NCBI RefSeq assembly: GCF_963921235.1
Contig: NC_086097.1
Span: 92,754,001-92,818,000, forward strand
Direction of reading: 5' to 3'
DNA: 64,000 bases
DNA from: Mobula hypostoma
Taxonomy: Eukaryota
Translations under genes and position numbers: made by a program
In this document: positions 1 through 64,000 of the stretch, in pieces
How positions within the stretch are numbered: the stretch's first letter is position 1
Layout: the number at the start of each line of letters is the position of its first letter
The notes under the pieces: generated by a model
The model's database searches: none
What the model was told of the DNA's origin: nothing
What the model saw: only the letters and a program-made list of their open reading frames with translations

Positions 1-159
1 GGGGAGGATCCCAAGAGGGAGGTGATGGGCGGGCAAGAAGATCTCTCTTTCCCTCTCTCACCTTATCCCCTTCCCTAGCTTATCGCCAGCATCTGCAGAT
101 TTTCTCGTTTGTTATTGATTCTGCTGCCTGAATCTTACCAGCCGTCCCCTTAATTTTGT

Positions 160-990
160 GTTCTCAGCAAACTTTACTAGTTTATTTGATATGTGCTTCT
201 CCACATCGTTAATGTGAATTAAAACAACAGTGGCCCCAAAACCAATCCCTGCGGAACCCCACTTTTAACATCCTCTAGCCACTTCTAACATCTTCTTGGT
301 GTGAAAATAATCCTCTCACCACTAATTCGTGGCTTTCAGTTTTTGAGCCAATTCTGCACCCATTCACACACTTTACTCTGAACCACAACCTCCTGTAATT
401 TGTTATTAACCTCTCATGGGAAACCTTGTCAAGTAAAAGATATCAACCGCTCTATTGTTATCATAAATTTTAGTTGCCTCTTCATGGAACTCCAGCATAT
501 TAGTAAAACATGATTTTCCCTTTCTGAACCCATGCTGGCTTTCTGCTAACATGCCTGCTTTTATCAGCTGCTTTTCCATCTCATTCTTTACTATTGTTTC
601 CGTGATACACATTAAGCTTACTGGTCTATAGTTACCAAAGTCAGTATGATCACCCTTCTTATATACTAGGGCAACGTTAGACCATTTCCAGTTCTTAGGG
701 ATTTCATCAGTCTTCAATGACTTTTGAAAAATACATGTTAGGGGTTTGTATATATAATCATAGACCTCTTTAAGTGCCCTTGGATAAATGCTGTCTGTGC
801 CATGGAGATTTATTAACTTTCAGCCTTTTCAGCTGAAGTAAGACCTCACATTCTAAGGTCTCTAAGTCACTTAAAACAACCTTATTTTTCTCTACACTTC
901 TCTACACTCTACATCTTCACAGGTGAATACTTTAACAAAATATGAGTTAAGAATATCTGCTATATCTTTCTCTACATAATTTAACACCCC
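160..990 (-). mobile_element. CR1-clade LINE fragment (degenerate ORF2 RT region)
   Basis: ORF 406..717(-) reads IPKNWKWSNVALVYKKGD..NYRPVSL..SQHGFRKGKSCFTNMLEF, typical of CR1 RT; the GVPQGLVLGP motif is visible at about 230-260(-). Confidence 0.75.
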
Positions 991-1666
991 ACAGAAGGTT
1001 TTGAAGGACTACAACTTAAGAAGAGTGATATATCAGAAAAACTGCAAGTCTGCAACAATCCAGTGCTTTGGCAGCAATTTCTACAAATTCAGAAACATCT
1101 GTGAAAAGAAAAATATCACTACTTTCACAAAAGAATCCATCATGAAAACCGACACTGAACAATCTCAAATTCCATTGCTTTATCTTTGATTAAGATAAAT
1201 CCCACACCATTTTACCTCTTCTCCCCCTTTACACGTTTCCTTTACTTTTTACCCTTTAGTGATTTACCTTTAATTTAGCATACCTCTACTATTTTGCTTT
1301 CTCTCAACCCCTTCTCCACCCCACCCACAGCAGCATTCTCTCTTTCCCATTCCCACATGGATCACACTTTCTCTCCACCCTTCTCTCTCGCTCTCTCTGC
1401 CATTCACCACACCCCCTTCCCCCACGGCGGCCCCTTCTCCCTCCTCCTCGTGTACAAGTTCTAAAGTAGCACATAGTTCAGGAGGGATGATATCGGAAGA
1501 CAAGGATAAGATCAAGGTTAATACACAGATCAGCAGAATTTGGCACCAGGCGGCAGAATGATGATTGCATTCTTTATGTGGTCAAGTTCATGAAGTTTCA
1601 GTAGAATCACCTGAACGTGATTATCTATCAAGTAGGATTTGTAGGTTCCTCAGGGTGTCAAGAGAC

Positions 1667-2160
1667 GGGGTGGTAGTGGGGATAAGCTCCCACTACCTAT
1701 AAAGTGCTCCAAATGGCATGCATCTCCAACAGCCTCTGACAACCAAGTCCAACTCTTGGAGGACCACTGGCACCTCAAAACCAGTTGCTAGTCAGTCTCG
1801 GACGGCAGCCCATCTATGAGAAGGAAAACTCTGATTTTAAACCTCCGCTGCTTTGCGGCCACACCCACCCATGGGAAAGGCTTCGGATGTAAATCCCAAG
1901 GAAGAAATCCAGAGTCGAGGTCCCTAAGGCAGTTCGATGTTGTTTACAACTTCACTCTGGCAACCTCTGCAATGACACTGGTGCCAAGCTAATCGGTGTT
2001 TGCCCTTCCCTTGGACTACATCAGTGACGTGAAGAGGGGGAACTACATGAACGATAGTTAATTCCTCGAATCTTGCTGCCCAGGCTTGCACCCTGAAGAG
2101 GATGCAGTCCAGCAGAGGCGCAAACCCATAATCTCCTGAGATTGACGGCTGCCTACTACT
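1667..2160 (+). mobile_element. Non-autonomous RTE-related retroelement, copy 1
   Basis: Clearly homologous to 24383-24650 plus 27469-27770. It has a 5' hairpin ggtagtggg/cccactacc, an RTE-5'UTR-like gagaaggaaaactctga motif and a short (cta)n tail. Family assignment is by recall. Confidence 0.5.
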
Positions 2161-3965
2161 AGGATGCGTAGAATGAAAGAGTATGTATTAACATTTCAGT
2201 ACTGAGCATTCTGTTTAGTGCTAGTTTCCATTAAGGATGCTTCATGAAAAATAGCAATACTTTTCTTTTCACATATATTTCTGGGCTCGTAGACAATGCT
2301 GGCAAAGCACTGCATCTGTTGATAATACTTGCCGCTTTCTGAATATTTCACATGAAAGCTTTCAGAGCCCCTTGCAGCACTGCACTATTATCTACAAGAC
2401 CAACAAGCTGGAAGGTAATATTTCTGAAGAAAATTAGCTAAAATGGCCAACTGTTTCTTTGTTATTCAAATCTTATCTCCCTGTGCAGCTCTTTTCGTAT
2501 AACCATAGGAGGGGCGAACTTAACCATACAACATAAAGCATTAGGAAGAATTATATGCATGAGAAAAATATGCTAAACAGGTTGTTAGGTGGAACTTATT
2601 TATAAATATGAATGCGTAAAGGTTGTAAATTGGAGCAGTTTAGAACTACAAAGGAAGCTCATTTGTACAAAAGGCTAGTAATGTTAAAGTGACAAGGTTA
2701 ACCATACAAATGGACATTGCCTTATAAATGATAACAGAAAATGAAGACCTGAAGTTACTGTGTGGTTCAGTTCGTAGACAGTTTTCTGAAGCAATGGAAC
2801 AGGAAACTGAGAATTGGCTCTCTGAAACCTTACACTATGTAGAAAAAATATGATCAATCGGTAATTTCATGGCAAGAAATCCTTGTGGGAAATTAATTAC
2901 AATATGGTTGAATTTTATACACAGTTCAAAAGGAAATTAGATTAGCCAGAAACTAGAGCAAAGAAACCTAACAACGAGGCTCATACTAGCTAGCTAAGAT
3001 AAACAACCTACAAAGTTTGTCAGCAGGCATAAAAAGAATAAATTCTCTGGTGTTCAAGAGACAACATATAAAGTAAAACAGTTTATAACTATGGGAAAAG
3101 GCAGATATGATCAAGGTCTGAAACTATTATTCTATTGAGAAATAAAAACTCCAGAAGACAAGTGATCCATCAGTGGCCAGTGACAGAGATCACGGATAAT
3201 TAGATGATGATGCCTACAACATTGCCAAAAGAATAGCAACACAAATATTCTACCCAGAGGGAAACTGAGATAAGACAAAAAGTCGCATACATACAAAATA
3301 AAACGAGACCATACTGCAGAAATGGCTAAGGCAGCAGCATTGTTTCTACTTAAACCCACCTGTACACGAAAGATTCAGTGGCCCATGTCTTTTCCTCGCC
3401 AGCGAACCAGTCACTGGCTCTCCAAACAAGCCCCAAGCACACTCCTCCACTGGGGAGCTAGCTACTTGCTTATTAGCGAAGCCCAGTGTAAAGGAGACCT
3501 TCCAATCAACACTGGCAACCTCCACCCTTGAAACTGCTTTCCAGAGCCGGCTAAACCCCATCACCAGGCTTCCTGACTACCCAAGACATCAAAGCAAGAA
3601 TTTTATATCTCTGGCATCCACAGATTTTCTGATACCATTCAAAAATACTATTTTTATCATAAAATGAAAACACTTCAACATTGCAGGAAACAACTAAAAT
3701 AAAACATATTTAAATTAACTAAAAGAAAATGAGCTTTCATTTAGCCTTCTCATCCCAGTGATCTTTTTCCCATTAAAATCAATGGACCACCAGAAGTAGC
3801 AGGTATATTTCTCAACCTAGTGTAAGTTTGGATTGCCTTTGCTATAACATCGTGAGGCAAGTGCACTTAAATGCCAATGACATGAGCAAAAGCTTTACTT
3901 CTCAAGCCTCACAGACCCATAGGTAAAACATGCCAATAAAAGTACCAGAAATGGAGGGATACCAG

Positions 3966-4573
3966 CGTAACGCTCAGATCTATCAGCTCGTGTTTATCTA
4001 GAGGAAACCCCATCCGCCTGCCAAACCCTGTCTCACGGTTGTGTCGTTGCTGTGTAATGCCACCTGGTACAAACTCACACATCAAATATCAGACAGCGCA
4101 CAATGTACGATTTACAGATTACACTTTATAAATCTTACTGGAATTATGTAATTAATAGAGATACAATATAAAATGGAAAGTAAAAGGCGCCAGACTTATC
4201 AGAGTTCAACCACTTTGTGCACAATCATTGGAGCTCAATTAACGGGGTCCTCCTTCCACCATTCGATCCCCTCCGACCCCCTCGACTTGTCGCTCGGGAC
4301 CAACCACGGAGGTCGACCAGAGCGCGTCCAGCATGTCCCTCTTCTTCAGGTCTCCTCCCGAAAGCCCGCCAAACCACAAGGTTCCCAGTCATATGAGACA
4401 GAATATCACCCACAAAAAGAATAACATGGACACTCATTGGTTCATTCCCTCTCTTATCAATAATATAACCCAAACAAGCAGAGAGAGCGAGGAGTCCTTA
4501 CATCACAGTTGTTATTACATAAAAGCCATTTTTATTCTAACAGAACAAAGAAGCCATTTTATGAGCCTTCACA
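3966..4573 (-). mobile_element. Possible solo LTR
   Basis: About 600-bp CpG-richer block. The minus strand starts TGTGAAGG and ends ...GTTACG (a possible decayed ...GTTACA). No clean TSD found. Confidence 0.3.
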
Positions 4574-4880
4574 GTGAAGGCTTGAGAGTAATTAATATCA
4601 ATGCAGAGAAAATACTGGAAAATTGAAAGAACTACAACTCAAATCCTCTGGAACATAATGCGTGCCAAGATTCTCATACAAGTGGCGGCAAAGGTCGTGA
4701 ATACATTAATATATTTTATCGTTCACTTTGATCATCACCCTGTGGACCAACATGCAACAAATCGCTCTTTATGAAAGGAGGAAGAAAAATAGAGTAAACT
4801 GCAGAGCAATCAGCCTGAAATCTGTCAGCAAAACGCTGAATATATTATGAAGGCCATAGATATAAAATCCTAATGTAGAC

Positions 4881-4961
4881 CAGGGCTTCCCATCCTTTTT
4901 TTTTGCCATGGACTCCTTTGATTAACTAAGGGATCCATGGACCCCAGGTTGGGAACCCATG
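4881..4961. mobile_element. hAT (Charlie-like) MITE, 81 bp
   Basis: TIRs cagggcttccca../..tgggaacccatg, with a perfect 8-bp TSD atgtagac at 4873-4880 and 4962-4969. Confidence 0.8.
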
Positions 4962-6732
4962 ATGTAGACAGTTCTATGATGGAAAGACAGTGTTGACAAA
5001 ACCTATTATTGATTTTTTGAAACTGTAAGCAGAAGAGATAAGGAGCAATATAACAAGGCAAACAAGTATCTGAGGGGGTGGGAGAGCAGCTGTGCAGAGG
5101 TGTTTAGAACTAAGAGACGTATTCTCAGGGTAAGAGGTGAGCAATTTAAGACAGAGGTGAGAAAATCCTTTATGCAGAGACTCTGGAGTTCTCTACTCAG
5201 TCATGATTATATTCAAGGATGAGATAGGTGGATCTTTAGATAGTAAGAGAATTATGAGGATACAGGAATCATGAAAGAGACCTGAGGTACAGTACCAGTA
5301 CAAGCAAGCACAGATACTTTTAAGGAGAAAGATTAAATCGAGAAGCGTGGAAGGTGGGATGTCAATCCAACCAAAGCCCATTGGCCTTTAGGTCTCTTGC
5401 TGGTCCTAATATTGTTGTATTGCACTGCCCATCTACAGAAGGTTGGAAGAGCCTTCTCTCATGGATCCCAGGACTGATCCAATGCTCAGTATTGGGTGAC
5501 TGTTCTGAACTGAACCTGTCTTGTGCTGTGGTTGCCAAGGTAAATCAGCAGAGCCACAGTATTCATTAGAAGTCTGCGTCCAACACAAAAACTGGGTCCA
5601 ACACAGATGCACAGCTGACATTTTCCATCATGACAGAAACACTTCCAGGCTTTTACTCAAGCCAAATTGTGCACATTTTTAGTCTCCCTACATAAGGAGG
5701 GAAGCAACACTTAAAACATCCACATTTAAATTAGGCAGTCATTAGCATGGGTAACATAGCAGGAAATAATTAACAATTATTAAGTAATTAACAATAATAT
5801 CAGTTTCAGTGGCCAATGACAGCAATTTTGCTCTGCTTATTTAAAGCTAAACAGCTGGAGGATGCTGTGCCCATAGAGTTGTACAGCATGCGAAAAAAAT
5901 TCTCCACCTGATTGTAGAAGTGAAACTAAAGTCTGGGTATTGGGAGTAAATCAAATCAAGTTTAATTATCATTCAAACCATACATCGATACAGCCAAATG
6001 AGACAGCATTCCTCTGGAGCCAAGGTGTATCCAATACACAATAGTCGAGCAATCGGCTTGACCAGCACTAACAGAGTCCCTGAGATGCCAGGTTATCAGT
6101 TTTATTATAATACTTTGATAGTCAGGCAATATAGATCAACTTGAATTATCCCAGGTTTCTAATAACCATAAACTTATCAGAACAAAACCAGAAAGTGTTT
6201 ATCAAAGTTTATGATTGGAACAAAAAATGATAGGACAAATGGAGAGAACTTACAATTGCAAACTGGAAATCTTTTAAGAAACAATTTCCAATGTATAAAC
6301 ATTAAAATCTTTAACTTCACACAAAAAGGTGTAGATGTTTCCTTTTTCTTTTTCCTACTCTATCTCTGCTACATCATCGATCTGCACCTCCTCCTCACTC
6401 TCACAATGGCAGCTGATGCTAGTTTGTTGACCTAAATCTATGACGAATAGCTACTTGTTCAAACATAAACCAAAGTAGGAGACAAAAGGATGATCACAAG
6501 TGGTGCACTTTAAGAGGGGTCCTTAAGGATGTGGCATGGTAAGGGTCTTTACAGGGAATTCAAGAACTTGAGGCCAGGCAGAGAAAGGTTCAACTTCCAA
6601 AGGAAGGACTGAGGGATATGTGCATCAGGACAGAAACAAAATGCGAGAGAGCTTTGTAGCAATATGGTTGAACAGATAATTCAGCACAGAGACCAGTCAA
6701 GGGAACTTAAATTCAATTCTCAATGATAAAAC

Positions 6733-6930
6733 CTTAAGACATAGGAGCAGAAATAGGCCATCTGGCCCATCGAGTCTGCTCGGCCATTCAATCATGGCTG
6801 ATCCTTTTTCTCCATCTCCTCCTCAACCCCAGTTCCCGGCCTTCTCCCCGCAACCTTTGATGCCATGTCCAATCAAGAACATATCAATCTCTGCCTTAAA
6901 TACGTCCAACAACCTGGCCTCCACAAATTC
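6733..6930 (-). mobile_element. CR1/HER1-type LINE 3' tail fragment
   Basis: Reverse complement of the tail seen at about 30900-31080 and 27190-27278 (ggatcagccatgattgaatggc..ctgctcctatgtctt). Confidence 0.7.
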
Positions 6931-7330
6931 CACAAATAATGTCCTTTGCTCTGAATCTTTCAACCAAGCAAGATACCAACCAGACCCTCAAGCCCAAGGC
7001 AGCATATCAAATGATTTATCCAACTATTCACATTAACTCTCCATCCTCTTCTTTCCTTACAGTTTAACAATTTGCTCCAAGCCAAATCCTTTTCGAAAAT
7101 GACTACCAGTCTTGCTTATTCCAGCCTTTCAGGAAATGCATTATTGATCTAATTAATCTACTACAGAAAAGAATTATCATCCCTCCGACTCCTGTGTCAA
7201 TTACCTTGAAATTATTTGCTAGCTGCCAATGGCCACCCTGGCAATGAAAACAGTGCCTTCATTTTTAATTTATTAAAATCTCTTATGATTTTGACCACTT
7301 CCATTAAATCTCACACACAGAGCATTTTAC

Positions 7331-7516
7331 CTGTAATTTCTTCATTCATTGGATCGTCCTTGGATGAATTGGACTGCAGTTCTGCCTCCAAGTGAGAATC
7401 ACTTTGCTTATCCTCATAGTTGTTTTCTGTTCCTTGTCTTTCGGTTTTATTCCTGGAGGCTTCAATGTAGCTTTTCCCTGATCTTCTTGATTTTAGAAAA
7501 GCAATCAAACTTGGGT
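7331..7516 (-). CDS. RPAP1: RNA polymerase II-associated protein 1, coding exon 6 (DPSLIAFLKSRR...NEEIT)
   Basis: AG/GT boundaries (ttaactag|accc; acag|gtaaaa), 186 nt, phase 1-1, continues the upstream exon in frame. Matches the RPAP1 motif L-DPSLVAFLRS. Confidence 0.85.
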
Positions 7517-7944
7517 CTAGTTAAACAGGAAATTTGAAGGGTGTTTAGCAAAGTTAGCAGAAATAGAGAAAAAAAATTGTTAGTATAATTGGTGGAAAGA
7601 ACAAACCATTATTAGATTTTCTAAAGCATCATCCAAATGTTATCAAATGGATTCACGTCAAGATTTCCACCCTGATGCTAAAACTCCTCAAGAGCAGCAC
7701 ATCAACGTAAAAGGTCCATTAATGTAACATTACCAAAATGCACACATTAATTTATAAATTACACCAGCCTGCAAGATGCAGATACCAATGTCCAGTCCCA
7801 GCAATTAATACATGGCACCAATTTACAACAGCTATCCTTGATTAAATCACACCACCTGCACTCACCATCACTGCAGCAGCTCACACCAACATTCACAGTC
7901 CATCTATGCATAGCATTGACTCTCAACATCCATCAATGTTTTTT

Positions 7945-8477
7945 TTAAATGCCTTTGAACGAAAAATCTTACAAAAGGTAGCGGATTTACCCCAGTACAT
8001 CACAGCTGAAGCCCCGCCAACCATTGAGGACATCTACATGAAACGTAGGAAAGTAGCATCCATCACCAGAGATCCCCACCAATCAGGTCAAGCTCTCTTC
8101 TCGTTGCTGCCATCAGGGAGAAGGTGCATAAGCCTTAGGACTCGTAACACCAGTTACTACCTCACAACCATCAGGCTCTTGAACAAAAGGGGATAACTAC
8201 ACTCAGTTGCCCATCCATTGAGATGTTCCTATAACCAATGATCTCACTTCAAAGATTCTTTATCTTGTTATTTCATGTTCTCATTCTTTATTGCTATTTA
8301 ATTATATTTGCATTTTCACAGCTTGTTGCCTCCTGCACTCTGGTTGATCTTTCATTGATCCTGTTATAGTTACTATTCTAGAGATTTTCTAAGTGTGCCC
8401 ACAGGAAAATGAATCTCACGGTTGTATATGATGACATATATGTACTTTGATAATAAAATTTACTTTGAACTTTGAAC
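7945..8477 (+). mobile_element. Rex1/Babar LINE 3' end
   Basis: C-terminal motif DPHQSGQALFSLLPSGRR..TIRLLNK, followed by a 3'UTR and a (tttgaac)n tail. Confidence 0.75.
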
Positions 8478-8790
8478 TCCTGGAACCCATCAATGACCAT
8501 GAGCATCACAAAATTTAATATAAGCTTCAGGGAAAACTATGGGTGCATTTTAATTTTTTACTGGATTAGTTTGTAAATATACCTTTGAGATATTCAAACA
8601 AATATCTAATGATTTGACAATTAATTCCAAGATATCTAAAGTTCTTCTTGGAACAGTACTGACGCTGAGAGCCCTGTTGGCAGCCGATGGAGTAGCATCG
8701 TTTTAGATTGCTCCTACCCTGTTTACTTATTTGTCTCCTACCAGTCTTTTTTTTTGAAACCCTATTATAATACTTTAATACTGTTTTACT

Positions 8791-9633
8791 ATGGCTGGGA
8801 AAAGAACCAAAGCGTCTGCAAAAGAAAAAGGAACAGAAGATGAATCCCCAGTCACTTTGGATTCAATCAGTGACTTCCTTAAACGGCAAAAATCGGAATT
8901 TTCTGAGGAGTTTCAACGACTTAACGGCAAATTGGATACAATTCAACAAACTTTATCTGAGCATGAGAACCGAATTCAGGAAAATACTGCGAAGCTGATG
9001 ACACTTGAAGAGGACATTGATGATACAATTAAACTCTGCAAAGAGTTATCTTTATCCAATGATAAAATGCTGAAAAGGATCATCAGTCTTGAAAATAGAA
9101 ACAGGAGAAATAACTTGCAAATTCTGGGTCTTGAAGAATCAATTGAAGGCACTGACCCTACGAAGTTTTTTGCAAACTTTCTGAAACAGCTTTTCCCTGC
9201 TTTATTCACTTCCGAGCCGAAGCTCGATCGAGCATATCACTCTTCAACTTCGAAGCCATTGTCGGCGGTGGTGAAACCCAGGTCGGTCATACTAAGCTTT
9301 CATAAATTTCATATTAAGGACCTTTTAATTCACTATACCCGTCGACAAGGAATGATCGATTTCCAAAATTACAAGGTTAAATTTGTGGAAGACTATTCAA
9401 CTGAAGTTATGGCTGATCGCAGGAAGTATAAAGAAGTTATGTCGGAATTTTACAATAAAGGATATAAACCATCCCTTTGGTTCCCTGCCCGTCTGAGTAT
9501 TGTTTTGAACGGATTGCAAAAAGGAATAAAGTCGGTTGAAGAAGCAAAAGAGTTTCTGAAGGATGAAGTCTCAATACCGTTATATTTCTTATTTGATCAA
9601 GCTTTTTCTTCTGTTAATATGAATTTGAAATAA
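8791..9633 (+). CDS. L1 ORF1 protein (coiled coil + RRM + CTD), 280 aa
   Basis: Heptad-rich N-terminus, then LENRNRRNNLQILGLEE, LDRAYH, KPRSVILSF, FVEDYS and LWFPARL, all L1 ORF1p hallmarks. Confidence 0.85.
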   Translation: MAGKRTKASAKEKGTEDESPVTLDSISDFLKRQKSEFSEEFQRLNGKLDTIQQTLSEHENRIQENTAKLMTLEEDIDDTIKLCKELSLSNDKMLKRIISLENRNRRNNLQILGLEESIEGTDPTKFFANFLKQLFPALFTSEPKLDRAYHSSTSKPLSAVVKPRSVILSFHKFHIKDLLIHYTRRQGMIDFQNYKVKFVEDYSTEVMADRRKYKEVMSEFYNKGYKPSLWFPARLSIVLNGLQKGIKSVEEAKEFLKDEVSIPLYFLFDQAFSSVNMNLK

Positions 9634-10080
9634 GGTTTCATTAAGTTTATGTTTTGGCTGTTCATATATTGTCTTTTGTTATTTTTTTTTGGTATCTCTT
9701 TTTTTTAATCCCTTTTTGAGGCGTTATTTTAATACAGCTTTCTCTGAATTTGTTTAAACTGATCCTTTCATATTTTCGAATACCGGGTTATTTTTCTTTT
9801 TATGTTGTGTCTTGGTAGGGACATAATGACCTTGTAGGATCGGAGTTTTTTTCTGTCAACAGGATTTTTATGGGGGGGGAGCTTAGTTCTTAGCTCGCTG
9901 ACTGTCTACTGGTCAGCTTTCTCGCTCTGGGTGGGGGAGGGGGTAGGGCCTATTTTTCTCTGGGAGCTGTGCTGGGTTGAATATATGTTTGTTTGTTTGA
10001 ATACCTTACCTTACGGTTTGCTTCCTAGTTTTAGTAACTTATGGCCAGATCTTCTAATTACACGTTGTTTGGTATTAAAA

Positions 10081-13000
10081 ATGGTTCGAAATGTTAACTT
10101 ATTTAGTTTGGATGTGAAAGGGCTGAATCACCCCATCAAAAAGAACAAAGTGTTTGCTTATATTAAAAAATTAAAAGCACCCATTATTTTCTTACAAGAA
10201 ACGCTTATACGCAGCTGTGATAGCTTAGGTTTTTTTTTACTCAGAGGAAGGGTATGCAGTTCCATTCTTCGTTTAATGCAAAATCATGTGGAGTTTCGAT
10301 TTTTGTAGATAATACAATTTCCTTTGTTCAGCATAAAGTTGTTTCAGACCCTAATGGTCGATTTGTTATTGTATCAGGGAGTTTAGACAGTAAACTGATT
10401 GTTTTTGCTAATGTATATGCCCCCCAATGTAGATGATCCAGGATTTTTTGAACGGCTATTTTCATTTTTGCCAGATTTGTGCACTTACTCCCTTATGATG
10501 GGAGGAGATTTTAACTGCTGGTTAGATCCAGTATTAGATCGCTCATCTATTAAACCAGCCACACTTAATAAATCAGCTTTGCTTATCCAATCTTTTCTAA
10601 CTAAATGTGGTATAGTTGATACTTGGCGTTTTCTCTATCTAACGGACAGGGAGTATTCTTTTTTCTCTCATGTTCATTGTTTTTACACCAGGATTGACTT
10701 TTTTTTAAATTAATAGTCAAATGATTCTATTAGTTCGATTGATTGAATATAAAGAGATTGCTATTTCTGACCACTTTCCTGTACTTTTATCTTTAAATCT
10801 TCCTGGTCCTATCCCCATGAGTAGATTTTGGCGATTTAATTTAACTTTGTTATCTGATGAGGACTTTTAAAAATTTATGGAGAATCAAATTACTCTTTTT
10901 TTTTGAAGAAAATACGTTGCAAGAGACGTCGAGTCTTATTATATGGGATACTTTTACAGCATATATCCGGGTCAAGTTATTTCTTATACTGCAAACATCA
11001 TTAAAAAAGCTAACAAAAAGAGAAATGAACTAGCCAATCAGTTAAAACAGCTGAACCATAAATATGCTTCAGTACCTGATCCTGAAACATATAAGAGACG
11101 TATTGAAACTAAAACTAAATATGATCTTCTTTTAACGTATCCAATTGAAAGCCAACTTTTCAAAGATAGAAGTCAATTTTATATTCATGGAAATAAAACT
11201 GGTAAGCTACTGACTAATCAATTGAAGCCATTTACAGCCGAGCGGCTAATTAAAGAAATACGTAAAATTAATGGGGACATGAAAACTGACCGCCTTAAAA
11301 TTAATGACACTTTTAGGGAATTTTATTCTAAATTGTATAGTTCTGACTCTGTTAATGATACTATTACAATGATTTTTTTAGATCGATTAAATATTCCTAA
11401 TCTTCTGTTAGATGATTGTAGGCAATTGGATCAACCCATTTCCCAGGAGGAAATTGCTCAGGCTATTCGAGAATTGCATTCTGGGAAATCCCCAGGACCT
11501 GATGGATTCTCTGGAGAGTTTTATAAGGCTTTTTCCTCCTTGCTTATACCACACTTATGTTCTACCCTTACAGATTCTTTTAAGGTAGGAAGATCACCGC
11601 AGTCTTTTTACGAAGCCTCCATTTCGCTCATTCTCAAAAAGAATAAGAATCTTACTGAATGTTTTTTGTATAGATCCATCTCTGTACTCAATTTTGATAC
11701 TAAAATTTTATCTGAAGTGTTGGCTCACAGACTTGAAAATATTATATCTTCTATAGTTTCAGATGATCAGACAGGATTCATTAAAAATCAATATTTCCAT
11801 TTTAATATACGGCGTTCGTTAAATGTTATGTACTCTCCATCTAAGGAAATATCGGAATGTATGATATCTTTGGATGCGGAGAAGGCTTTTGACAGAGTTG
11901 AATGGAACTTTCTCTTTACATGCTCAGAAAAATTTAATTTTGGACCTAATTTTATTTATTGGATTAAATTACTTTATTTATCTCCCTCCACTCAGGTTCT
12001 TACTAATTTTCAGAATTCTAGACCCTTTAAACTCCAATGTGGAACTAGACAAGGTTGCCCTTTGAGCCCTCTGCTTTTTATTTGGTATTAGTATTTAATT
12101 GGTATTAATTTTGTATTTAATTGGTCACCTCTCTCTTTATCACAGATTGGCCGAATCAATTCTAATAAAATGAATATCTTACCTAAATTTATATACTTTT
12201 TTCAAGCTGTGCCTGTTTTTATTCCTAAATCTTTTTTTGACTCTTTGGATTCAATTCTTTCTTCCTATATATGGAAGAATAAAAAACCTCATATAAATAA
12301 AGCTCACCTTCAAAAAACCAAACAAAATGGAGGATTTGTCTTACCCAATTTTAGGTTATATTATTGGGCAATTAATATACGTAATATTACATTCTGGATC
12401 TATTACATTAACCGTGAGAATTGCCCTACATGGGTTTCTCTGGAAGTCAACTCTGTTATAAAATTTTCCATTATTTCTTTACTTGGATCTTCGCTTCCTT
12501 TATCTTTAAATAAACTAATTGACAATGTGGTGGTTAAACATACATTGAGGATTTGGTTATAGTTTAGAAAACATTTCAGTTTATTGAGATTCTCCCTCTC
12601 AAGTCCCATCTTTTCTAATTGTTTTTTTTAAACCATTTTTAATTGACTTATCTTTTAAAGAATGGGATAGATTGGGTATTAAACAGTTTCAGGATTTGTT
12701 TGATGGAGGGAATCTCTCTTCTTTTGTGCAACTTTCAACGAAATTTAACCTTTCCAACACTCACTTTTTTCGACACTTACTGATTAGAGATTTTTTAAGA
12801 TCTCAATTACTTACATTTCCTACAAGACCAGATAAGAATACAATAGATACAATTTTTAATCTGAAACCCTTTGATAACAGTTCAATATCTTACATTTAGG
12901 GTCTACTGTTGGGACTGAAAAAGGACTCTTTAGATAAAATTAAAGGAGATTGGGAGAAGGATTTGCAGATTTTCATATCTGATGAGAGCTGGAAGATTAT

Positions 13001-13449
13001 TTTAAAATTGATTAATTCTTCATCATTATGTGCTCATCATTCTTTATTACAATTCAAAGTGGTACATAGAGTTCAGATGTCTAAAGACAAGCTTTCCCAT
13101 TTCAAAACAGATATTTCCCCTTACTGTGATAGATGTACTAATGGAGTGGCCACATCTAACTCATATGTTTTGGATATGTCCGAGCCTTGAAAAATTCTGG
13201 AAAGATGTATTTCAAACTTTTTCTGCACTTTTCAATGTCAGCTTTAAGCCCAATCCTTTGACTGCCTTGTTTGGTATTGTTGAGGATAGTGCTATAAAAT
13301 TGAAGCCATCTAATTTGCGGGTATTGGCCTTTATGTCTCTTATGGCCAGGAGGGCGATTTTGCTCAAGTGGAAGGAGGCTGCCCCGCCCACGCATGTTCA
13401 ATGGCTATCTGACGTTATGTTGTGCCTTGAGCTAGGGAAGATTCATTGT
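10081..13449 (+). pseudogene. L1 ORF2 (EN-RT), frameshifted and internally deleted
   Basis: Broken into ORFs 9931..10308, 10254..10436, 10399..10713, 10943..12091, 12170..12562 and others; the YADD region is missing. Confidence 0.85.
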
Positions 13450-16025
13450 ACGGACTGCAGAGCCTGCCGGCCTCGACGCTAGCAGGCATGAACTTTCGGT
13501 TGCGGCCCCTGCCGTTGGTCTCGGCGGCTCCAACACCTCAGGACATATTCAAAACCCGGACTCCAGCAACGACCATGGAGACATTCAAAGCGATCGCGCA
13601 ACCACCAACTGCGACTCCAGCCTTGAACTCCAGGCCGGGTCTTTATGTGCTGCTGTTGTGACTCCCGTCTCCCCTTCCCCCACCACCACTCCGCAGCCCC
13701 GTCTTCCTCAGATCCCACCGTCAACTCCTGGGCCCTCAGAGGCTCCATCTTCCTCTCACCCCAACCCTCCCCTCTCCATTGACACCCCCAGCCTCCCCCC
13801 TCCCCCCTCTGATCCCAGCTCTCATCCGTGCCGGGTCTTTACCATCCCCTCCGACCTTCAACTGTCGGAGGCAGAACACTCTGTTCTCAGTAAGGGCCTC
13901 ACGTTTGTCCCCCTTCGCCCACACCTCAGCGAGTTCCGTGTTCGCCATGATGCGGAACTTTTCTTCCGCCGTCTCCGTCTCCGAGCCTACTTCTTCGGCA
14001 AGGACTCTTCCACCCCCACCGATGACCCCTTCTCCCGTCTTCATCCCTCCTCTTCTTCATGGACACCCCGCTCTGGTCTTCTGCCTGCTCTGGATCTCTT
14101 TTATTGCCAACTGCCGACGGGACATCAACCGTCTCGACTTCACCGCACCTTGTCCCCATTCCAACCTCACTCCTTCGGAACGCTCTGCTCTCCACTCCCT
14201 CCGCACTAATCCTAACATTATTATTAAACCCGCTGATAAGGGGGGTGCTGTTGTAGTCTGGCGTACTGACCTCTACCTTGCCGAGGCACAGCGACAACTC
14301 GCGGATACCTCCTCTTATTTACCCCTCGATCGTGACCCCACTAAGGAGCACCAGGCCATTGTCTCCCACACTATCAACGACTTTATCCGCTCAGGGGATC
14401 TCCCATCCACTGCTACCAACCTTATAGTTCCCACACCCCGCACTTCCCGTTTCTACCTCCTACCCAAGATCCACAAACCTGCCTGTCCTGGCCGACCTAT
14501 TGTCTCAGCTTGCTCCTGCCCCACCGAACTCGTTTCTGCATACCTCGACACTGTTTTATCACCCCTTGTTCAATCCCTTCCGACCTATGTTCGTGACACT
14601 TCTCACGCTCTTAAACTTTTCGATGATTTTAAGTTCCCTGGCCCCCACCGCTTTATTTTCACCTTGGATGTCCAGTCCCTATATACTTCCATCCCCCATC
14701 AGGAAGGTCTCAAAGCTCTACGCTTCTTTTTGGATTCCAGACCTAATCAGTTCCCCTCTACCACCACTCTGCTCCGTCTAGCAGAATTAGTCCTTACTCT
14801 TAATAATTTCTCCTTTTGCTCCTCCCATTTCCTCCAAACTAAAGGTGTAGCTATGGGCACCCGTATGGGTCCTAGCTATGCCTGCCTTTTTGTTGGGTTT
14901 GTGGAACAATCTATGTTCCGTGCCTATTCTGGTATCTGTCCCCCACTTTTCCTTCGCTACATCGACGACTGCATTGGCGCTGCTTCCTGCACGCATGCAG
15001 AACTCGTTGACTTTATTAACTTTGCCTCCAACTTTCACCCTGCCCTCAAGTTTACCTGGTCCATTTCTGACACCTCCCTCCCCTTTCTAGATCTTTCTGT
15101 CTCTGTCTCTGGAGACAGCTTATCCACTGGTGTCTACTATAAGCCTACTGACTCTCACAACTATCTGGACTATTCCTCTTCTCACCCTGTCTCTTGCAAA
15201 AACGCCATCCCCTTCTCGCAATTCCTCCGTCTCCGCCGCATCTGCTCTCAGGATGAGGCTTTTCATTCTAGGACGAGGGAGATGTCTTCATTTTTTAAAG
15301 AAAGGGGCTTCCCTTCCTCCACTATCAACTCTGCTCTTAAACGCATCTCCCCCATTTCACGTACATCTGCTCTCACTCCATCCTCCCACCACCCCACTAG
15401 GAATAGGGTTCCCCTGGTCCTCACCTACCACCCCACCAGCCTCCGGGTCCAACATATTATTCTCCGTAACTTCCGCCACCTCCAACGGGATCCCACCACT
15501 AAGCATATCTTTCCCTCCCCGCCTCTCTCTGCATTCCGCAGGGATCGCTCCCTACACAACTCCCTTGTCCATTCGTCCCCCCCATCCCTCCCCACTGATC
15601 TCCCTCCTGGCACTTATCCGTGTAAGCGGAACAAGTGCTACACATGCCCTTACACTTCCTCCCTTACCACCATTCAGGGCCCCAAACAGTCCTTCCAGGT
15701 GAGGCATCACTTCACCTGTGAGTCGACTGGGGTGATATACTGCGTCCGGTGCTCCCGATGTGGCCTTTTATATATTGGTGAGACCCGACGCAGACTGGGA
15801 GACCGCTTTGCTGAACATCTACGCTCTGTCCGCCAGAGAAAGCAGGATCTCCCAGTGGCCACACATTTTAATTCCACATCCCATTCCCATTCTGACATGT
15901 CTATCCACGGCCTCCTCTACTGTAAAGATGAAGCCACACTCAGGTTGGAGGAACAACACCTTATATTCCGTCTGGGTAGCCTCCAACCTGATGGCATGAA
16001 CATTGACTTCTCTAACTTCCGCTAG
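13450..16025 (+). pseudogene. PLE polyprotein: RT (FYLLPKIHK, PGRPIVS, DVQSLYTSIP, GVAMGTRMGPSYA, RYIDD) + Cys linker (CKRNKCYTC) + GIY-YIG (VIYCVRC..YIGET)
   Basis: The frame of ORF 13658..14209 is open from the 13450 junction to LPALDLF. One extra T in the run at 14099-14102 shifts it into ORF 13779..16025. No ATG at the truncated 5' end. Confidence 0.9.
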
Positions 16026-16314
16026 GCCCCACCTCCCCCTCGTACCCCATCTGTTACTCTTTTTAATGCACACATTCTTTCTCTCACTCTCCTTTTTCTC
16101 CCTCTGTCCCTCTGAATATACCTCTTGCCCATCCTCTGGGTCACCCCCCCCCCCGTCTTTCTTCCCGGACCTCCTGTCCCATGATCCTCTCGTATCCCCT
16201 TCTGCCTATCACCTGTCCAGCTCTCGGCTCCATCCCTCCCCCTCCTGTCTTCTCCTATCATTTTGCATCTCCCCCTCCCCCTCCAGCTTTCAAATCCCTT
16301 ACTCACTCTTCCTT

Positions 16315-16356
16315 CAGTTAGTCCTGACGAAGGGTCTCGGCCTGAAACGTCGACTG
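16315..16356 (+). ncRNA. Minimal type-I hammerhead ribozyme (dimer-type), intact core
   Basis: Helix I uaguc/gacug, CUGACGA at 16324-16330, short helix II, GAAACGUC at 16344-16351 with a loop-less palindromic helix III (ACGU). Predicted cleavage after C16351. Confidence 0.85.
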
Positions 16357-16599
16357 CGCCTCTTCCTATAGATGCTGCTTGGCCTGCTGCGTTCACCAGC
16401 AACTTTGATGTATGTTGCTTGAATTTCCAGCATCTGCAGAATTCCTGTTGTTTATCTTGTTGTAATCTCATTACTGTCTCTGGAACCTTACTGTATGCAG
16501 ATAAACTGCTGTGCTTCCTGAATTTAAAACAGTGATTGCAGTGCTACAACATTTGAATTACTGGACCAGAAATCCAGAGATATGGATGAGCAGTCTAAA

Positions 16600-17530
16600 T
16601 ATTACTGGGACAGCAGTGAAGTTATCGCTTACTCAAGAGGTGGCTGAAGATCAATCGACCTGGCCCCAAGTCATCACTGCAGAGATTCCTCAGGAGAGTG
16701 TCTTCAGCAGCTTCATTGATGACCTTTCTATCACACGGTCAGAAGTGAAAGAAGTTGCTGAGTATTGCACAATGTTCAATTTTATTCACTTACTTTCACA
16801 TAATGAGACTAAGACACCATTGGCCATGGGCTGATAAATGATAAACATCACTTGCACAAGCGCTAGGCTTTAACCACCTCAAACAAAGTGGAGTCTAACT
16901 AAACTTGGCAACGAAGAATCATCAAGACCTCCCCCCACCCCACTATCAATATCCAGAGATCACCATTGACCAGAAACTCCACTAGATCAGATGCACAAAT
17001 ACTGTCAGAGAATGGGTATCACGTACCTTGTGACATCTCAAAGCCTTTCCACCATGTTCAAGGCACAAATAAGAGTGATAGATTACCCTTCACTTGCGAA
17101 GATGTGTGCAGTCCCAAGAAAACACAGGTTGTTAGACAACAGCCCGAAGAAAGCAGCGTGATTATTTGGTACCCACCCAACATCCCAGACAATAATTCTC
17201 TCCACTACCAGCACTGACTACAGAAAAAAGCCATTCACCTATGCTAATCTGATTACACCACCAAATGCACAGGCTCTACCAATAGGAAAGACAGGCACAT
17301 GAGAATACCACATCCACTTAAAGGCTACTCCCACTCTCTGCCAACACACACATCATACTGACAGTTTCTTCATCACCATCAGATCTAACTCCTCAAACTC
17401 CATGTCCAACAGCACTGCAAAAGTAGTTGCACCAGAAAGAGAGCAGCAGTTCACCTACACCTCCTCAAGAGAAATTCAGGGCAGACAATTAAATGCTGGC
17501 CTTTCCAGCATTTCCAGGTTCTGGAAAAAA
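16600..17530 (+). mobile_element. Old degenerate CR1/L2-group LINE remnant
   Basis: Weak RT motif ITAEIPQESVFSSFIDDL (GVPQGS..FINDL-like) in ORF 16511..16834. Confidence 0.4.
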
Positions 17531-17791
17531 AGAAATCAACCAAGTATTCCAACCTCAGTCAACAATCACCGCTGTTCAAGTAACTCACCACTCACTTCAC
17601 TCCTCTTTGAGACCCATAGGAGCACATTATCCTATATACCACACAGGATTATTAAAAATTACTGCTTAAACCTGCTCATATTTGTTAAAGACATCTGGGA
17701 AATTTAATTTGCATTTACTATATCAAAAAAGATCTCGGGTTTAATTCCTGATTTCTAGTTAACTGAGTGCAGCGTCAAAAAAAAGTAGTTA

Positions 17792-19337
17792 CAGCTCTGT
17801 GCAAAAGTGTTAGACACCCTTGATTTTTTTTATATGATGTCAGAAGGTATGGCCTGATCTCAACAGCACCAAGGCTGCCTGGGATTACCTGGAGAGACAG
17901 AAGCAAGCCTGACAGCTGAAGTCTGCAGAAGAAGGTTAGTTAGGACGGTTCAATCGTTAGGTATTAATATCGAAGTAGTGAAATGAATTCAGCTGGCTGG
18001 CTGGGAGACACCAGAGAGTAGTGGTGGATAACTGTGTGTCAGATTGGAGGGTGGTGTCTAGTGGTGTGCCTCAGGGATCTGTACTGGGTCCAATGTTGTT
18101 TGTCATATATATTAATGATCTGGATGATGGGGTGGTAAACTGGATTAGTAAGTATGCAGATGATACTAAGATAGGTGGAGTTGTGGATAATGAAGTAGGT
18201 TTTCAAAGCTTGCAGAGAGATTTAGGCCAGTTAGAAGAATGGGCTGAAAGATGGCAGATGGAGTTTAATGCTGATAAATGTGAGGTGCTACATTTTGGTA
18301 GGGCTAATCAAAATAGGACATACATGGTAAATGGTAGGGCATTGAAGAATGCAGTAGAACAGAGGGATCTAGGAATAATGGTGCATAGTTCTCTGAAGGT
18401 GGAATCTCATGTGGATAGTGTGGTGAAGAAAGCTTTTGGTATGCTGGCCTTTATAAATCAGAGCATTGAGTATAGGAGTTGGGATGTAATGTTGAAAATT
18501 GTACAATGCATTGGTAAGGCCAAATTTGGAGTATTGTGTACAGTTCTGGTCACCGAATTATAGGAAAGATGTCAACAAAATTGAGAGAGTACAGAGAAGA
18601 TTTACTAGAATGTTACCTGGGTTTCATCTCCTAAGTTACAGAGAAAGGTTGAACAAGTTGGGTCTTTATTCTTTGGAGCGTAGAAGGCTGAGGGGGGACT
18701 TGATAGAGGTATTTAAAATTATGAGGGGGATAGATAGAGTTGACGTGGATAGGCTTTTTCCATTAAGAGTGGGGGAGATTCAAACAACAGAACATGAGTT
18801 GAGAGTTAAAGGGCAAAAGTTTAGGGGTAACATGAGGGGGAACTTCTTTACTCAGAGAGTGGTAGCTGTGTGGAACGAGCTTCCAGCAGAATTGGTTGAG
18901 GCAGGTTCAATGTTGTAATTTAAAGTTAAATTGGATAGATATATGGACAGGAAAGGAATGGAGGGTTATGGGCTGAGTGCAGGTCGGTGGGACTAGGTGA
19001 GAGTAAGAGTTCGGCACGGACTAGAAGGACTGAGATGGCCCGTTTCTGTGCTGTAATTGGTATATGGTTATATGGTATAAGAACTGTGGCAAGATGCTGG
19101 GAACAACCTACCCACTGATTTTTTTATAAAACTGCACAAAAGTGTACCTAAGAGAATTAATGCAGTTTTAAATGCAAAGAGTGGTCACACCAAATGTTGA
19201 TTTGATTTCGTTTTTTTGACTGTTAACTGCTCTTTATAGTAATTTTTTGATATTTAGAAACTTGTCATTTCATTATTTTTAGTAGCTTCGCTTCACAGAA
19301 TTTTTTTTTACATGCGCCTGACTTTTGCACAGCACTG
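17792..19337 (+). mobile_element. Tc1-like non-autonomous DNA transposon (interrupted by CR1)
   Basis: TA-flanked TIRs cagctctgtgcaaaagt / acttttgcacagcactg. Remnant Tc1 C-terminus (PDLN..WDYLE..; VPKRINAVLNAKSGHTK) lies on both sides of the CR1. Confidence 0.8.
17933..19078 (+). mobile_element. CR1/HER1-type LINE, 5'-truncated
   Basis: SGVPQGSVLGP, YADDTK, RPNLEYCVQFWSP and LERRRLRGDLIE motifs; (tatatgg)n tail. Confidence 0.92.
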
Positions 19338-19895
19338 TAGATTTGAGCTATCATGCCTTTCACATCCCAGAACACACAATAGTGCCTTAAATGTAATTAA
19401 TTACTTACAAAGCAGAAAAACTGCAGATGCAGAAAATTCAGCAGGTTGGAAAGCATCCATGAATTAATACTTTCTGTCAAAGACCATTCATCAGAACTGC
19501 TATGTATCTCCAGCATTTGACACAACTGTGATACAAGAACAACCATTGTACCTACTGGAAGGTTCCACAGACAGCAGTGAGATAGTAACCACTGTACCTA
19601 TTTCATTGTATAGGTTGGACTTTACATTTTTTCCTTTACTATTTGCAGTGATTAGCACAGTTGCCTTCTCTTAAGTGCTGTAGCCAAGTGTGAAGAGCAC
19701 CATCCTTTTGACCATCCATGCTCCAATATCAGAGGTTGAGTTCCGTCACAACCAGCTCCACACCACTGGCTGAGACTTGTCAGTCTGAAGCACTTGCACT
19801 GTTGATGCCTTCAGGAGGAAAAGCAGAGCTGGAGAAAGAAACTGAGATCATGAAACTGGCTGCTGAATGCAGGTGGCAGTGATACATTCACTCAC

Positions 19896-20045
19896 CTAAT
19901 CGTGCCATGAGGTTATTGCGTTCTTCCTCAATCTCTTCCTTAGACATGGTCTGCAGTCGAGCAAGGTTCTCTTCATGAATCCTCTGAGCTTCATGAGGGC
20001 TTATTTCTTTCCCCAGTTTTTCTTCTGAAGCCCATCTCTCATTAT
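19896..20045 (-). CDS. RPAP1: RPAP1 coding exon 5 (DNERWASE..EAQRIHEENLARLQTMSKEEIEEERNNLMARL)
   Basis: tttcag|at and ttag|gtgagt, 150 nt, phase 1-1. IHEENxARLxxMxxEEI is the conserved RPAP1 N-terminal domain motif. Confidence 0.92.
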
Positions 20046-20992
20046 CTGAAACTGTACACAAATAAAAGCTTAAGGGTGTAAAGAAGTTGTGGAATTTAGT
20101 AAACAAATCTAAAATCCACTCAATTACTTACCAACAATTACACACCATGGCAGAATAATGGGGATTGCAAATCTCTGTTGCATTAGTCACTCAGACTATG
20201 GCTAATCTGTTTCTTAACATGAGGGGATTACTCATGAACTATCATGCCCATAATTTAATTAGAACTGAAAAAAGAAATCAAAAAACTGTACATGCTGGAA
20301 ATCTGAAATAGAAACAAAAAGTGCTAGAAACACTCAGCAAGTCAGGTAGCATCTATGGAAAGAGAAAATATGGTTTCATACTGAAGACTCACATTTCAGT
20401 TCTGACAAATGATAACATTGATTGTGCTTTTCTTTCCACAGATCCTGTCTGACCGACTGAGTGTTCCAGCTCTTCAGCTTTCAGTCCCATTGTTAATTAT
20501 ATTGTTGGCCCAACATCAGTCAAGGACATTGCTCTCTGCTCTTCCCCTTTTGTTAATACAGCTCAAGAAATACTTAATAGAGCCATATGAATAAGTAGCA
20601 AGTAGAAAGATATGCTACACTTATATAGCCCTGGGAGGCACACTCACTTTCCTGTCAGTTCAGCAACAGAACATATTATGCTTAGTGACAAGGGATATTT
20701 TTAATAAACATTATGCTACAAATGGAAGACACAAGAGACTGCAGATGCTGAAATCTGGTGCGAAAAACAAACTCATTGTGTCAGGCAGCATTTGCAGAGG
20801 CCGTGGCAGAGTTGATATCTTAGCTAAGACCCAACACCAGGACTAAGACTGTAAGGGAGAGACAGCTACTATACCAAGGAGAGAGGAAGGAGCAGAGTAG
20901 CAGTGAGCAAGCAGCAGTTATGTCAAGCTGGGCGGGTGGGGGGGGGGGGAGTGATGGACAGGATGCTACAGAACTCTTTTGTGTAAATTCAC

Positions 20993-21173
20993 CTGGTGAG
21001 TGGCTCTTTTCCGATGTTTCTCTAGTCTGAGACTGAGCTGATACTGGCTGCGCTGAACCCGTGGTCAATGGGCTGGTTCGACACTGTGAAGATTCTGCCC
21101 GATGTGCTTCAATTGCTCTTTTTGCCTCGAGTTTCTGGGCAAAGATACTTTTTCTTCCCGAAACTGGCTTCAA
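20993..21173 (-). CDS. RPAP1: RPAP1 coding exon 4 (LKPVSGRKSIFAQKLEAKR...)
   Basis: ttatcag|ttg and ccag|gtgaat, 181 nt, phase 0-1; SIFAQ motif. Confidence 0.88.
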
Positions 21174-21790
21174 CTGATAAAAGAAAAATATACACCGCAT
21201 TATAGATAGGCATGTAAAATGAAATGGACAAATGTGGATCATTCCAAAAGACCAAAGAATCTAATTATTTATTGAAGAATTTCTGGGCTGCCTCTCCACT
21301 TATCTATCATGGAATCTATTTCATTCACTAGAATTCACTCCAATTATTCCAAAAGAAACATCGTCAGTAAATATCATGAAATGCTTATTTTAGGGGTACG
21401 GAGTCTAGCTATCGAGTGGTACTGTTGAAAGATTACTGATCTGAAACTTTAGCTTGGACTCTCTTTCTACGCATGCTGCGTGGTCTACTGAGCACGTTCA
21501 GCACAGTGTTCTTAGAGCCGTTCTTTTTCATTCCTCCCCACCCATTTCCCTGCTTTTGTAGCTCCTTGAGATCCATTAAATGTTCAATTATTTACAAGCT
21601 CAATTGAAATATTATTGACATGAACTCCACACATCTCTGTACGCACGCTGTCAAGCCAGCAGAATACTTCAGCATTTTCTGATTCTTTTCCCTGTCCTCA
21701 TTTCTTGTGTCAGCCTGATGTTATCTGCACATCAGAGTTTAATACCCTTTTATCTGTAAAGAAGAAAATAGTAAATTTACAATAGTTTAC

Positions 21791-21883
21791 CTCGCTTTGT
21801 ATCTCCGACCTGTGAAAGACCTTTGGGAAGGCTTGTCCTGTCGATAATGGCGGATTTATGGTACTCCCTGTAGTGTCTCTCTC
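21791..21883 (-). CDS. RPAP1: RPAP1 coding exon 3 (ERDTTGSTINPPLSTGQAFPKVFHRSEIQSE)
   Basis: ttcag|gag and gag|gtaaac, 93 nt, phase 0-0; matches ERDT..G.AFP.VF.RS. Confidence 0.9.
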
Positions 21884-22478
21884 CTGAAGGAAAATAACGC
21901 AAAAGAAATTGTTAAAACTTTTACATTTAACCTTTATATTTTCTTCTAGGACAGTCACAACAGATGGTTCTCCAACCAGCAGACAGACAAATGTTTAACA
22001 AGGTACAAGCAACTGTAAAACCATGTGTGGTTAGTCCGGCAACAATGAAATAGCATTGAGAATAGGGCTCTGAAGCTGGCCAAAACCATTAGATGGACCA
22101 TGAAGTATAAGCAGTGCAGAAGAAATCAACAATAAAGCTGATAATCGGGCACGCTTTAACTTTGATAGTCTCAGACTGACAGATTTTCCCCACTATTGAG
22201 TGTTATTTCTACTAATATCCAACAAACCTTTTTCAGATGTCACACAGTACTATAATAAAATTTCCAGTGAACCAGGCAAGTTTAAAAGGAGCATGAGAAC
22301 AGGACCCTGATGATCAGGAAGGGCACACATGGACAGGGCCCTTTGTCAATGTCAATGGAGCTTGAAACGAGTGGGAAGGGATCGTGGCAAAAAAAAACAT
22401 CTGCTGAGTAAGATACCAAGCCACTGGGATTTCTAAATAGTCAGCAGATCATCGGATTTTTCATGCAAGATAACTTAC

Positions 22479-22627
22479 AATGATCTTGGAAAGGACAGCT
22501 GTGATGTGTCTGTCCTGTAGATCCATCTGCTCCTCACTATCATCCTCCTGGAATCTGACTCTTTCTGCTTTAAACTTGGACTTCTTGGGTGCAACTGGCA
22601 TGAGTGATGGAGGATGGTCGGGAAGAG
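22479..22627 (-). CDS. RPAP1: RPAP1 coding exon 2 (LPDHPPSLMPVAPKK...DRHITAVLSKII)
   Basis: ttttag|ct and att|gtaagt, 149 nt, phase 1-0; HITAVLxKII motif. Confidence 0.92.
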
Positions 22628-23824
22628 CTAAAACATAAGAGATGTTTTTTAACAGCAAGATCCCACTATAGCACTGTTACAGTAATCAGACCATCAGTTT
22701 TCTTGATTGAGGGTAAAATAATGGACTCAGCACCAAAGATATTTTTTATCTTCTTTGAAGAAAGCTGGGAGATTATACACATTCAACCAAGAGCCTTCAG
22801 ATTCATGCTTTATCCTAGCTGAGATATTGTACCACTGCAACACACTAGTGTACAGCGTACTTAAATCATCAGCATTGATGATGAACCTGCAATCTTCTGA
22901 AATGACGTACAAAAGCAAACAATGAAGCTGCACAAGCCAATGTACACCAACCCAAAGGGGATTATAAGTGAACAAATAGCTTTATTAAAGTGCACAGTCC
23001 ACATTTCGGGTCAAGGCTCATCACCAGTACTTCATGACCTTTCATGAAAGGTGTCAGTATGAAACGTTAACTGTTTATTCCTCTCCATAGATGCCTGATG
23101 TGCTCAGTTCTTCCAGATTTTGTGTGTGTTACTCTGGATTTCCAATATCTGCAGAATCTCGTGTGCTTTATTGAAGTGGATAGTTTAAGAAGATATCTTA
23201 AAGGAAGGTTGAAGGAGAAAAAGTAGAAATAGAGAAACAATGGGTCTGAAATGGACTCCAGGTGAACTGAATATGTCAACACCAACTATTTGCAAGGAGT
23301 ATTTAGCAAAGCCTAATGGAAAATTCCCAAATATGATATACATATACTTATTTTCATTAAAGTGGAAGTTAATTAATCTCAAAAAGATAGAAGGATATGT
23401 TAGAAGTATGAGATGAGGAAAACAGTGGAAAAAAGCTTCAGAGGAGGATTTACACCAGCACATGCCTCCAGTATATGAGGAGGAATTTCTTCAAAGGACA
23501 GCAATAGCTTGAAATTGTGTATCCATAACTTCTACGGATAGGCAGATGAAGGTTTCAGGGCTAAAATGACCAAGCATACGCTGTATACGGGTATCCAGAG
23601 ACAGAGGAATCTGAGGTACAATTGGCTAAGATATGATCTGATTGTGGAGCACGTGGTCTGAGTGGCCTATTCTTAATGTTCTTATCCATGTCAATTATTA
23701 AACTAAAACCAATCAACTACACAAAACCCCAGTAGGAGGGGGTACAAAATTGGCATTTACACCACACCCCTCATATAAGACCTAGCATTCTTATATTAAT
23801 ATCAACACAAGAACAAATTCGTAC

Positions 23825-24011
23825 CTTCCAAGGTAACCATGTCCCTTAAATCTTCAGTGGCTTGACTTCCACCAGTACTTTCTGATTCCACTTTCCTCTT
23901 GTCTGCCTTCTTTACGACTTTGGCAGCTGGAAACATCCCTGTGGCTAGGAAATTTTGCTGAAACCGCAGGAGGTCATCCTCGGATTCTCCAGGTTTTGGC
24001 CTTCCCAGCAT
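23825..24011 (-). CDS. RPAP1: RPAP1 coding exon 1 ([23 protein letters not shown]...); exon begins at 24034 with 23 nt of 5'UTR
   Basis: Matches the RPAP1 N-terminus [23 protein letters not shown]. Acceptor ttcacag|gg at 24034, donor gaag|gtacga, 187 coding nt. Confidence 0.93.
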
Positions 24012-24658
24012 CTTCCTTAGACTGTGATGGTGCCCTGTGAATGACAAAGCATCAGCCAACATCACTGCAATTTCAGGACATGTGTCCAACACCATGGGAT
24101 CTTAGGATATTGATGCACAGGAAGGAACTTGCCCTACTGTGCTTGCACTGGACCTTTGGTAACCAGCTATCCAATTAATTTGCCTGTTCTACACTTTTTC
24201 CCCATACTGTTATGAGGTTTGTCCTTCCAAAAACTTTACGAAAAGGGGCAAAACTATCAATAGTTACTCACCTCCATCCCTTGCTTTGGTTGCTGATTAG
24301 ATTCACACAGCACAGTGGACCAATTACCAGACTATAATTCTGCCTCTCATTTAAAAGTAGATTCCTTAAGGTTGTTATAGATGGGGGGGGGGGGGTAATG
24401 GGGACAAGGTCCCACTACCTATTAAATGCTCCCAAAGGCATGCACCTCAAATAGCCTCTGAAAAACCAAGTCCAGCTCCTGGCCTTCACGTGTGGCTTAG
24501 CTACTAAACAAGGTGGAACCATTTCTACTAACAGCAGAACAGGGAAAGGCGGGCTTCTGGCACTCTAAAGTCCATTGTTTCGAGCAGATGTGGCTCGTCA
24601 GCAATGGCTGACAGCTCATCTCTAGAAGGAAAACTGATCTTGAACCCTCAAGACTATA

Positions 24659-27466
24659 CAAGTGTCCCTCGCTTTTCAAACGTTCGCTTTACAAAACCTC
24701 ACTGTTACGAAAGACCTACATTTGTACCCTGTTTTCGCTTTCAGAAGGTGGTTTTACTGTTACGAAGAAAGGCAGCGCGCGATAAAAAATCAGCGCACAT
24801 CCCAAGCAGCCGCTCTCCCCGGATTCGGAACGGCATTTTACTTTAACACGTGCCTGTGAGCAGCCGTTTGCAAGATGAGTTCTGAGGTATTGGAAAACAC
24901 TAAAAGAGCTCGTAAGGGTGTTAAACTTAGCGTAAAACTAGACATAATTAAGCGTTTCGATCATGGTGAACGAAGCAAGGACAAAGTGAGTTTGGCTTGT
25001 GGAAGTTGACAAAGATGATGTTGAAGAGGTTTTGGCATCCCATGACCAAGAACTGATAGATGAAGAGCTGATGCAATTGGAAGAGGAAAGGATAACAATC
25101 GAAACCGAATGCAGTATCGAACTGAATGTGAAGCAACTGCGTGAGATTTTCGCTGCAATGATAAAGCACGACTTTAATTTTGAAAGGGTACGTAGGTTTA
25201 GGGGATATTCGCAGGATAGTTTGAGTCCTTACAAACAATTGTATGATAGAAAAATGCGCGAGGCTCAGCAGTCAAGCAAGCCTTCCACATCAGCCACAGC
25301 AGACGATGAACCTCGACCTTCAACATCGAGGCAGGCAGTCATAGGAGAAGATGAGCTGCCTGCCCTGATCGATGATGAGATGACACCCCCGTGTCCCAGC
25401 ACCCCAACACCCAGGCCCTGGACAGATACTGTACTGATTTGCGGAGAATGCAGCAGTAGCCGGGAGGCACACAGCACATCTTTAAGAAAAAAGCCGAAAT
25501 AAACAAGCTAATTAATTAGGTGCCGCCGACACGTAATTGTCGGCCCAGATCAGTGCCGATTTCCGATTGCATCGCCTCAGATCTGAGCCAACAATTATGT
25601 GTCGGCGGCACCTAATTAATTAGCATGTTTATTTTGGCTTTTTTCTTAAAGATGTGCTGTGTGCCTCCCGGCTACTGCTGCATTCTTCGCAGCAATGTAT
25701 TGGGTCGGTGGCCCGGAGGGTGGGGGCCACTGCACCACCCAACCTGCGACAACTCAGCCTAACACACCATCATCAGTTTGCTCGGCAAGCTGTCTTCCCG
25801 ATTCCTGTAAGTGATACTACACTGTACATACATTATTTCTATTTTATATAGGCTGTGTATTTTTTTGTGTTATTTGGTAGATTTGGCAGCCTCATAGCTT
25901 AAAGGTTACTGGAGAGCGTGTTTATGCCAACAGCGCTTGCATTAGATTTTCTGCCAAGAGCACTTGCGTGAGATTTTCGCTACGGAGATCTGTCCAGGCA
26001 ATCGTTGTACAGAAGTATTTCTACTTTATATAGGCTGTGTATTTATCATATCATTCCTGCTTTTACTATACATGGGAGATCCAGTGGATGTGGTGTACCT
26101 TGACTTTCAGAAGGCATTTGATAAGGTACCACATAGGAGATTGGTGGGTAAAATCAGAGCTCATGGCATTGGGGGGAGGATATTGACATGGATAGAAAAC
26201 TGGTTGGCAGATAGAAAGCAAAGCGTAGCAGTGAATGGGTGTTTCTCGGAATGGCAGGTGGTGACTAGTGGGGTGCCACAGGGCTCGGTATTGGGACCAC
26301 AGCTGTTTATGATTTACTTCAATAATTTAGAGGAAGGCATTGTGAATAACATCAGCAAGTTTGCTGATGATACTAAGCTGGGTGGCAGTGTGACATGTGA
26401 TGAGGATGTTAGAATTCATGGTGACTTGGATAGGCTGGGTGAGTGGGCTGAAACTTGGCAGATGGCGTTTAATGTGAATAAGTGTGAGGTTATTCACTTT
26501 GGGAGCAAGAACAGGAAGGCAGATTATTATCTGAACAGTGTGGAGTTAGGTAAGGGAAAAATACGAAGAGATCTAGGAGTACTTGTTCATCAGTCTCTGA
26601 AGGTGAATGAGCAAGTGCAGCAGGCAGTGAAGAAGGCTAATGGAATGTTGGCCTTTATTACAAAGGGAATTGAGTACAAGAGCAAGGAAATCCTTTTGCA
26701 TTTGTACAGGGCCCTGGTGAGACCACAACTGGAGTATTGTGTGCAGTTTTGGTCTCCACGGTTAAGGAAGGACATCCTGGCTGTGGAGGAGGTGCAGCAT
26801 AGGTTCACTAGGTTAATTCCTGGGATGTCCGGACTGTCTTACGCAGAGAGGTTAGAGTGACTGGGCTTGTACACGCTGGAATTAAGGAGATTGAGGGGGG
26901 GATCTGATTGAGACATATAAGATTATTAAAGGATTGGACAAGATAGAGGCAGGAAATATGTTCCAGATGCTGGGAGAGTCCAGTACCAGAGGGCATGGTT
27001 TAAGAATAAGGGGTAGGTCATTTAGGACAGAGTTGAGGAGGAACTTCTTCTCCCAGAGAGTTGTGGAGGTGTGGAACGCGCTGCCTCAGAAGGCAGTGGA
27101 GGCCAATTCTCTGGATGCTTTCAAGGAGCTAGATAGGTATCTTATGGATAGGGGAATCAAGGGTTATGGGGACAAGGCAGGAACCAGGTATTGATAGTAG
27201 ATGATCAGCCATGATCTCAGAATGGCGGTGCAGGCTCGAAGGGCCGACTGGTCTACTTCTGCACCTATTGTCTATTGTCTATATGCTACTGTTACTTTAG
27301 GTTTTAGGTGTTATTTGTCATGATTTGGTAGGTTATTTTTGGGTCTGCAAACACTCACAAAATTTTCCCATATAAATAAATGGTAATTGCTTCTTCGCTT
27401 TACGACATTTCGCCTTACGAACCGTTTCATAGGAATGCTCTACCTTCGGACAGCGGGGGAAACCTG
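24659..27466 (+). mobile_element. Tigger/pogo internal-deletion derivative, copy 1 (contains a CR1)
   Basis: TA TSD and TIRs caagtgtccctcgc / gcgggggaaacctg. Retains the N-terminal HTH start (RKGVxLSVKLDIIKRFDHGE) and the acidic C-terminus (DVEEVLASHDQELIDEELMQLEEE); no DDD domain. Confidence 0.85.
26071..27278 (+). mobile_element. CR1/HER1-type LINE, 5'-truncated
   Basis: VDVVYLDFQKAFDKVPH, GVPQGSVLGP and FADDTK motifs; (tattgtc)n tail; ctata direct repeat at both ends. Confidence 0.92.
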
Positions 27467-28359
27467 TACCTCCTCATGGGGAAGGCTTCAGGAGTAAACC
27501 CCAAGAAAAAAATTTGGAGCTGGAGTCCCTAAGGCAGTCCTACATTGAGTTCAACGCTGATTGACAACTCCTGCAACGTTGCTGGTGCCAAACAGTATCG
27601 GTCTTTGCCGTTCCTTTGGGTTCATCAGGTTCGTGGAGGGGGGAGCTTGCTCCATGGGCAACAGTTTGCTCTCCATATTGTACTGCCCAGGCTCACATAT
27701 CTGTTTAGCTAGGACGCAACATCCATGGTTGTCCCTGACCTACAGAAGCCTCAGATTTAAAAGTGCTTTCTGACTGATCCCACACCCCTGTTCCATCACC
27801 ATTGCACAGATACAACCTCAATTTTATAATGAATGACAAAGGAATGATACTCAAGTCACCTACAAAGGACCCGTTGTATAACTATCCACTTTTCCAACAT
27901 CAATTGCCGACAAGCATTATTTCACTGGCATCCGGCAATGGTGATATGATCAAGTCAGCTAAGTGGATCGGAACGGTCTGGCAAGACATGGGCCAAACAC
28001 AGGCAAATGGGACTACCTTAGATAGGCATCTTAGCCGGCATGTACCAGTTGAGCCAAAGGGCTTATTTCATGTTATATGATCCTGAGCAGACAATAACAT
28101 TGAAAAATGTTCCTTAGCAGCAGGCATAGGACACATTCTCAGTACAGAGGGGTGTCCTTTTAGACCAAAGATCAGGAGGAATCTCTTTAGCCAGAGAGTG
28201 ATGAATCTGTGGAATTTGTTGCCACAGGCGGCTGTGGTGACCAAGTCACTGGGTATATTTAAGGCAGAGGCTGATAGATTCTTGATTAGTCAGGGCATGA
28301 AGGGATACTGGGAGAAGACAAGAGATTGGGGCTGAGAAGGAAAATGGATCTGTCTTCAA

Positions 28360-29450
28360 AATCAAAGTTGAAAGTAAAATTTATTATCAGAGTACCTACA
28401 TGTCACTACATACAAGCCTGAGATTCTTTTTTCTGTGGGCATACTCAGCAAATGTAAACAGGATCAATGGATAACAAGCTATGAAAATACTAATATAAAT
28501 AAATAGCAATAAATAACGAGCATGAAATAACCAGATAAAAAGTCCTTAAAGTGAGACCATTGGTTGTGGAAACACCAAAAGTAGAATGAGTGTAGCTATC
28601 CCCTTTTGTTCAAGAGCCTGATGGTTGAGGGGAAGTAACTGTTCTTGAACCTGGTGGTGCAAGTCCTGAGGCACCTGTACCTTCTACCTGATGGCAGCTG
28701 CGAGAAAAGAGCCTGGCCTGGGTGGTGAGAATCTTTAATGATGGATGCTGCTTTCCTATGACAGCGTTTCATGTGGATGTGCTCAATGGTTGAGAGGGTT
28801 TTACCTATGTACTGGGTCGAATCCACCACCTTTTGTAGGATTTTCAGCTCAAAGGAATTGATGTTCCCATACCAGGCTGTAATGCAGCCAGTCAGCACCC
28901 ATCTATAGAGGTTTGCCAAGATTTTTGATGACATGCTAAATCTCCGCAGACTCCTGAGGAAATAGAGGCGCTGTCGTGCTTTCTTTGCAATTATATTTAT
29001 ATGTTGGGTCCAGGACAGGTCCTCTGAGATAGTGATCCCCAGGAATTTAGTTACTGACCCTGTCCACCTCTGATTTCTCAATAATTACTGGCTCATGGAC
29101 CTCTGGTTTCCCTCTCCTGAAATCTATAATCAGTTCCTTGGTCTTATTGACATTGAGTGAGAGGTTGTTGTTACTACACCACTCAGCCAAAGTTCCAAAC
29201 TCGCTCCTGTATGCTGATTCATCACCTCCTTTGATACAGCCCACAGCAGTGGTCATCAGCAAACTTGTATATGGTGTGGGAGCTGTACTTAGCCACACAG
29301 TCATAGGTGTAGAGCAGAGCAGGGGGCTAAGTACACATCCCTATGGTGCTCCTGTGCTGATGGAGATTGAGGAGGAGATGTTTTTGCCAATCCAAGTGAA
29401 AAAATCCAGGACCCCACAGCACAAGTGGGTATTGAGACCCAGGTCTTGGA
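28360..29450 (-). mobile_element. Rex1/Babar LINE 3' portion
   Basis: LSLNVNKTKELIIDFR, KFLGITISEDLSW, KKARQRLYFLR and PSGRRYR..RFKNSYFP motifs. Confidence 0.85.
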
Positions 29451-29609
29451 ACATACTGATACATGATGAAATGGCAAAGCAAACTCGATGGCCTAATTCT
29501 GTTCCTATATCTTATGGTCTAAATGCTAATTTTTCCAACTAGAAATCTAAACATTTATAGTCTGCAAATTTAAGAACAAGGCAAAAAAACATTTTTTTTA
29601 AAAATCCAC

Positions 29610-32020
29610 GTCCTTTGAGCCCTCTACTTTTTGATTTGATATTAGAACCCTTAGCAATTGCTTTTCGAGAGTCTAAAGCGATTACTGGTATTTTAAGGAG
29701 AGGTACTATCCATAAAGTGTCGCTCTATGCTGATGACTTATTGATTTTTATATCTAATGTTACAATGTCTTTACCATTTGTGTTCCGTTTACTGACTAAT
29801 TTTAGTCAGTTCTCAAGATATAAATTAAATTTACATAAGAGTGAACTGTTTCCTTTAAACAATTTAATACCAACTGATATTAACCTTCCTTTTAAAATTT
29901 TAAGAAAACAATTTATGTATTTAGGAGTAACAATTACTAAGAATTATAAAGATTTATTTATGGAAAATTTTTTAACTTTAATGAATTATGTTAAAAAAAA
30001 CTTTCTAAATGGTCACCTCTCTCTTTATCACTGATTGGCCAAATTAATTCTAGTAAAATGAATATCTTACCTAAATTTATATACCTTTTTCAAGCTGTGC
30101 CTGTTTTTATTCCTAAATTTCTTTTTAACTCTTTGGATTCAATTCTTTCTCCCTATATATGGAATAAAAAACCTCGTATAAATAAAGCTCACCTTCAAAA
30201 TACCATACAAAATGGAGTCTTTGCCTTACCCAATTTTAGGTTATATTATTGGGCAGTTAATATACAAAATATTACGTTCTGGATATATTATATTAACCAT
30301 GAGAATTGCCCTATACGGGTTTCTTTGGAAATTTTATGAAATGTCCATTATTTCTTTACTTGGATCCTCGCTTCCTTTATCTTTAAATAAACTAACTGAC
30401 AATGTGGTGGTCAAACATACTTTGAGGATTTGTTTACAGTTTAGAAAACATTTTGGTTTATTGAGATTCTCCCTCTCAAGTCCCATCTTTTCTAATTGTT
30501 TTTTAAACCATCTTTAATTGATTTATCTTTTAAAGAATGGGATAGATTAGGTATTAAACAATTTCAGGATTTGGTTGATGGAGGGAATCTCTCTTCTTTT
30601 GCGCAACTTTCAATGAAATTTAACCTTCCAATACTCACTTTTTTCGACACTTATAGATTAGAGATTTTTTAAGATCTCAATTACATACATTTCCTACAAG
30701 TCCAGGTAAGAATATAATAGACAATTTTTAATCTGAAACCCTTTGATAACGGTTCAATATCTTACATTTACGGTCAGCTGTTGGGACTGAAAAAGGACTC
30801 TTTAGATAAAATTAAAGGAGATTGGGAAAAAGATTTACAGATTTTCATATCTGAAGAGAGCTGGAAGATTATTTTAAAATTGATCAATTCTTCATCATTA
30901 TGTGGGTGTATTTAAGGCAGAGATTGATAGGTATCTGAGTAGCCAGGGCATCAAAGGTTATGGTGAGAAGGCAGGGGAGTGGGACTAAATAGGAGAAAAT
31001 GGATCAGCTCATGATAAAATGGCGGAGCAGACTCGATGGGCCGAATGGCCTACTTCTGCTCCTTTGTCTTATGGTCTTATGTGCTCGTCAGTCTTTAATA
31101 CAATTCAAAGAGGTAAATAGAGTTCATATGTCTAAAGACAAGCTCTCTCATTTCTACGCAGATATTTTCCCTTACCATGATAGACGTACTAATTCATATG
31201 TTTTGGACATGTATGAGCCTTGAAAAATTTTGGAAAGATGTATTTCAAACTTTTTCTGCACTTTTCAATGTTAGTTTTAAGACCAATCCTTTGACTGCCT
31301 TGTTTGGTATTGTTGAGGATAGTGCTACAAAATTGAAGCCATCTAATTTGCGGGTATTGGCCTTTATGTCTCTAATGGTCAGGAGGGCGATTTTGCTCAA
31401 GTGGAAGGAGGCCGCCCCGCCCACTCATGTTCAATGGCTATCTGACGTTATAGAAACATAGAAAATAGGTGCAGGAGTAGGCCATTCGGCCCTTCGAGCC
31501 TGCACCGCCATTTATTATGATCATGGCTGATCATCCAACTCAGAACCCCGCCCCAGCCTTCCCTCCATACCCCCTGACCCCTGTACCCCTGACCTATGTT
31601 GTGCCTTGATCTAGAGAAGATTCATTGTTCGATTTCTGATTCTAAACATGATTTTCTAATGTTATGGGGACCCTTTCTGAGTTATTTTCATAATCTTTGA
31701 ACTGTTATTAAAGTATGGATCTGAGCCATTATTATTATAATATTATATGGTAAGGTATTTCTTTTTTTCTTCTCTTTTAACCAACCGGCCCATTTTGGTA
31801 GTGGGGTAGTTTTATTTTAATAAAATACAATTATTTTAATTTATTTCATTTCATAATTCAATCTTTTTTTTCCTACATGATTGATTTGGAATATGAGATA
31901 ATGTGATCATATTACTGTGATTTAAATGTAATGTAATTCATATTACTTACTTGTATCCTTATGAATTTTGTATTTGCATTTATGCAATTTTTATAATATT
32001 AATAAAAATATTGAGAGAAA
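29610..32020 (+). mobile_element. L1-clade LINE family A, 5'-truncated copy with two CR1-tail inserts (about 30904-31076 + and about 31450-31594 -)
   Basis: High identity to 12060-13449; SLYADD and MNILPK motifs; 3' end ttaataaaaatattg. Confidence 0.88.
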
Positions 32021-32455
32021 AATCCACTGCATTTTAGGAATTTACATGCACTAATATAAAACATTCTTTAAATGCTAGAGCTTACTAAGCAGTAAGTGGT
32101 TTGTTAATCCATTAAAAACTTGCTCATACCTCTTGCATCAAAGACCAGGGTATAGAACCATGAGAACTGTATGTAAATACCTCATGTTCTGGAGATTGTG
32201 TTGGAGAAGGCCGCGAAACTACATAGCTCTGGTATTTGTATATTATTGTCATGTATACAGACATATGTTGAAAAACTTTTACTTTGTGATCCAAATAGAT
32301 AATACAATTCATAATTACATCGAGGTAGTAAAAAGAAAACAGAATGCAGAAGGTAACGCTAAAGTTATAGATGTTAAAGTTAAAGTTAAAGTGCAGTGAC
32401 AGATAAAGTGCAAAGACCATGAGGAAGTAGATTGGGAGATCAAGAATTCAACCTT

Positions 32456-32726
32456 GGGTGCACGGTAGTGTAGTGGCTAGCACAACACTTTACATTACCA
32501 ACGACCCAGGTTCAATTCCCGCCACCACCTGTAACAAGTTTGTATGTATTCCTCATGACTATGTGGGTTTCCTCCCACAGTCCAAAGACATACTGGCTGG
32601 TCGGTTAATGGTCATTGTAAACCGTCCTGTGAATAGGCTAGGATTAAATTGGGGGATTGCTGGGCAGTGTGGCTGGAAGGTGTAGAAGGGACTATACCAC
32701 GCTGTATCTCAATGAATGAAAAAAAA
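32456..32726 (+). mobile_element. tRNA-derived V-SINE (HE1-like)
   Basis: A box tagtgtagtgg, B box ggttcaattcc, V-core gggtttcctcccacagtccaaagac, CR1-like tail and A-rich end. Confidence 0.8.
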
Positions 32727-33045
32727 CGCCTTTAGCATGAGAGTGTTATTCAGGAGTCAGATAACACTGGGATGGAAGCTGGCCTTGAGCCTGGTGGTTC
32801 AAGCCCTCAGGCTTTTTTTTAATCTTCTGCCCAAAGGCAGAGGGAAGAAGGGAGAATATGTGTGTGTTGCTTAAATTTCCAGCATCTGCAGATTTCCTCG
32901 TGTCTGTGTTTTTAATCTCTCTCCTCTGGTTCTTTTCCCAATATCATAAATCTCTGATTAGAAATACAATTTATGGATCACTGCTTCCCACTAATTCTAT
33001 TAAAATTCATTAGAATTTTCAACACTATTAAATACCTTAGGTAAT

Positions 33046-33390
33046 GGGGTGGAGATACCGAAGGAGATGTCAGGCAGTCCTTCCCTCCGCTAGCCTGCTG
33101 GTCACCCTTGGGTGAGGTGTAGCACGAGCTTAGCCCCCTCCCCCTCCCTCCTGATCAGGGTCACCCACATTGAGCAACTGGTACATATCACAAGTCCTGA
33201 TTATGTGACCACTAGCACCAGGCAGACGGTCCCTGAAGCGTATTGATAATGGCTGGGGTCACCTGTCTTGTAAAACACAGAAGGCGGCAACGGCAAGCCA
33301 GTTCTGTAGAAAAACTTGCCAAGAACAATCATGGTCACGAAAAAACTATGACTGCCTATGTCATACAACATGGCACATAACAAACGATTA
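33046..33390 (+). mobile_element. RTE-derived (Bov-A/Sauria-like) short element
   Basis: gaaggcggcaacggcaagccagttctgtagaaaaacttgccaagaacaatcatgg resembles the GGCAATGGCAACCCACTCCAGTATTCTTGCC segment shared by RTE-mobilised SINEs (recall). Confidence 0.5.
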
Positions 33391-33919
33391 CCCCTCCAAA
33401 GAAGAACTCTCAGGTGCCTCCAGTGAACTGAACAGTGTCTCTCAGTTCAGGCATCAGATCTATAAACCTCCTCACACTAAGCCCAGAATTAGACATAAAA
33501 CACTAGCAAGGGCCTAAACCATGGTTCAGTAGCTCTAAAGTTTCCATACATCACAGAACAGTATGATTGGTAGTCGAGCTGCTAAAGCCTCAAATCTGGC
33601 TAGGCAGCTGGCTCACTGACAATTGCAGCCATTAGCATCCATTCATTCACAAAAGCATCGATCAAGTGGAAGCAGATCAGAAGGTTTCACAGCCTAGCCT
33701 GATCCCAACACCTAACTGTCCCGCAAAACAAGCTTTGTAGGAAAGACTGATGGCCTGTGATTGGGTTGAAAAGAAGCCTGGTTATTTTCCCTCTCCCCCA
33801 CTCCCCCTGTCTGACCACAGGTGGAAGGCCCAACAACAACTTTGCCTTAAATTAGCTAACTCTGTACAGGTATGGGCCACCCAGTCTACATGGCTCAAAG
33901 TCAACACCAAGACATTGGA

Positions 33920-34300
33920 ATACAACTTGTATTTTAAAGCAATTTATATCATGTCTTTTACAACCTCGGGATGTCACACAGTACTTAAAATCAATCCAGT
34001 ACTTTTGAAGTACAGCCTCTACAGTAACAGAGGAAACGCAGCAGCCACATTCAGAGACCCTCAAAATAGTAATATGATGGACAACAATCAGATCTGGATA
34101 GGTTGATTGGGGAGAAACATCGGCCAGAGAACTGAAACTCCATTCTTCAAAGTCTACTCATCCAAGAGGTACACAAGATCTCAGCAGAATGCCTCATCTT
34201 GAAAATGGCATTTAAGGCCATACAGAACAAAGTGAGGTATCAATAGATTAGTACGTAGATCAGACAAATATCCAACTTGTGACAAGAGGTTTTCAACACA
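33920..34300 (-). mobile_element. Old DeuSINE (SacSINE1/AmnSINE1-like) remnant; another piece at about 45425-45545
   Basis: Diverged Deu-domain-like text (tacttttgaagt..ggaaacgcagcagcca..ctcatcttgaaaatggca; cctcagtactgcact..gtgtcagcct). Confidence 0.5.
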
Positions 34301-34863
34301 GGCAAGTGCAAGTCATTCACATTGGCTCCAAAAGGAATGGCTCAGAATACTTGTTCAATGATGAAAACTGTGAAACAGTGGCAGTCTAAGATCCCTGGAC
34401 ACAGATCATTAAAACATTTTTTAAAATGAAGTGCAGATTCCGGTGACGTCATCGTCCAGAATGGCAGCTTAAATCAACAGCTCCTCCGGAAACAAAAATA
34501 TCTAAATTGATAAGGGGGGCAAGAATGGGAAAAAAGAATGGAGATTAAAAAAAGCATCACTGCAGAGCCTACGGAAGAGTGAGGTGCAACGTGCGGCTCT
34601 CCTACATGTGCACGTGGTGGCGAGGCTGACGCTGGGCCTCGTTCAAGTGAAGCAGCAAATATGATAAAAATTCTGGAAGAGATAAGGGAAGTCCAAAAAG
34701 ATATAAAGCAGCAACTCAATGATATTAAGTCAGAGCCCGCCAACGTCAATCAGAAAATAGCAGTGGCAGAGACGCGAATTGAGAAGGTGGAAGATCGCGT
34801 GCAAAACGTGGAACAGATACTAAGTAAGATGATAAAAATATTAAATCAACAGGAAAGTAAATT

Positions 34864-34970
34864 CCTTCAGTTAGTCCTGACGAAGGGTCTCGGCCTGAAA
34901 TGTCGACTGCGCCTCTTCCTATAGATGCTGCTTGGCCTGCTGCGTTCACCAGCAACTTTGATGTGTGTTG
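34864..34970 (+). mobile_element. 107-bp mini-Penelope insertion (hammerhead + hairpin only)
   Basis: Near-identical to 16311-16417, flanked by a perfect 14-bp TSD caggaaagtaaatt (34850-34863, 34971-34984) inside L1 ORF1. Confidence 0.9.
34868..34909 (+). ncRNA. Minimal hammerhead ribozyme copy (helix III variant GAAAUGUC)
   Basis: CUGACGA core at 34877-34883; a CpG-type C>T change in helix III. Confidence 0.75.
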
Positions 34971-35852
34971 CAGGAAAGTAAATTGCTTGATCAGGAGGGA
35001 AGATTGTGACGGAAAAGTATCAGGATTTATAATGTTCCCAAAGGAACGGAGGGATTGTTGATTATGGAATTTGTAGAAAGCTGCTGCGGGACGCGCTGGA
35101 GATTCTCCTGACTATGGAGATTGAAATTGAGAGGGCACATCGTTCGCTCGTCCCACAGCCTCCTGAAGACAGAGAAAGTAAGCCGCGCTCCATAGTACTT
35201 AGATTCCTTCGATTCAACAGCAAGGCGGAGATTCTACAAAGGGCCTGGGGTAAGAAGAGGGTGTTTTGGAATGGGAAGTTGACAATTTCAATCATGATTA
35301 CCCCCAGCGGTCCTACAGAAACGGAAGGAATATTCTGAAGCGAAACGAATATTAAAGCAAGAAAAGATTAAATTCCAAACCCCATACCCTGCTAAACTGA
35401 GAGTATTTTACGAAGGAGGGATACAGCTATATCAGAAAGTAGAAGAGGCAACTACAGACATGAACGACAGAGGACTGCCCGTTAGCATGGTCAAACCAAG
35501 GGAAAGTCTGGCTGAGCAGTTATCCCGATCTGCTGAGGAAATAGTAAGAGAACCGAGAAAGTGGGGGGGGGGGGGGGGGGAGAGGACAAGAGAAGGATAT
35601 TAGAAAGAGACTGTGAGTTCTCCGAAGACAGCCCTCACTTCCTCCAGAAGAGCCATAAGGTTTGGCTAACTTTAAAAGTGCGGATAAACTAAACGGAAGC
35701 AAAAATAGATGGTGATAGACCTATCTCAAGAAATACATATTATAATGTGGATTTTATATTACTCAATTTTTTTTATTCATTCATTCACTCCTTTTCCCCC
35801 ACCTAAATGAGAATATATATATGGAAAGAATACACAGGGAAATCATTCCTGT

Positions 35853-36737
35853 GTCTCCCCACTGATCTCCCTCCTGGCACTTATCATTGTAAGCGGAACA
35901 AGTGCTACACATGCCCTTACACTTCCTCCCTCACCACCATTCAGGGCCCCAGACAGTCCTTCCAGGTGAGGCGACACTTCACCTGTGAGTCGGCTGGGGT
36001 GATATACTGCATCCGGTGCTCCCGATGTGGCCTTCTATATATTGGCGAGACCCGACGCAGACTGGGAGATCGTTTTGCTAAACACCTACGCTCTGTCCGC
36101 CAGAGAAAGCAGGATCTCCCAGTGGCCACACATTTTAATTCCAATGGGCCATTCCCATTCTGACATGTCTCACCACAGCCTCCTCTACTGTAAAGATGAA
36201 GCCACACTCAGGTTGGAGGAACAACACCTTGTATTCTGTCTGGGTAGCGTAGCCTCCAACCTGATGGCATGAACATTGACTTCTCAAACTTCCGCTAATG
36301 CCCCACCTCCCCCTCGTACCCCATCCATTATTTATTTATATGCACACATTCTTTTTCTCTCTCTCTCTCCTTTTTCTCCCTCTGTCCCTCTGACTATACC
36401 CCTTGCCCATCCTCTGGCCTTTTCTCCCCCCCTCCCCCTTTTCTTTCTCCATAGGCCTCCTGTCCAATGATCCTCTCATATCCTTTTTGCCAATCAACTG
36501 TCCAGCTCTTGGCTCCATCCCTCCCCCTCCTGTCTTCTCCTATCATTTCGGATCTCCCCCTCCCCCTCCCACTTTCAAATCTCTTACTAGCTCTTCTTTC
36601 AGTTAGTCCTGACGAAGGATCTCGGCCCGAAACATCGACTGTACCCCTTCCTAGAGATGCTGCCTGTCCTGCTGCGTTCACCAGCAACTTTTATGTGTGT
36701 TGCTTGAAATTCCAGCATCTGCAGATTTCCTCGTGTT
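35853..36737 (+). mobile_element. Penelope-like element 3' fragment (GIY-YIG + 3'UTR + hammerhead at 36600-36641, variant GAAACAUC)
   Basis: Near-identical to 15590-16450; sits in the L1-B inter-ORF spacer. Confidence 0.9.
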
Positions 36738-39445
36738 ATAGATTTTTTTACTTACTTTTATAGGTACTGCAGCGGGGGCCCTCAACTCACAGGTAGGAGG
36801 GGCTATCCCCCACGGCTAGACATTTCCTCTAGCTCAACCCAGGGTCATCAACAGACCCCAGCCTTGGAATCACACCTTCGTTACCTTTTTTTTTATTATT
36901 CGTGTTTCTTGGCTCTTACTTGTTCAGGGCGTAGATCGATTAAGTTATATTCTGCAAATTTCAATGGCATACTAACAGATAAATACACATGGCTAAGGAC
37001 AAAGTAAAATTCATTTCTTTTAATGTCAATGGGCTGTTAAATCCAATCAAACAAAGTTAAATTCTATCAAAAATGAAAAAAGAACAAACCCATGTAGTAT
37101 ATTCACAGGAAACTCACTTCAGTGATAATGAGCATGGAAAATTAAAGAGAATGGGTTTCACTAATTTGTTTTTCTCCTCATATAAATCAGGACATAGAAG
37201 AGGAGTTGCTATTTTCATCTCAAGCAAGCCAAATTTTGAAAAAGTATTCGAAATGGGAGATAAGGAGGGCAGATATGTTCTGGTAAGGGGGAATATAGAC
37301 GGAAATCCAGTTACTTTATTGAATATATACGCACCCCCAGGAAGAGATATTAGTTTCTTCCAGAAAATTACTAATATTATGGTAACGGAAACAGAAGGTC
37401 TCTTGATATGTGGGGGAGATTTAAATTTACAATTACAACTAAAGTTAGACTCTTCCAATAGAAAAACTTATGAAACAAAGTCCTTACATAAGAAAGTTAA
37501 CACTCTTTTTGAGGATGTTGGTCTAATTGATATATGGAGGGATCTTTTTCCCCAAACGAAGGGATTACACTCATTATTCTGCCCCCCCCCCCATTCCGTA
37601 TATACAAGAATAGACTATTTCATAACATTTGGAAAAGATAAAGACAAAATAAACACCTGTGGAATTGGGACAATAGATGTAAGTGACCATGCACCTATAT
37701 ATTTATCTGTTGATTTTGACCTACAACCATAGAATACTATCTGGAAACTAAATTCAAGTCTACTCAATGATTCCTATTTTAAAGAACAAATTAAAAAAGA
37801 AATTGGTCTTTACTTAGAATTCAATGATAATGGGAGAGGTTTCACCTCCCATTCTATGGGATACTCTGAAGACCGTCTTAAGAGGGAAAATTATAGCGAT
37901 ATCTTCATATAAGAAAAAAAATAAGGGATAAAACATTAGAGGAATTACAAAATAAGCTGAAGGAACTAGAAAAAAAACACAAATTGAGTTTGGCACAGGA
38001 TACACTAGAGGAAATTTTAAAAATTAGGAATAAAATTAATAGTTTGGCTACACAAGAAATTAGAAAAAATTTAATGTTTCTGAAACAGAGACACTATGAA
38101 AGTGGATCTAAATCTATGAAAATACTGGCGTGGAAACTGAAAAAAAGATAGCAGAAAATACAATTCATAGTATTAGGGATCCAAGAACAAAAGTGATTAA
38201 AAAATAAGGTAAGTGAAATTCAAGAAGCTTTTGAAATGTTTTACAAAACTCTATATTCCAAAAGTTCCAGGGGAAAGCATAACTGAAATTGACACCTTCC
38301 TGAATTCTTTAGAGTTACCCACTTTAAGTAAAGAACAAAATAGAACGATGACTGCTGACATAACTGAAGCTGAACCAAAAACTGCAATTAGTGTGCTTAA
38401 ATTAAGCAAGTCACCAGGATCAGATGGATATACCGCAGAGTGGTATAAGGAATTTAGAAATGAGTTAATTCCTGTTTTGCTCCCCACACTGAACTGGACC
38501 CTAAGAAAGGAACAAATGCCACCTAGCTGGAAGGAGGTGATAATCTCAGCTATACCGAAAGAAGGCAAGGATAACATGGAATGTGAGTCCTTTAGACCAA
38601 TAACTGTTCTTAATGTGGATTATAGAATATTTACCTCCATCATGGCCAAAGGATTAGAAGAGTTTCTACCCACACTGATACATAATGATCAGCCAGGTTT
38701 TATACAACAACGCCAAACACAGGACAATATACGAAGGACACTTCACATTATGGATCATATAAAAAAATGAAATTGAAGCAATAGTGATAAGTGTGGTCGC
38801 TGAAAAGGCATTTGATTCGGTTAATTGGAATTTTCTTTACAGAGTTTTACATAGATTCGGTCTACATGACACAATTATTAAAACTATACAGGCACTATAT
38901 GACAATCCTACTGTTAGGATTAAAATCAATGGATATTTATCTAATAGTTTTACCCTAGAAAGGGGCACGAGACAGGGTTGTGCATGGTCACCGCTACTCT
39001 TTGCATTATATCTGGAACCATTAGCTCAATACATCAGACAAAATGAAGATATCAGGGGAATTGCTATTAAAGGGACAGAACATAAATTGGCCTATTACGC
39101 GGATGGCATTTTGATCTATCTAGGGCAACCAACATACTCTTTATCTAAATTGATGCAATCCTTTGAACAATATGGCCAATTATCAGGATACAAGATCAAC
39201 ATAGATAAAACCCAACTACTTTCATATAACTATAGCCCACCAAGAGAAATGGAAAGTAGATATCCCTGGGCATGGCAAACAGAGTCTGTCAAATATTTGG
39301 GCATCATTATGCCAAAAGATTTGACAAAATTATCAGAATGCAATTATCAGCCTATATATAAAAAAAATTAAGGAAGATATAACAAGATGGAACCTAATTC
39401 CTTTTCTTGGTCTGAGTTCAAGGATTGAATCTATTAAAATGAATA

Positions 39446-41053
39446 CAAGTGTCCCCCGCTTTTCGAACGTTCGCTTTACGAAACCTCACTGTTACGAAAG
39501 ACCCACATTAGTACCCTGTTTTCGCAAACAGAACGTGTTTTCACTGTTACGAAAAAAGCAGCGCGCAATAAAAATCAGCGCGCGATAAAAAGCAGCGTGC
39601 GCCCCAAGCAGCCGCTCCTCCCCCAGATTTGGAACTGCATTCTCGCCAGCATTGCTTAAACACATGCCTGTGAGCAGCCATTAGCAAGATGAGTTCTAAG
39701 GTATCGGAAAAGCCTGAAAGAGCTCGTAAGGGTGTTACACTTAGCGTAAAACTAGACATAATTAAGCCTTTTGATCGTGGTGAACGAAGTAAGGACGAAG
39801 TGAGTTTGGCTTGTGGAAGCTGACGAAGATGATATTGAAGAGGTTTTGGCATCCCATGACCAAGAACTGATAGATGAAGAGCAGATGCAATTGGAAGAGG
39901 AAAGGATAACAATCGAAACCGAATGAGAAATGATAAAGTACAACTTTAATTTTAAAAGGGTATGTAGGTTTAGGGGATATTTTCAGGATGGTTTGAGTGC
40001 TTACAAAGAACTGTATGATAGAAAAACACACGAGGCTCAGCAGTCAAGCAAGTTTTCCACATCAGCCACAGCAGACGACAAACCTCGACCTTCGACATCG
40101 AAGCGGGCAGAGATAGAAGATGAGCTGCCTGCTCTAATGGAAACAGACGACAATGAGATGACACCCCAGTGTCCCACTACCCCAACACCCAGGCCACGGA
40201 CAGATACCAATTCGTGGAGAATGCAGCGGTAGCCGGGAGACACACAGCACATCTTTAAGAAAAAAGCCGAAATAAACATGCTAATTAATTAGGTGCCGCC
40301 CGACATGTAATTGTCGGCCAAGATCAGAGGCGATGCAATCGGCAATCCGCACTGATCCGGGCCGACAATTACGTGTTGGGCGGCACCTAATTAATTAGCT
40401 TGTTTATTTCGGCTTTTTTCTAAAAGATGTGCTGTGTGCCTCCCGGCTACCGCTGGACCCCTGCATGCTTCGTGGCAATGTATCAGGTCATTGCCTGGAG
40501 GGTGGGGGCCACTGCACCACCCAAACTCCGACTCAGCCTAACACACGATCATCAGTGTGCTCGGCGCTGTCCCAATTCCGGTAAGTGATACTACACTGCA
40601 CATACATTATTTCTACTTTATATAGGCTGTGTATTTTTATGCGTTATTTGGTATGATTTGGCAGCTTCATAGCTTAAAGGTTACTGGAGAGAGTGTTATT
40701 GCCAACAGCGCTTGCGTGAGATTTTCTGCCGACGGCGCTTGCGTCGTGTTTCTACGAACAGCGCTTGCTTGAGATCTTCACTACAGAGAATAGTTCAGTA
40801 ATGATTGTGGAAAAGTATTTCTACTTTATATAAGCTGTGTATTTATCATATCATTCCTGCTTTTACTAAATGTTACTGTTATTTTAGGTTTTATGTGTTA
40901 TTTGGCATGATTTGGTAGGTTATTTTTGGGTCTGCGAACGCTCACAAAATTTTCCCATATAAATAAATGGTAATTGCTTCTTCGCTTTACGACATTCTGG
41001 CTTACCAACTGTTTCATAGGAACGCTCTACCTTCGGATGGCGGGGAACACCTG
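39446..41053 (+). mobile_element. Tigger/pogo internal-deletion derivative, copy 2
   Basis: TA TSD (39444-39445, 41054-41055). Removing it restores L1 ORF2 atg aat ata ctg ccc (MNILP). Colinear with copy 1. Confidence 0.9.
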
Positions 41054-44000
41054 TATACTGCCCAGATTACTATATCTCTTTCTGACCCTACCAATAGAGA
41101 TTAACCAAAATTAATTCAATGAATGGAACAAGATGCTATCAAGATATATACAGCAAGGTAAAATGCCTAGAGTTTGTCTCAAAACTTTGCAATTGGCCAA
41201 GGAAAAGGGGGGATGGGGCCTGTCTTCACTTAGAGATTACTATTTTGCAGCACAGTTGACAGCTGTGATATGCTGGTGCAATCCATCATATGACGCTCTA
41301 TGGAAAAACATTGAGGAGAGGATATTTTCCATCCCCATGCTGGCAATTTTGGCTGATAACAACCTACAAAGTTACATAAATACTATTGATAACCCATGGG
41401 TGAAATGGACTCTTAAAATATGGAAAACTATTATAAAAGAATATAAACTAGAGAGAGAGACATTGCAATTCTTAAATGGTGTGCACATGACTCGGATTTT
41501 ACGCCGAACAAACTGGATGCTAGATTTAAGGACTGGACAGCTAAAGAAATAACAGCTATTTTCAATATAATGACAGAAGGAACACTGTTCAGTTTTGAAA
41601 TGCTCAAAGAGAAACACTTACTAGAAAAACAAGACTTCTATCGATATTTACAGATGCGACAGTATGTTAATAGGACGGTTAAAAATGTAACCAAGGCATG
41701 TTTGATCGAGCTATTTAGAAAAACATATAATTCAGACAACGGTAGGAGAATAATTTCAAGCATGTATAAGGGTTTGTCAAATCTTAAAACACATTCGACT
41801 TCATACATTAAAACAAAATGGGAGAAGGAAGGAGGGATAATAATATCTGAGGAAGAATGGGCAATAATATGGAGGTATCAATGGAAGTGTACCAGTTCAC
41901 AGAAATGGAGGGAGTTTGGATGGAAAAACTTGATAGGATATTTTACTACACCCTCTCAGAAACCCCATTATGATAGTAACCCCCCTGTTTGCTGGAGAAA
42001 TTGTGGAAATCAAAATGCAAACCATTATCATATTTTCTGGGAATGCCCCGTTATCAAAGACTATTGCAGTGGGATATGATTGAGTGAGTTTTTTTGGGTA
42101 GGCGATTTGTTTACACTTAAATGACTTTGGCCACTAGACTTCTATTTGACAAAGTACTGTGGATTGAGTCCACAACAGTGCGTTTCCTAAAAAGGTGCAA
42201 ATACCAGATGCTTCTGGCGCCGTAGTTTGACCTGATGCTGTAGTTTCGAAGACAGTATTATCTATACATTATAAATATTAATTGTCTTCTATGTTAGCAC
42301 AGGAAATGCCAAATAAATGTATCGTAGACTTAACTTGCATTCCTAAAGGCTGTGGATACCAACCCAGACATGTTGGCATCGGAAGGAAAGGATGGTATGA
42401 TATTTTGTATGTAGCTTTAATAGTGCCCTACAAGACATCCTTAAATGTGAAATACCCTTAGAGAGTAAGACCATATATTTTGGGTATATACCTCAAGAAT
42501 GGTTGAAAAGAGATAAATATTTAATGAATAAACTGCTAGTGGCTGGTAAAAAGACCCTTACCAGGAAATGGTTATCACAGGAGAGCCCAACTTTAAATGT
42601 ATGGATGGAAATTACAATGGACATTTACTATATGGAGAAGATAATAGCATTTGTTAATCATAAGTTGGAACAATTTGATTCATACTGGAAAAATGGTTTA
42701 ACTACATAACACCTCATAGGCCTGATTTTATTTTCACAAGTCAATGAATATGTTGTAAAAAAAAATCACTCCCTACTTTGTACATACTTTTCTTCTTTTG
42801 ATTGTTCTTTATTTTCTCTCCTTTCTTCAAGTGTATACCTCAGATAAATATTATGTGGAAATTTGTGACAAATGTGACTATATGATTATATATATATGTA
42901 TAGAATCTGAAATGCATCTTATGGAAATGTTTGTTTGATGATGAACTTCAATAAAAAATAAATCACAAAATAAAAGCACAAATAATCAAAATGGAGTTTG
43001 CGGGATTGGGTATTGCTGGCAAGGCTAAATCTCCATCCCTAATTACCCTGGACAGGCACCTTCTGGAATTACTGCCGTTCTTGAGGTTTAATGGGAAGCA
43101 AAAGTAGATCAGAAAGACCTGAGAGATGGGTGAATGATGCAGGTTCATTTTTGGACAGCTAAGTGTTGGATAACCTCAAGTTTATGAAGTTAACTTGAGG
43201 AAAACTGGGCTGAAATGTACTGAAATAATCAAGACCAAGCTAATAAATTACAATAAGATTTTCAGCAGCCAGGACGATACATGGAGTTAGGCAGTTACAG
43301 ACGTGGAAATAAGTAAACAAGAGATTCTGCAAATACTGGAAATCCAAAGCAACACACACAAAATATGAGATGAACTCAGCAGGTCAGGCTGCATATGTGA
43401 AAATAATTAGTCAAGGTTTCGGGCTCAGGACCGGAAAGGAAGGGGGAGATGCCAGAGGGTGGAGGGTGAAGGAGGATAAACTCAAAAGGTAATAGGTGAA
43501 GCCAGGTGGGTGGGAAAGGGCGAAGTATTTCTCACAGTGTTGATAGGCAGATCATTACATCAGCTATATTGCTGCAGGTCCTGAGATGAGACAGTCTTTC
43601 CTATAGGAAATTAGTGAAATGGATATGTATTGTCAGAGTCACCATAACAGATGCTATCTTTTTTATTCTGCATTATTTATTTTAAGGGATTTGGAACTGG
43701 CATGTCTGAATCATTACTGACGATAATGCCCACAACATAACTAACATATATCCACTTTTGTTTCATCTCAAGAGAGGGTATGGGAGTAGAAGCAAACCAT
43801 ACACACTTCCTTATAACTATAGACGCAAACTGGTGAGACCATATCAGGTTTATCATGAGCAGCTCTGGCCACTTATTTTAGAAAGGTTATTTAGTAGTTG
43901 AGGCTGATTTACCAGAATGACACCTTACCAAAATAGTTGAATAACAAGGTGAGAACACAAAATGTACAACACAAATCTATAATTTATAGCTTTTTTGTTT

Positions 44001-44447
44001 ACACAAAGTTCCCCTAATCACTTACAGAGCAACCACTTTTTAAGCACATAGGGAGTGCAACTTAGATTAACATAACAGTAATTCGGGTCATTGGATCTGG
44101 ATGACAAACAGAGAACAAACAATTCACAATTCCATTGTACTTTAATACAGCAATGTATCTCAAAGCATTTCAGAGAAGTGCATCCAAATAAGAATGATGC
44201 CAAGCCACAAAACTGATGTCATGCTGCGTAAATTAACAAGTGGCTTCAAGATGAGAGAAGTGATATTGAAGCAGAGAGATTTACGGAGGGAATTCCAAAG
44301 CTCAGGAAGGACCAAGCCAACTGTAAAAGCAGAGTGACTAAATTCTGCAATGACCAACGACCCAGAAGTGGAAGCACAGCTGAAGATTACAGATACTTTG
44401 AGCAGACAACGATTTGAAAGCAAAGATGTGAATTTAAAATACAGTTA

Positions 44448-44607
44448 ACATACATAAAAGTTGCTGGTGAATGCAGCTGGCCAGGCAGCATCTCTAAGAA
44501 GAGGTACAGTCGACGTTTCGGGCCGAGACCCTTCGTCAGGACTAACTGAAAGAAGAGCTAGTAAGAGATTTGAAACCAGCATCTGCAGATTTCCTCATGT
44601 TTGCATT
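44448..44607 (-). mobile_element. 160-bp mini-Penelope insertion with inverted 3' tip
   Basis: Minus-strand hammerhead segment (44448-about 44574) followed by a plus-strand ccagcatctgcagatttcctcatgtttgc tip. 15-bp TSD tttaa(a/t)atacagtta at 44433-44447 and 44608-44622. Confidence 0.85.
44507..44548 (-). ncRNA. Minimal hammerhead ribozyme, consensus-perfect copy
   Basis: Minus strand reads cagttagtc CTGACGA a gggt ctcg gccc GAAACGTC gactg. Confidence 0.85.
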
Positions 44608-45183
44608 TTTAATATACAGTTAGTGCTTAATGGGAAGCAAAAGTAGATCAGAAAGATCAAAAGATAGGTGAGTGGTGCAGGTTCATTCTTGGGCAGCAAA
44701 GTGTAGGATAACCTCAAGTTTATGACGATAACGTTGAGGAAAACAGGGCTGGAATGCACTGGAATAATCAAAACTAAGCTAACAAAATGACAAAAGATTT
44801 TCAGCAGCCAGAACGATACAAGGATAGAGTTAAGCAGTTAGAGACGTGGAAATAAGTAAACAAGAGATTCTGCAGATACTGGAAATCCAAAACAACACAC
44901 ACAAAATGCTACATGAATTCAGCAGATCAGGCAGCATCTATGAAAATGAATAAACAGTTAAGATTTCAGGCTGAGATCCTTCAGCAGGACCAGAAAGGAA
45001 GGGGAAAGATACCAGAATTAAAAGGTGGGGGGAGGGGAAGGAGGGCAAGCTAGAAGGTGATAGGTGAAGCCAGGTGAGCAAAAAAGGACCAAGCATTTTA
45101 ATTCCTATCCCCATTCCCGGTCCAACATTGAATATTTACTCTTTTCCATCTAGATATTGCCTGATCTGCTGAGTTCATCCAGC

Positions 45184-45186
<3 letters not shown>

Positions 45187-45235
<49 letters not shown>

Positions 45236-45238
45236 TGT
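45187..45238. repeat. (GT)n microsatellite expanded inside a PLE-tail repeat
   Basis: About 25 GT units replace the short tgtgtgtgtt tract of the element tail. Confidence 0.9.
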
Positions 45239-45710
45239 GGCTTGGATTTCCAGCATCTGTAGATTTTCTCCTGTTCGTGGCAGTTTTAAAGGCAAGATTG
45301 ATAGAATATTGATAAGAAAAATTCAGGAATATTAAGGAAAATGCAGGTATATTGCTCAAGTCGTAGGTCAGCATCATTGCAATGAATGGCAAAACATGCT
45401 AAATTACCTACTCTTCTGATTGCTATTCCTCAGTACTGCACTTGAGTGTCAGCCTGAATTATGTACTCTAGTCTCAGGAGTAGCACTTGAATTCCTAACC
45501 TTTATGAGTCTAAATTAAAATTATAACCACTTGGCCACATTTGACAGCTAGTTCTATGTAATTGTCAGAGAAATTTTCATTCAGTGATGGAATAGACTGA
45601 GGCACCTGTTGTCCCATGTCATTATACTGTATTACATTGAAAAGCTTTGTGATAATGGCCATCTGGGATAAGCCACTTTGATTTGAAATTACTGAATCGG
45701 GAAACTAACT

Positions 45711-45772
45711 CAGGGGTTCCCAATCTGGTTAATGGCAGGGGTCCATGACATTGGAAAGGTTGGGAACTCCTG
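45711..45772. mobile_element. hAT MITE, 62 bp (same TIRs as 4881-4961)
   Basis: caggggttcccaatc / ggttgggaactcctg; degenerate 8-bp TSD aactaact/ctctaact. Confidence 0.7.
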
Positions 45773-46037
45773 CTCTAACTTATCAATTGCTCACAACCTC
45801 AAAGGGGAACCTAAATGTGGTCAATTATTCGGCTAGGAAAGAAATGAAAACCTCATAACCACACAAATACATCCATCTTTCAACAGATCTACCACCAGCG
45901 TTCACCCAGCAGGATCAAGCAGCAAGGCCCTGTTTCTTCATTCGTGCTTCCATCCACGCACCTTCTCAATATAGAGCGTTGGCTTTCATCCCCACACTCC
46001 TCCCTTGCCTTCCTCCAGGTCCTGCACGTTCACTCAC

Positions 46038-47050
46038 CTTTCCCCAACCAGTGTCATTAGCGCTCTTCTCCCGTGTCAAAAGCTGTATCTCAAAGCATGT
46101 GATAATAATAAACCAAACCACTGCAGTGCCTTTTCTCTTTGTCTCCCCTCCCTCCTCCCACCTTTTGCCCCGCTACGCCCCGTACCGTACGTTCTCCTCG
46201 CCCCTGCCCCACCATCACTCACTCTCACGCTGCACGATCAGACTCCGGGACGCACACCGACAATCACTTCCGTCCTGCTTCGCGTCACACCAATAACTGT
46301 CCCCACAACGCGCCGCGCATAGACCCTATTCTCAGCTGTGTGTCAGTAACTTCGTCCCCTGAACTTCCGTCCGTAAATCGTTCCCATGGCGCGGCCGACG
46401 CTAACGACTTCCAAGTGTGCCAAACAAAATAGCACAGAGGAGTAATGTGAAAGAAATCATTGTTAAGTTGCTTTGGAAAAGAAAGAAATGTTCCTACATA
46501 AGGAATCTCAGTAGCGAAATGAAGTACAGCCCGAGGTATAAAACTAAGTTTACTTTTAAAGATGCAAACACGAGGAAATCTGCAGATGCTGGAAATTCAA
46601 GCGTGTCGCTTACTTTTAAAGGTATAACTTTTCAACGTTAAATCACTAATAATGTAAACAGCTAAAGGACCAGGCTCCCGATTGTAGTTGAAGATAAACC
46701 CTTGGTGAGAAATTATCGTTTTGGAAAGTTAACTAGCGGGTTGTCCCGCAGGTGGCTCGAAGGAAAGAGTTCAGTGTGTTGTTTCCATCACAACGACGCC
46801 GTGTGCTGGAATTGTTTCCCGAATGCTCGTTGTTGCAACTCAAAAAAAGTGACCGGGAACATCGTCAATTATGAACAGAGTTCTCCGTGGCTGCTGCCCA
46901 AGGCGTTATCAGAAGGAATTACCACGCTGTTTATGCGATGCTGTCACGTTTATCGTACCGACTAATAATGAGCCCATTGTAGAGCGTAAGTTTAGGAGGG
47001 CTGAAAAGTTTTCCTCCGCAGCTGTCGCTCGACACGCTGCAGTTTGTTTG
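46038..47050 (-). promoter_or_regulatory. RPAP1: Probable RPAP1 promoter and non-coding first exon(s)
   Basis: Local CpG enrichment; two ETS-like acttccg sites (about 46266 and 46363); minus-strand donors aaag|gtgagt (exon end 46038) and aga|gtgagt (46223). The ATG exon has an acceptor, so an upstream exon is required. Confidence 0.6.
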
Positions 47051-47442
47051 TCCTTATAAAACATGCCGTGGAAGTGCAAATAGCCGAGTATTAAGTTAGC
47101 ATTGTGGGGTTTTCGATCACCTGCTGCAAGTCAACATCATCTTTCACAGTACTGTAGTATTATCTAAGCTGAACAAAACACATTCCGAACAAATTTATAA
47201 GCCCATTTCCAAGAGGGTGACGTGTTATGGAATATCCAATTGTGCAATCGATATAAACACGCGAGATTCTGGAGATGCTGGAAATCCAGAGCAACGCACA
47301 TAAAATGCTGGAGGAATTACACAGGTCAGGCAGCATCATAGCAAGGAATCGAGTCGACGTTTCGGGTGGAGACTAATAATTACATCGGACAGACTAGAAC
47401 TCACCGAGTTCCCGATGGAAATTTGCAAGAAGCAGTCAAGAT

Positions 47443-49467
47443 ACGCAGCAGGCCAGGCAGCATCTCTAGGAAGAGGTACAGTCAACGTTTCGGGCCGAGA
47501 CCCTTCCTCAGGACTAACTGAAGGAAGAGCTAGTAAGAGATTTAAGAGGGGGAGGGGGAGATCCAAAATGATAGGAGAAGACAGGAGGGGGAGGGATGGA
47601 GCCAAGAGCTGGACAGGTGATTGGCAAAAGGGATATGAGAGGATCATGGGACAGGAGGCCTAGGGAGAAAGAAAAGGGGGAAGGGGGAAAAACCCAGAGG
47701 ATGGGCAAGGGGTATAGTCTGAGAGAGAAAAAGGAGAGAGTGAGAAAGAATGAATGTGTGTATATACATGAATAACAGATGAGTTATGAGGGGGAGGAGG
47801 GGCATTAGCGGAAGTTAGAGAAGTCAATGTCCATGCCATCAGGTTGGAGGCTACCCAGACGGAATATAAGGTGTTGCTCCTGCAACCTGAGTGTGGCTTC
47901 ATCTTTACAGTAGAGGAGGCCGTGGATAGACGTGTCAGATTGGGAATGGGATGTGGAATTAAAATGTGTGGCCACTGGGAGATCCTGCTTTCTCTGGCGG
48001 ACAGAGCGTAGGTGTTCAGCAAAACGATCTCCCAGTCTGCGTCGGGTCTCGCCAATATATAAAAGGCCACATCGGGAGCACCGGACGCAGTATATCACCC
48101 CAGCCGACTCACAGGTGAAGTGTCCCCTCACCTGAAAGGACTGTATGGGGCCCTGAATGGTGGTAAGGGAGGAAGTGTAAGGGCATGTGTAGCACTTGTT
48201 CCGCTTACAAGGATAAGTGCCAGGAGGGAGATCAGTGGGGAGGGATGGGAGGGACGAATGGACAAGGGAGTCGCGTAGGGAGCGATCCCTGCGGAATGCC
48301 GAGAGAGGGGGGGAGGGAAAGATGTGCTTACTGGTGGGATCCCGTTGGAGGTGGCAGAAGTTACGGAGAATAATATGTTGGACCCGGAGACTGGTGGGGT
48401 GGTAGGTGAGGACCAGGGGAACCCTATTCCTAGTGGGGCGGTGGGAGGATGGAGTGAGAGCAGATGTGCGTGAAATGGGGGAGATGCGTTTGAGAGCAGA
48501 GTTGATGATGCAGGAAGGGAAGCCCCTTTCTTTAAAAAAGGAGGACATCTCCCTCGTCCTGGAATGAAAAGCCTCATCCTGAGAGCAGATGTGGCGGAGA
48601 CAGAGGAATTGCGAGAAGGGGATGGCATTTTTGGAAGAGACAGGGTGGGAAGAGGAATAGTCCAGATAGCTGTGAGAGTCAGTAGGCTTATAGTAGACAT
48701 CAGTAGATAAGCTGTCTCCACAGATAAACAGAAAGATCTAGAAAGGGGAGGGAGGTGTTGGAAATGGACCAGGTTGACTTCGTTAACTTTGTCCTGTACG
48801 CATGCTGAGCTCGTTGACTTCATTAACTTTGAGTCCACCAGAGAAAGCAGGATCTCCTAGTGGCCACATATTTTAATTCCACATCCCATTCCCATTCTGA
48901 TATGTCTATCCACGGCCTCCTCTACTGTAAAGATGAAGCCACACTCAGGTTGGAGGAACCACACCTTATATTCCGTCTGGGTAGCCTCCAACCTGATGGC
49001 ATGAACATCGACTTCTCTAACTTCCACTAATGCCCCACCTCACCCTCTTAACCCATCTGTTATTTATGTATATACACACATTCTTTCTCTCTCTCTCCTT
49101 TTTCTCCCTCTGTCCCTCTGACTATACCCCTTGCCCATCCTCTGGGTTTTCCCCCCCTCCCCCTTTTCCATCTCCCTGGGCCTCCAGTCCCATGATCCTC
49201 TCATATCCCTTTTGCCAATCACCTGTCCAGCTCTTGGCTCCATCCCTCCCCTTCCTGTTTTCTCCTATCATTTTGGATCTCTCCCTCCCCCTCCCACTTT
49301 CAAATCTCTTACTAGCTCTTCCTTCAGTTAGTCCTGACGAAGGGTCTCGGCCTGAAACGTCGACTGGACCTCTTCCTAGAGATGCTGCCTGGCCTGCTGC
49401 GTTCACTAGCAACTTTGATGTGTGTTGCTTGAATTTCCAGCATCTGCAGAATTCCTTGTGTTTGCGT
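47443..49467. mobile_element. Inverted-repeat Penelope insertion: minus copy 47443-48775 and plus copy 48838-49467
   Basis: ORF 47805..48548(-) is the PLE thumb/GIY-YIG region. Both arms end in a hammerhead (47479-47520 -, CUGAGGA/GAAACGUU; 49325-49366 +, intact). Confidence 0.9.
49325..49366 (+). ncRNA. Minimal hammerhead ribozyme, intact copy
   Basis: Identical core to 16315-16356. Confidence 0.85.
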
Positions 49468-50159
49468 TTTTAAAGATATTCGCTGAACTAGCAGACCACT
49501 GTTCAGTGAATCAGTGATTCCATCCTGTTTGCTTAATGCATGAACCAATAAATACTGTAGCTTGATTTAATCGATCCCAACACATTCAAAACCACAGTGC
49601 CAGCAGTGAAGTGTGTTCAAATTAAAACAGAAAATGCTGGAAATACTCAGTGAGTTGGGCATATTCTGGGGGGAAGGCCTCAAATGGAATTATCAGAATT
49701 TAAGATCCTTTTGGTGAATCCTCCGGTATTCAGTCACAAAAGAACGAATTCCCACTCGGATTTGCAGTAGCACCGACACTGAACCTGAAGCAGAGCCAAG
49801 TGGAAGTGGTGTACGGGGGCTGAGGTCCTATAGGTGGCTGATCCAATACTGAATCATGTGGATGAATGGCCACATTCCGCTTCATCCGAGCCATGGAGGA
49901 ATCGTGGGTCTCCGTTGACAAAACTGGTCCCTTTTAGGATCATTGGTAACCAGCACTTATCAGCAATCCATGTGACAATTAATAAGTAACTAATAACCAT
50001 AGTGGAGACAGACAACTAACTGGACTCTATGCCTATCCAAGTGGTGGATGAGTTCATGTGCCGGGTCCTTTCCCAGCTGTATCCCTTTATGACTCTACCC
50101 CATGTGGGAAATCAATGGTAGCAAGTCCCTAACTTCGACTCCCATCCTGAATAAGTACA

Positions 50160-50932
50160 GTAATGTGCTGGAGGAACTCAGCAGGCCGGGCAGCATCTAG
50201 AAAAAGATCACAGTGGACGTTTCGGGCCGAAGCCCTCTCGCAGGACTGGGGAAAAACGCTGAGGAGTAGATTTGCAAGGTGGGGAGAGGGGAGAGAGAAA
50301 CGCCAGGTGATGGGTGAAACCTGGAGGGGGAGGAATGAAGTAAAGAGCTGGGAAGTTGATTGGTGAAAGAGACAGAAGGCCATGGAAGAAAGAAAAGGGG
50401 GAGGAGCACCAGAGGGAGGCGATGGGCAGGCAAGGAGATAAGGTGAGAGAGGGAAAAGGGGAAGGGGAATGGTGAAGGGTGGGGGGGTCATAACCAAAGT
50501 TTGAGAAATCAATGTTCAAGCTATCAGGTTGAAAGCTACCCAGGTGGAACATAAGGTGTTGTTCCTCCAACCTAAGTGTGGCCTCATCATGATGGTGAAG
50601 GAGGCCATGGATGGATATATAGGAATGGGAAGTGGAATTAAAATGCGCAGTCACTGGGAGATCCTGCTTATTCTGGCAGACAGAGCGTAGATGCTCGGCG
50701 AAGTGGTCTCTCAACCTATGTCGGGTCTCACCGACATACAGGAGGCAACACCAGGAGCACCGAACACAGTAAATGACCCCAACAGACTCACAGGTGAAAT
50801 GTCCTGCCAAAGGGTTTTGGCTCATAACATTGACTGTGCTTTTTCCATAGATGCTGCCTGGCCTGCTGAGTTCCTCCAGCATTTTGTGTGTGTTACTCGG
50901 ATTTCCAGCATCTGCAGATTTTCTCTTGCTGG
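50160..50932. mobile_element. Older Penelope subfamily, inverted arrangement (minus 50160-50800, plus tail 50800-50932)
   Basis: GIY-YIG remnant HFTCESVGVIYCVRC..YVGET in ORF 50208..50882(-); degenerate hammerheads at both ends. Confidence 0.85.
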
Positions 50933-51059
50933 TGAATAAATAGTTCAGGTCTCTAACACTGATCCATTTGGGATTCAGTAAATGACTGGTCCCTCCACAG
51001 TGCCGTCTATGAGGATCAGTTCATCAGTAGTTTCGAACACATTTAAAGGTGAGTTAGTA

Positions 51060-51640
51060 AATAAATCCTAAAAAGTCAGGAGGTCATGTTGCAACTTTAT
51101 AAAACTCTGGATAGGCCACGTCTGGAGTATTGCACACAGTTCTAGTCACCCCACTATAGGATGGATGTTGAGTCTTTGGAGAGGATGTAGAAGAGGTTTA
51201 CCAGGATGCTACCTGGCTTAGAGGGCGTGTGCTATCACGAAAGGCAGGATGTTTTCTCTGGAGGCTGAAGGGAGATCTGATAGAGGCTTATAAGATTACG
51301 AGTGGACTGAGAGTATCTGTTTCCCAGGGTTGAAATGTCTAATACCAGAGGGCATTGAAGGTGAGAGGAGGTAGGTTCAGGGGGGATTTGAGGGGTGAGT
51401 TGTTTAACTCGGGAGTTGTGGGTGCCTGGAATGCACTGTCCGGTACAGTGCTAAAGACATTGGAGGCTTTTAAGAGATGTTTGAATAGGCACATGGACAC
51501 AAGGAAGAAAGAGGGATTTGGATATGGTGTCAGTAGGAGGGAATAGTGTTTGGGTGTGTTTGATTTGCTTTTTAGATGGTTCAGCACAACACTGTGGGCC
51601 GAATGGCCTGTTCCTGTGCTGTACTCTTCTGTAGTCTCTA
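51060..51640 (+). mobile_element. CR1-type LINE 3' end, degenerate
   Basis: RPxLEYCxQFxSP and xLKGDLIEAYKI remnants plus a CR1 tail. Confidence 0.8.
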
Positions 51641-51939
51641 ACAGTGGTTCATTTAAAGACTCTTTAGTAAGTACATCCTAAAATAAGTTCATGTAAGGAT
51701 CAGTTAGTGTTGTTCAGATCAGTTGGATGGCGAAAATGCTAGTAACACAATTGTGAATTGACATTTTCTGTACTGTGGTGTAATAGTTTCTCTATGATTC
51801 ATTCCTCTATCAAATCTCCCCTCATTCTGCAATGCTCCAGGGCATAAATTCCTAACCTTATTCAACTTTTCCCTATAACTCAGGTCCTCAGTCCCAGCAA
51901 AATCCTTGTGAAGTTTCTCCAACTCCTTCAATATTATTG

Positions 51940-52690
51940 ATTATCCTGAGCATCATTTTCCTTCCATTCTCAAAAACTGCTTCCTACAGTCCCACTCCTT
52001 CTGCACTCTTACACTTCTTTTCTTCACTTCTGTCCGGCATCTCCCTCTACACTAACTTCCATCTTCATGCCTCATTCTCTTTGTCCCCTCCCTCTTTTAT
52101 AGTTGCCCCATCTCCCTCTGGTTGTTCCTTCAATGGGGTCCACTTTCTGCTCTAATCTGTCCTCTGTATTCACCTCCCTTATTTCCCCACAGGTTTTTCC
52201 AAGTCTAACTCCCATGTTTCATCCCTTTTCTACGTGCATCTGCCCACCATTTCCTCCATGCTTCATTTGCCTCTTTCTTCTTCTTACTCTGTTCCTCTAC
52301 CCTCTAACTATAACCTTTTTTTCTCACTGTACCTCTATCTGTCCCCTCTACCCTCTGCACTCTCTACTGTACCCTTTCTGCATTCTCTCCCTCCCTTACT
52401 CTATATTCTGTCTTTTTCCTCTGCACTCTCTACCTCTCTTCTCCCTCTGCACTCAATCTCTCTTTCCTTACTGTGGTCTCTACCTTCCCCTTCCTTCCCC
52501 TGCACTCTACTCCTCCCATCCTTCCATTACATTCTCTTCCTCTCCCCTTTAACTACACTCTGTCCCTCCTGACCACTTGTTTTGCGCCCCCTCCCGTTTC
52601 CTCTTCCTCTGTTTGCTCTTATTCCAACCCCTTCCTTTCTGCTCTCTCCCTCCACCTCCTCTGCACTCTCTCCCTCCTCAGGGTCCAGAG
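51940..52690. repeat. Low-complexity polypyrimidine (CT-rich) tract; a similar one at about 55275-55640
   Basis: Strong C/T strand bias with a recurrent ctctgcactct motif. Confidence 0.8.
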
Positions 52691-52702
52691 CAGAAGCCAA
52701 AT

Positions 52703-52900
52703 CAATACACACACAAAATGCTGGAGGAACTCAGCAGGTCAGGCAGCATCTGTGGAAAAGAGTAAATAGTCGACATTTCGGGCCGAAACTCTTCTTCAGG
52801 ACTGAGAAGGAAGGGGGAGGATGCCAGACTGAAAAGGTGTTGGGTCGGGAAAGAGGCTAGCTGGAAGGTGGTAGGTGAAGCCAGCTGGGAGGGAGAAGTC
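52703..52900 (-). mobile_element. PLE-tail short repeat with hammerhead variant (CUGAAGA...GAAAUGUC, about 52768-52805)
   Basis: Same tail family as above; similar degenerate copies at about 19410, 20280, 20725, 21430, 23000, 32860, 43320, 44860, 45120 and 47255. Confidence 0.75.
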
Positions 52901-52929
52901 AAGCCATCTGCCCTCATCTCTGGATAACA

Positions 52930-55270
52930 ACAACTATGTCACACTCTTAATTATTGACAGCTCTGCCTTCAATACCACAACCCCAAACACACTCAGAACC
53001 TCTGAGCCTCAGACTCTGCACCTCCCTTTGCAACTGGGTTCTTGATTTCCTGACCGACAGACCATAGTTAGTAAGGACAGGCAACTACACTCCTCCACAG
53101 TTACTGTCAACACCAGTATCCTGTAAGGCTGCGTCCTTTGCCCCTTACTATACTCCCTGTACACGAACAACTGAGTGACCAGATTCTGCTCAAACTCCAT
53201 TTGTGGGTTTGTATACGACGTCACCAAAGTGGGCCCCATCTCTAACGGCGAGACAGAGTACAGGAAGGAGATACAGAGCTTAGTGTTATAGAAACAACCT
53301 TCCACTCAATGTGAACTAAACGAAAGAGCTGGTCATTGACTTCAGGGAATGGGATGCAGTACACAACCCTATCTGTACAATGGCACTGAGGTGGAGATGG
53401 TTGATTGCTTCAAGTTCCTAGGTGCAAAAATCATCAAGAATTTGTCTTGCTCCAACTGTGTAGACACTATAACCAAAAGTACTACTTAAACCCAACTTTG
53501 TCTTTGACAGCTTCCTCAGAAGACTGAGGAAATCCAGCATGTCCCTGAAGCCTCTAATACCATCATTCCAAATAAACTGATTCCTAAGCTCCGGAACCTA
53601 GGCCTTAGTGCTCAGATTTGCAGCTGGATCTTCAACTTCCCCACAGACAGGACCCAGGCTGTAAAAATAGGGGACAAGCTCTCCTCTACAATCACTCTGA
53701 GCACTGGTGCCCCACAAGGCTGTGTACTCAGCCCCCTGCTGTACTCACTGTACACCCATGATTGTGTAGCCAAGTTTCCATCAAACTCAATACATAAGTT
53801 TGCTGATGACACCACAATTTTAGGCCGTATCTCGGGTAATGATGAATTTAAGTACAGAGAGGAAATTAAGAACCTGGTGGCATGGTGCGAAGACAATAAC
53901 CTATCCCTCAATGTCAGCAAGACGAAAGAATTGGTTGTTGACTTCAGAAGGAGTAGCAGACCACACGACCCCATTTACATCGGTGGTATGCAAGTGGACC
54001 AGGTCAAAAGCTTTAAGTTCCTCGGGGTCAATATCACAAATGACCTGACTTGGTCCAACCAAGCAGAGTCCACTGCCAAGAAGGCCCACCAGCGCCTTTA
54101 CTTCCTGAGGAAGCTAAGGAATTTTGGCCTGTCCCCTAAAACCCTCACTCATTTTTATAGAAGCACTGTAGAAAGCATTCTTCTGGGGTGCATCACAACC
54201 TGGTACGGAAGTTGTCCTGTCCAAGACCGGAAGAAGTCGTGAACACGGCGTAGCACATCACACAAACCAATCTTCCATCCTTGGACTCACTTTACACCGC
54301 ACGCTGTTGGAGCAATGCTGCCAGGATAATCAAGGACACGACCCACCCAGCCAACACACTTTTCGTCCCTCTTCCCTCCAGGAGAAGGCTCAGGAGCTTG
54401 AAGACTTGTACGGCCAGATTTGGGAACAGCTTCTTTCCAACTGTGATAAGACTGCTGAATGGATCCTGACCCGGATCTGGGCCGTACCCTCCAAATATCT
54501 GGACCTGCCTCCGTTTTTTTAGCACTACCTTACTTTCCCTTTTCTATTTTCTATTTATGATTTATAATTTAAATTTTTAATATTTACTATTGATTTGTAC
54601 TCCAGGGAGCACGAAGAGCAGAATCAAATATTGCTGTGATGATTGCACGCTCTAGTATCAATTGTTTAGCGACAATAAAGTATAAAGTATGAAAAAGTAT
54701 GATACTCGCTATCTTTTTACAGCTGTGCCATATGAAGCATCCTTTCTGGGTGCATTACAGCTTGGTGTGGCAAAGGCTCTGTTCAAGGCTGCAGGAAACT
54801 GCAGAGCATTGTGAATGCAGTCCACTCCATCACAGAGACCAACCATCCCCTCTGTCTACTCTTCCCACTGCTTTGGGAAGTCAGCCAACCTCATCAAGGA
54901 CCCTTCTCACCCTGGTCATTCTCTGCTCCCCCTCTTGCTGAGCAGGAGAGACAAAAGGCTCCATTGATTCTGGTGGTATGTGCTTTTAAGCTTTTGTGTC
55001 TTCTGCTCAACAAGTTCCATGCCACTATTATAAAGTTCTTGAATGGACTTTCCATAAAGTAAGGATGAACTCTTGATCTCCCAAACAACCTCATCATGAC
55101 CCTTGCATCTTGTTATCTACCTGCACAGCACTTTCCCTGTAACTATAACATTAAATTCTGCCTTCAGTTTTCTTTTTACTATCTCAATGTAATTAGATAT
55201 GTCTGGATGGCAAAACAAAAGCTTTTCACTCTATCCCTATACGTGTGCCAATAATCAACATATCCAAACT
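52930..55270 (+). mobile_element. Older Rex1/Babar LINE containing a younger Rex1 (53556-54700)
   Basis: Outer decayed RT and 3' end. The inner copy has [18 protein letters not shown] and [11 protein letters not shown] motifs and a (taaagta)n tail. Confidence 0.8.
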
Positions 55271-55699
55271 AAACCTGTCCCTCCCCCTTTCCTCTGCAAT
55301 CTCTAATTCTCCCTCTTCCCACTGCACTCTCACCCTCTCACCCTGCCCCTGCTCTCTTTACCTCTCCCCTGCTCCACCATCCTCTCTCCCTCACCCCCTC
55401 CCGAATCTCCGGTCTCTCCCTCTCCTCTGCACTCTTTCACCCTCCCTCTGCTTTCTTCCTTCCTCTTCTCCCTTTCTCGCTCTCTCTCTCTCTTCTCGCT
55501 TTTCCAGCATTCCATTTTCTTTCCACAATACTTTTTTTTCTCTCATCACTCCTTTTTCTCGCTTCTTTCTAGTCTATCCAGTCAGTCTCTCCCTCCTCCC
55601 TGCCCCAGGTGTTATTTTCCGGCTTTCTCTCCTTCCCTTGTGTACTTCGGAGGCTGAGCCACCTCCAGGTGTGCGTGTGTGTGTGTGTATATATATGTA

Positions 55700-55737
<38 letters not shown>

Positions 55738-57400
55738 GCAGGGGAGGGGGAGGACGAGCTGCGGATGGAGAGCTGAACGCAACCCGGCATCCAGGGAGGT
55801 AAAGCTTGAATGAAAAAGACCCCGGAGCGCCAAGGAAACCTTGGGACTGTCCGCAGACCTGCTGCAAAGGAGACCCCACATTTGACAAGCACCCCTTCAC
55901 CCACCCCCACCCCCCACCCACTCACCAACGAAAAACAACCCCAGCAACATGCAGCTGAACGGCGGCTCCGGGGAGAGCGGTGTCGGTGCGGCAGTCAGCA
56001 AAGGTTTAGCCCGCCAGGGCTGGCCTTGAATCTAGCACAAATGCAGCCGCAGAGGACGTCAACCGTGCCGAGCACAGAAAACGGTGTCCCGGGCCCGGGA
56101 GAGGAGGCATCGGAAGAGGTCCGGGAGGAGGTAAGCCGGCAGTGGCGGCGGGGCGGTGGGCTGGGTGGAGGCGGGCTGGGAAAATAAAAGTTGGAACGGG
56201 CACATTTTGGAAATCATTGAATACAAATAATCCCCAAAGACAGCGAGCCCTGGGGAGTGAAGATGGGCAATAAACCAGCGCATCACAAGTACAGGTGCAT
56301 CCAAAAGCCTGCACAAAGGAAACTCCCATGTTTGACCTGTAATACCCCGTTTCACTGGGGTTCGATTTGTTTTGAGCGGTGACAATCGGTGATTTGTTCT
56401 TTAACATATTGCCGGGATTTGGGTGGATGGCAGATCTCTGCATTTGTACGTGGAATGCAAAAACAGAAGGGGGGGGAGGTTAGAATCAGATTTGATCCTG
56501 GAGAGGGGAGAAAGGAAGCGGCGGGGAGACCTAGAAAGAGGAGAGGCTCCGTGCCAAGGAGTGAGAGGGGCTGAGAGACAGAAAGCAGAGCAAAATACAT
56601 TTAGACACGCACACAAGGGAGACGGAGCGGCGGAGCTGTTTAACAAACAGATTAAACGCATTAACAGATAGAGGCATCACAGTTCAGGAGAGTCGAGGGA
56701 GGAGACGCCAATATCTCTGGGCAAATCGGGGTGCAGGTATAGAGAGCGCGAATCACCCTTCGTGAGGGACTGAACTGGGAGCAGCATGATGAGGGGAGGG
56801 GTGGGGGTATTGGTGGTGGGAGTATCTTGAGATGGGGGTTGTTTAGGGAGAGCCAGTGGAGGAGGGAGGGAGCGGGAAGAGGACAAAAAGCAAGTGAGAG
56901 GAGCGAGACAGTTCCATGCTCTCCGGGTGTCTCCCAGCCCGGAGATCTCGCCCTCCCTTGAAAGGTGAGCTGCCGGCGGCGCCGCAGTCTCCTGCCTCTC
57001 GGGGACACGGGGCGACACCGGCGGGGAGTGCGATGGAGCAAAGGAAGCGGGCTGTGCTTTGCTGGAATTGGCGTGGAACATGAGCGGGTGGTACGAGACG
57101 AGAGCTGGTGAGAGCACCTGGGTGTGCGAGGGAGGGGGAAGCCCAGCTTGGCCCCGCACTGTTCACTGGCTGGGGTGTACTGTACACGGACACCGCAATG
57201 TGCCCCCCGCCGCAGTTTGATGCAGGGGCCTCTCGTGTGAACTAATGGAGCGGCTAATGTACTCGGACTTCTAACTGCTGCCACCAGCTGCTTCCATCAC
57301 GGTGCATCCCGAAGACATTAGCCCGCCGGTGACGCCCGCTTCTGCTGCTCGAGGATATCTGCAAGAGCAAGCAATGAGGTCATCCAGAAATCAGATCACA
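55700..57400 (+). promoter_or_regulatory. CpG island, probable promoter/5' exons of an unidentified divergent gene
   Basis: High GC and CpG content, essentially TE-free; plus-strand donor-like sites gag|gtaaag (55798), gag|gtaagc (56130) and aag|gtgagc (56964); preceded by (GT)n at about 55670-55733. Confidence 0.6.
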
Positions 57401-57589
57401 CGTTTCTGCTCCACGACGCGTTGGAATTTTACCCAAGATTGCGCTGGCTGCATTGGGTTTTATGATGCCGTGAACCCTACCATTGTTTTCCTATACGTAC
57501 CTAGAATTGTATTAACGCACTGGAATGTTTGCCTGCAACTCTGATGGCCCTTCACACCTTTGATCTCTTACCCGGTTTGTACATATTCC

Positions 57590-59350
57590 CTGATCTTTAA
57601 CCCTGTCCCGGAATTGATCTTGTTTCTGATATTTACCTCTGACCCGGGATTCCACTCGTTCCTACTGTTCACCTCTGACCCGGGACTGAACTCGTTCCTG
57701 GTGTTTACTCCTGACCCTGGATTCCACTTGTTCCTGGTGTTGACCCCTGACCCGGGATTCCACTCGTTCCTAGTGTTTACCCCTGACCCTGGATTCCACT
57801 CGTTTCTGGTGTTACCCCTGACCTGGGACTGAATCTGTTTCTGGTGTTGACCCCTGACCCAGGACTGAACCGGTTTCTGGTGTTGACCCCTGACCTGGGA
57901 TTCCACTCGTTCCTGGTGTTTACCCCTGACCCGGGATTCCACTCGTTCCTGGTGTTTACCCCTAACCCAGAATTGAACTCGTTCCTGGTGTTTACCCCTG
58001 ACCTGGTACTGAATTTGTTTCTGGTGTTTACCCCTGACTCAGGACAGAACCTGTTCCTGGTGTTGACCCCTGACCCAGGATTCGACTTGTTCCTGGTGTT
58101 TACCCCCTCACCTGGGATTCCACTCGTTCCTGGTGTTTACCCCTGACCCGGGATTCCACTCGTTCCTGGTGTTTACCCCTGACTCGGGACAGAACCTGTT
58201 CCTGGTGTTGACCCCTGACCCAGGATTCCACTTATTCCTGATGTTTACCCCCTGACCTGGGATTCCACTCGTTCCTGGTGTTTACCCCTGACTCGGGACA
58301 GAACCTGTTCTTGGTGTTGACCCCTGACCCTGGATTCCACTTATTCCTGGTGTTTACCCCCTGACCTGGGATTCCACTCGATCCTGGAGTTTACCCCTGA
58401 CCCGAGATTCCACTTGTTTCTGGTGTTACCCCTGACCTGGGACTGAACTCGTTCCTGGTGTTTACCCCTGACCTGGGACTGAACCTGTTTCTGGTGTTGA
58501 CCCCTGACCCAGGACTGAACCTGTTTCTGGTGTTGACCCCTGACCTGGGATTCCACTCATTCCTGGTGTTTACCCCGACCCGGGATTCCACTCGTTCCTG
58601 GTGTTTACCCCTAACCCAGAATTGAACTCGTTCCTGGTGTTTACCCCTGACCTGGTACTGAACTTGTTTCTGGTGTTTACCCCTGACTGAGGACAGAACC
58701 TGTTCCTGGTGTTGACCCCTGACCCAGGATTCGACTTGTTCCTGGTGTTTACCCCCTCACCTGGGATTCCACTCGTTCCTGGTGTTTACCCCTGACCCGG
58801 GATTCCACTCGTTCCTGGTGTTTACCCCTAACGCAGAATTGAACTCGTTCCTGGTGTTTACCCCTGACTCAGGACAGAACCTGTTCCTGGTGTTGACCCC
58901 TGACCCAGGATTCGACTTGTTGCTGGTGTTTACCCCCTCACCTGGGATTCCACTCGTTCCTGGTGTTTACCCCTGACTTGGGATAGAACCTGTTCCTGGT
59001 GTTGACTCCTGACCCAGGATTCCACTTATTCCTGGTGTTTACCCCCTGACCTGGGATTCCACTCGTTCCTGGTGTTTACCCCTGACTCGGGACAGAACCT
59101 GTTCCTGGTGTTAACTCCTGACCCAGGATTCCACTTATTCCTGGTGTTTACCCCCTGACCTGGGATTCCACTCGTTCCTGGTGTTTACCCCTGACTCGGG
59201 ACAGAACCTGTTCTTGGTGTTGACCCCTGACCCAGGATTCCACTGGTTCCTGGTGTTTACCACTGACCCAGGACTGAACCCGTTCCTTCATGTTCACCCC
59301 TAACCCAGGACTGCACTCAGATCTTGATGTTCAACCCCTGCCAGGGACTT
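57590..59350. repeat. 36-bp minisatellite, about 48 units (consensus cctggtgtttacccctgacccgggattccactcgtt)
   Basis: Direct tandem array with variant units and occasional 1-bp indels. Confidence 0.95.
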
Positions 59351-60957
59351 CCCTCATTCCCATTCCACGTACAACATTCTTCCATACTATTACATACATA
59401 ATAGTCATCTACACCTCCGATTTTATAAATCATCTGGGGATTCTTTCAATTCCATTTAGTTTATTTGATGTTAGAATCCCTGCCAGTCATTTTCACTGTC
59501 TGCAATTTTACCCATTACGCTGACCCTACAAACCAAATGGATTCCATTCCTACACTGGAATTTTTGGGGATTTTATTTGCTTTTTGCAAGTTTATTCCAC
59601 AATTCCCTTCACTAACTAGGACACTACCAGATGCTGGGAACTATATTCACTGTCCTATATTTTATCTAACATCTGGGATTGCACACTGCCCTGTGATTTT
59701 ATTTTACTTCCATTGGTTTATATTTTGTTTGTATATTTTCCATAGTTTAAAGATATGTGATGGGGGCAGGGCAGTCACTCTCCATTGAAAGTTCTCACAG
59801 ATTGTAGTAAACATCCAAAGTATTCTGCTCCAGAGGTCAAGGAGATTGGTCAGTAGACCGATACAAGGTCTTGACGCTCTAGTATCAGACATCCATTTGC
59901 CTCCACAGCTGCTACTTGACCCTCCAAGTCCTCAAGTAATTAGTATTTTGGGTAAGGAACAGACTCTGTTAGATTTTACATTCTGAAATAAGAAATGCCT
60001 GATTTAGTAACCCTGTTGGATAGGGTCCTCAGGGAAGATAAACCTGCATTAAATTTCAAAAATTACTTGGCTGAAAATAAATCCAAGCTGTTCTATCAAA
60101 ACAAAGGATATTATGAGGACAGGTTGGAAATCGCATTAAGACACTACAGCAAAAGGGCAGTGATTCACATTAAAATGATTTTCAGCAAATATACTGTACA
60201 TTCTTTAATGCCATAAAGACACACAAGGAAAAATGGTATATCAATAGATCACAGGACTGTGTTAAATATAAGCAAAAATTTATAAAGTTGCTACAAAAAG
60301 CAGTAGGCTAAGGAGCTGGGTGCATGTTTGACATTAGCAAACGGTGATAAAGAAAGACAAAATAGAATATACTATTATGTACAAATTTACATTTTCCCAT
60401 TTTATTCTCTGTTTTTGCCAGATCTTTGCCTTCGCATTTAACCTATCTATATCCCTTAGATGCTTCCTTATATCCTCATCACAAATTATTTCCCTACCTG
60501 ATTTTGTGTTATCACCAGGCTTAACAACCATACCTTTCATCCCTTCATCCATGTCTTTTAGATAATATGTAAACATGTTGGAGACCTCAGCACAGTAAAT
60601 ATATTTAAGACAAGGTTGGATTGATTTTTGCTTAATAGGGGAATTAAGGGTTGGGGGAAAAGGCTAGTAGGTGGAGATGAGTCCATGGCCAGATCAGCCA
60701 AGATCTTACTGAATGCGGAGCAGGCTCGATGGGTCTGATGGCCAACTCCTGCTCCTATTTCCTATGCTCTTATGTTCTCCTATCCCTGTGGCATGCTACT
60801 TGTCACATCCTGCCAACTACAGAAAGACATCACTTGTGACTATCATGTTTCCCGTTAGTCAGCTGGTCTTCAACAATATGTTACCTCATCTACCACCAGA
60901 TTTCATTTTGACTATAGTTTTCGACGTGGACCTTAACAAAAGCCTTGTGGAAGTCTA

Positions 60958-61141
60958 ACAATATTCATTGGTCTTCTCTATCCAGAGTACACGTCTCTTC
61001 ATTGCATTGGTCAAGCACAATTTTCCTTGCACAAAACCATGCTGACTTTACAATATTCATTGGTCTTCTCTATCCAGAGTACACGTCTCTTCATTGCATT
61101 GGTCAAGCACAATTTTCCTTGCACAAAACCATGCTGACTTT
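60958..61141. repeat. Perfect 92-bp tandem duplication within a CR1 remnant
   Basis: 60958-61049 is identical to 61050-61141. Confidence 0.9.
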
Positions 61142-63619
61142 GCCCAGTTATCTTGATCTTTTTTCTAGGTTCCCTCCTACAACAGGTCAAGTCGAGTTCC
61201 TTGCCAGGTTCACAGGTGTGGTGAGGTGCACAGCAGAGGGAAGGAGTGCCTTGCACCTCCTTTGGTAGAGATGGATCTCCATCCTACCAAAATTGACAAT
61301 GGAGAATAGAAATAAACAGAAAGTAACAATCCTCTCCGAATGGTGGACTGTCACTACAAGAATTCATGAATGCAGCTCAATTGTGCACTATATATATATA
61401 TAAATAATTTGACTGAGGGAGCCAAATGTAATATTCCAATTTTATCACACAAAATTCATTAATGTGTAATTGGTTTACTATTGCCACGTGTATCATTAAA
61501 AAATAATTTTGAATGCCATCAAGACAGATCATTCCAAACATACAATAAGTCTATTGAGGTAGTAGAAAAGAAAATGTTAATAGAATGCGGAATGGAGTAT
61601 TATATTTAGTTACTGAAGAAGTGCAGTGCAGGTAGACAAATAAGATGCATGGGTCAAGAGTTGGGAAATCAAGAGTTCTTCTTTATTGTACTAGAGGCGT
61701 GTTAAAGAGTCGTTTAACAGTGGAATAGAATTAAATCTGGTGGTACATGCTTCCAAGTTTTTGCTTCTCCTGTGCAATGGAATGGAGGAGAAGAGAGGAT
61801 GACCAACTTCGGAAGGATCTTTGGTTATGTTAGCTGCTTAGAGGCATGGGAAATGTATACAGAGTTTAACGTAGGGGAGGCTGGCCTTTGAGATAGACTG
61901 GGCTGTGTTAAAAATGTGGATTATTTGTTTAATTATTGAGATATTAAACAAAGTAGGCCCTTCTGGCCCTTTGAGCCCTGCTGCCCAACAAACCCCAATT
62001 TACCCCAGCCTAATCATGGGAAGATGTGAGCTTGTCCACTCGGCAGAAGAATCAGAGGTGCCAATTTTTTTAAATGGTGACAGTTTGGAAAATGTTTGCA
62101 TTAATACAGAGACATGGATGTCCTTCCTTCTAGACAAGTCACTGAAAGCTAACTGTTGGCGAAGCAGGCAATTAGAATGGCAACGCACACTTTAGAATGG
62201 CAAATTGATATGTTGGTCTTCATTGCAAGATGATTTGAAGACAAGAGTAAACAAATTCTTACTGTAATTGGTACGAGCATTGGTGACACCACAAATGGCT
62301 CGTTGTGTACTGTTTTGGTCTCCTTCCATAATATATGTAAAACTGTTTTAACAAGGCCTGACATAGTAGATATGTGGTAAGATGCTTCCCTGGACAAGGA
62401 GTCCAGAATTAGGAGACACAGACATGAAATAAAGCCTATTTGGAGAAGAAATTACTTCACTCAGAAGGGTGGTGAATTCTCTACCCCAGATGGCGGTGGA
62501 AACTTTGCCATTATATATATTAGATATGTACTCAGTACAGGAAAATGATGCTGGGTTGGAAGATGAGCCAGAATTTCAACGGCACTACAGACACAGTCCT
62601 TCTGCTCGTTTGTTTTGTTTTTATGTTCTCAATGGTTGGGAATTTAACAGTTAATTTGGATGGCACTCATTCTCTGGGAGTGTATTCCTTCCCCAAACTT
62701 ACATCACCACATGGGAATTTACCTGACACCTACCTTGGTACTAATTAGTGTTTCTTTTATCTTCTTCTGGAATTGTTCTCACTCCCTGAGATTTCATCTC
62801 TTACCTGGATTGAAAACCCTGCTTGGAATTTTATACATTGATTAGGATTACACTCACTGCTTTTGATTTTATCCACCCCCTGTGCTGAGCTCTTTCCCTG
62901 ACATAATCCAATTATACAGGGTTTACTGCTTGGCCTTTTAACAGTTACTCAGGCCCAGGGTTTTTTAAACATTTGGAATTGCTGTTATTACCTGCAATGT
63001 TGTCCCTTACATGCACTTGCTCTTGTCTGATTTTATCCATTAATAGGGATGGTAATCTCCTATTTTTCCATTATCTTAGAATTTTATCCCTTCATTTAGA
63101 TTATAGTCCCCATCTGGAATTCTTTGTATTATCTATTGTAATATGTGCCTGAGTTTTATTCCTTAAACTGTCATTATTTTAATCAAATCCATTGGATTTT
63201 ATCTACGAGTTGCTCCTACTACCTGAGTTTCCATCTCTTATCTGGAATTGTGCTCACTTTCTGGGGTTGTTTTCCCTGCTGGAGATTGCAGTGACTACCT
63301 GGAACTTTATATGTCACCGGGATCACATTCCCAATGAGGACCTTTATCCACTTCCTGTGTTTGCAATACTTCCTGGGATTTTGTCTTGAGTCCAAGATTG
63401 TATTCACAGATTGTACCTGGGATTGTACACAGTGTTTGGGATCTTTATCCTTTACTCTGGAATTGCTTTCACTTCCTAGGAGTTTATCACTTGGTTTTAT
63501 TTCTTCCATTATCTGAGATTGCTTCTTCCATTATCTGAAATTGCACCTTGAGTGGGAATTTATCCCCCTCTAAAATTGCAGTCACATGTAGGATTTAGAA
63601 TGATCCCAGTCCGCCGATA

Positions 63620-64000
63620 TTTGAATTGAACTGAATTGAATTGACTTTATTACTTACATCCTTCATATACATGAGGAGTAAAAATCTTTACGTTACATCT
63701 CCATCTAAATGTGCAAAGTGCAATTTATAGTAATTTATAATAAATAGTATGCACAACAAGACAGTCAATATAACATAGAAATACAATTATATCAGTATGA
63801 ATTAATCAGTCTGATGGCCTGGTGGAAGAAGCTGTCCAGGAGCCTGTTGTTCCTGGCTTTTATGCTGCAGTACCTTTTCCTGGTTGGTAGCAGCTGGAAC
63901 AGTTTGTGGTTGGGGTGACTCATGTCCCCAGTGATCTTTTTACACACCTGTCTTTGTAAATTTCCTGAATAATGGGAAGTTCACATCTACATATGAGCTG
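63620..64000 (-). mobile_element. Rex1/Babar LINE 3' end (runs off window)
   Basis: (attca)n tail on the minus strand and a C-terminal RY.SIKAR..RLLDSFFHQAIR-like coding remnant. Confidence 0.7.

Follow-up and report, generated by a model that had tools for sequence, protein, structure and literature searches.

A minimal hammerhead motif in a young and abundant Penelope-like element of Mobula hypostoma, and the 5' ends of its genomic copies

The element and its hammerhead motif

The window analysed here (the whole stretch of 64,000 nucleotides from Mobula hypostoma) carries a 5'-truncated Penelope-like element (PLE), whose features are collected in Table 1. In this copy the start codon is missing, as are the initial ~600 nt of the 3.5-kb unit, and the first ~150 aa of its open frame are not in the element's frame. 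We found a single ORF carrying RT and, at its C terminus, a GIY-YIG endonuclease (EN), the feature of EN+ PLEs, with both Pfam matches under the curated cut-offs (E of 3e-5 and 1e-3, respectively). The element protein has 549 relatives; the closest named one comes from Chiloscyllium punctatum (71% identity), and the other named ones from marine invertebrates. Counted from its first Met, the ORF of a full-length copy (L038:3349-6393) is 1,015 aa long, and its ~300 N-terminal residues, which include a Pro/Ser-rich stretch, have no Pfam match.

The copies of this family display the hallmarks of PLEs: partial tandems, inverted 5' copies, a 30-40 bp tail at one end and target duplications. There is one hammerhead per 3.5-kb unit, and the start codon lies ~140 nt after the upstream one. 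Among 20 long copies, which are loci picked for their long open frames, 12 carry a hammerhead at both ends, ~3,513 nt apart and with seamless read-through, and the upstream partial units exceed 1.3 kb at most extended. The window element has only the 3' hammerhead, which begins 293 nt downstream of the ORF, and no second one in cis. Moreover, two classes of 3' end were observed in 98 young copies, at ~+67 (58/98) and at ~+102 (40/98); the ~35-nt difference is the known PLE tail. Positions here and below are counted from the predicted scissile bond (C17 = -1; G1.1, at 16352, = +1).

The first-pass annotation had placed the hammerhead at 16315; the motif is real, but it starts at 16319, four upstream bases having been included. 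Its reading as a PLE minimal type I hammerhead whose helix III is open in a single copy has held. The core positions C3 U4 G5 A6 N7 G8 A9, G12 A13 A14 A15.1, U16.1 and H17 are all present, helices I and II form (G.U pairs included), and both the extra nucleotide between 9 and 10.1 and the palindromic 15.2-16.2 without loop 3 are found. Note that the 10.1-11.1 pair at this locus is G.U, not G10.1-C11.1, and that U11.1 permits an alternative register with an A.U first pair and no extra base. Judged by its letters, the motif has every sequence feature of the published consensus (CUGANGAH-G..C-GAAAN-palindrome-NUH; Cervera & De la Pena 2014, PMC4209133, in the part available to us) except the strict G10.1-C11.1.

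Table 1. Coordinates, strands and basis of the features in the 64-kb window
Feature	Position	Strand	Basis or remark
5'-truncated Penelope-like element	13449..16453	+	99% identical to full-length copy L038
Open frame with RT at aa 278-440 and, at the C terminus, a GIY-YIG endonuclease at aa 690-764	13662..16025	+	
RT-EN linker C-x4-C-x2-C, of Neptune/Nematis type	15621..15647	+	sequence
Alternative hairpin, upstream CCUUCAG with catalytic core strand	16311..16333	+	predicted minimum-energy fold, young subfamily
Zone -37..-28, homologous to the pile-up of insertion 5' ends	16315..16324	+	end maps
Minimal type I hammerhead motif	16319..16356	+	sequence, structural descriptor, published consensus
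Helix I, UAGUC/GACUG	16319-16323 with 16352-16356	+	5 bp
Catalytic core CUGACGA	16324-16330	+	
Extra A after core	16331	+	
Stem-loop II, GGGU(CUCG)GCCU	16332-16343	+	4 bp
GAAA + ACGU palindrome	16344-16350	+	followed by C17 = 16351
Predicted scissile bond C17/G1.1	16351..16352	+	hammerhead numbering applied to sequence
Linker and conserved 3' segment, to short 3' end (~+67)	16357..16418	+	
Optional ~35-nt tail, to long 3' end (~+102)	16419..16453	+	present on the window copy
Short solo copy, insert -43..+67	34872..34909	+	transition in ACGU palindrome
Hammerhead copy within 3' fragment 35855-36731	36604..36641	+	transition in ACGU palindrome
Intact hammerhead copy with G10.1-C11.1	44507..44544	-	
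Head-to-head pair of 3' fragments	47443..49465		47443-48774 minus, 48833-49465 plus
Hammerheads of that pair	47479-47516; 49329-49366	-; +	
Head-to-head pair of the older A6C subfamily	50211..50836		50211-50248 minus, 50799-50836 plus
A6C-subfamily copies in the window (other examples: loci L281-L310)	50211-50248; 50799-50836; 44955-44992	-; +; -	
Decayed copy of an older subfamily	52767..52804	-	7 mismatches

Closure of helix III within a single copy is sterically impossible. With nearest-neighbour energies, a crude model for a ribozyme, an active two-strand dimer fold can be drawn at -11.5 kcal/mol, but the same energies favour other folds (another dimer at -30.3 and an inactive monomer at -11.0 kcal/mol each). 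In the young subfamily the predicted CCUUCAG hairpin would block the ribozyme fold. None of the predicted folds is more stable than those of shuffled sequences (z from -1.3 to +0.4; ~0 for the alternative hairpin), and these energies are at most weak evidence, which would agree with the published low activity and need for a helper.

No hammerhead family of Rfam matched the window at E<=10, which probably reflects the missing helix III. The core pattern occurs 6 times in the 64-kb window versus 1.02 expected, and a structural descriptor gave 29 matches in 864 kb, all from this family, and none in any of 5 Markov controls. A second hammerhead family was not found among these 29 matches, and a core match at 24577 on the minus strand, which failed the descriptor, was taken as chance.

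All seven copies listed by the first-pass annotation exist, though they differ in state. Core, helices and palindrome are intact in three of them (16319+, 44507- and 49329+), and the copy at 47479- is compatible with a hammerhead (N7 = G, H17 = U). Decayed copies absent from that list were found at 50211-, 50799+ and 44955-, together with a pair at 22995-/23036+.

Other repeats surround these copies. Two copies of one repeat (24838-25691 and 39652-40455) contain an internal inverted repeat of 110-120 bp that is nearly perfect; by their look we take them to be derivatives of a Tigger/pogo-type DNA transposon, and two frames in them gave no Pfam match. A 36-bp minisatellite of ~49 copies occupies 57589-59360. 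LINE-type RT fragments (Pfam RVT_1) lie at 8779-13482, 17982-18563, 25946-26860, 29561-31451, 38213-39371 and 53508-54242, and the Penelope copy sits directly 3' of the 3' part of such a fragment, a part that recurs at 30006-31451.

Copy number, subfamilies and conservation

Across the 3.48-Gb genome, the 31-nt core pattern is matched exactly at 46,104 sites and a downstream 34-mer at 56,547. A sample of 800 kb, taken from 11 large contigs as eighty 10-kb stretches at regular intervals, contained 102 motif-spanning copies, or one per 7.8 kb, in line with the one per 9 kb noted earlier for the window. The total extrapolates to ~4.4e5 motif copies (+/- ~20%, from large contigs only), and the very large genomic population proposed at first is thus borne out. 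In the sample and the window together, 115 of 177 profile matches span the motif. Of 150 matches scored for a 157-aa piece of the protein, over 130 were 100% identical, and many lay within 1,043-aa frames. This PLE family is young and abundant in the Mobula hypostoma genome.

We compared the subfamilies by their commonest letter, column by column (young, n=20; A6C, n=30; other old, n=19). The young subfamily differs from the A6C subfamily at 5/38 motif columns and from the other old one at 4/38, mostly by CpG transitions or pair-keeping changes. The adjacent linker differs at 6/13 columns, and the +19..+66 segment at 8 and 9 of 48. The motif and this segment are thus conserved to a similar degree, and the conservation may reflect protein binding, not catalysis. 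Two-sided covariation was not seen: no compensatory helix change appeared across 115 copies of one family, a weak test given how close the lineages are. Pair changes in these 115 copies were one-sided (C-G/U.G at the helix I end, G-C/G.U at 10.1-11.1, and CpG decay), and 10.1-11.1 is G.U in 26/40 and G-C in 11/40 young copies. The CpGs of the core, the palindrome and the cut site are kept in 88-97% of young copies and in about half of the old ones, and this retention in young copies points to probable selection on the master lineage. Contigs from four other organisms carry the same motif, the listed differences being CpG transitions and 11.1 C/T; their loose ends begin at -32.

A core change, A6C, was present in 14/75 old copies. 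Genome-wide, the exact A6C pattern has 1,410 copies versus 264 for the controls (A6G plus A6U), and at 11/30 inspected A6C loci an endonuclease end lies ~250-300 nt upstream in the same orientation. The A6C subfamily is an older, autonomous lineage with the core CUGCYGA that still spread. Hammerheads with A6C are slow in Mg2+ and favour Mn2+, according to the available portions of two earlier studies (PMC7151607; PMC3088659). A strict catalytic constraint is disfavoured because the older subfamily has this change.

The 5' ends of the insertions

The 98 young copies, which were anchored downstream of the motif, show no enrichment of 5' ends at the predicted cut: 2/98 ended at +2..-2, versus 2.9 expected. 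In these copies the best 14-nt interval just upstream of the cut holds 24/98 ends (P = 0.0006 versus a fitted declining hazard). In 136 core-intact copies, a set not selected via the ORF and partly overlapping the 98, the zone -28..-37 holds 40 ends (2.9% per nt), the zone -38..-46 holds 16, and another 10 are spread over -47..-72 (0.5% per nt). The peak is a plateau of 10-19 nt, not a single base. A single-base stop at -31 was considered and rejected, as the normalised value of 13% is an overestimate (upstream purine bias) and a direct sample gave 7/191.

Genome-wide, junctions were defined by three non-matching upstream bases, and numbered 222 at +1, 88 at +8, 157 at -8 and 1,997 at -31; these counts are rough, the filters being unequal between positions. 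After a rough correction, +1 junctions are ~2.5-fold over the two control positions. Inverted joins make up 25/29 of those inspected, and most of these joins sit at short microhomologies, for instance between the two strands of helix I. The 30 inspected -31 junctions comprise 16 inverted ones, 6 with a target duplication and 8 unclassed. Among the pile-up ends that are not inverted, 9/13 show a target duplication of 8-14 bp, located at the junction or close to it (control 7/300). They are thus insertion ends, and a splice-junction origin of the pile-up is rejected for most simple inserts. Many -31 junctions (L341-L370) bear short additions that re-copy the 5' strand of stem II, AAGG-like, with an AGG or AAG start in ~60% of the first 100 listed. 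By their sequence, these additions suggest possible realignment of the cDNA at a block or at the template end.

The peak at -28..-37 is seen alike in tailed (15/82) and tail-less (29/104) copies, so the stop is positional, and a length-dependent stop is ruled out. It is, moreover, limited to the terminal hammerhead, the one closest to the 3' end of the element: ends at -28..-46 account for 60/186 at terminal hammerheads versus 0/24 at the upstream hammerhead of tandems (Fisher p = 2e-4), two ORF-containing copies that end at -27 lying outside the count. A separate, SINE-like lineage of short copies was not supported, since the haplotypes of short copies did not differ from those of long ones (p = 0.41).

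Several sequence features lie near these ends. The pile-up zone contains a YYAGT, a putative initiator-like or splice-acceptor-like sequence. A pyrimidine tract ending in YAG (16357-16371, +6..+20) is kept across subfamilies; with it, the core CUGAC, which presumably resembles the branch-point consensus, may form a splice acceptor. In ORF-containing copies 5' ends are frequent at -430..-680 (L131-L160), and a donor-like CAG/GTGAGG occurs at -653 (window 15696-15704), together hinting at a transcript start or an intron boundary in the EN region. Among the 15 joints listed from assembled RNA contigs, which cannot reveal ends or strand, none joined the candidate donor at 15699 to helix I.

Head-to-head pairs were inspected at 47 loci. 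In 44/47 a tailed arm is joined to a tail-less one, and none has two short arms; three long-long pairs and one long-short pair have an arm that extends past the reference end into the ORF. Because a 10-18 bp duplication encloses the whole pair in 39/47, these pairs are single events. The arms duplicate the same segment, with both ends within -45..+20 in 21/47, and agree at 221/241 variant sites, versus 59% when shuffled. The one-ended tail and the inverted copies are already known; the pair counts are new.

Possible roles of the hammerhead and comparison with known systems

The genomic record argues against cleaved linear RNA as the template, because ends are not enriched at the cut and 12/20 long copies have seamless double hammerheads. 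Note that religated circles would likewise leave no +1 ends, so that "uncut" and "cut and religated" look the same in this record. We consider it likely, taking both parts jointly, that the minimal hammerhead of this PLE is a weak self-cutter dependent on a dimer and probably on protein, and that the RNA copied into the genome is uncut. Self-cutting would need a second copy paired via ACGU and, probably, the element's own protein. Reverse transcription would start internally, as it does in an Anolis PLE, here at +67 or +102, and would cross a scissile bond that is intact (or religated); a stop at -28..-46 would follow in roughly a third to 40% of the copies with an intact core, giving solo hammerhead inserts of 95-150 bp. 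Cleavage would likely remove RNA from the template pool by splitting tandem or read-through transcripts, and would not make template ends. For this PLE, dimerisation, catalysis, internal initiation and the role of cutting are proposed by analogy with papers of 2014 and 2024. In the portions of these available to us, PLE minimal hammerheads have low activity even as dimers (PMC4209133), and the Anolis hammerhead cuts only with the ORF protein, its mutants still insert in vitro, and no RNA ends lie at the cut (PMC11167929). The processing of element RNA through paired copies, as first proposed, is thus partly contradicted by the lack of an end excess at the cut, the read-through in 12/20 long copies, the spread of A6C and the lack of two-sided covariation.

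Alternatively, paired hammerheads could excise the unit RNA, and the religated circle be copied for more than one round to yield partial tandems. This model, put forward in 2014 (PMC4209133, available part), would account for the seamless junctions and for upstream partial units longer than 1.3 kb, and a ligated junction leaves no +1 ends; but we judge it unlikely, as there is no sign of unligated +1 templates, the A6C subfamily spread, existing tandems give the same structures when read through, and Anolis hammerhead mutants insert normally in vitro (PMC11167929, available part). The pile-up by itself could have another origin, compatible with the uncut-template reading: transcription may, tentatively, start from the initiator-like YYAGT in the 5' strand of helix I, at about -36/-32. 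The short inserts would then possibly, though on balance not probably, be complete copies of RNA 5' ends, and cleavage would remove a ~32-nt capped leader. The sharp drop in ends upstream of -46 and the subfamily-shared sequence that begins at -33/-32 agree with such a start, the AAGG-like additions fit a hard template end, and the pseudo-LTR of the D. virilis Penelope contains a promoter (PMC2377424). It is opposed by the ORF-containing copies, in which no counted end falls in the zone so frequently used at terminal hammerheads, and by a peak that is a plateau.

The arrangement of the head-to-head pairs brings in a third role, which we regard as rather improbable: the hammerhead would mainly join two element RNAs within one protein dimer. 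With similarly low probability, each RNA would be copied from one cut DNA strand, copying tending to halt at the join. The tailed plus tail-less composition, the enclosing duplications, the shared segment with clustered ends and a positional stop at the first hammerhead only, in both 3' classes, all fit this account, as does the Anolis protein, a predicted dimer that cuts and extends both strands (PMC11167929, available part). However, the variants shared by the two arms fit equally well one RNA copied twice, no pair could be identified as mixed in subfamily, nearly half of the pile-up ends lack an inversion (13/29), and PLE clades without hammerheads have one-ended tails and inverted repeats as well (PMC8557442, available part). 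Carried further, and in our view quite doubtful, the PLE hammerhead would be a dimerisation and checkpoint device like the retroviral kissing loop. It is equally doubtful that copying of the paired RNAs onto the two cut DNA strands begins at +67 and +102 and halts at the joined hammerheads; if true, this would account for the tail and the head-to-head pairs, for the solo hammerhead inserts, and for the fact that A6C is tolerated. Finally, the motif might be kept as a passenger or relic for an overlapping signal (protein binding, promoter or splice acceptor), catalysis being dispensable. The A6C subfamily, the G.U at 10.1-11.1 in the youngest copies and the lack of covariation speak for this, and Naiad PLEs thrive without hammerheads (PMC8557442, available part). 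We nonetheless hold it to be very unlikely, because the other core bases, both helices and five CpGs are kept in the active lineage while about half are decayed in old copies, and the same architecture recurs with different helices across metazoans (PMC4209133, available part).

The role of the hammerhead for PLEs was described as still open in 2021 (PMC8557442, available part). The present genome, with its tens of thousands of young, nearly identical copies and its numerous intact ORFs, records the transposition reaction at base resolution. The lack of a cut-end excess, the stop past the first hammerhead and the successful lineage with a weakened core provide predictions for a reconstituted PLE reaction.

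The comparisons that follow concern the portions of the cited papers available to us. As occurs with the metazoan minimal hammerheads (PMC4209133), the motif is of type I, with an extra nucleotide between 9 and 10.1, a palindromic 15.2-16.2, no loop 3, a helix I of 4-5 bp and a pyrimidine-rich upstream flank; it also lies in pLTRs, and its copies are mostly solo and truncated. The extra nucleotide, the palindrome and the dimer architecture were already described there, and the same paper gives the GAAAC-GU-C form for fugu, lamprey, Xenopus, tick and sea urchin. Unlike those cases, the host here is a cartilaginous fish, stem II has 4 bp, the youngest copies have G.U at 10.1-11.1, and there is an A6C subfamily. 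The copies are ~50-100x those of coelacanth (~4,000) or Xenopus (~9,000), which were counted by another method (PMC4209133). Our literature search retrieved no paper on minimal hammerheads in cartilaginous fish, although Lunse et al. 2017, on dimer cleavage, or the tables of a 2026 preprint may include shark motifs.

As in Poseidon PAc of Anolis carolinensis (Frangieh et al. 2024, PMC11167929), there are two 3' ends ~35 nt apart and downstream of the hammerhead, partial tandems, and no enrichment of genomic ends at the cut. The PAc hammerhead overlaps the start codon, whereas ours lies ~140 nt upstream. A further difference is the Neptune/Nematis-type cysteine linker in the protein described here. 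With the Neptune and Nematis EN+ PLEs (Craig et al. 2021, PMC8557442) it shares the C-terminal GIY-YIG, a CX2-5CxxC linker, partial tandems, inverted 5' copies and a one-ended tail; the linker would fit Neptune and Nematis alike. Non-LTR retrozymes (bioRxiv 10.64898/2026.07.22.740005, a study that sampled one chondrichthyan genome) likewise have PLE-derived type I hammerheads, but they are non-coding tandem arrays, whereas here an autonomous element is accompanied by dispersed truncated copies, the short ones without separate haplotypes.

The CUGCYGA core of the older subfamily resembles the A6C variants known from a bacteriophage and from an engineered mutant (Perreault 2011, PMC3088659; Naghdi 2020, PMC7151607, available parts); here, to judge from the sequence, it occurs in the minimal, dimer-type motif of a vertebrate retroelement. 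Among Penelope-like elements a motif of this sort is nothing unusual; the interest lies in the end map and the A6C lineage.

Follow-up and report, generated by a model that had tools for sequence, protein, structure and literature searches.

The 107-bp insert is probably a 5′-truncated copy of a Penelope-like element (PLE), produced when that element's enzyme began a single round of target-primed reverse transcription and broke off early. Within the window, that is, the whole 64,000-nucleotide stretch of Mobula hypostoma DNA analysed, it lies in an old L1 ORF1 between the copies of a target-site duplication (TSD), has a closely related parent element and a recurrent 3′ end, shows microhomology where its 5′ side joins the host, and runs unbroken through the predicted hammerhead cut site (Table 1). 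The insert is a known kind of PLE product, an ordinary truncated end.

Table 1 Features of the insert, its host locus, the parent element and the sister insertions (positions in the window).
Feature	Position	Strand	Comment
Insert, 107 bp	34864..34970	+	Corresponds to parent 16311-16417, 105/107 identical
TSD left copy, 14 bp	34850..34863	+	Last 2 nt also match the parent (microhomology)
TSD right copy, 14 bp	34971..34984	+	
Host, decayed L1-type ORF1	34583..35510	+	Carries stops and frameshifts; the insert splits it
RT remnants of the same L1 as the host ORF1	38213-39371		Further right
Minimal type-I hammerhead motif of insert	34872..34909	+	Called from core sequence and helices
Helix I	34872-34876 / 34905-34909		
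Hammerhead core	34877-34883		
Extra A before helix II	34884		
Helix II, 4 bp	34885-34896		
GAAA	34897-34900		
Predicted cleavage site	34904/34905		Inside the insert
Insert 3′ end	34969..34971	+	First recurrent end of the family (parent 16416-16419), inferred RT start site 1
Closest parent copy, whole	~13453-16456		
[quoted passage not shown]
Parent 3′ module	16026..16456	+	Pyrimidine-rich UTR, hammerhead, two end sites, tail
Parent hammerhead	16319-16356		
Parent end site 1	~16418		
Parent end site 2	~16456		
Sister short insertion	44433..44622	-	Main arm (parent 16288-16416) and inverted tail arm; 15-bp duplication, 1 mismatch
Sister micro-insertion	46550..46621	-	Tail-only arm (from parent 16417) and ~7 inverted nt of site 1; exact 12-bp duplication
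Young-arm starts	~13453, 15048, 15588, 15828, 16288, 16309-11, 16409, 16417, ~16427		Parent coordinates

The flanking 14-mer occurs exactly twice in the window (at 34850 and 34971) and is the sole exact 14-bp direct repeat at that spacing in its whole length. As background for the sister insertions (Table 1), chance duplications of at least 14 bp were found at 7 of 400 random intervals and those of at least 12 bp at 11 of 400, while duplications of 10 bp or less are background (58 of 400) and were left uncounted. A homologue search with the left piece of the host ORF1 returned 22 proteins. Four of them carry PF02994, one is annotated as an L1 RRM domain protein, and the top named matches belong to the rays Hemitrygon, Hypanus and Mobula. 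Because the host ORF1 is colinear at zero offset with all 22 homologues once the insert and one repeat copy are discounted, we regard the repeat, on sequence comparison, as a true target-site duplication, and the original prediction of a 107-bp insert with a perfect 14-bp TSD holds. The 5′ joint is ambiguous by a 2-nt microhomology to the parent (34862-34863) and the 3′ joint by 1 nt (34971 also matches the parent).

Two side observations concern the same locus. The host target (34983-34990) and site 1 of the element (16415-16422) have a common 8-mer, which occurs eight times in the window, three of them in PLE copies; the likeness reflects chance or target preference, the host bases being native L1 codons. 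Approximately 900 bp downstream of the insert, a second, longer truncated copy of the PLE family (35855-36737; parent 15588-16452, 89% identical) sits between the ORF1 and the RT remnants of the same L1.

The closest parent copy encodes an ORF with DKG, YIDD, GIY-YIG and linker Cys motifs, the 5′ part of which is missing or broken. Its Pfam matches, to RVT_1 (E 2.5e-5) and to GIY-YIG (E 7.7e-4), are weak and fall short of that database's cut-offs. The ORF has 817 homologues with E values of 1e-50 or less; among those with names, the closest are from one ray and two sharks, with 71-78% identity. The linker Cys motif is present in 106 of the 107 homologues with a recognisable GIY-YIG motif, among 120 examined. 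According to PMC8557442, a Zn-finger-like Cys motif within the linker that joins RT to endonuclease marks Neptune, and Nematis shares it. Thus the parent looks Neptune-type, its linker motif pointing to Neptune or Nematis rather than Poseidon.

The insert carries the young-subfamily alleles of this parent, and differs from the copies at 49k, 36k and 44.5k at 6, 12 and 13 of its 107 positions. Two positions differ from the parent: a CpG transition at 34901 is found in the insert alone, and the second change is on the parent's side. On the contig allele shares given below, the insert would belong to a young PLE subfamily largely confined to organism A.

We found neither poly(A) nor a tRNA gene in the insert, and no A-box or B-box: 0 of the 28 and 0 of the 3 motif matches in the window fall inside it. 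The absence of coding sequence, poly(A) and Pol III boxes had been noted in the original prediction; two of the six frames are open over the 35 codons, which we take to be chance.

The features of the joints also bear on a highly improbable origin, in which a fragment of PLE RNA was inserted in trans by the L1 machinery or captured in break repair. A 14-bp duplication is within the L1 range and counts for such a capture, and L1-type elements are present in the window. However, the 3′ joint lacks poly(A) or an A-rich cut site of the L1 type, the insert ends exactly at a PLE family end, and its sister copies show the PLE-specific pattern of an inverted arm plus tail with 12-15-bp duplications.

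The insert had been described as ending after its first hairpin, which is not simply so: its 3′ end is the first recurrent end of the family. In the window, 3′ ends of the family recur near parent 16416-19 and 16453-58. We also aligned the contigs of four public runs to the 3′ 621 bp of the parent (157,852 records in run X1; run X11 is RNA by guess), and positions 16419 and 16453 are present among the 24 listed of 1,851 loose contig ends. The insert lacks the ~40-nt tail beyond site 1, and stops in the 3′ strand of a stem-loop around that site, which is predicted alike in three longer copies. For the PAc element of the anole, RNA is needed to +172 though reverse transcription starts at +111-118, i.e. 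~55 nt beyond the start (PMC11167929). By analogy, a 107-bp unit without the tail that completes the site-1 stem-loop would be unable to be remobilised. The insert is likely a dead copy, since this tail is absent and the palindrome for dimer pairing is lost.

Both sites are used in two sister insertions in the window, at 44433-44622 and 46550-46621. In each, one arm ends at each 3′ site, in opposite orientation, and the two arms represent neighbouring stretches of the element with hardly any overlap. Such a layout resembles twin priming on a single RNA, with one nick primed per site; the open-access papers found that name both twin priming and Penelope are, by title, on subjects other than PLEs. 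An older head-to-head PLE mini-insertion at 22979-23178 has a 14-bp duplication (1 mismatch) and a short arm that is little more than the hammerhead. For the long copies at 16k, 36k, 47.5-48.8k and 49k we found no convincing TSD. Tail-to-tail joints of site 1 and site 2 (16419, 16454) on opposite strands were seen in four contigs of X1 and three of X5, and may stem from the insertion of new copies into site 1 of older copies.

The sister insertions also speak to the possibility that the insert is a solo pseudo-LTR (pLTR), in which a longer pLTR-ORF-pLTR insertion came first and recombination between its direct repeats left the 107-bp unit in the original TSD. We consider this very unlikely. 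It would yield an identical sequence, and a full-length cDNA could end at the hammerhead front edge; against it, recombination would have had only a short repeat of 107 bp to act on, a 5′ pLTR is absent from all long copies in the window, and the inverted-arm micro-insertions (44.5k, 46.6k) cannot arise in this way and indicate that primary products of very small size are common. For rotifer PLEs, solo pLTRs are mentioned in PMC3846280.

The 5′ breakpoints indicate whether the insert is one truncation among many or a member of a discrete family. The nine young-family arms in the window have nine distinct parent starts, the start of the insert being held by one of the nine. These nine starts, together with the identity to the parent, support the heavily truncated PLE insertion that was one of two alternatives in the original prediction. 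The other, a SINE- or retrozyme-like family mobilised by the PLE enzyme, fared poorly: apart from its private CpG transition the insert carries nothing diagnostic, its pair of ends is not repeated in any other copy in the window, and the 107-bp unit forms no tandem array among the 16 tandem-repeat rows of the window, where such arrays had been proposed as a check.

The contig data are consistent with this. They show neither a step in depth at 16310 nor a peak of contig beginnings or ends, and 16309-11 is not among the 24 loose ends listed of 1,851. The parent's marker alleles have shares in X1 of 0.34 and 0.33 inside the unit and of 0.36, 0.26, 0.36 and 0.23 upstream; in X5 the same six markers are at or below 0.022, except one at 0.157. 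These shares come from 8 of 40 listed positions and are of summed contig depth rather than copy number, and so constitute moderate evidence. Because they are similar inside and upstream of the 107-nt unit, the young subfamily appears to extend upstream as often as the PLE family does, and not to be mainly a short unit.

Some observations nevertheless depart from a plain spread of starts. We aligned 18 PLE arms. Four of them have starts farther upstream, three begin close to site 1 and six were dropped, either because their starts vary with the reference (20.4k+, 20.3k-, 23.1k+, 21.4k+, 45.1k+) or for a low score (19.4k-). The five well-defined starts left to count, between -36 and +84 of the core, lie at -36, -15, -4, -3 and +10, and none of these five arms starts in the next 74 nt, cut site included. 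Under a uniform model this clustering has P ~0.009, with small numbers and a range chosen post hoc. In X1, a multi-copy joint from 16350 to 16309, the 5′ coordinate of the insert itself, has a depth of 90.8 against ~5.2 for unique flank; other X1 joints go back to 16320, 16324 and 16352 (among the 12 listed of 222 rows). Summed depth inside the unit is 1.76 times that of the adjacent UTR and 1.29 times that of the ORF end, which is a measure of depth and not of copy number. Breakpoints distributed as in random truncation had been named as the outcome that would speak against a mobile unit: starts are spread, as described, but short-arm 5′ ends look enriched at the hammerhead front edge. It is possible that this edge is a hot zone for 5′ ends across several subfamilies rather than the mark of a one-master family.

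It is on these data that a discrete, SINE-like non-autonomous family, with its own master copy and mobilised in trans by the PLE enzyme, would have to rely: the short-arm ends near the front edge, the one contig joint at the 16309 coordinate and the somewhat higher depth inside the unit. Non-autonomous PLEs do exist (PMC8557442). We accord the family a slender probability, as the insert has no private diagnostic allele or Pol III box match, just one in nine young arms has its start, the allele shares inside the unit equal those upstream of it, and the unit lacks the tail completing the site-1 stem-loop, which the enzyme would need by analogy with the findings of PMC11167929. A truncated copy of the longer element remains our preferred reading.

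The insert contains a minimal type-I hammerhead motif without an intramolecular helix III. It was thought to start 4 nt before the hammerhead, which holds only if counted from 34868; in the register set by the core, its first base is 8 nt ahead of helix I and 13 nt ahead of the core itself. Pairing in 12 window copies is found in 89.8% of 98 cells, compared with 13-42% for slid registers. These 12 copies show no two-sided covariation, and column shuffles score as well. Rfam gave no match on the insert at the gathering score, nor with the limit relaxed to E 10; the motif is therefore called from its core and helices. Folding of the 107-mer alone is unremarkable (z 0.70) and does not produce the hammerhead, the hammerhead fold lying 2-4 kcal/mol above the minimum. 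A search with the hammerhead-core pattern had 0 matches in viral, metagenome and prokaryote genome contigs.

The predicted cleavage site lies inside the insert, as had been claimed, and is also spanned by the copies at 16k, 36k, 44.5k, 47.5k and 49k. The private C-to-T change at 34901 breaks the palindrome for dimer pairing and takes the predicted intermolecular helix from -3.1 to +1.2 kcal/mol. A single minimal hammerhead motif shows no cleavage and dimers show low cleavage (PMC4209133), and in the anole PAc element hammerhead mutants leave insertion unaffected, the main template being unprocessed RNA (PMC11167929). Since PLEs use uncleaved RNA as template and a minimal hammerhead has to dimerise to act, copying across the predicted cut site would, by analogy, be expected for a PLE. 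The original prediction's view that an uncleaved RNA was copied is fair and no surprise, being the published rule for PLEs (PMC11167929). In this reading the hammerhead is a passenger in the insert.

Two joints in X1 contigs also touch the hammerhead. One goes back from 16356 to 16320 (depth 38), making a near-exact tandem duplication of one minimal hammerhead, which could form the dimer that such motifs need. The other (depth 52) links the site-2 end back to 16352, which immediately follows the predicted cut; this could be a template jump from a cleaved RNA end, or chance, as it is one of four listed joints there.

The hammerhead is likewise the starting point for considering the insert as a monomer of a non-LTR retrozyme copied from a self-cleaved circular RNA, a possibility to which we give almost no credence. 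The insert does carry a type-I hammerhead, and retrozymes, 51 to 972 bp in length and including solo monomers, are argued to derive from PLE pLTRs (bioRxiv 10.64898/2026.07.22.740005). However, the unit is absent as an array from the 16 tandem-repeat rows, is neither permuted nor bounded at the cut site, and has the minimal type of motif, in contrast to the canonical type in retrozymes (PMC7229834). Although small size, non-coding content, the type-I hammerhead and kinship with PLE pLTRs are common to both (PMC7229834, bioRxiv 10.64898/2026.07.22.740005), retrozymes are tandem repeats with circular RNAs, whereas the insert is a solo, TSD-flanked, colinear fragment of its parent.

Returning to the truncated PLE copy, we considered why its 5′ end falls at the hammerhead front edge. 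Run-off at an RNA 5′ end near this edge is a serious but tentative possibility, and plain random truncation is given the same weight. Polymerase stalling we think unlikely; it was marked down because a stall would be expected at helix I's 3′ base (~parent 16356), and no start among the five counted arms falls at that point. An RNA 5′ end would be a more natural cause of front-edge ends than a stall on the hammerhead helices, and the short-arm ends may mark the 5′ end of the element RNA. The front edge (16295-16321) comprises a pyrimidine tract, with a similar tract at the front edge of older subfamilies, followed by two AG dinucleotides and an initiator-like hexamer, which we take to be a possible splice acceptor or transcription start. 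Neither signal fits the insert exactly, since it starts 5-7 nt upstream of both. In Drosophila virilis Penelope, the 5′ UTR intron starts 46 bp downstream of the transcription start (PMC2377424) and extends as far as helix I (PMC4209133).

A more specific proposal, which we find on balance doubtful, is that the insert is an integrated 'strong-stop-like' cDNA, in which reverse transcription starts ~100 nt from the RNA 5′ end and runs off just before the hammerhead. The product would then either jump template, giving a long copy, or be sealed in as a 100-130-bp mini-insert. If so, short copies would map the start or splice acceptor of the element RNA, and pseudo-LTRs and head-to-head arms would be explained without ribozyme cleavage. 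Among open-access papers we found none linking Penelope to strong-stop products, and the run-off idea may still be published elsewhere.

We propose the following course for the event. If the enzyme acts like that of the anole Poseidon element, its GIY-YIG domain would nick both target strands ~14 nt apart. Reverse transcription would start internally at site 1 on uncleaved element RNA, copy back through the hammerhead and end 8-10 nt past helix I, and the 5′ joint would be sealed by microhomology. For PAc, two internal RT starts, nicking and extension of both strands, and insertion without hammerhead cleavage are described in PMC11167929; this biochemistry is of a Poseidon-clade element, while the present one looks Neptune-type. 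De novo PLE insertions with a median length of 128 bp, resulting from 5′ truncation, have been recorded in Chlamydomonas (PMC9977147).

Comparison with other PLEs places the insert and its sisters close to the truncated copies of endonuclease-containing (EN+) elements (PMC8557442, PMC3846280). Both derive from a parent with RT and a GIY-YIG domain at its C terminus, have a pair of 3′ ends ~40 nt apart, are truncated at variable 5′ points and show inverted arms (here in the sisters), a short TSD and 5′ microhomology; an optional 30-40-bp tail between the two 3′ ends and an inverted arm are described for EN+ PLEs in the same papers. The TSDs of rotifer PLEs, which also have microhomology at their 5′ joints, are 8-10 bp (PMC3846280), compared to 12-15 bp here, and the apparent front-edge enrichment of 5′ ends is not stated in the available text of PMC8557442 and PMC3846280.

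Anole PAc (PMC11167929) resembles the present family in having the hammerhead ~90-130 nt upstream of two 3′ ends, inserts that span the cut site, an AT-rich target and a duplication ending in ATT. It differs in being Poseidon, whereas the parent here has the linker Cys motif of Neptune/Nematis, and in having a start codon where the hammerhead core here reads ACG. The minimal hammerheads of metazoan PLEs (PMC4209133) have the same core, extra nucleotide before helix II and short helix I, lack helix III, and are palindromic at 15.2-16.2, as is the parent; here helix II is 4 bp and the palindrome of the insert was lost by the CpG transition. Such hammerheads are mostly solo motifs, 'probably related to truncated PLEs' (PMC4209133). 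Chlamys PLEs in Chlamydomonas likewise make very short insertions by 5′ truncation, yet they belong to another clade, with an N-terminal endonuclease, no canonical hammerhead and a microsatellite target (PMC9977147).

Other repeats in the window include a 36-bp minisatellite at 57589-59360 (~49 copies, with a 109-bp higher-order period) and two related fold-back elements at 25440-25691 and 40224-40455, with 111-121-nt arms, a 10-nt spacer and 27-bp tandem units nearby. There is also a perfect 92-bp tandem duplication at 60958-61141, which is either recent or an assembly artefact.

Taken alone, the insert is one of very many decayed PLE ends and matters little. It does provide a clean, young PLE case, verified against the empty site, that fits the 2024 model of internal initiation in a different (Neptune-type) clade. 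If 5′ ends pile up genome-wide at the hammerhead front edge, and not at the cut site, they would form a large natural data set, which would bear on the start point of PLE RNA templates and on whether hammerhead cleavage ever takes place in vivo.
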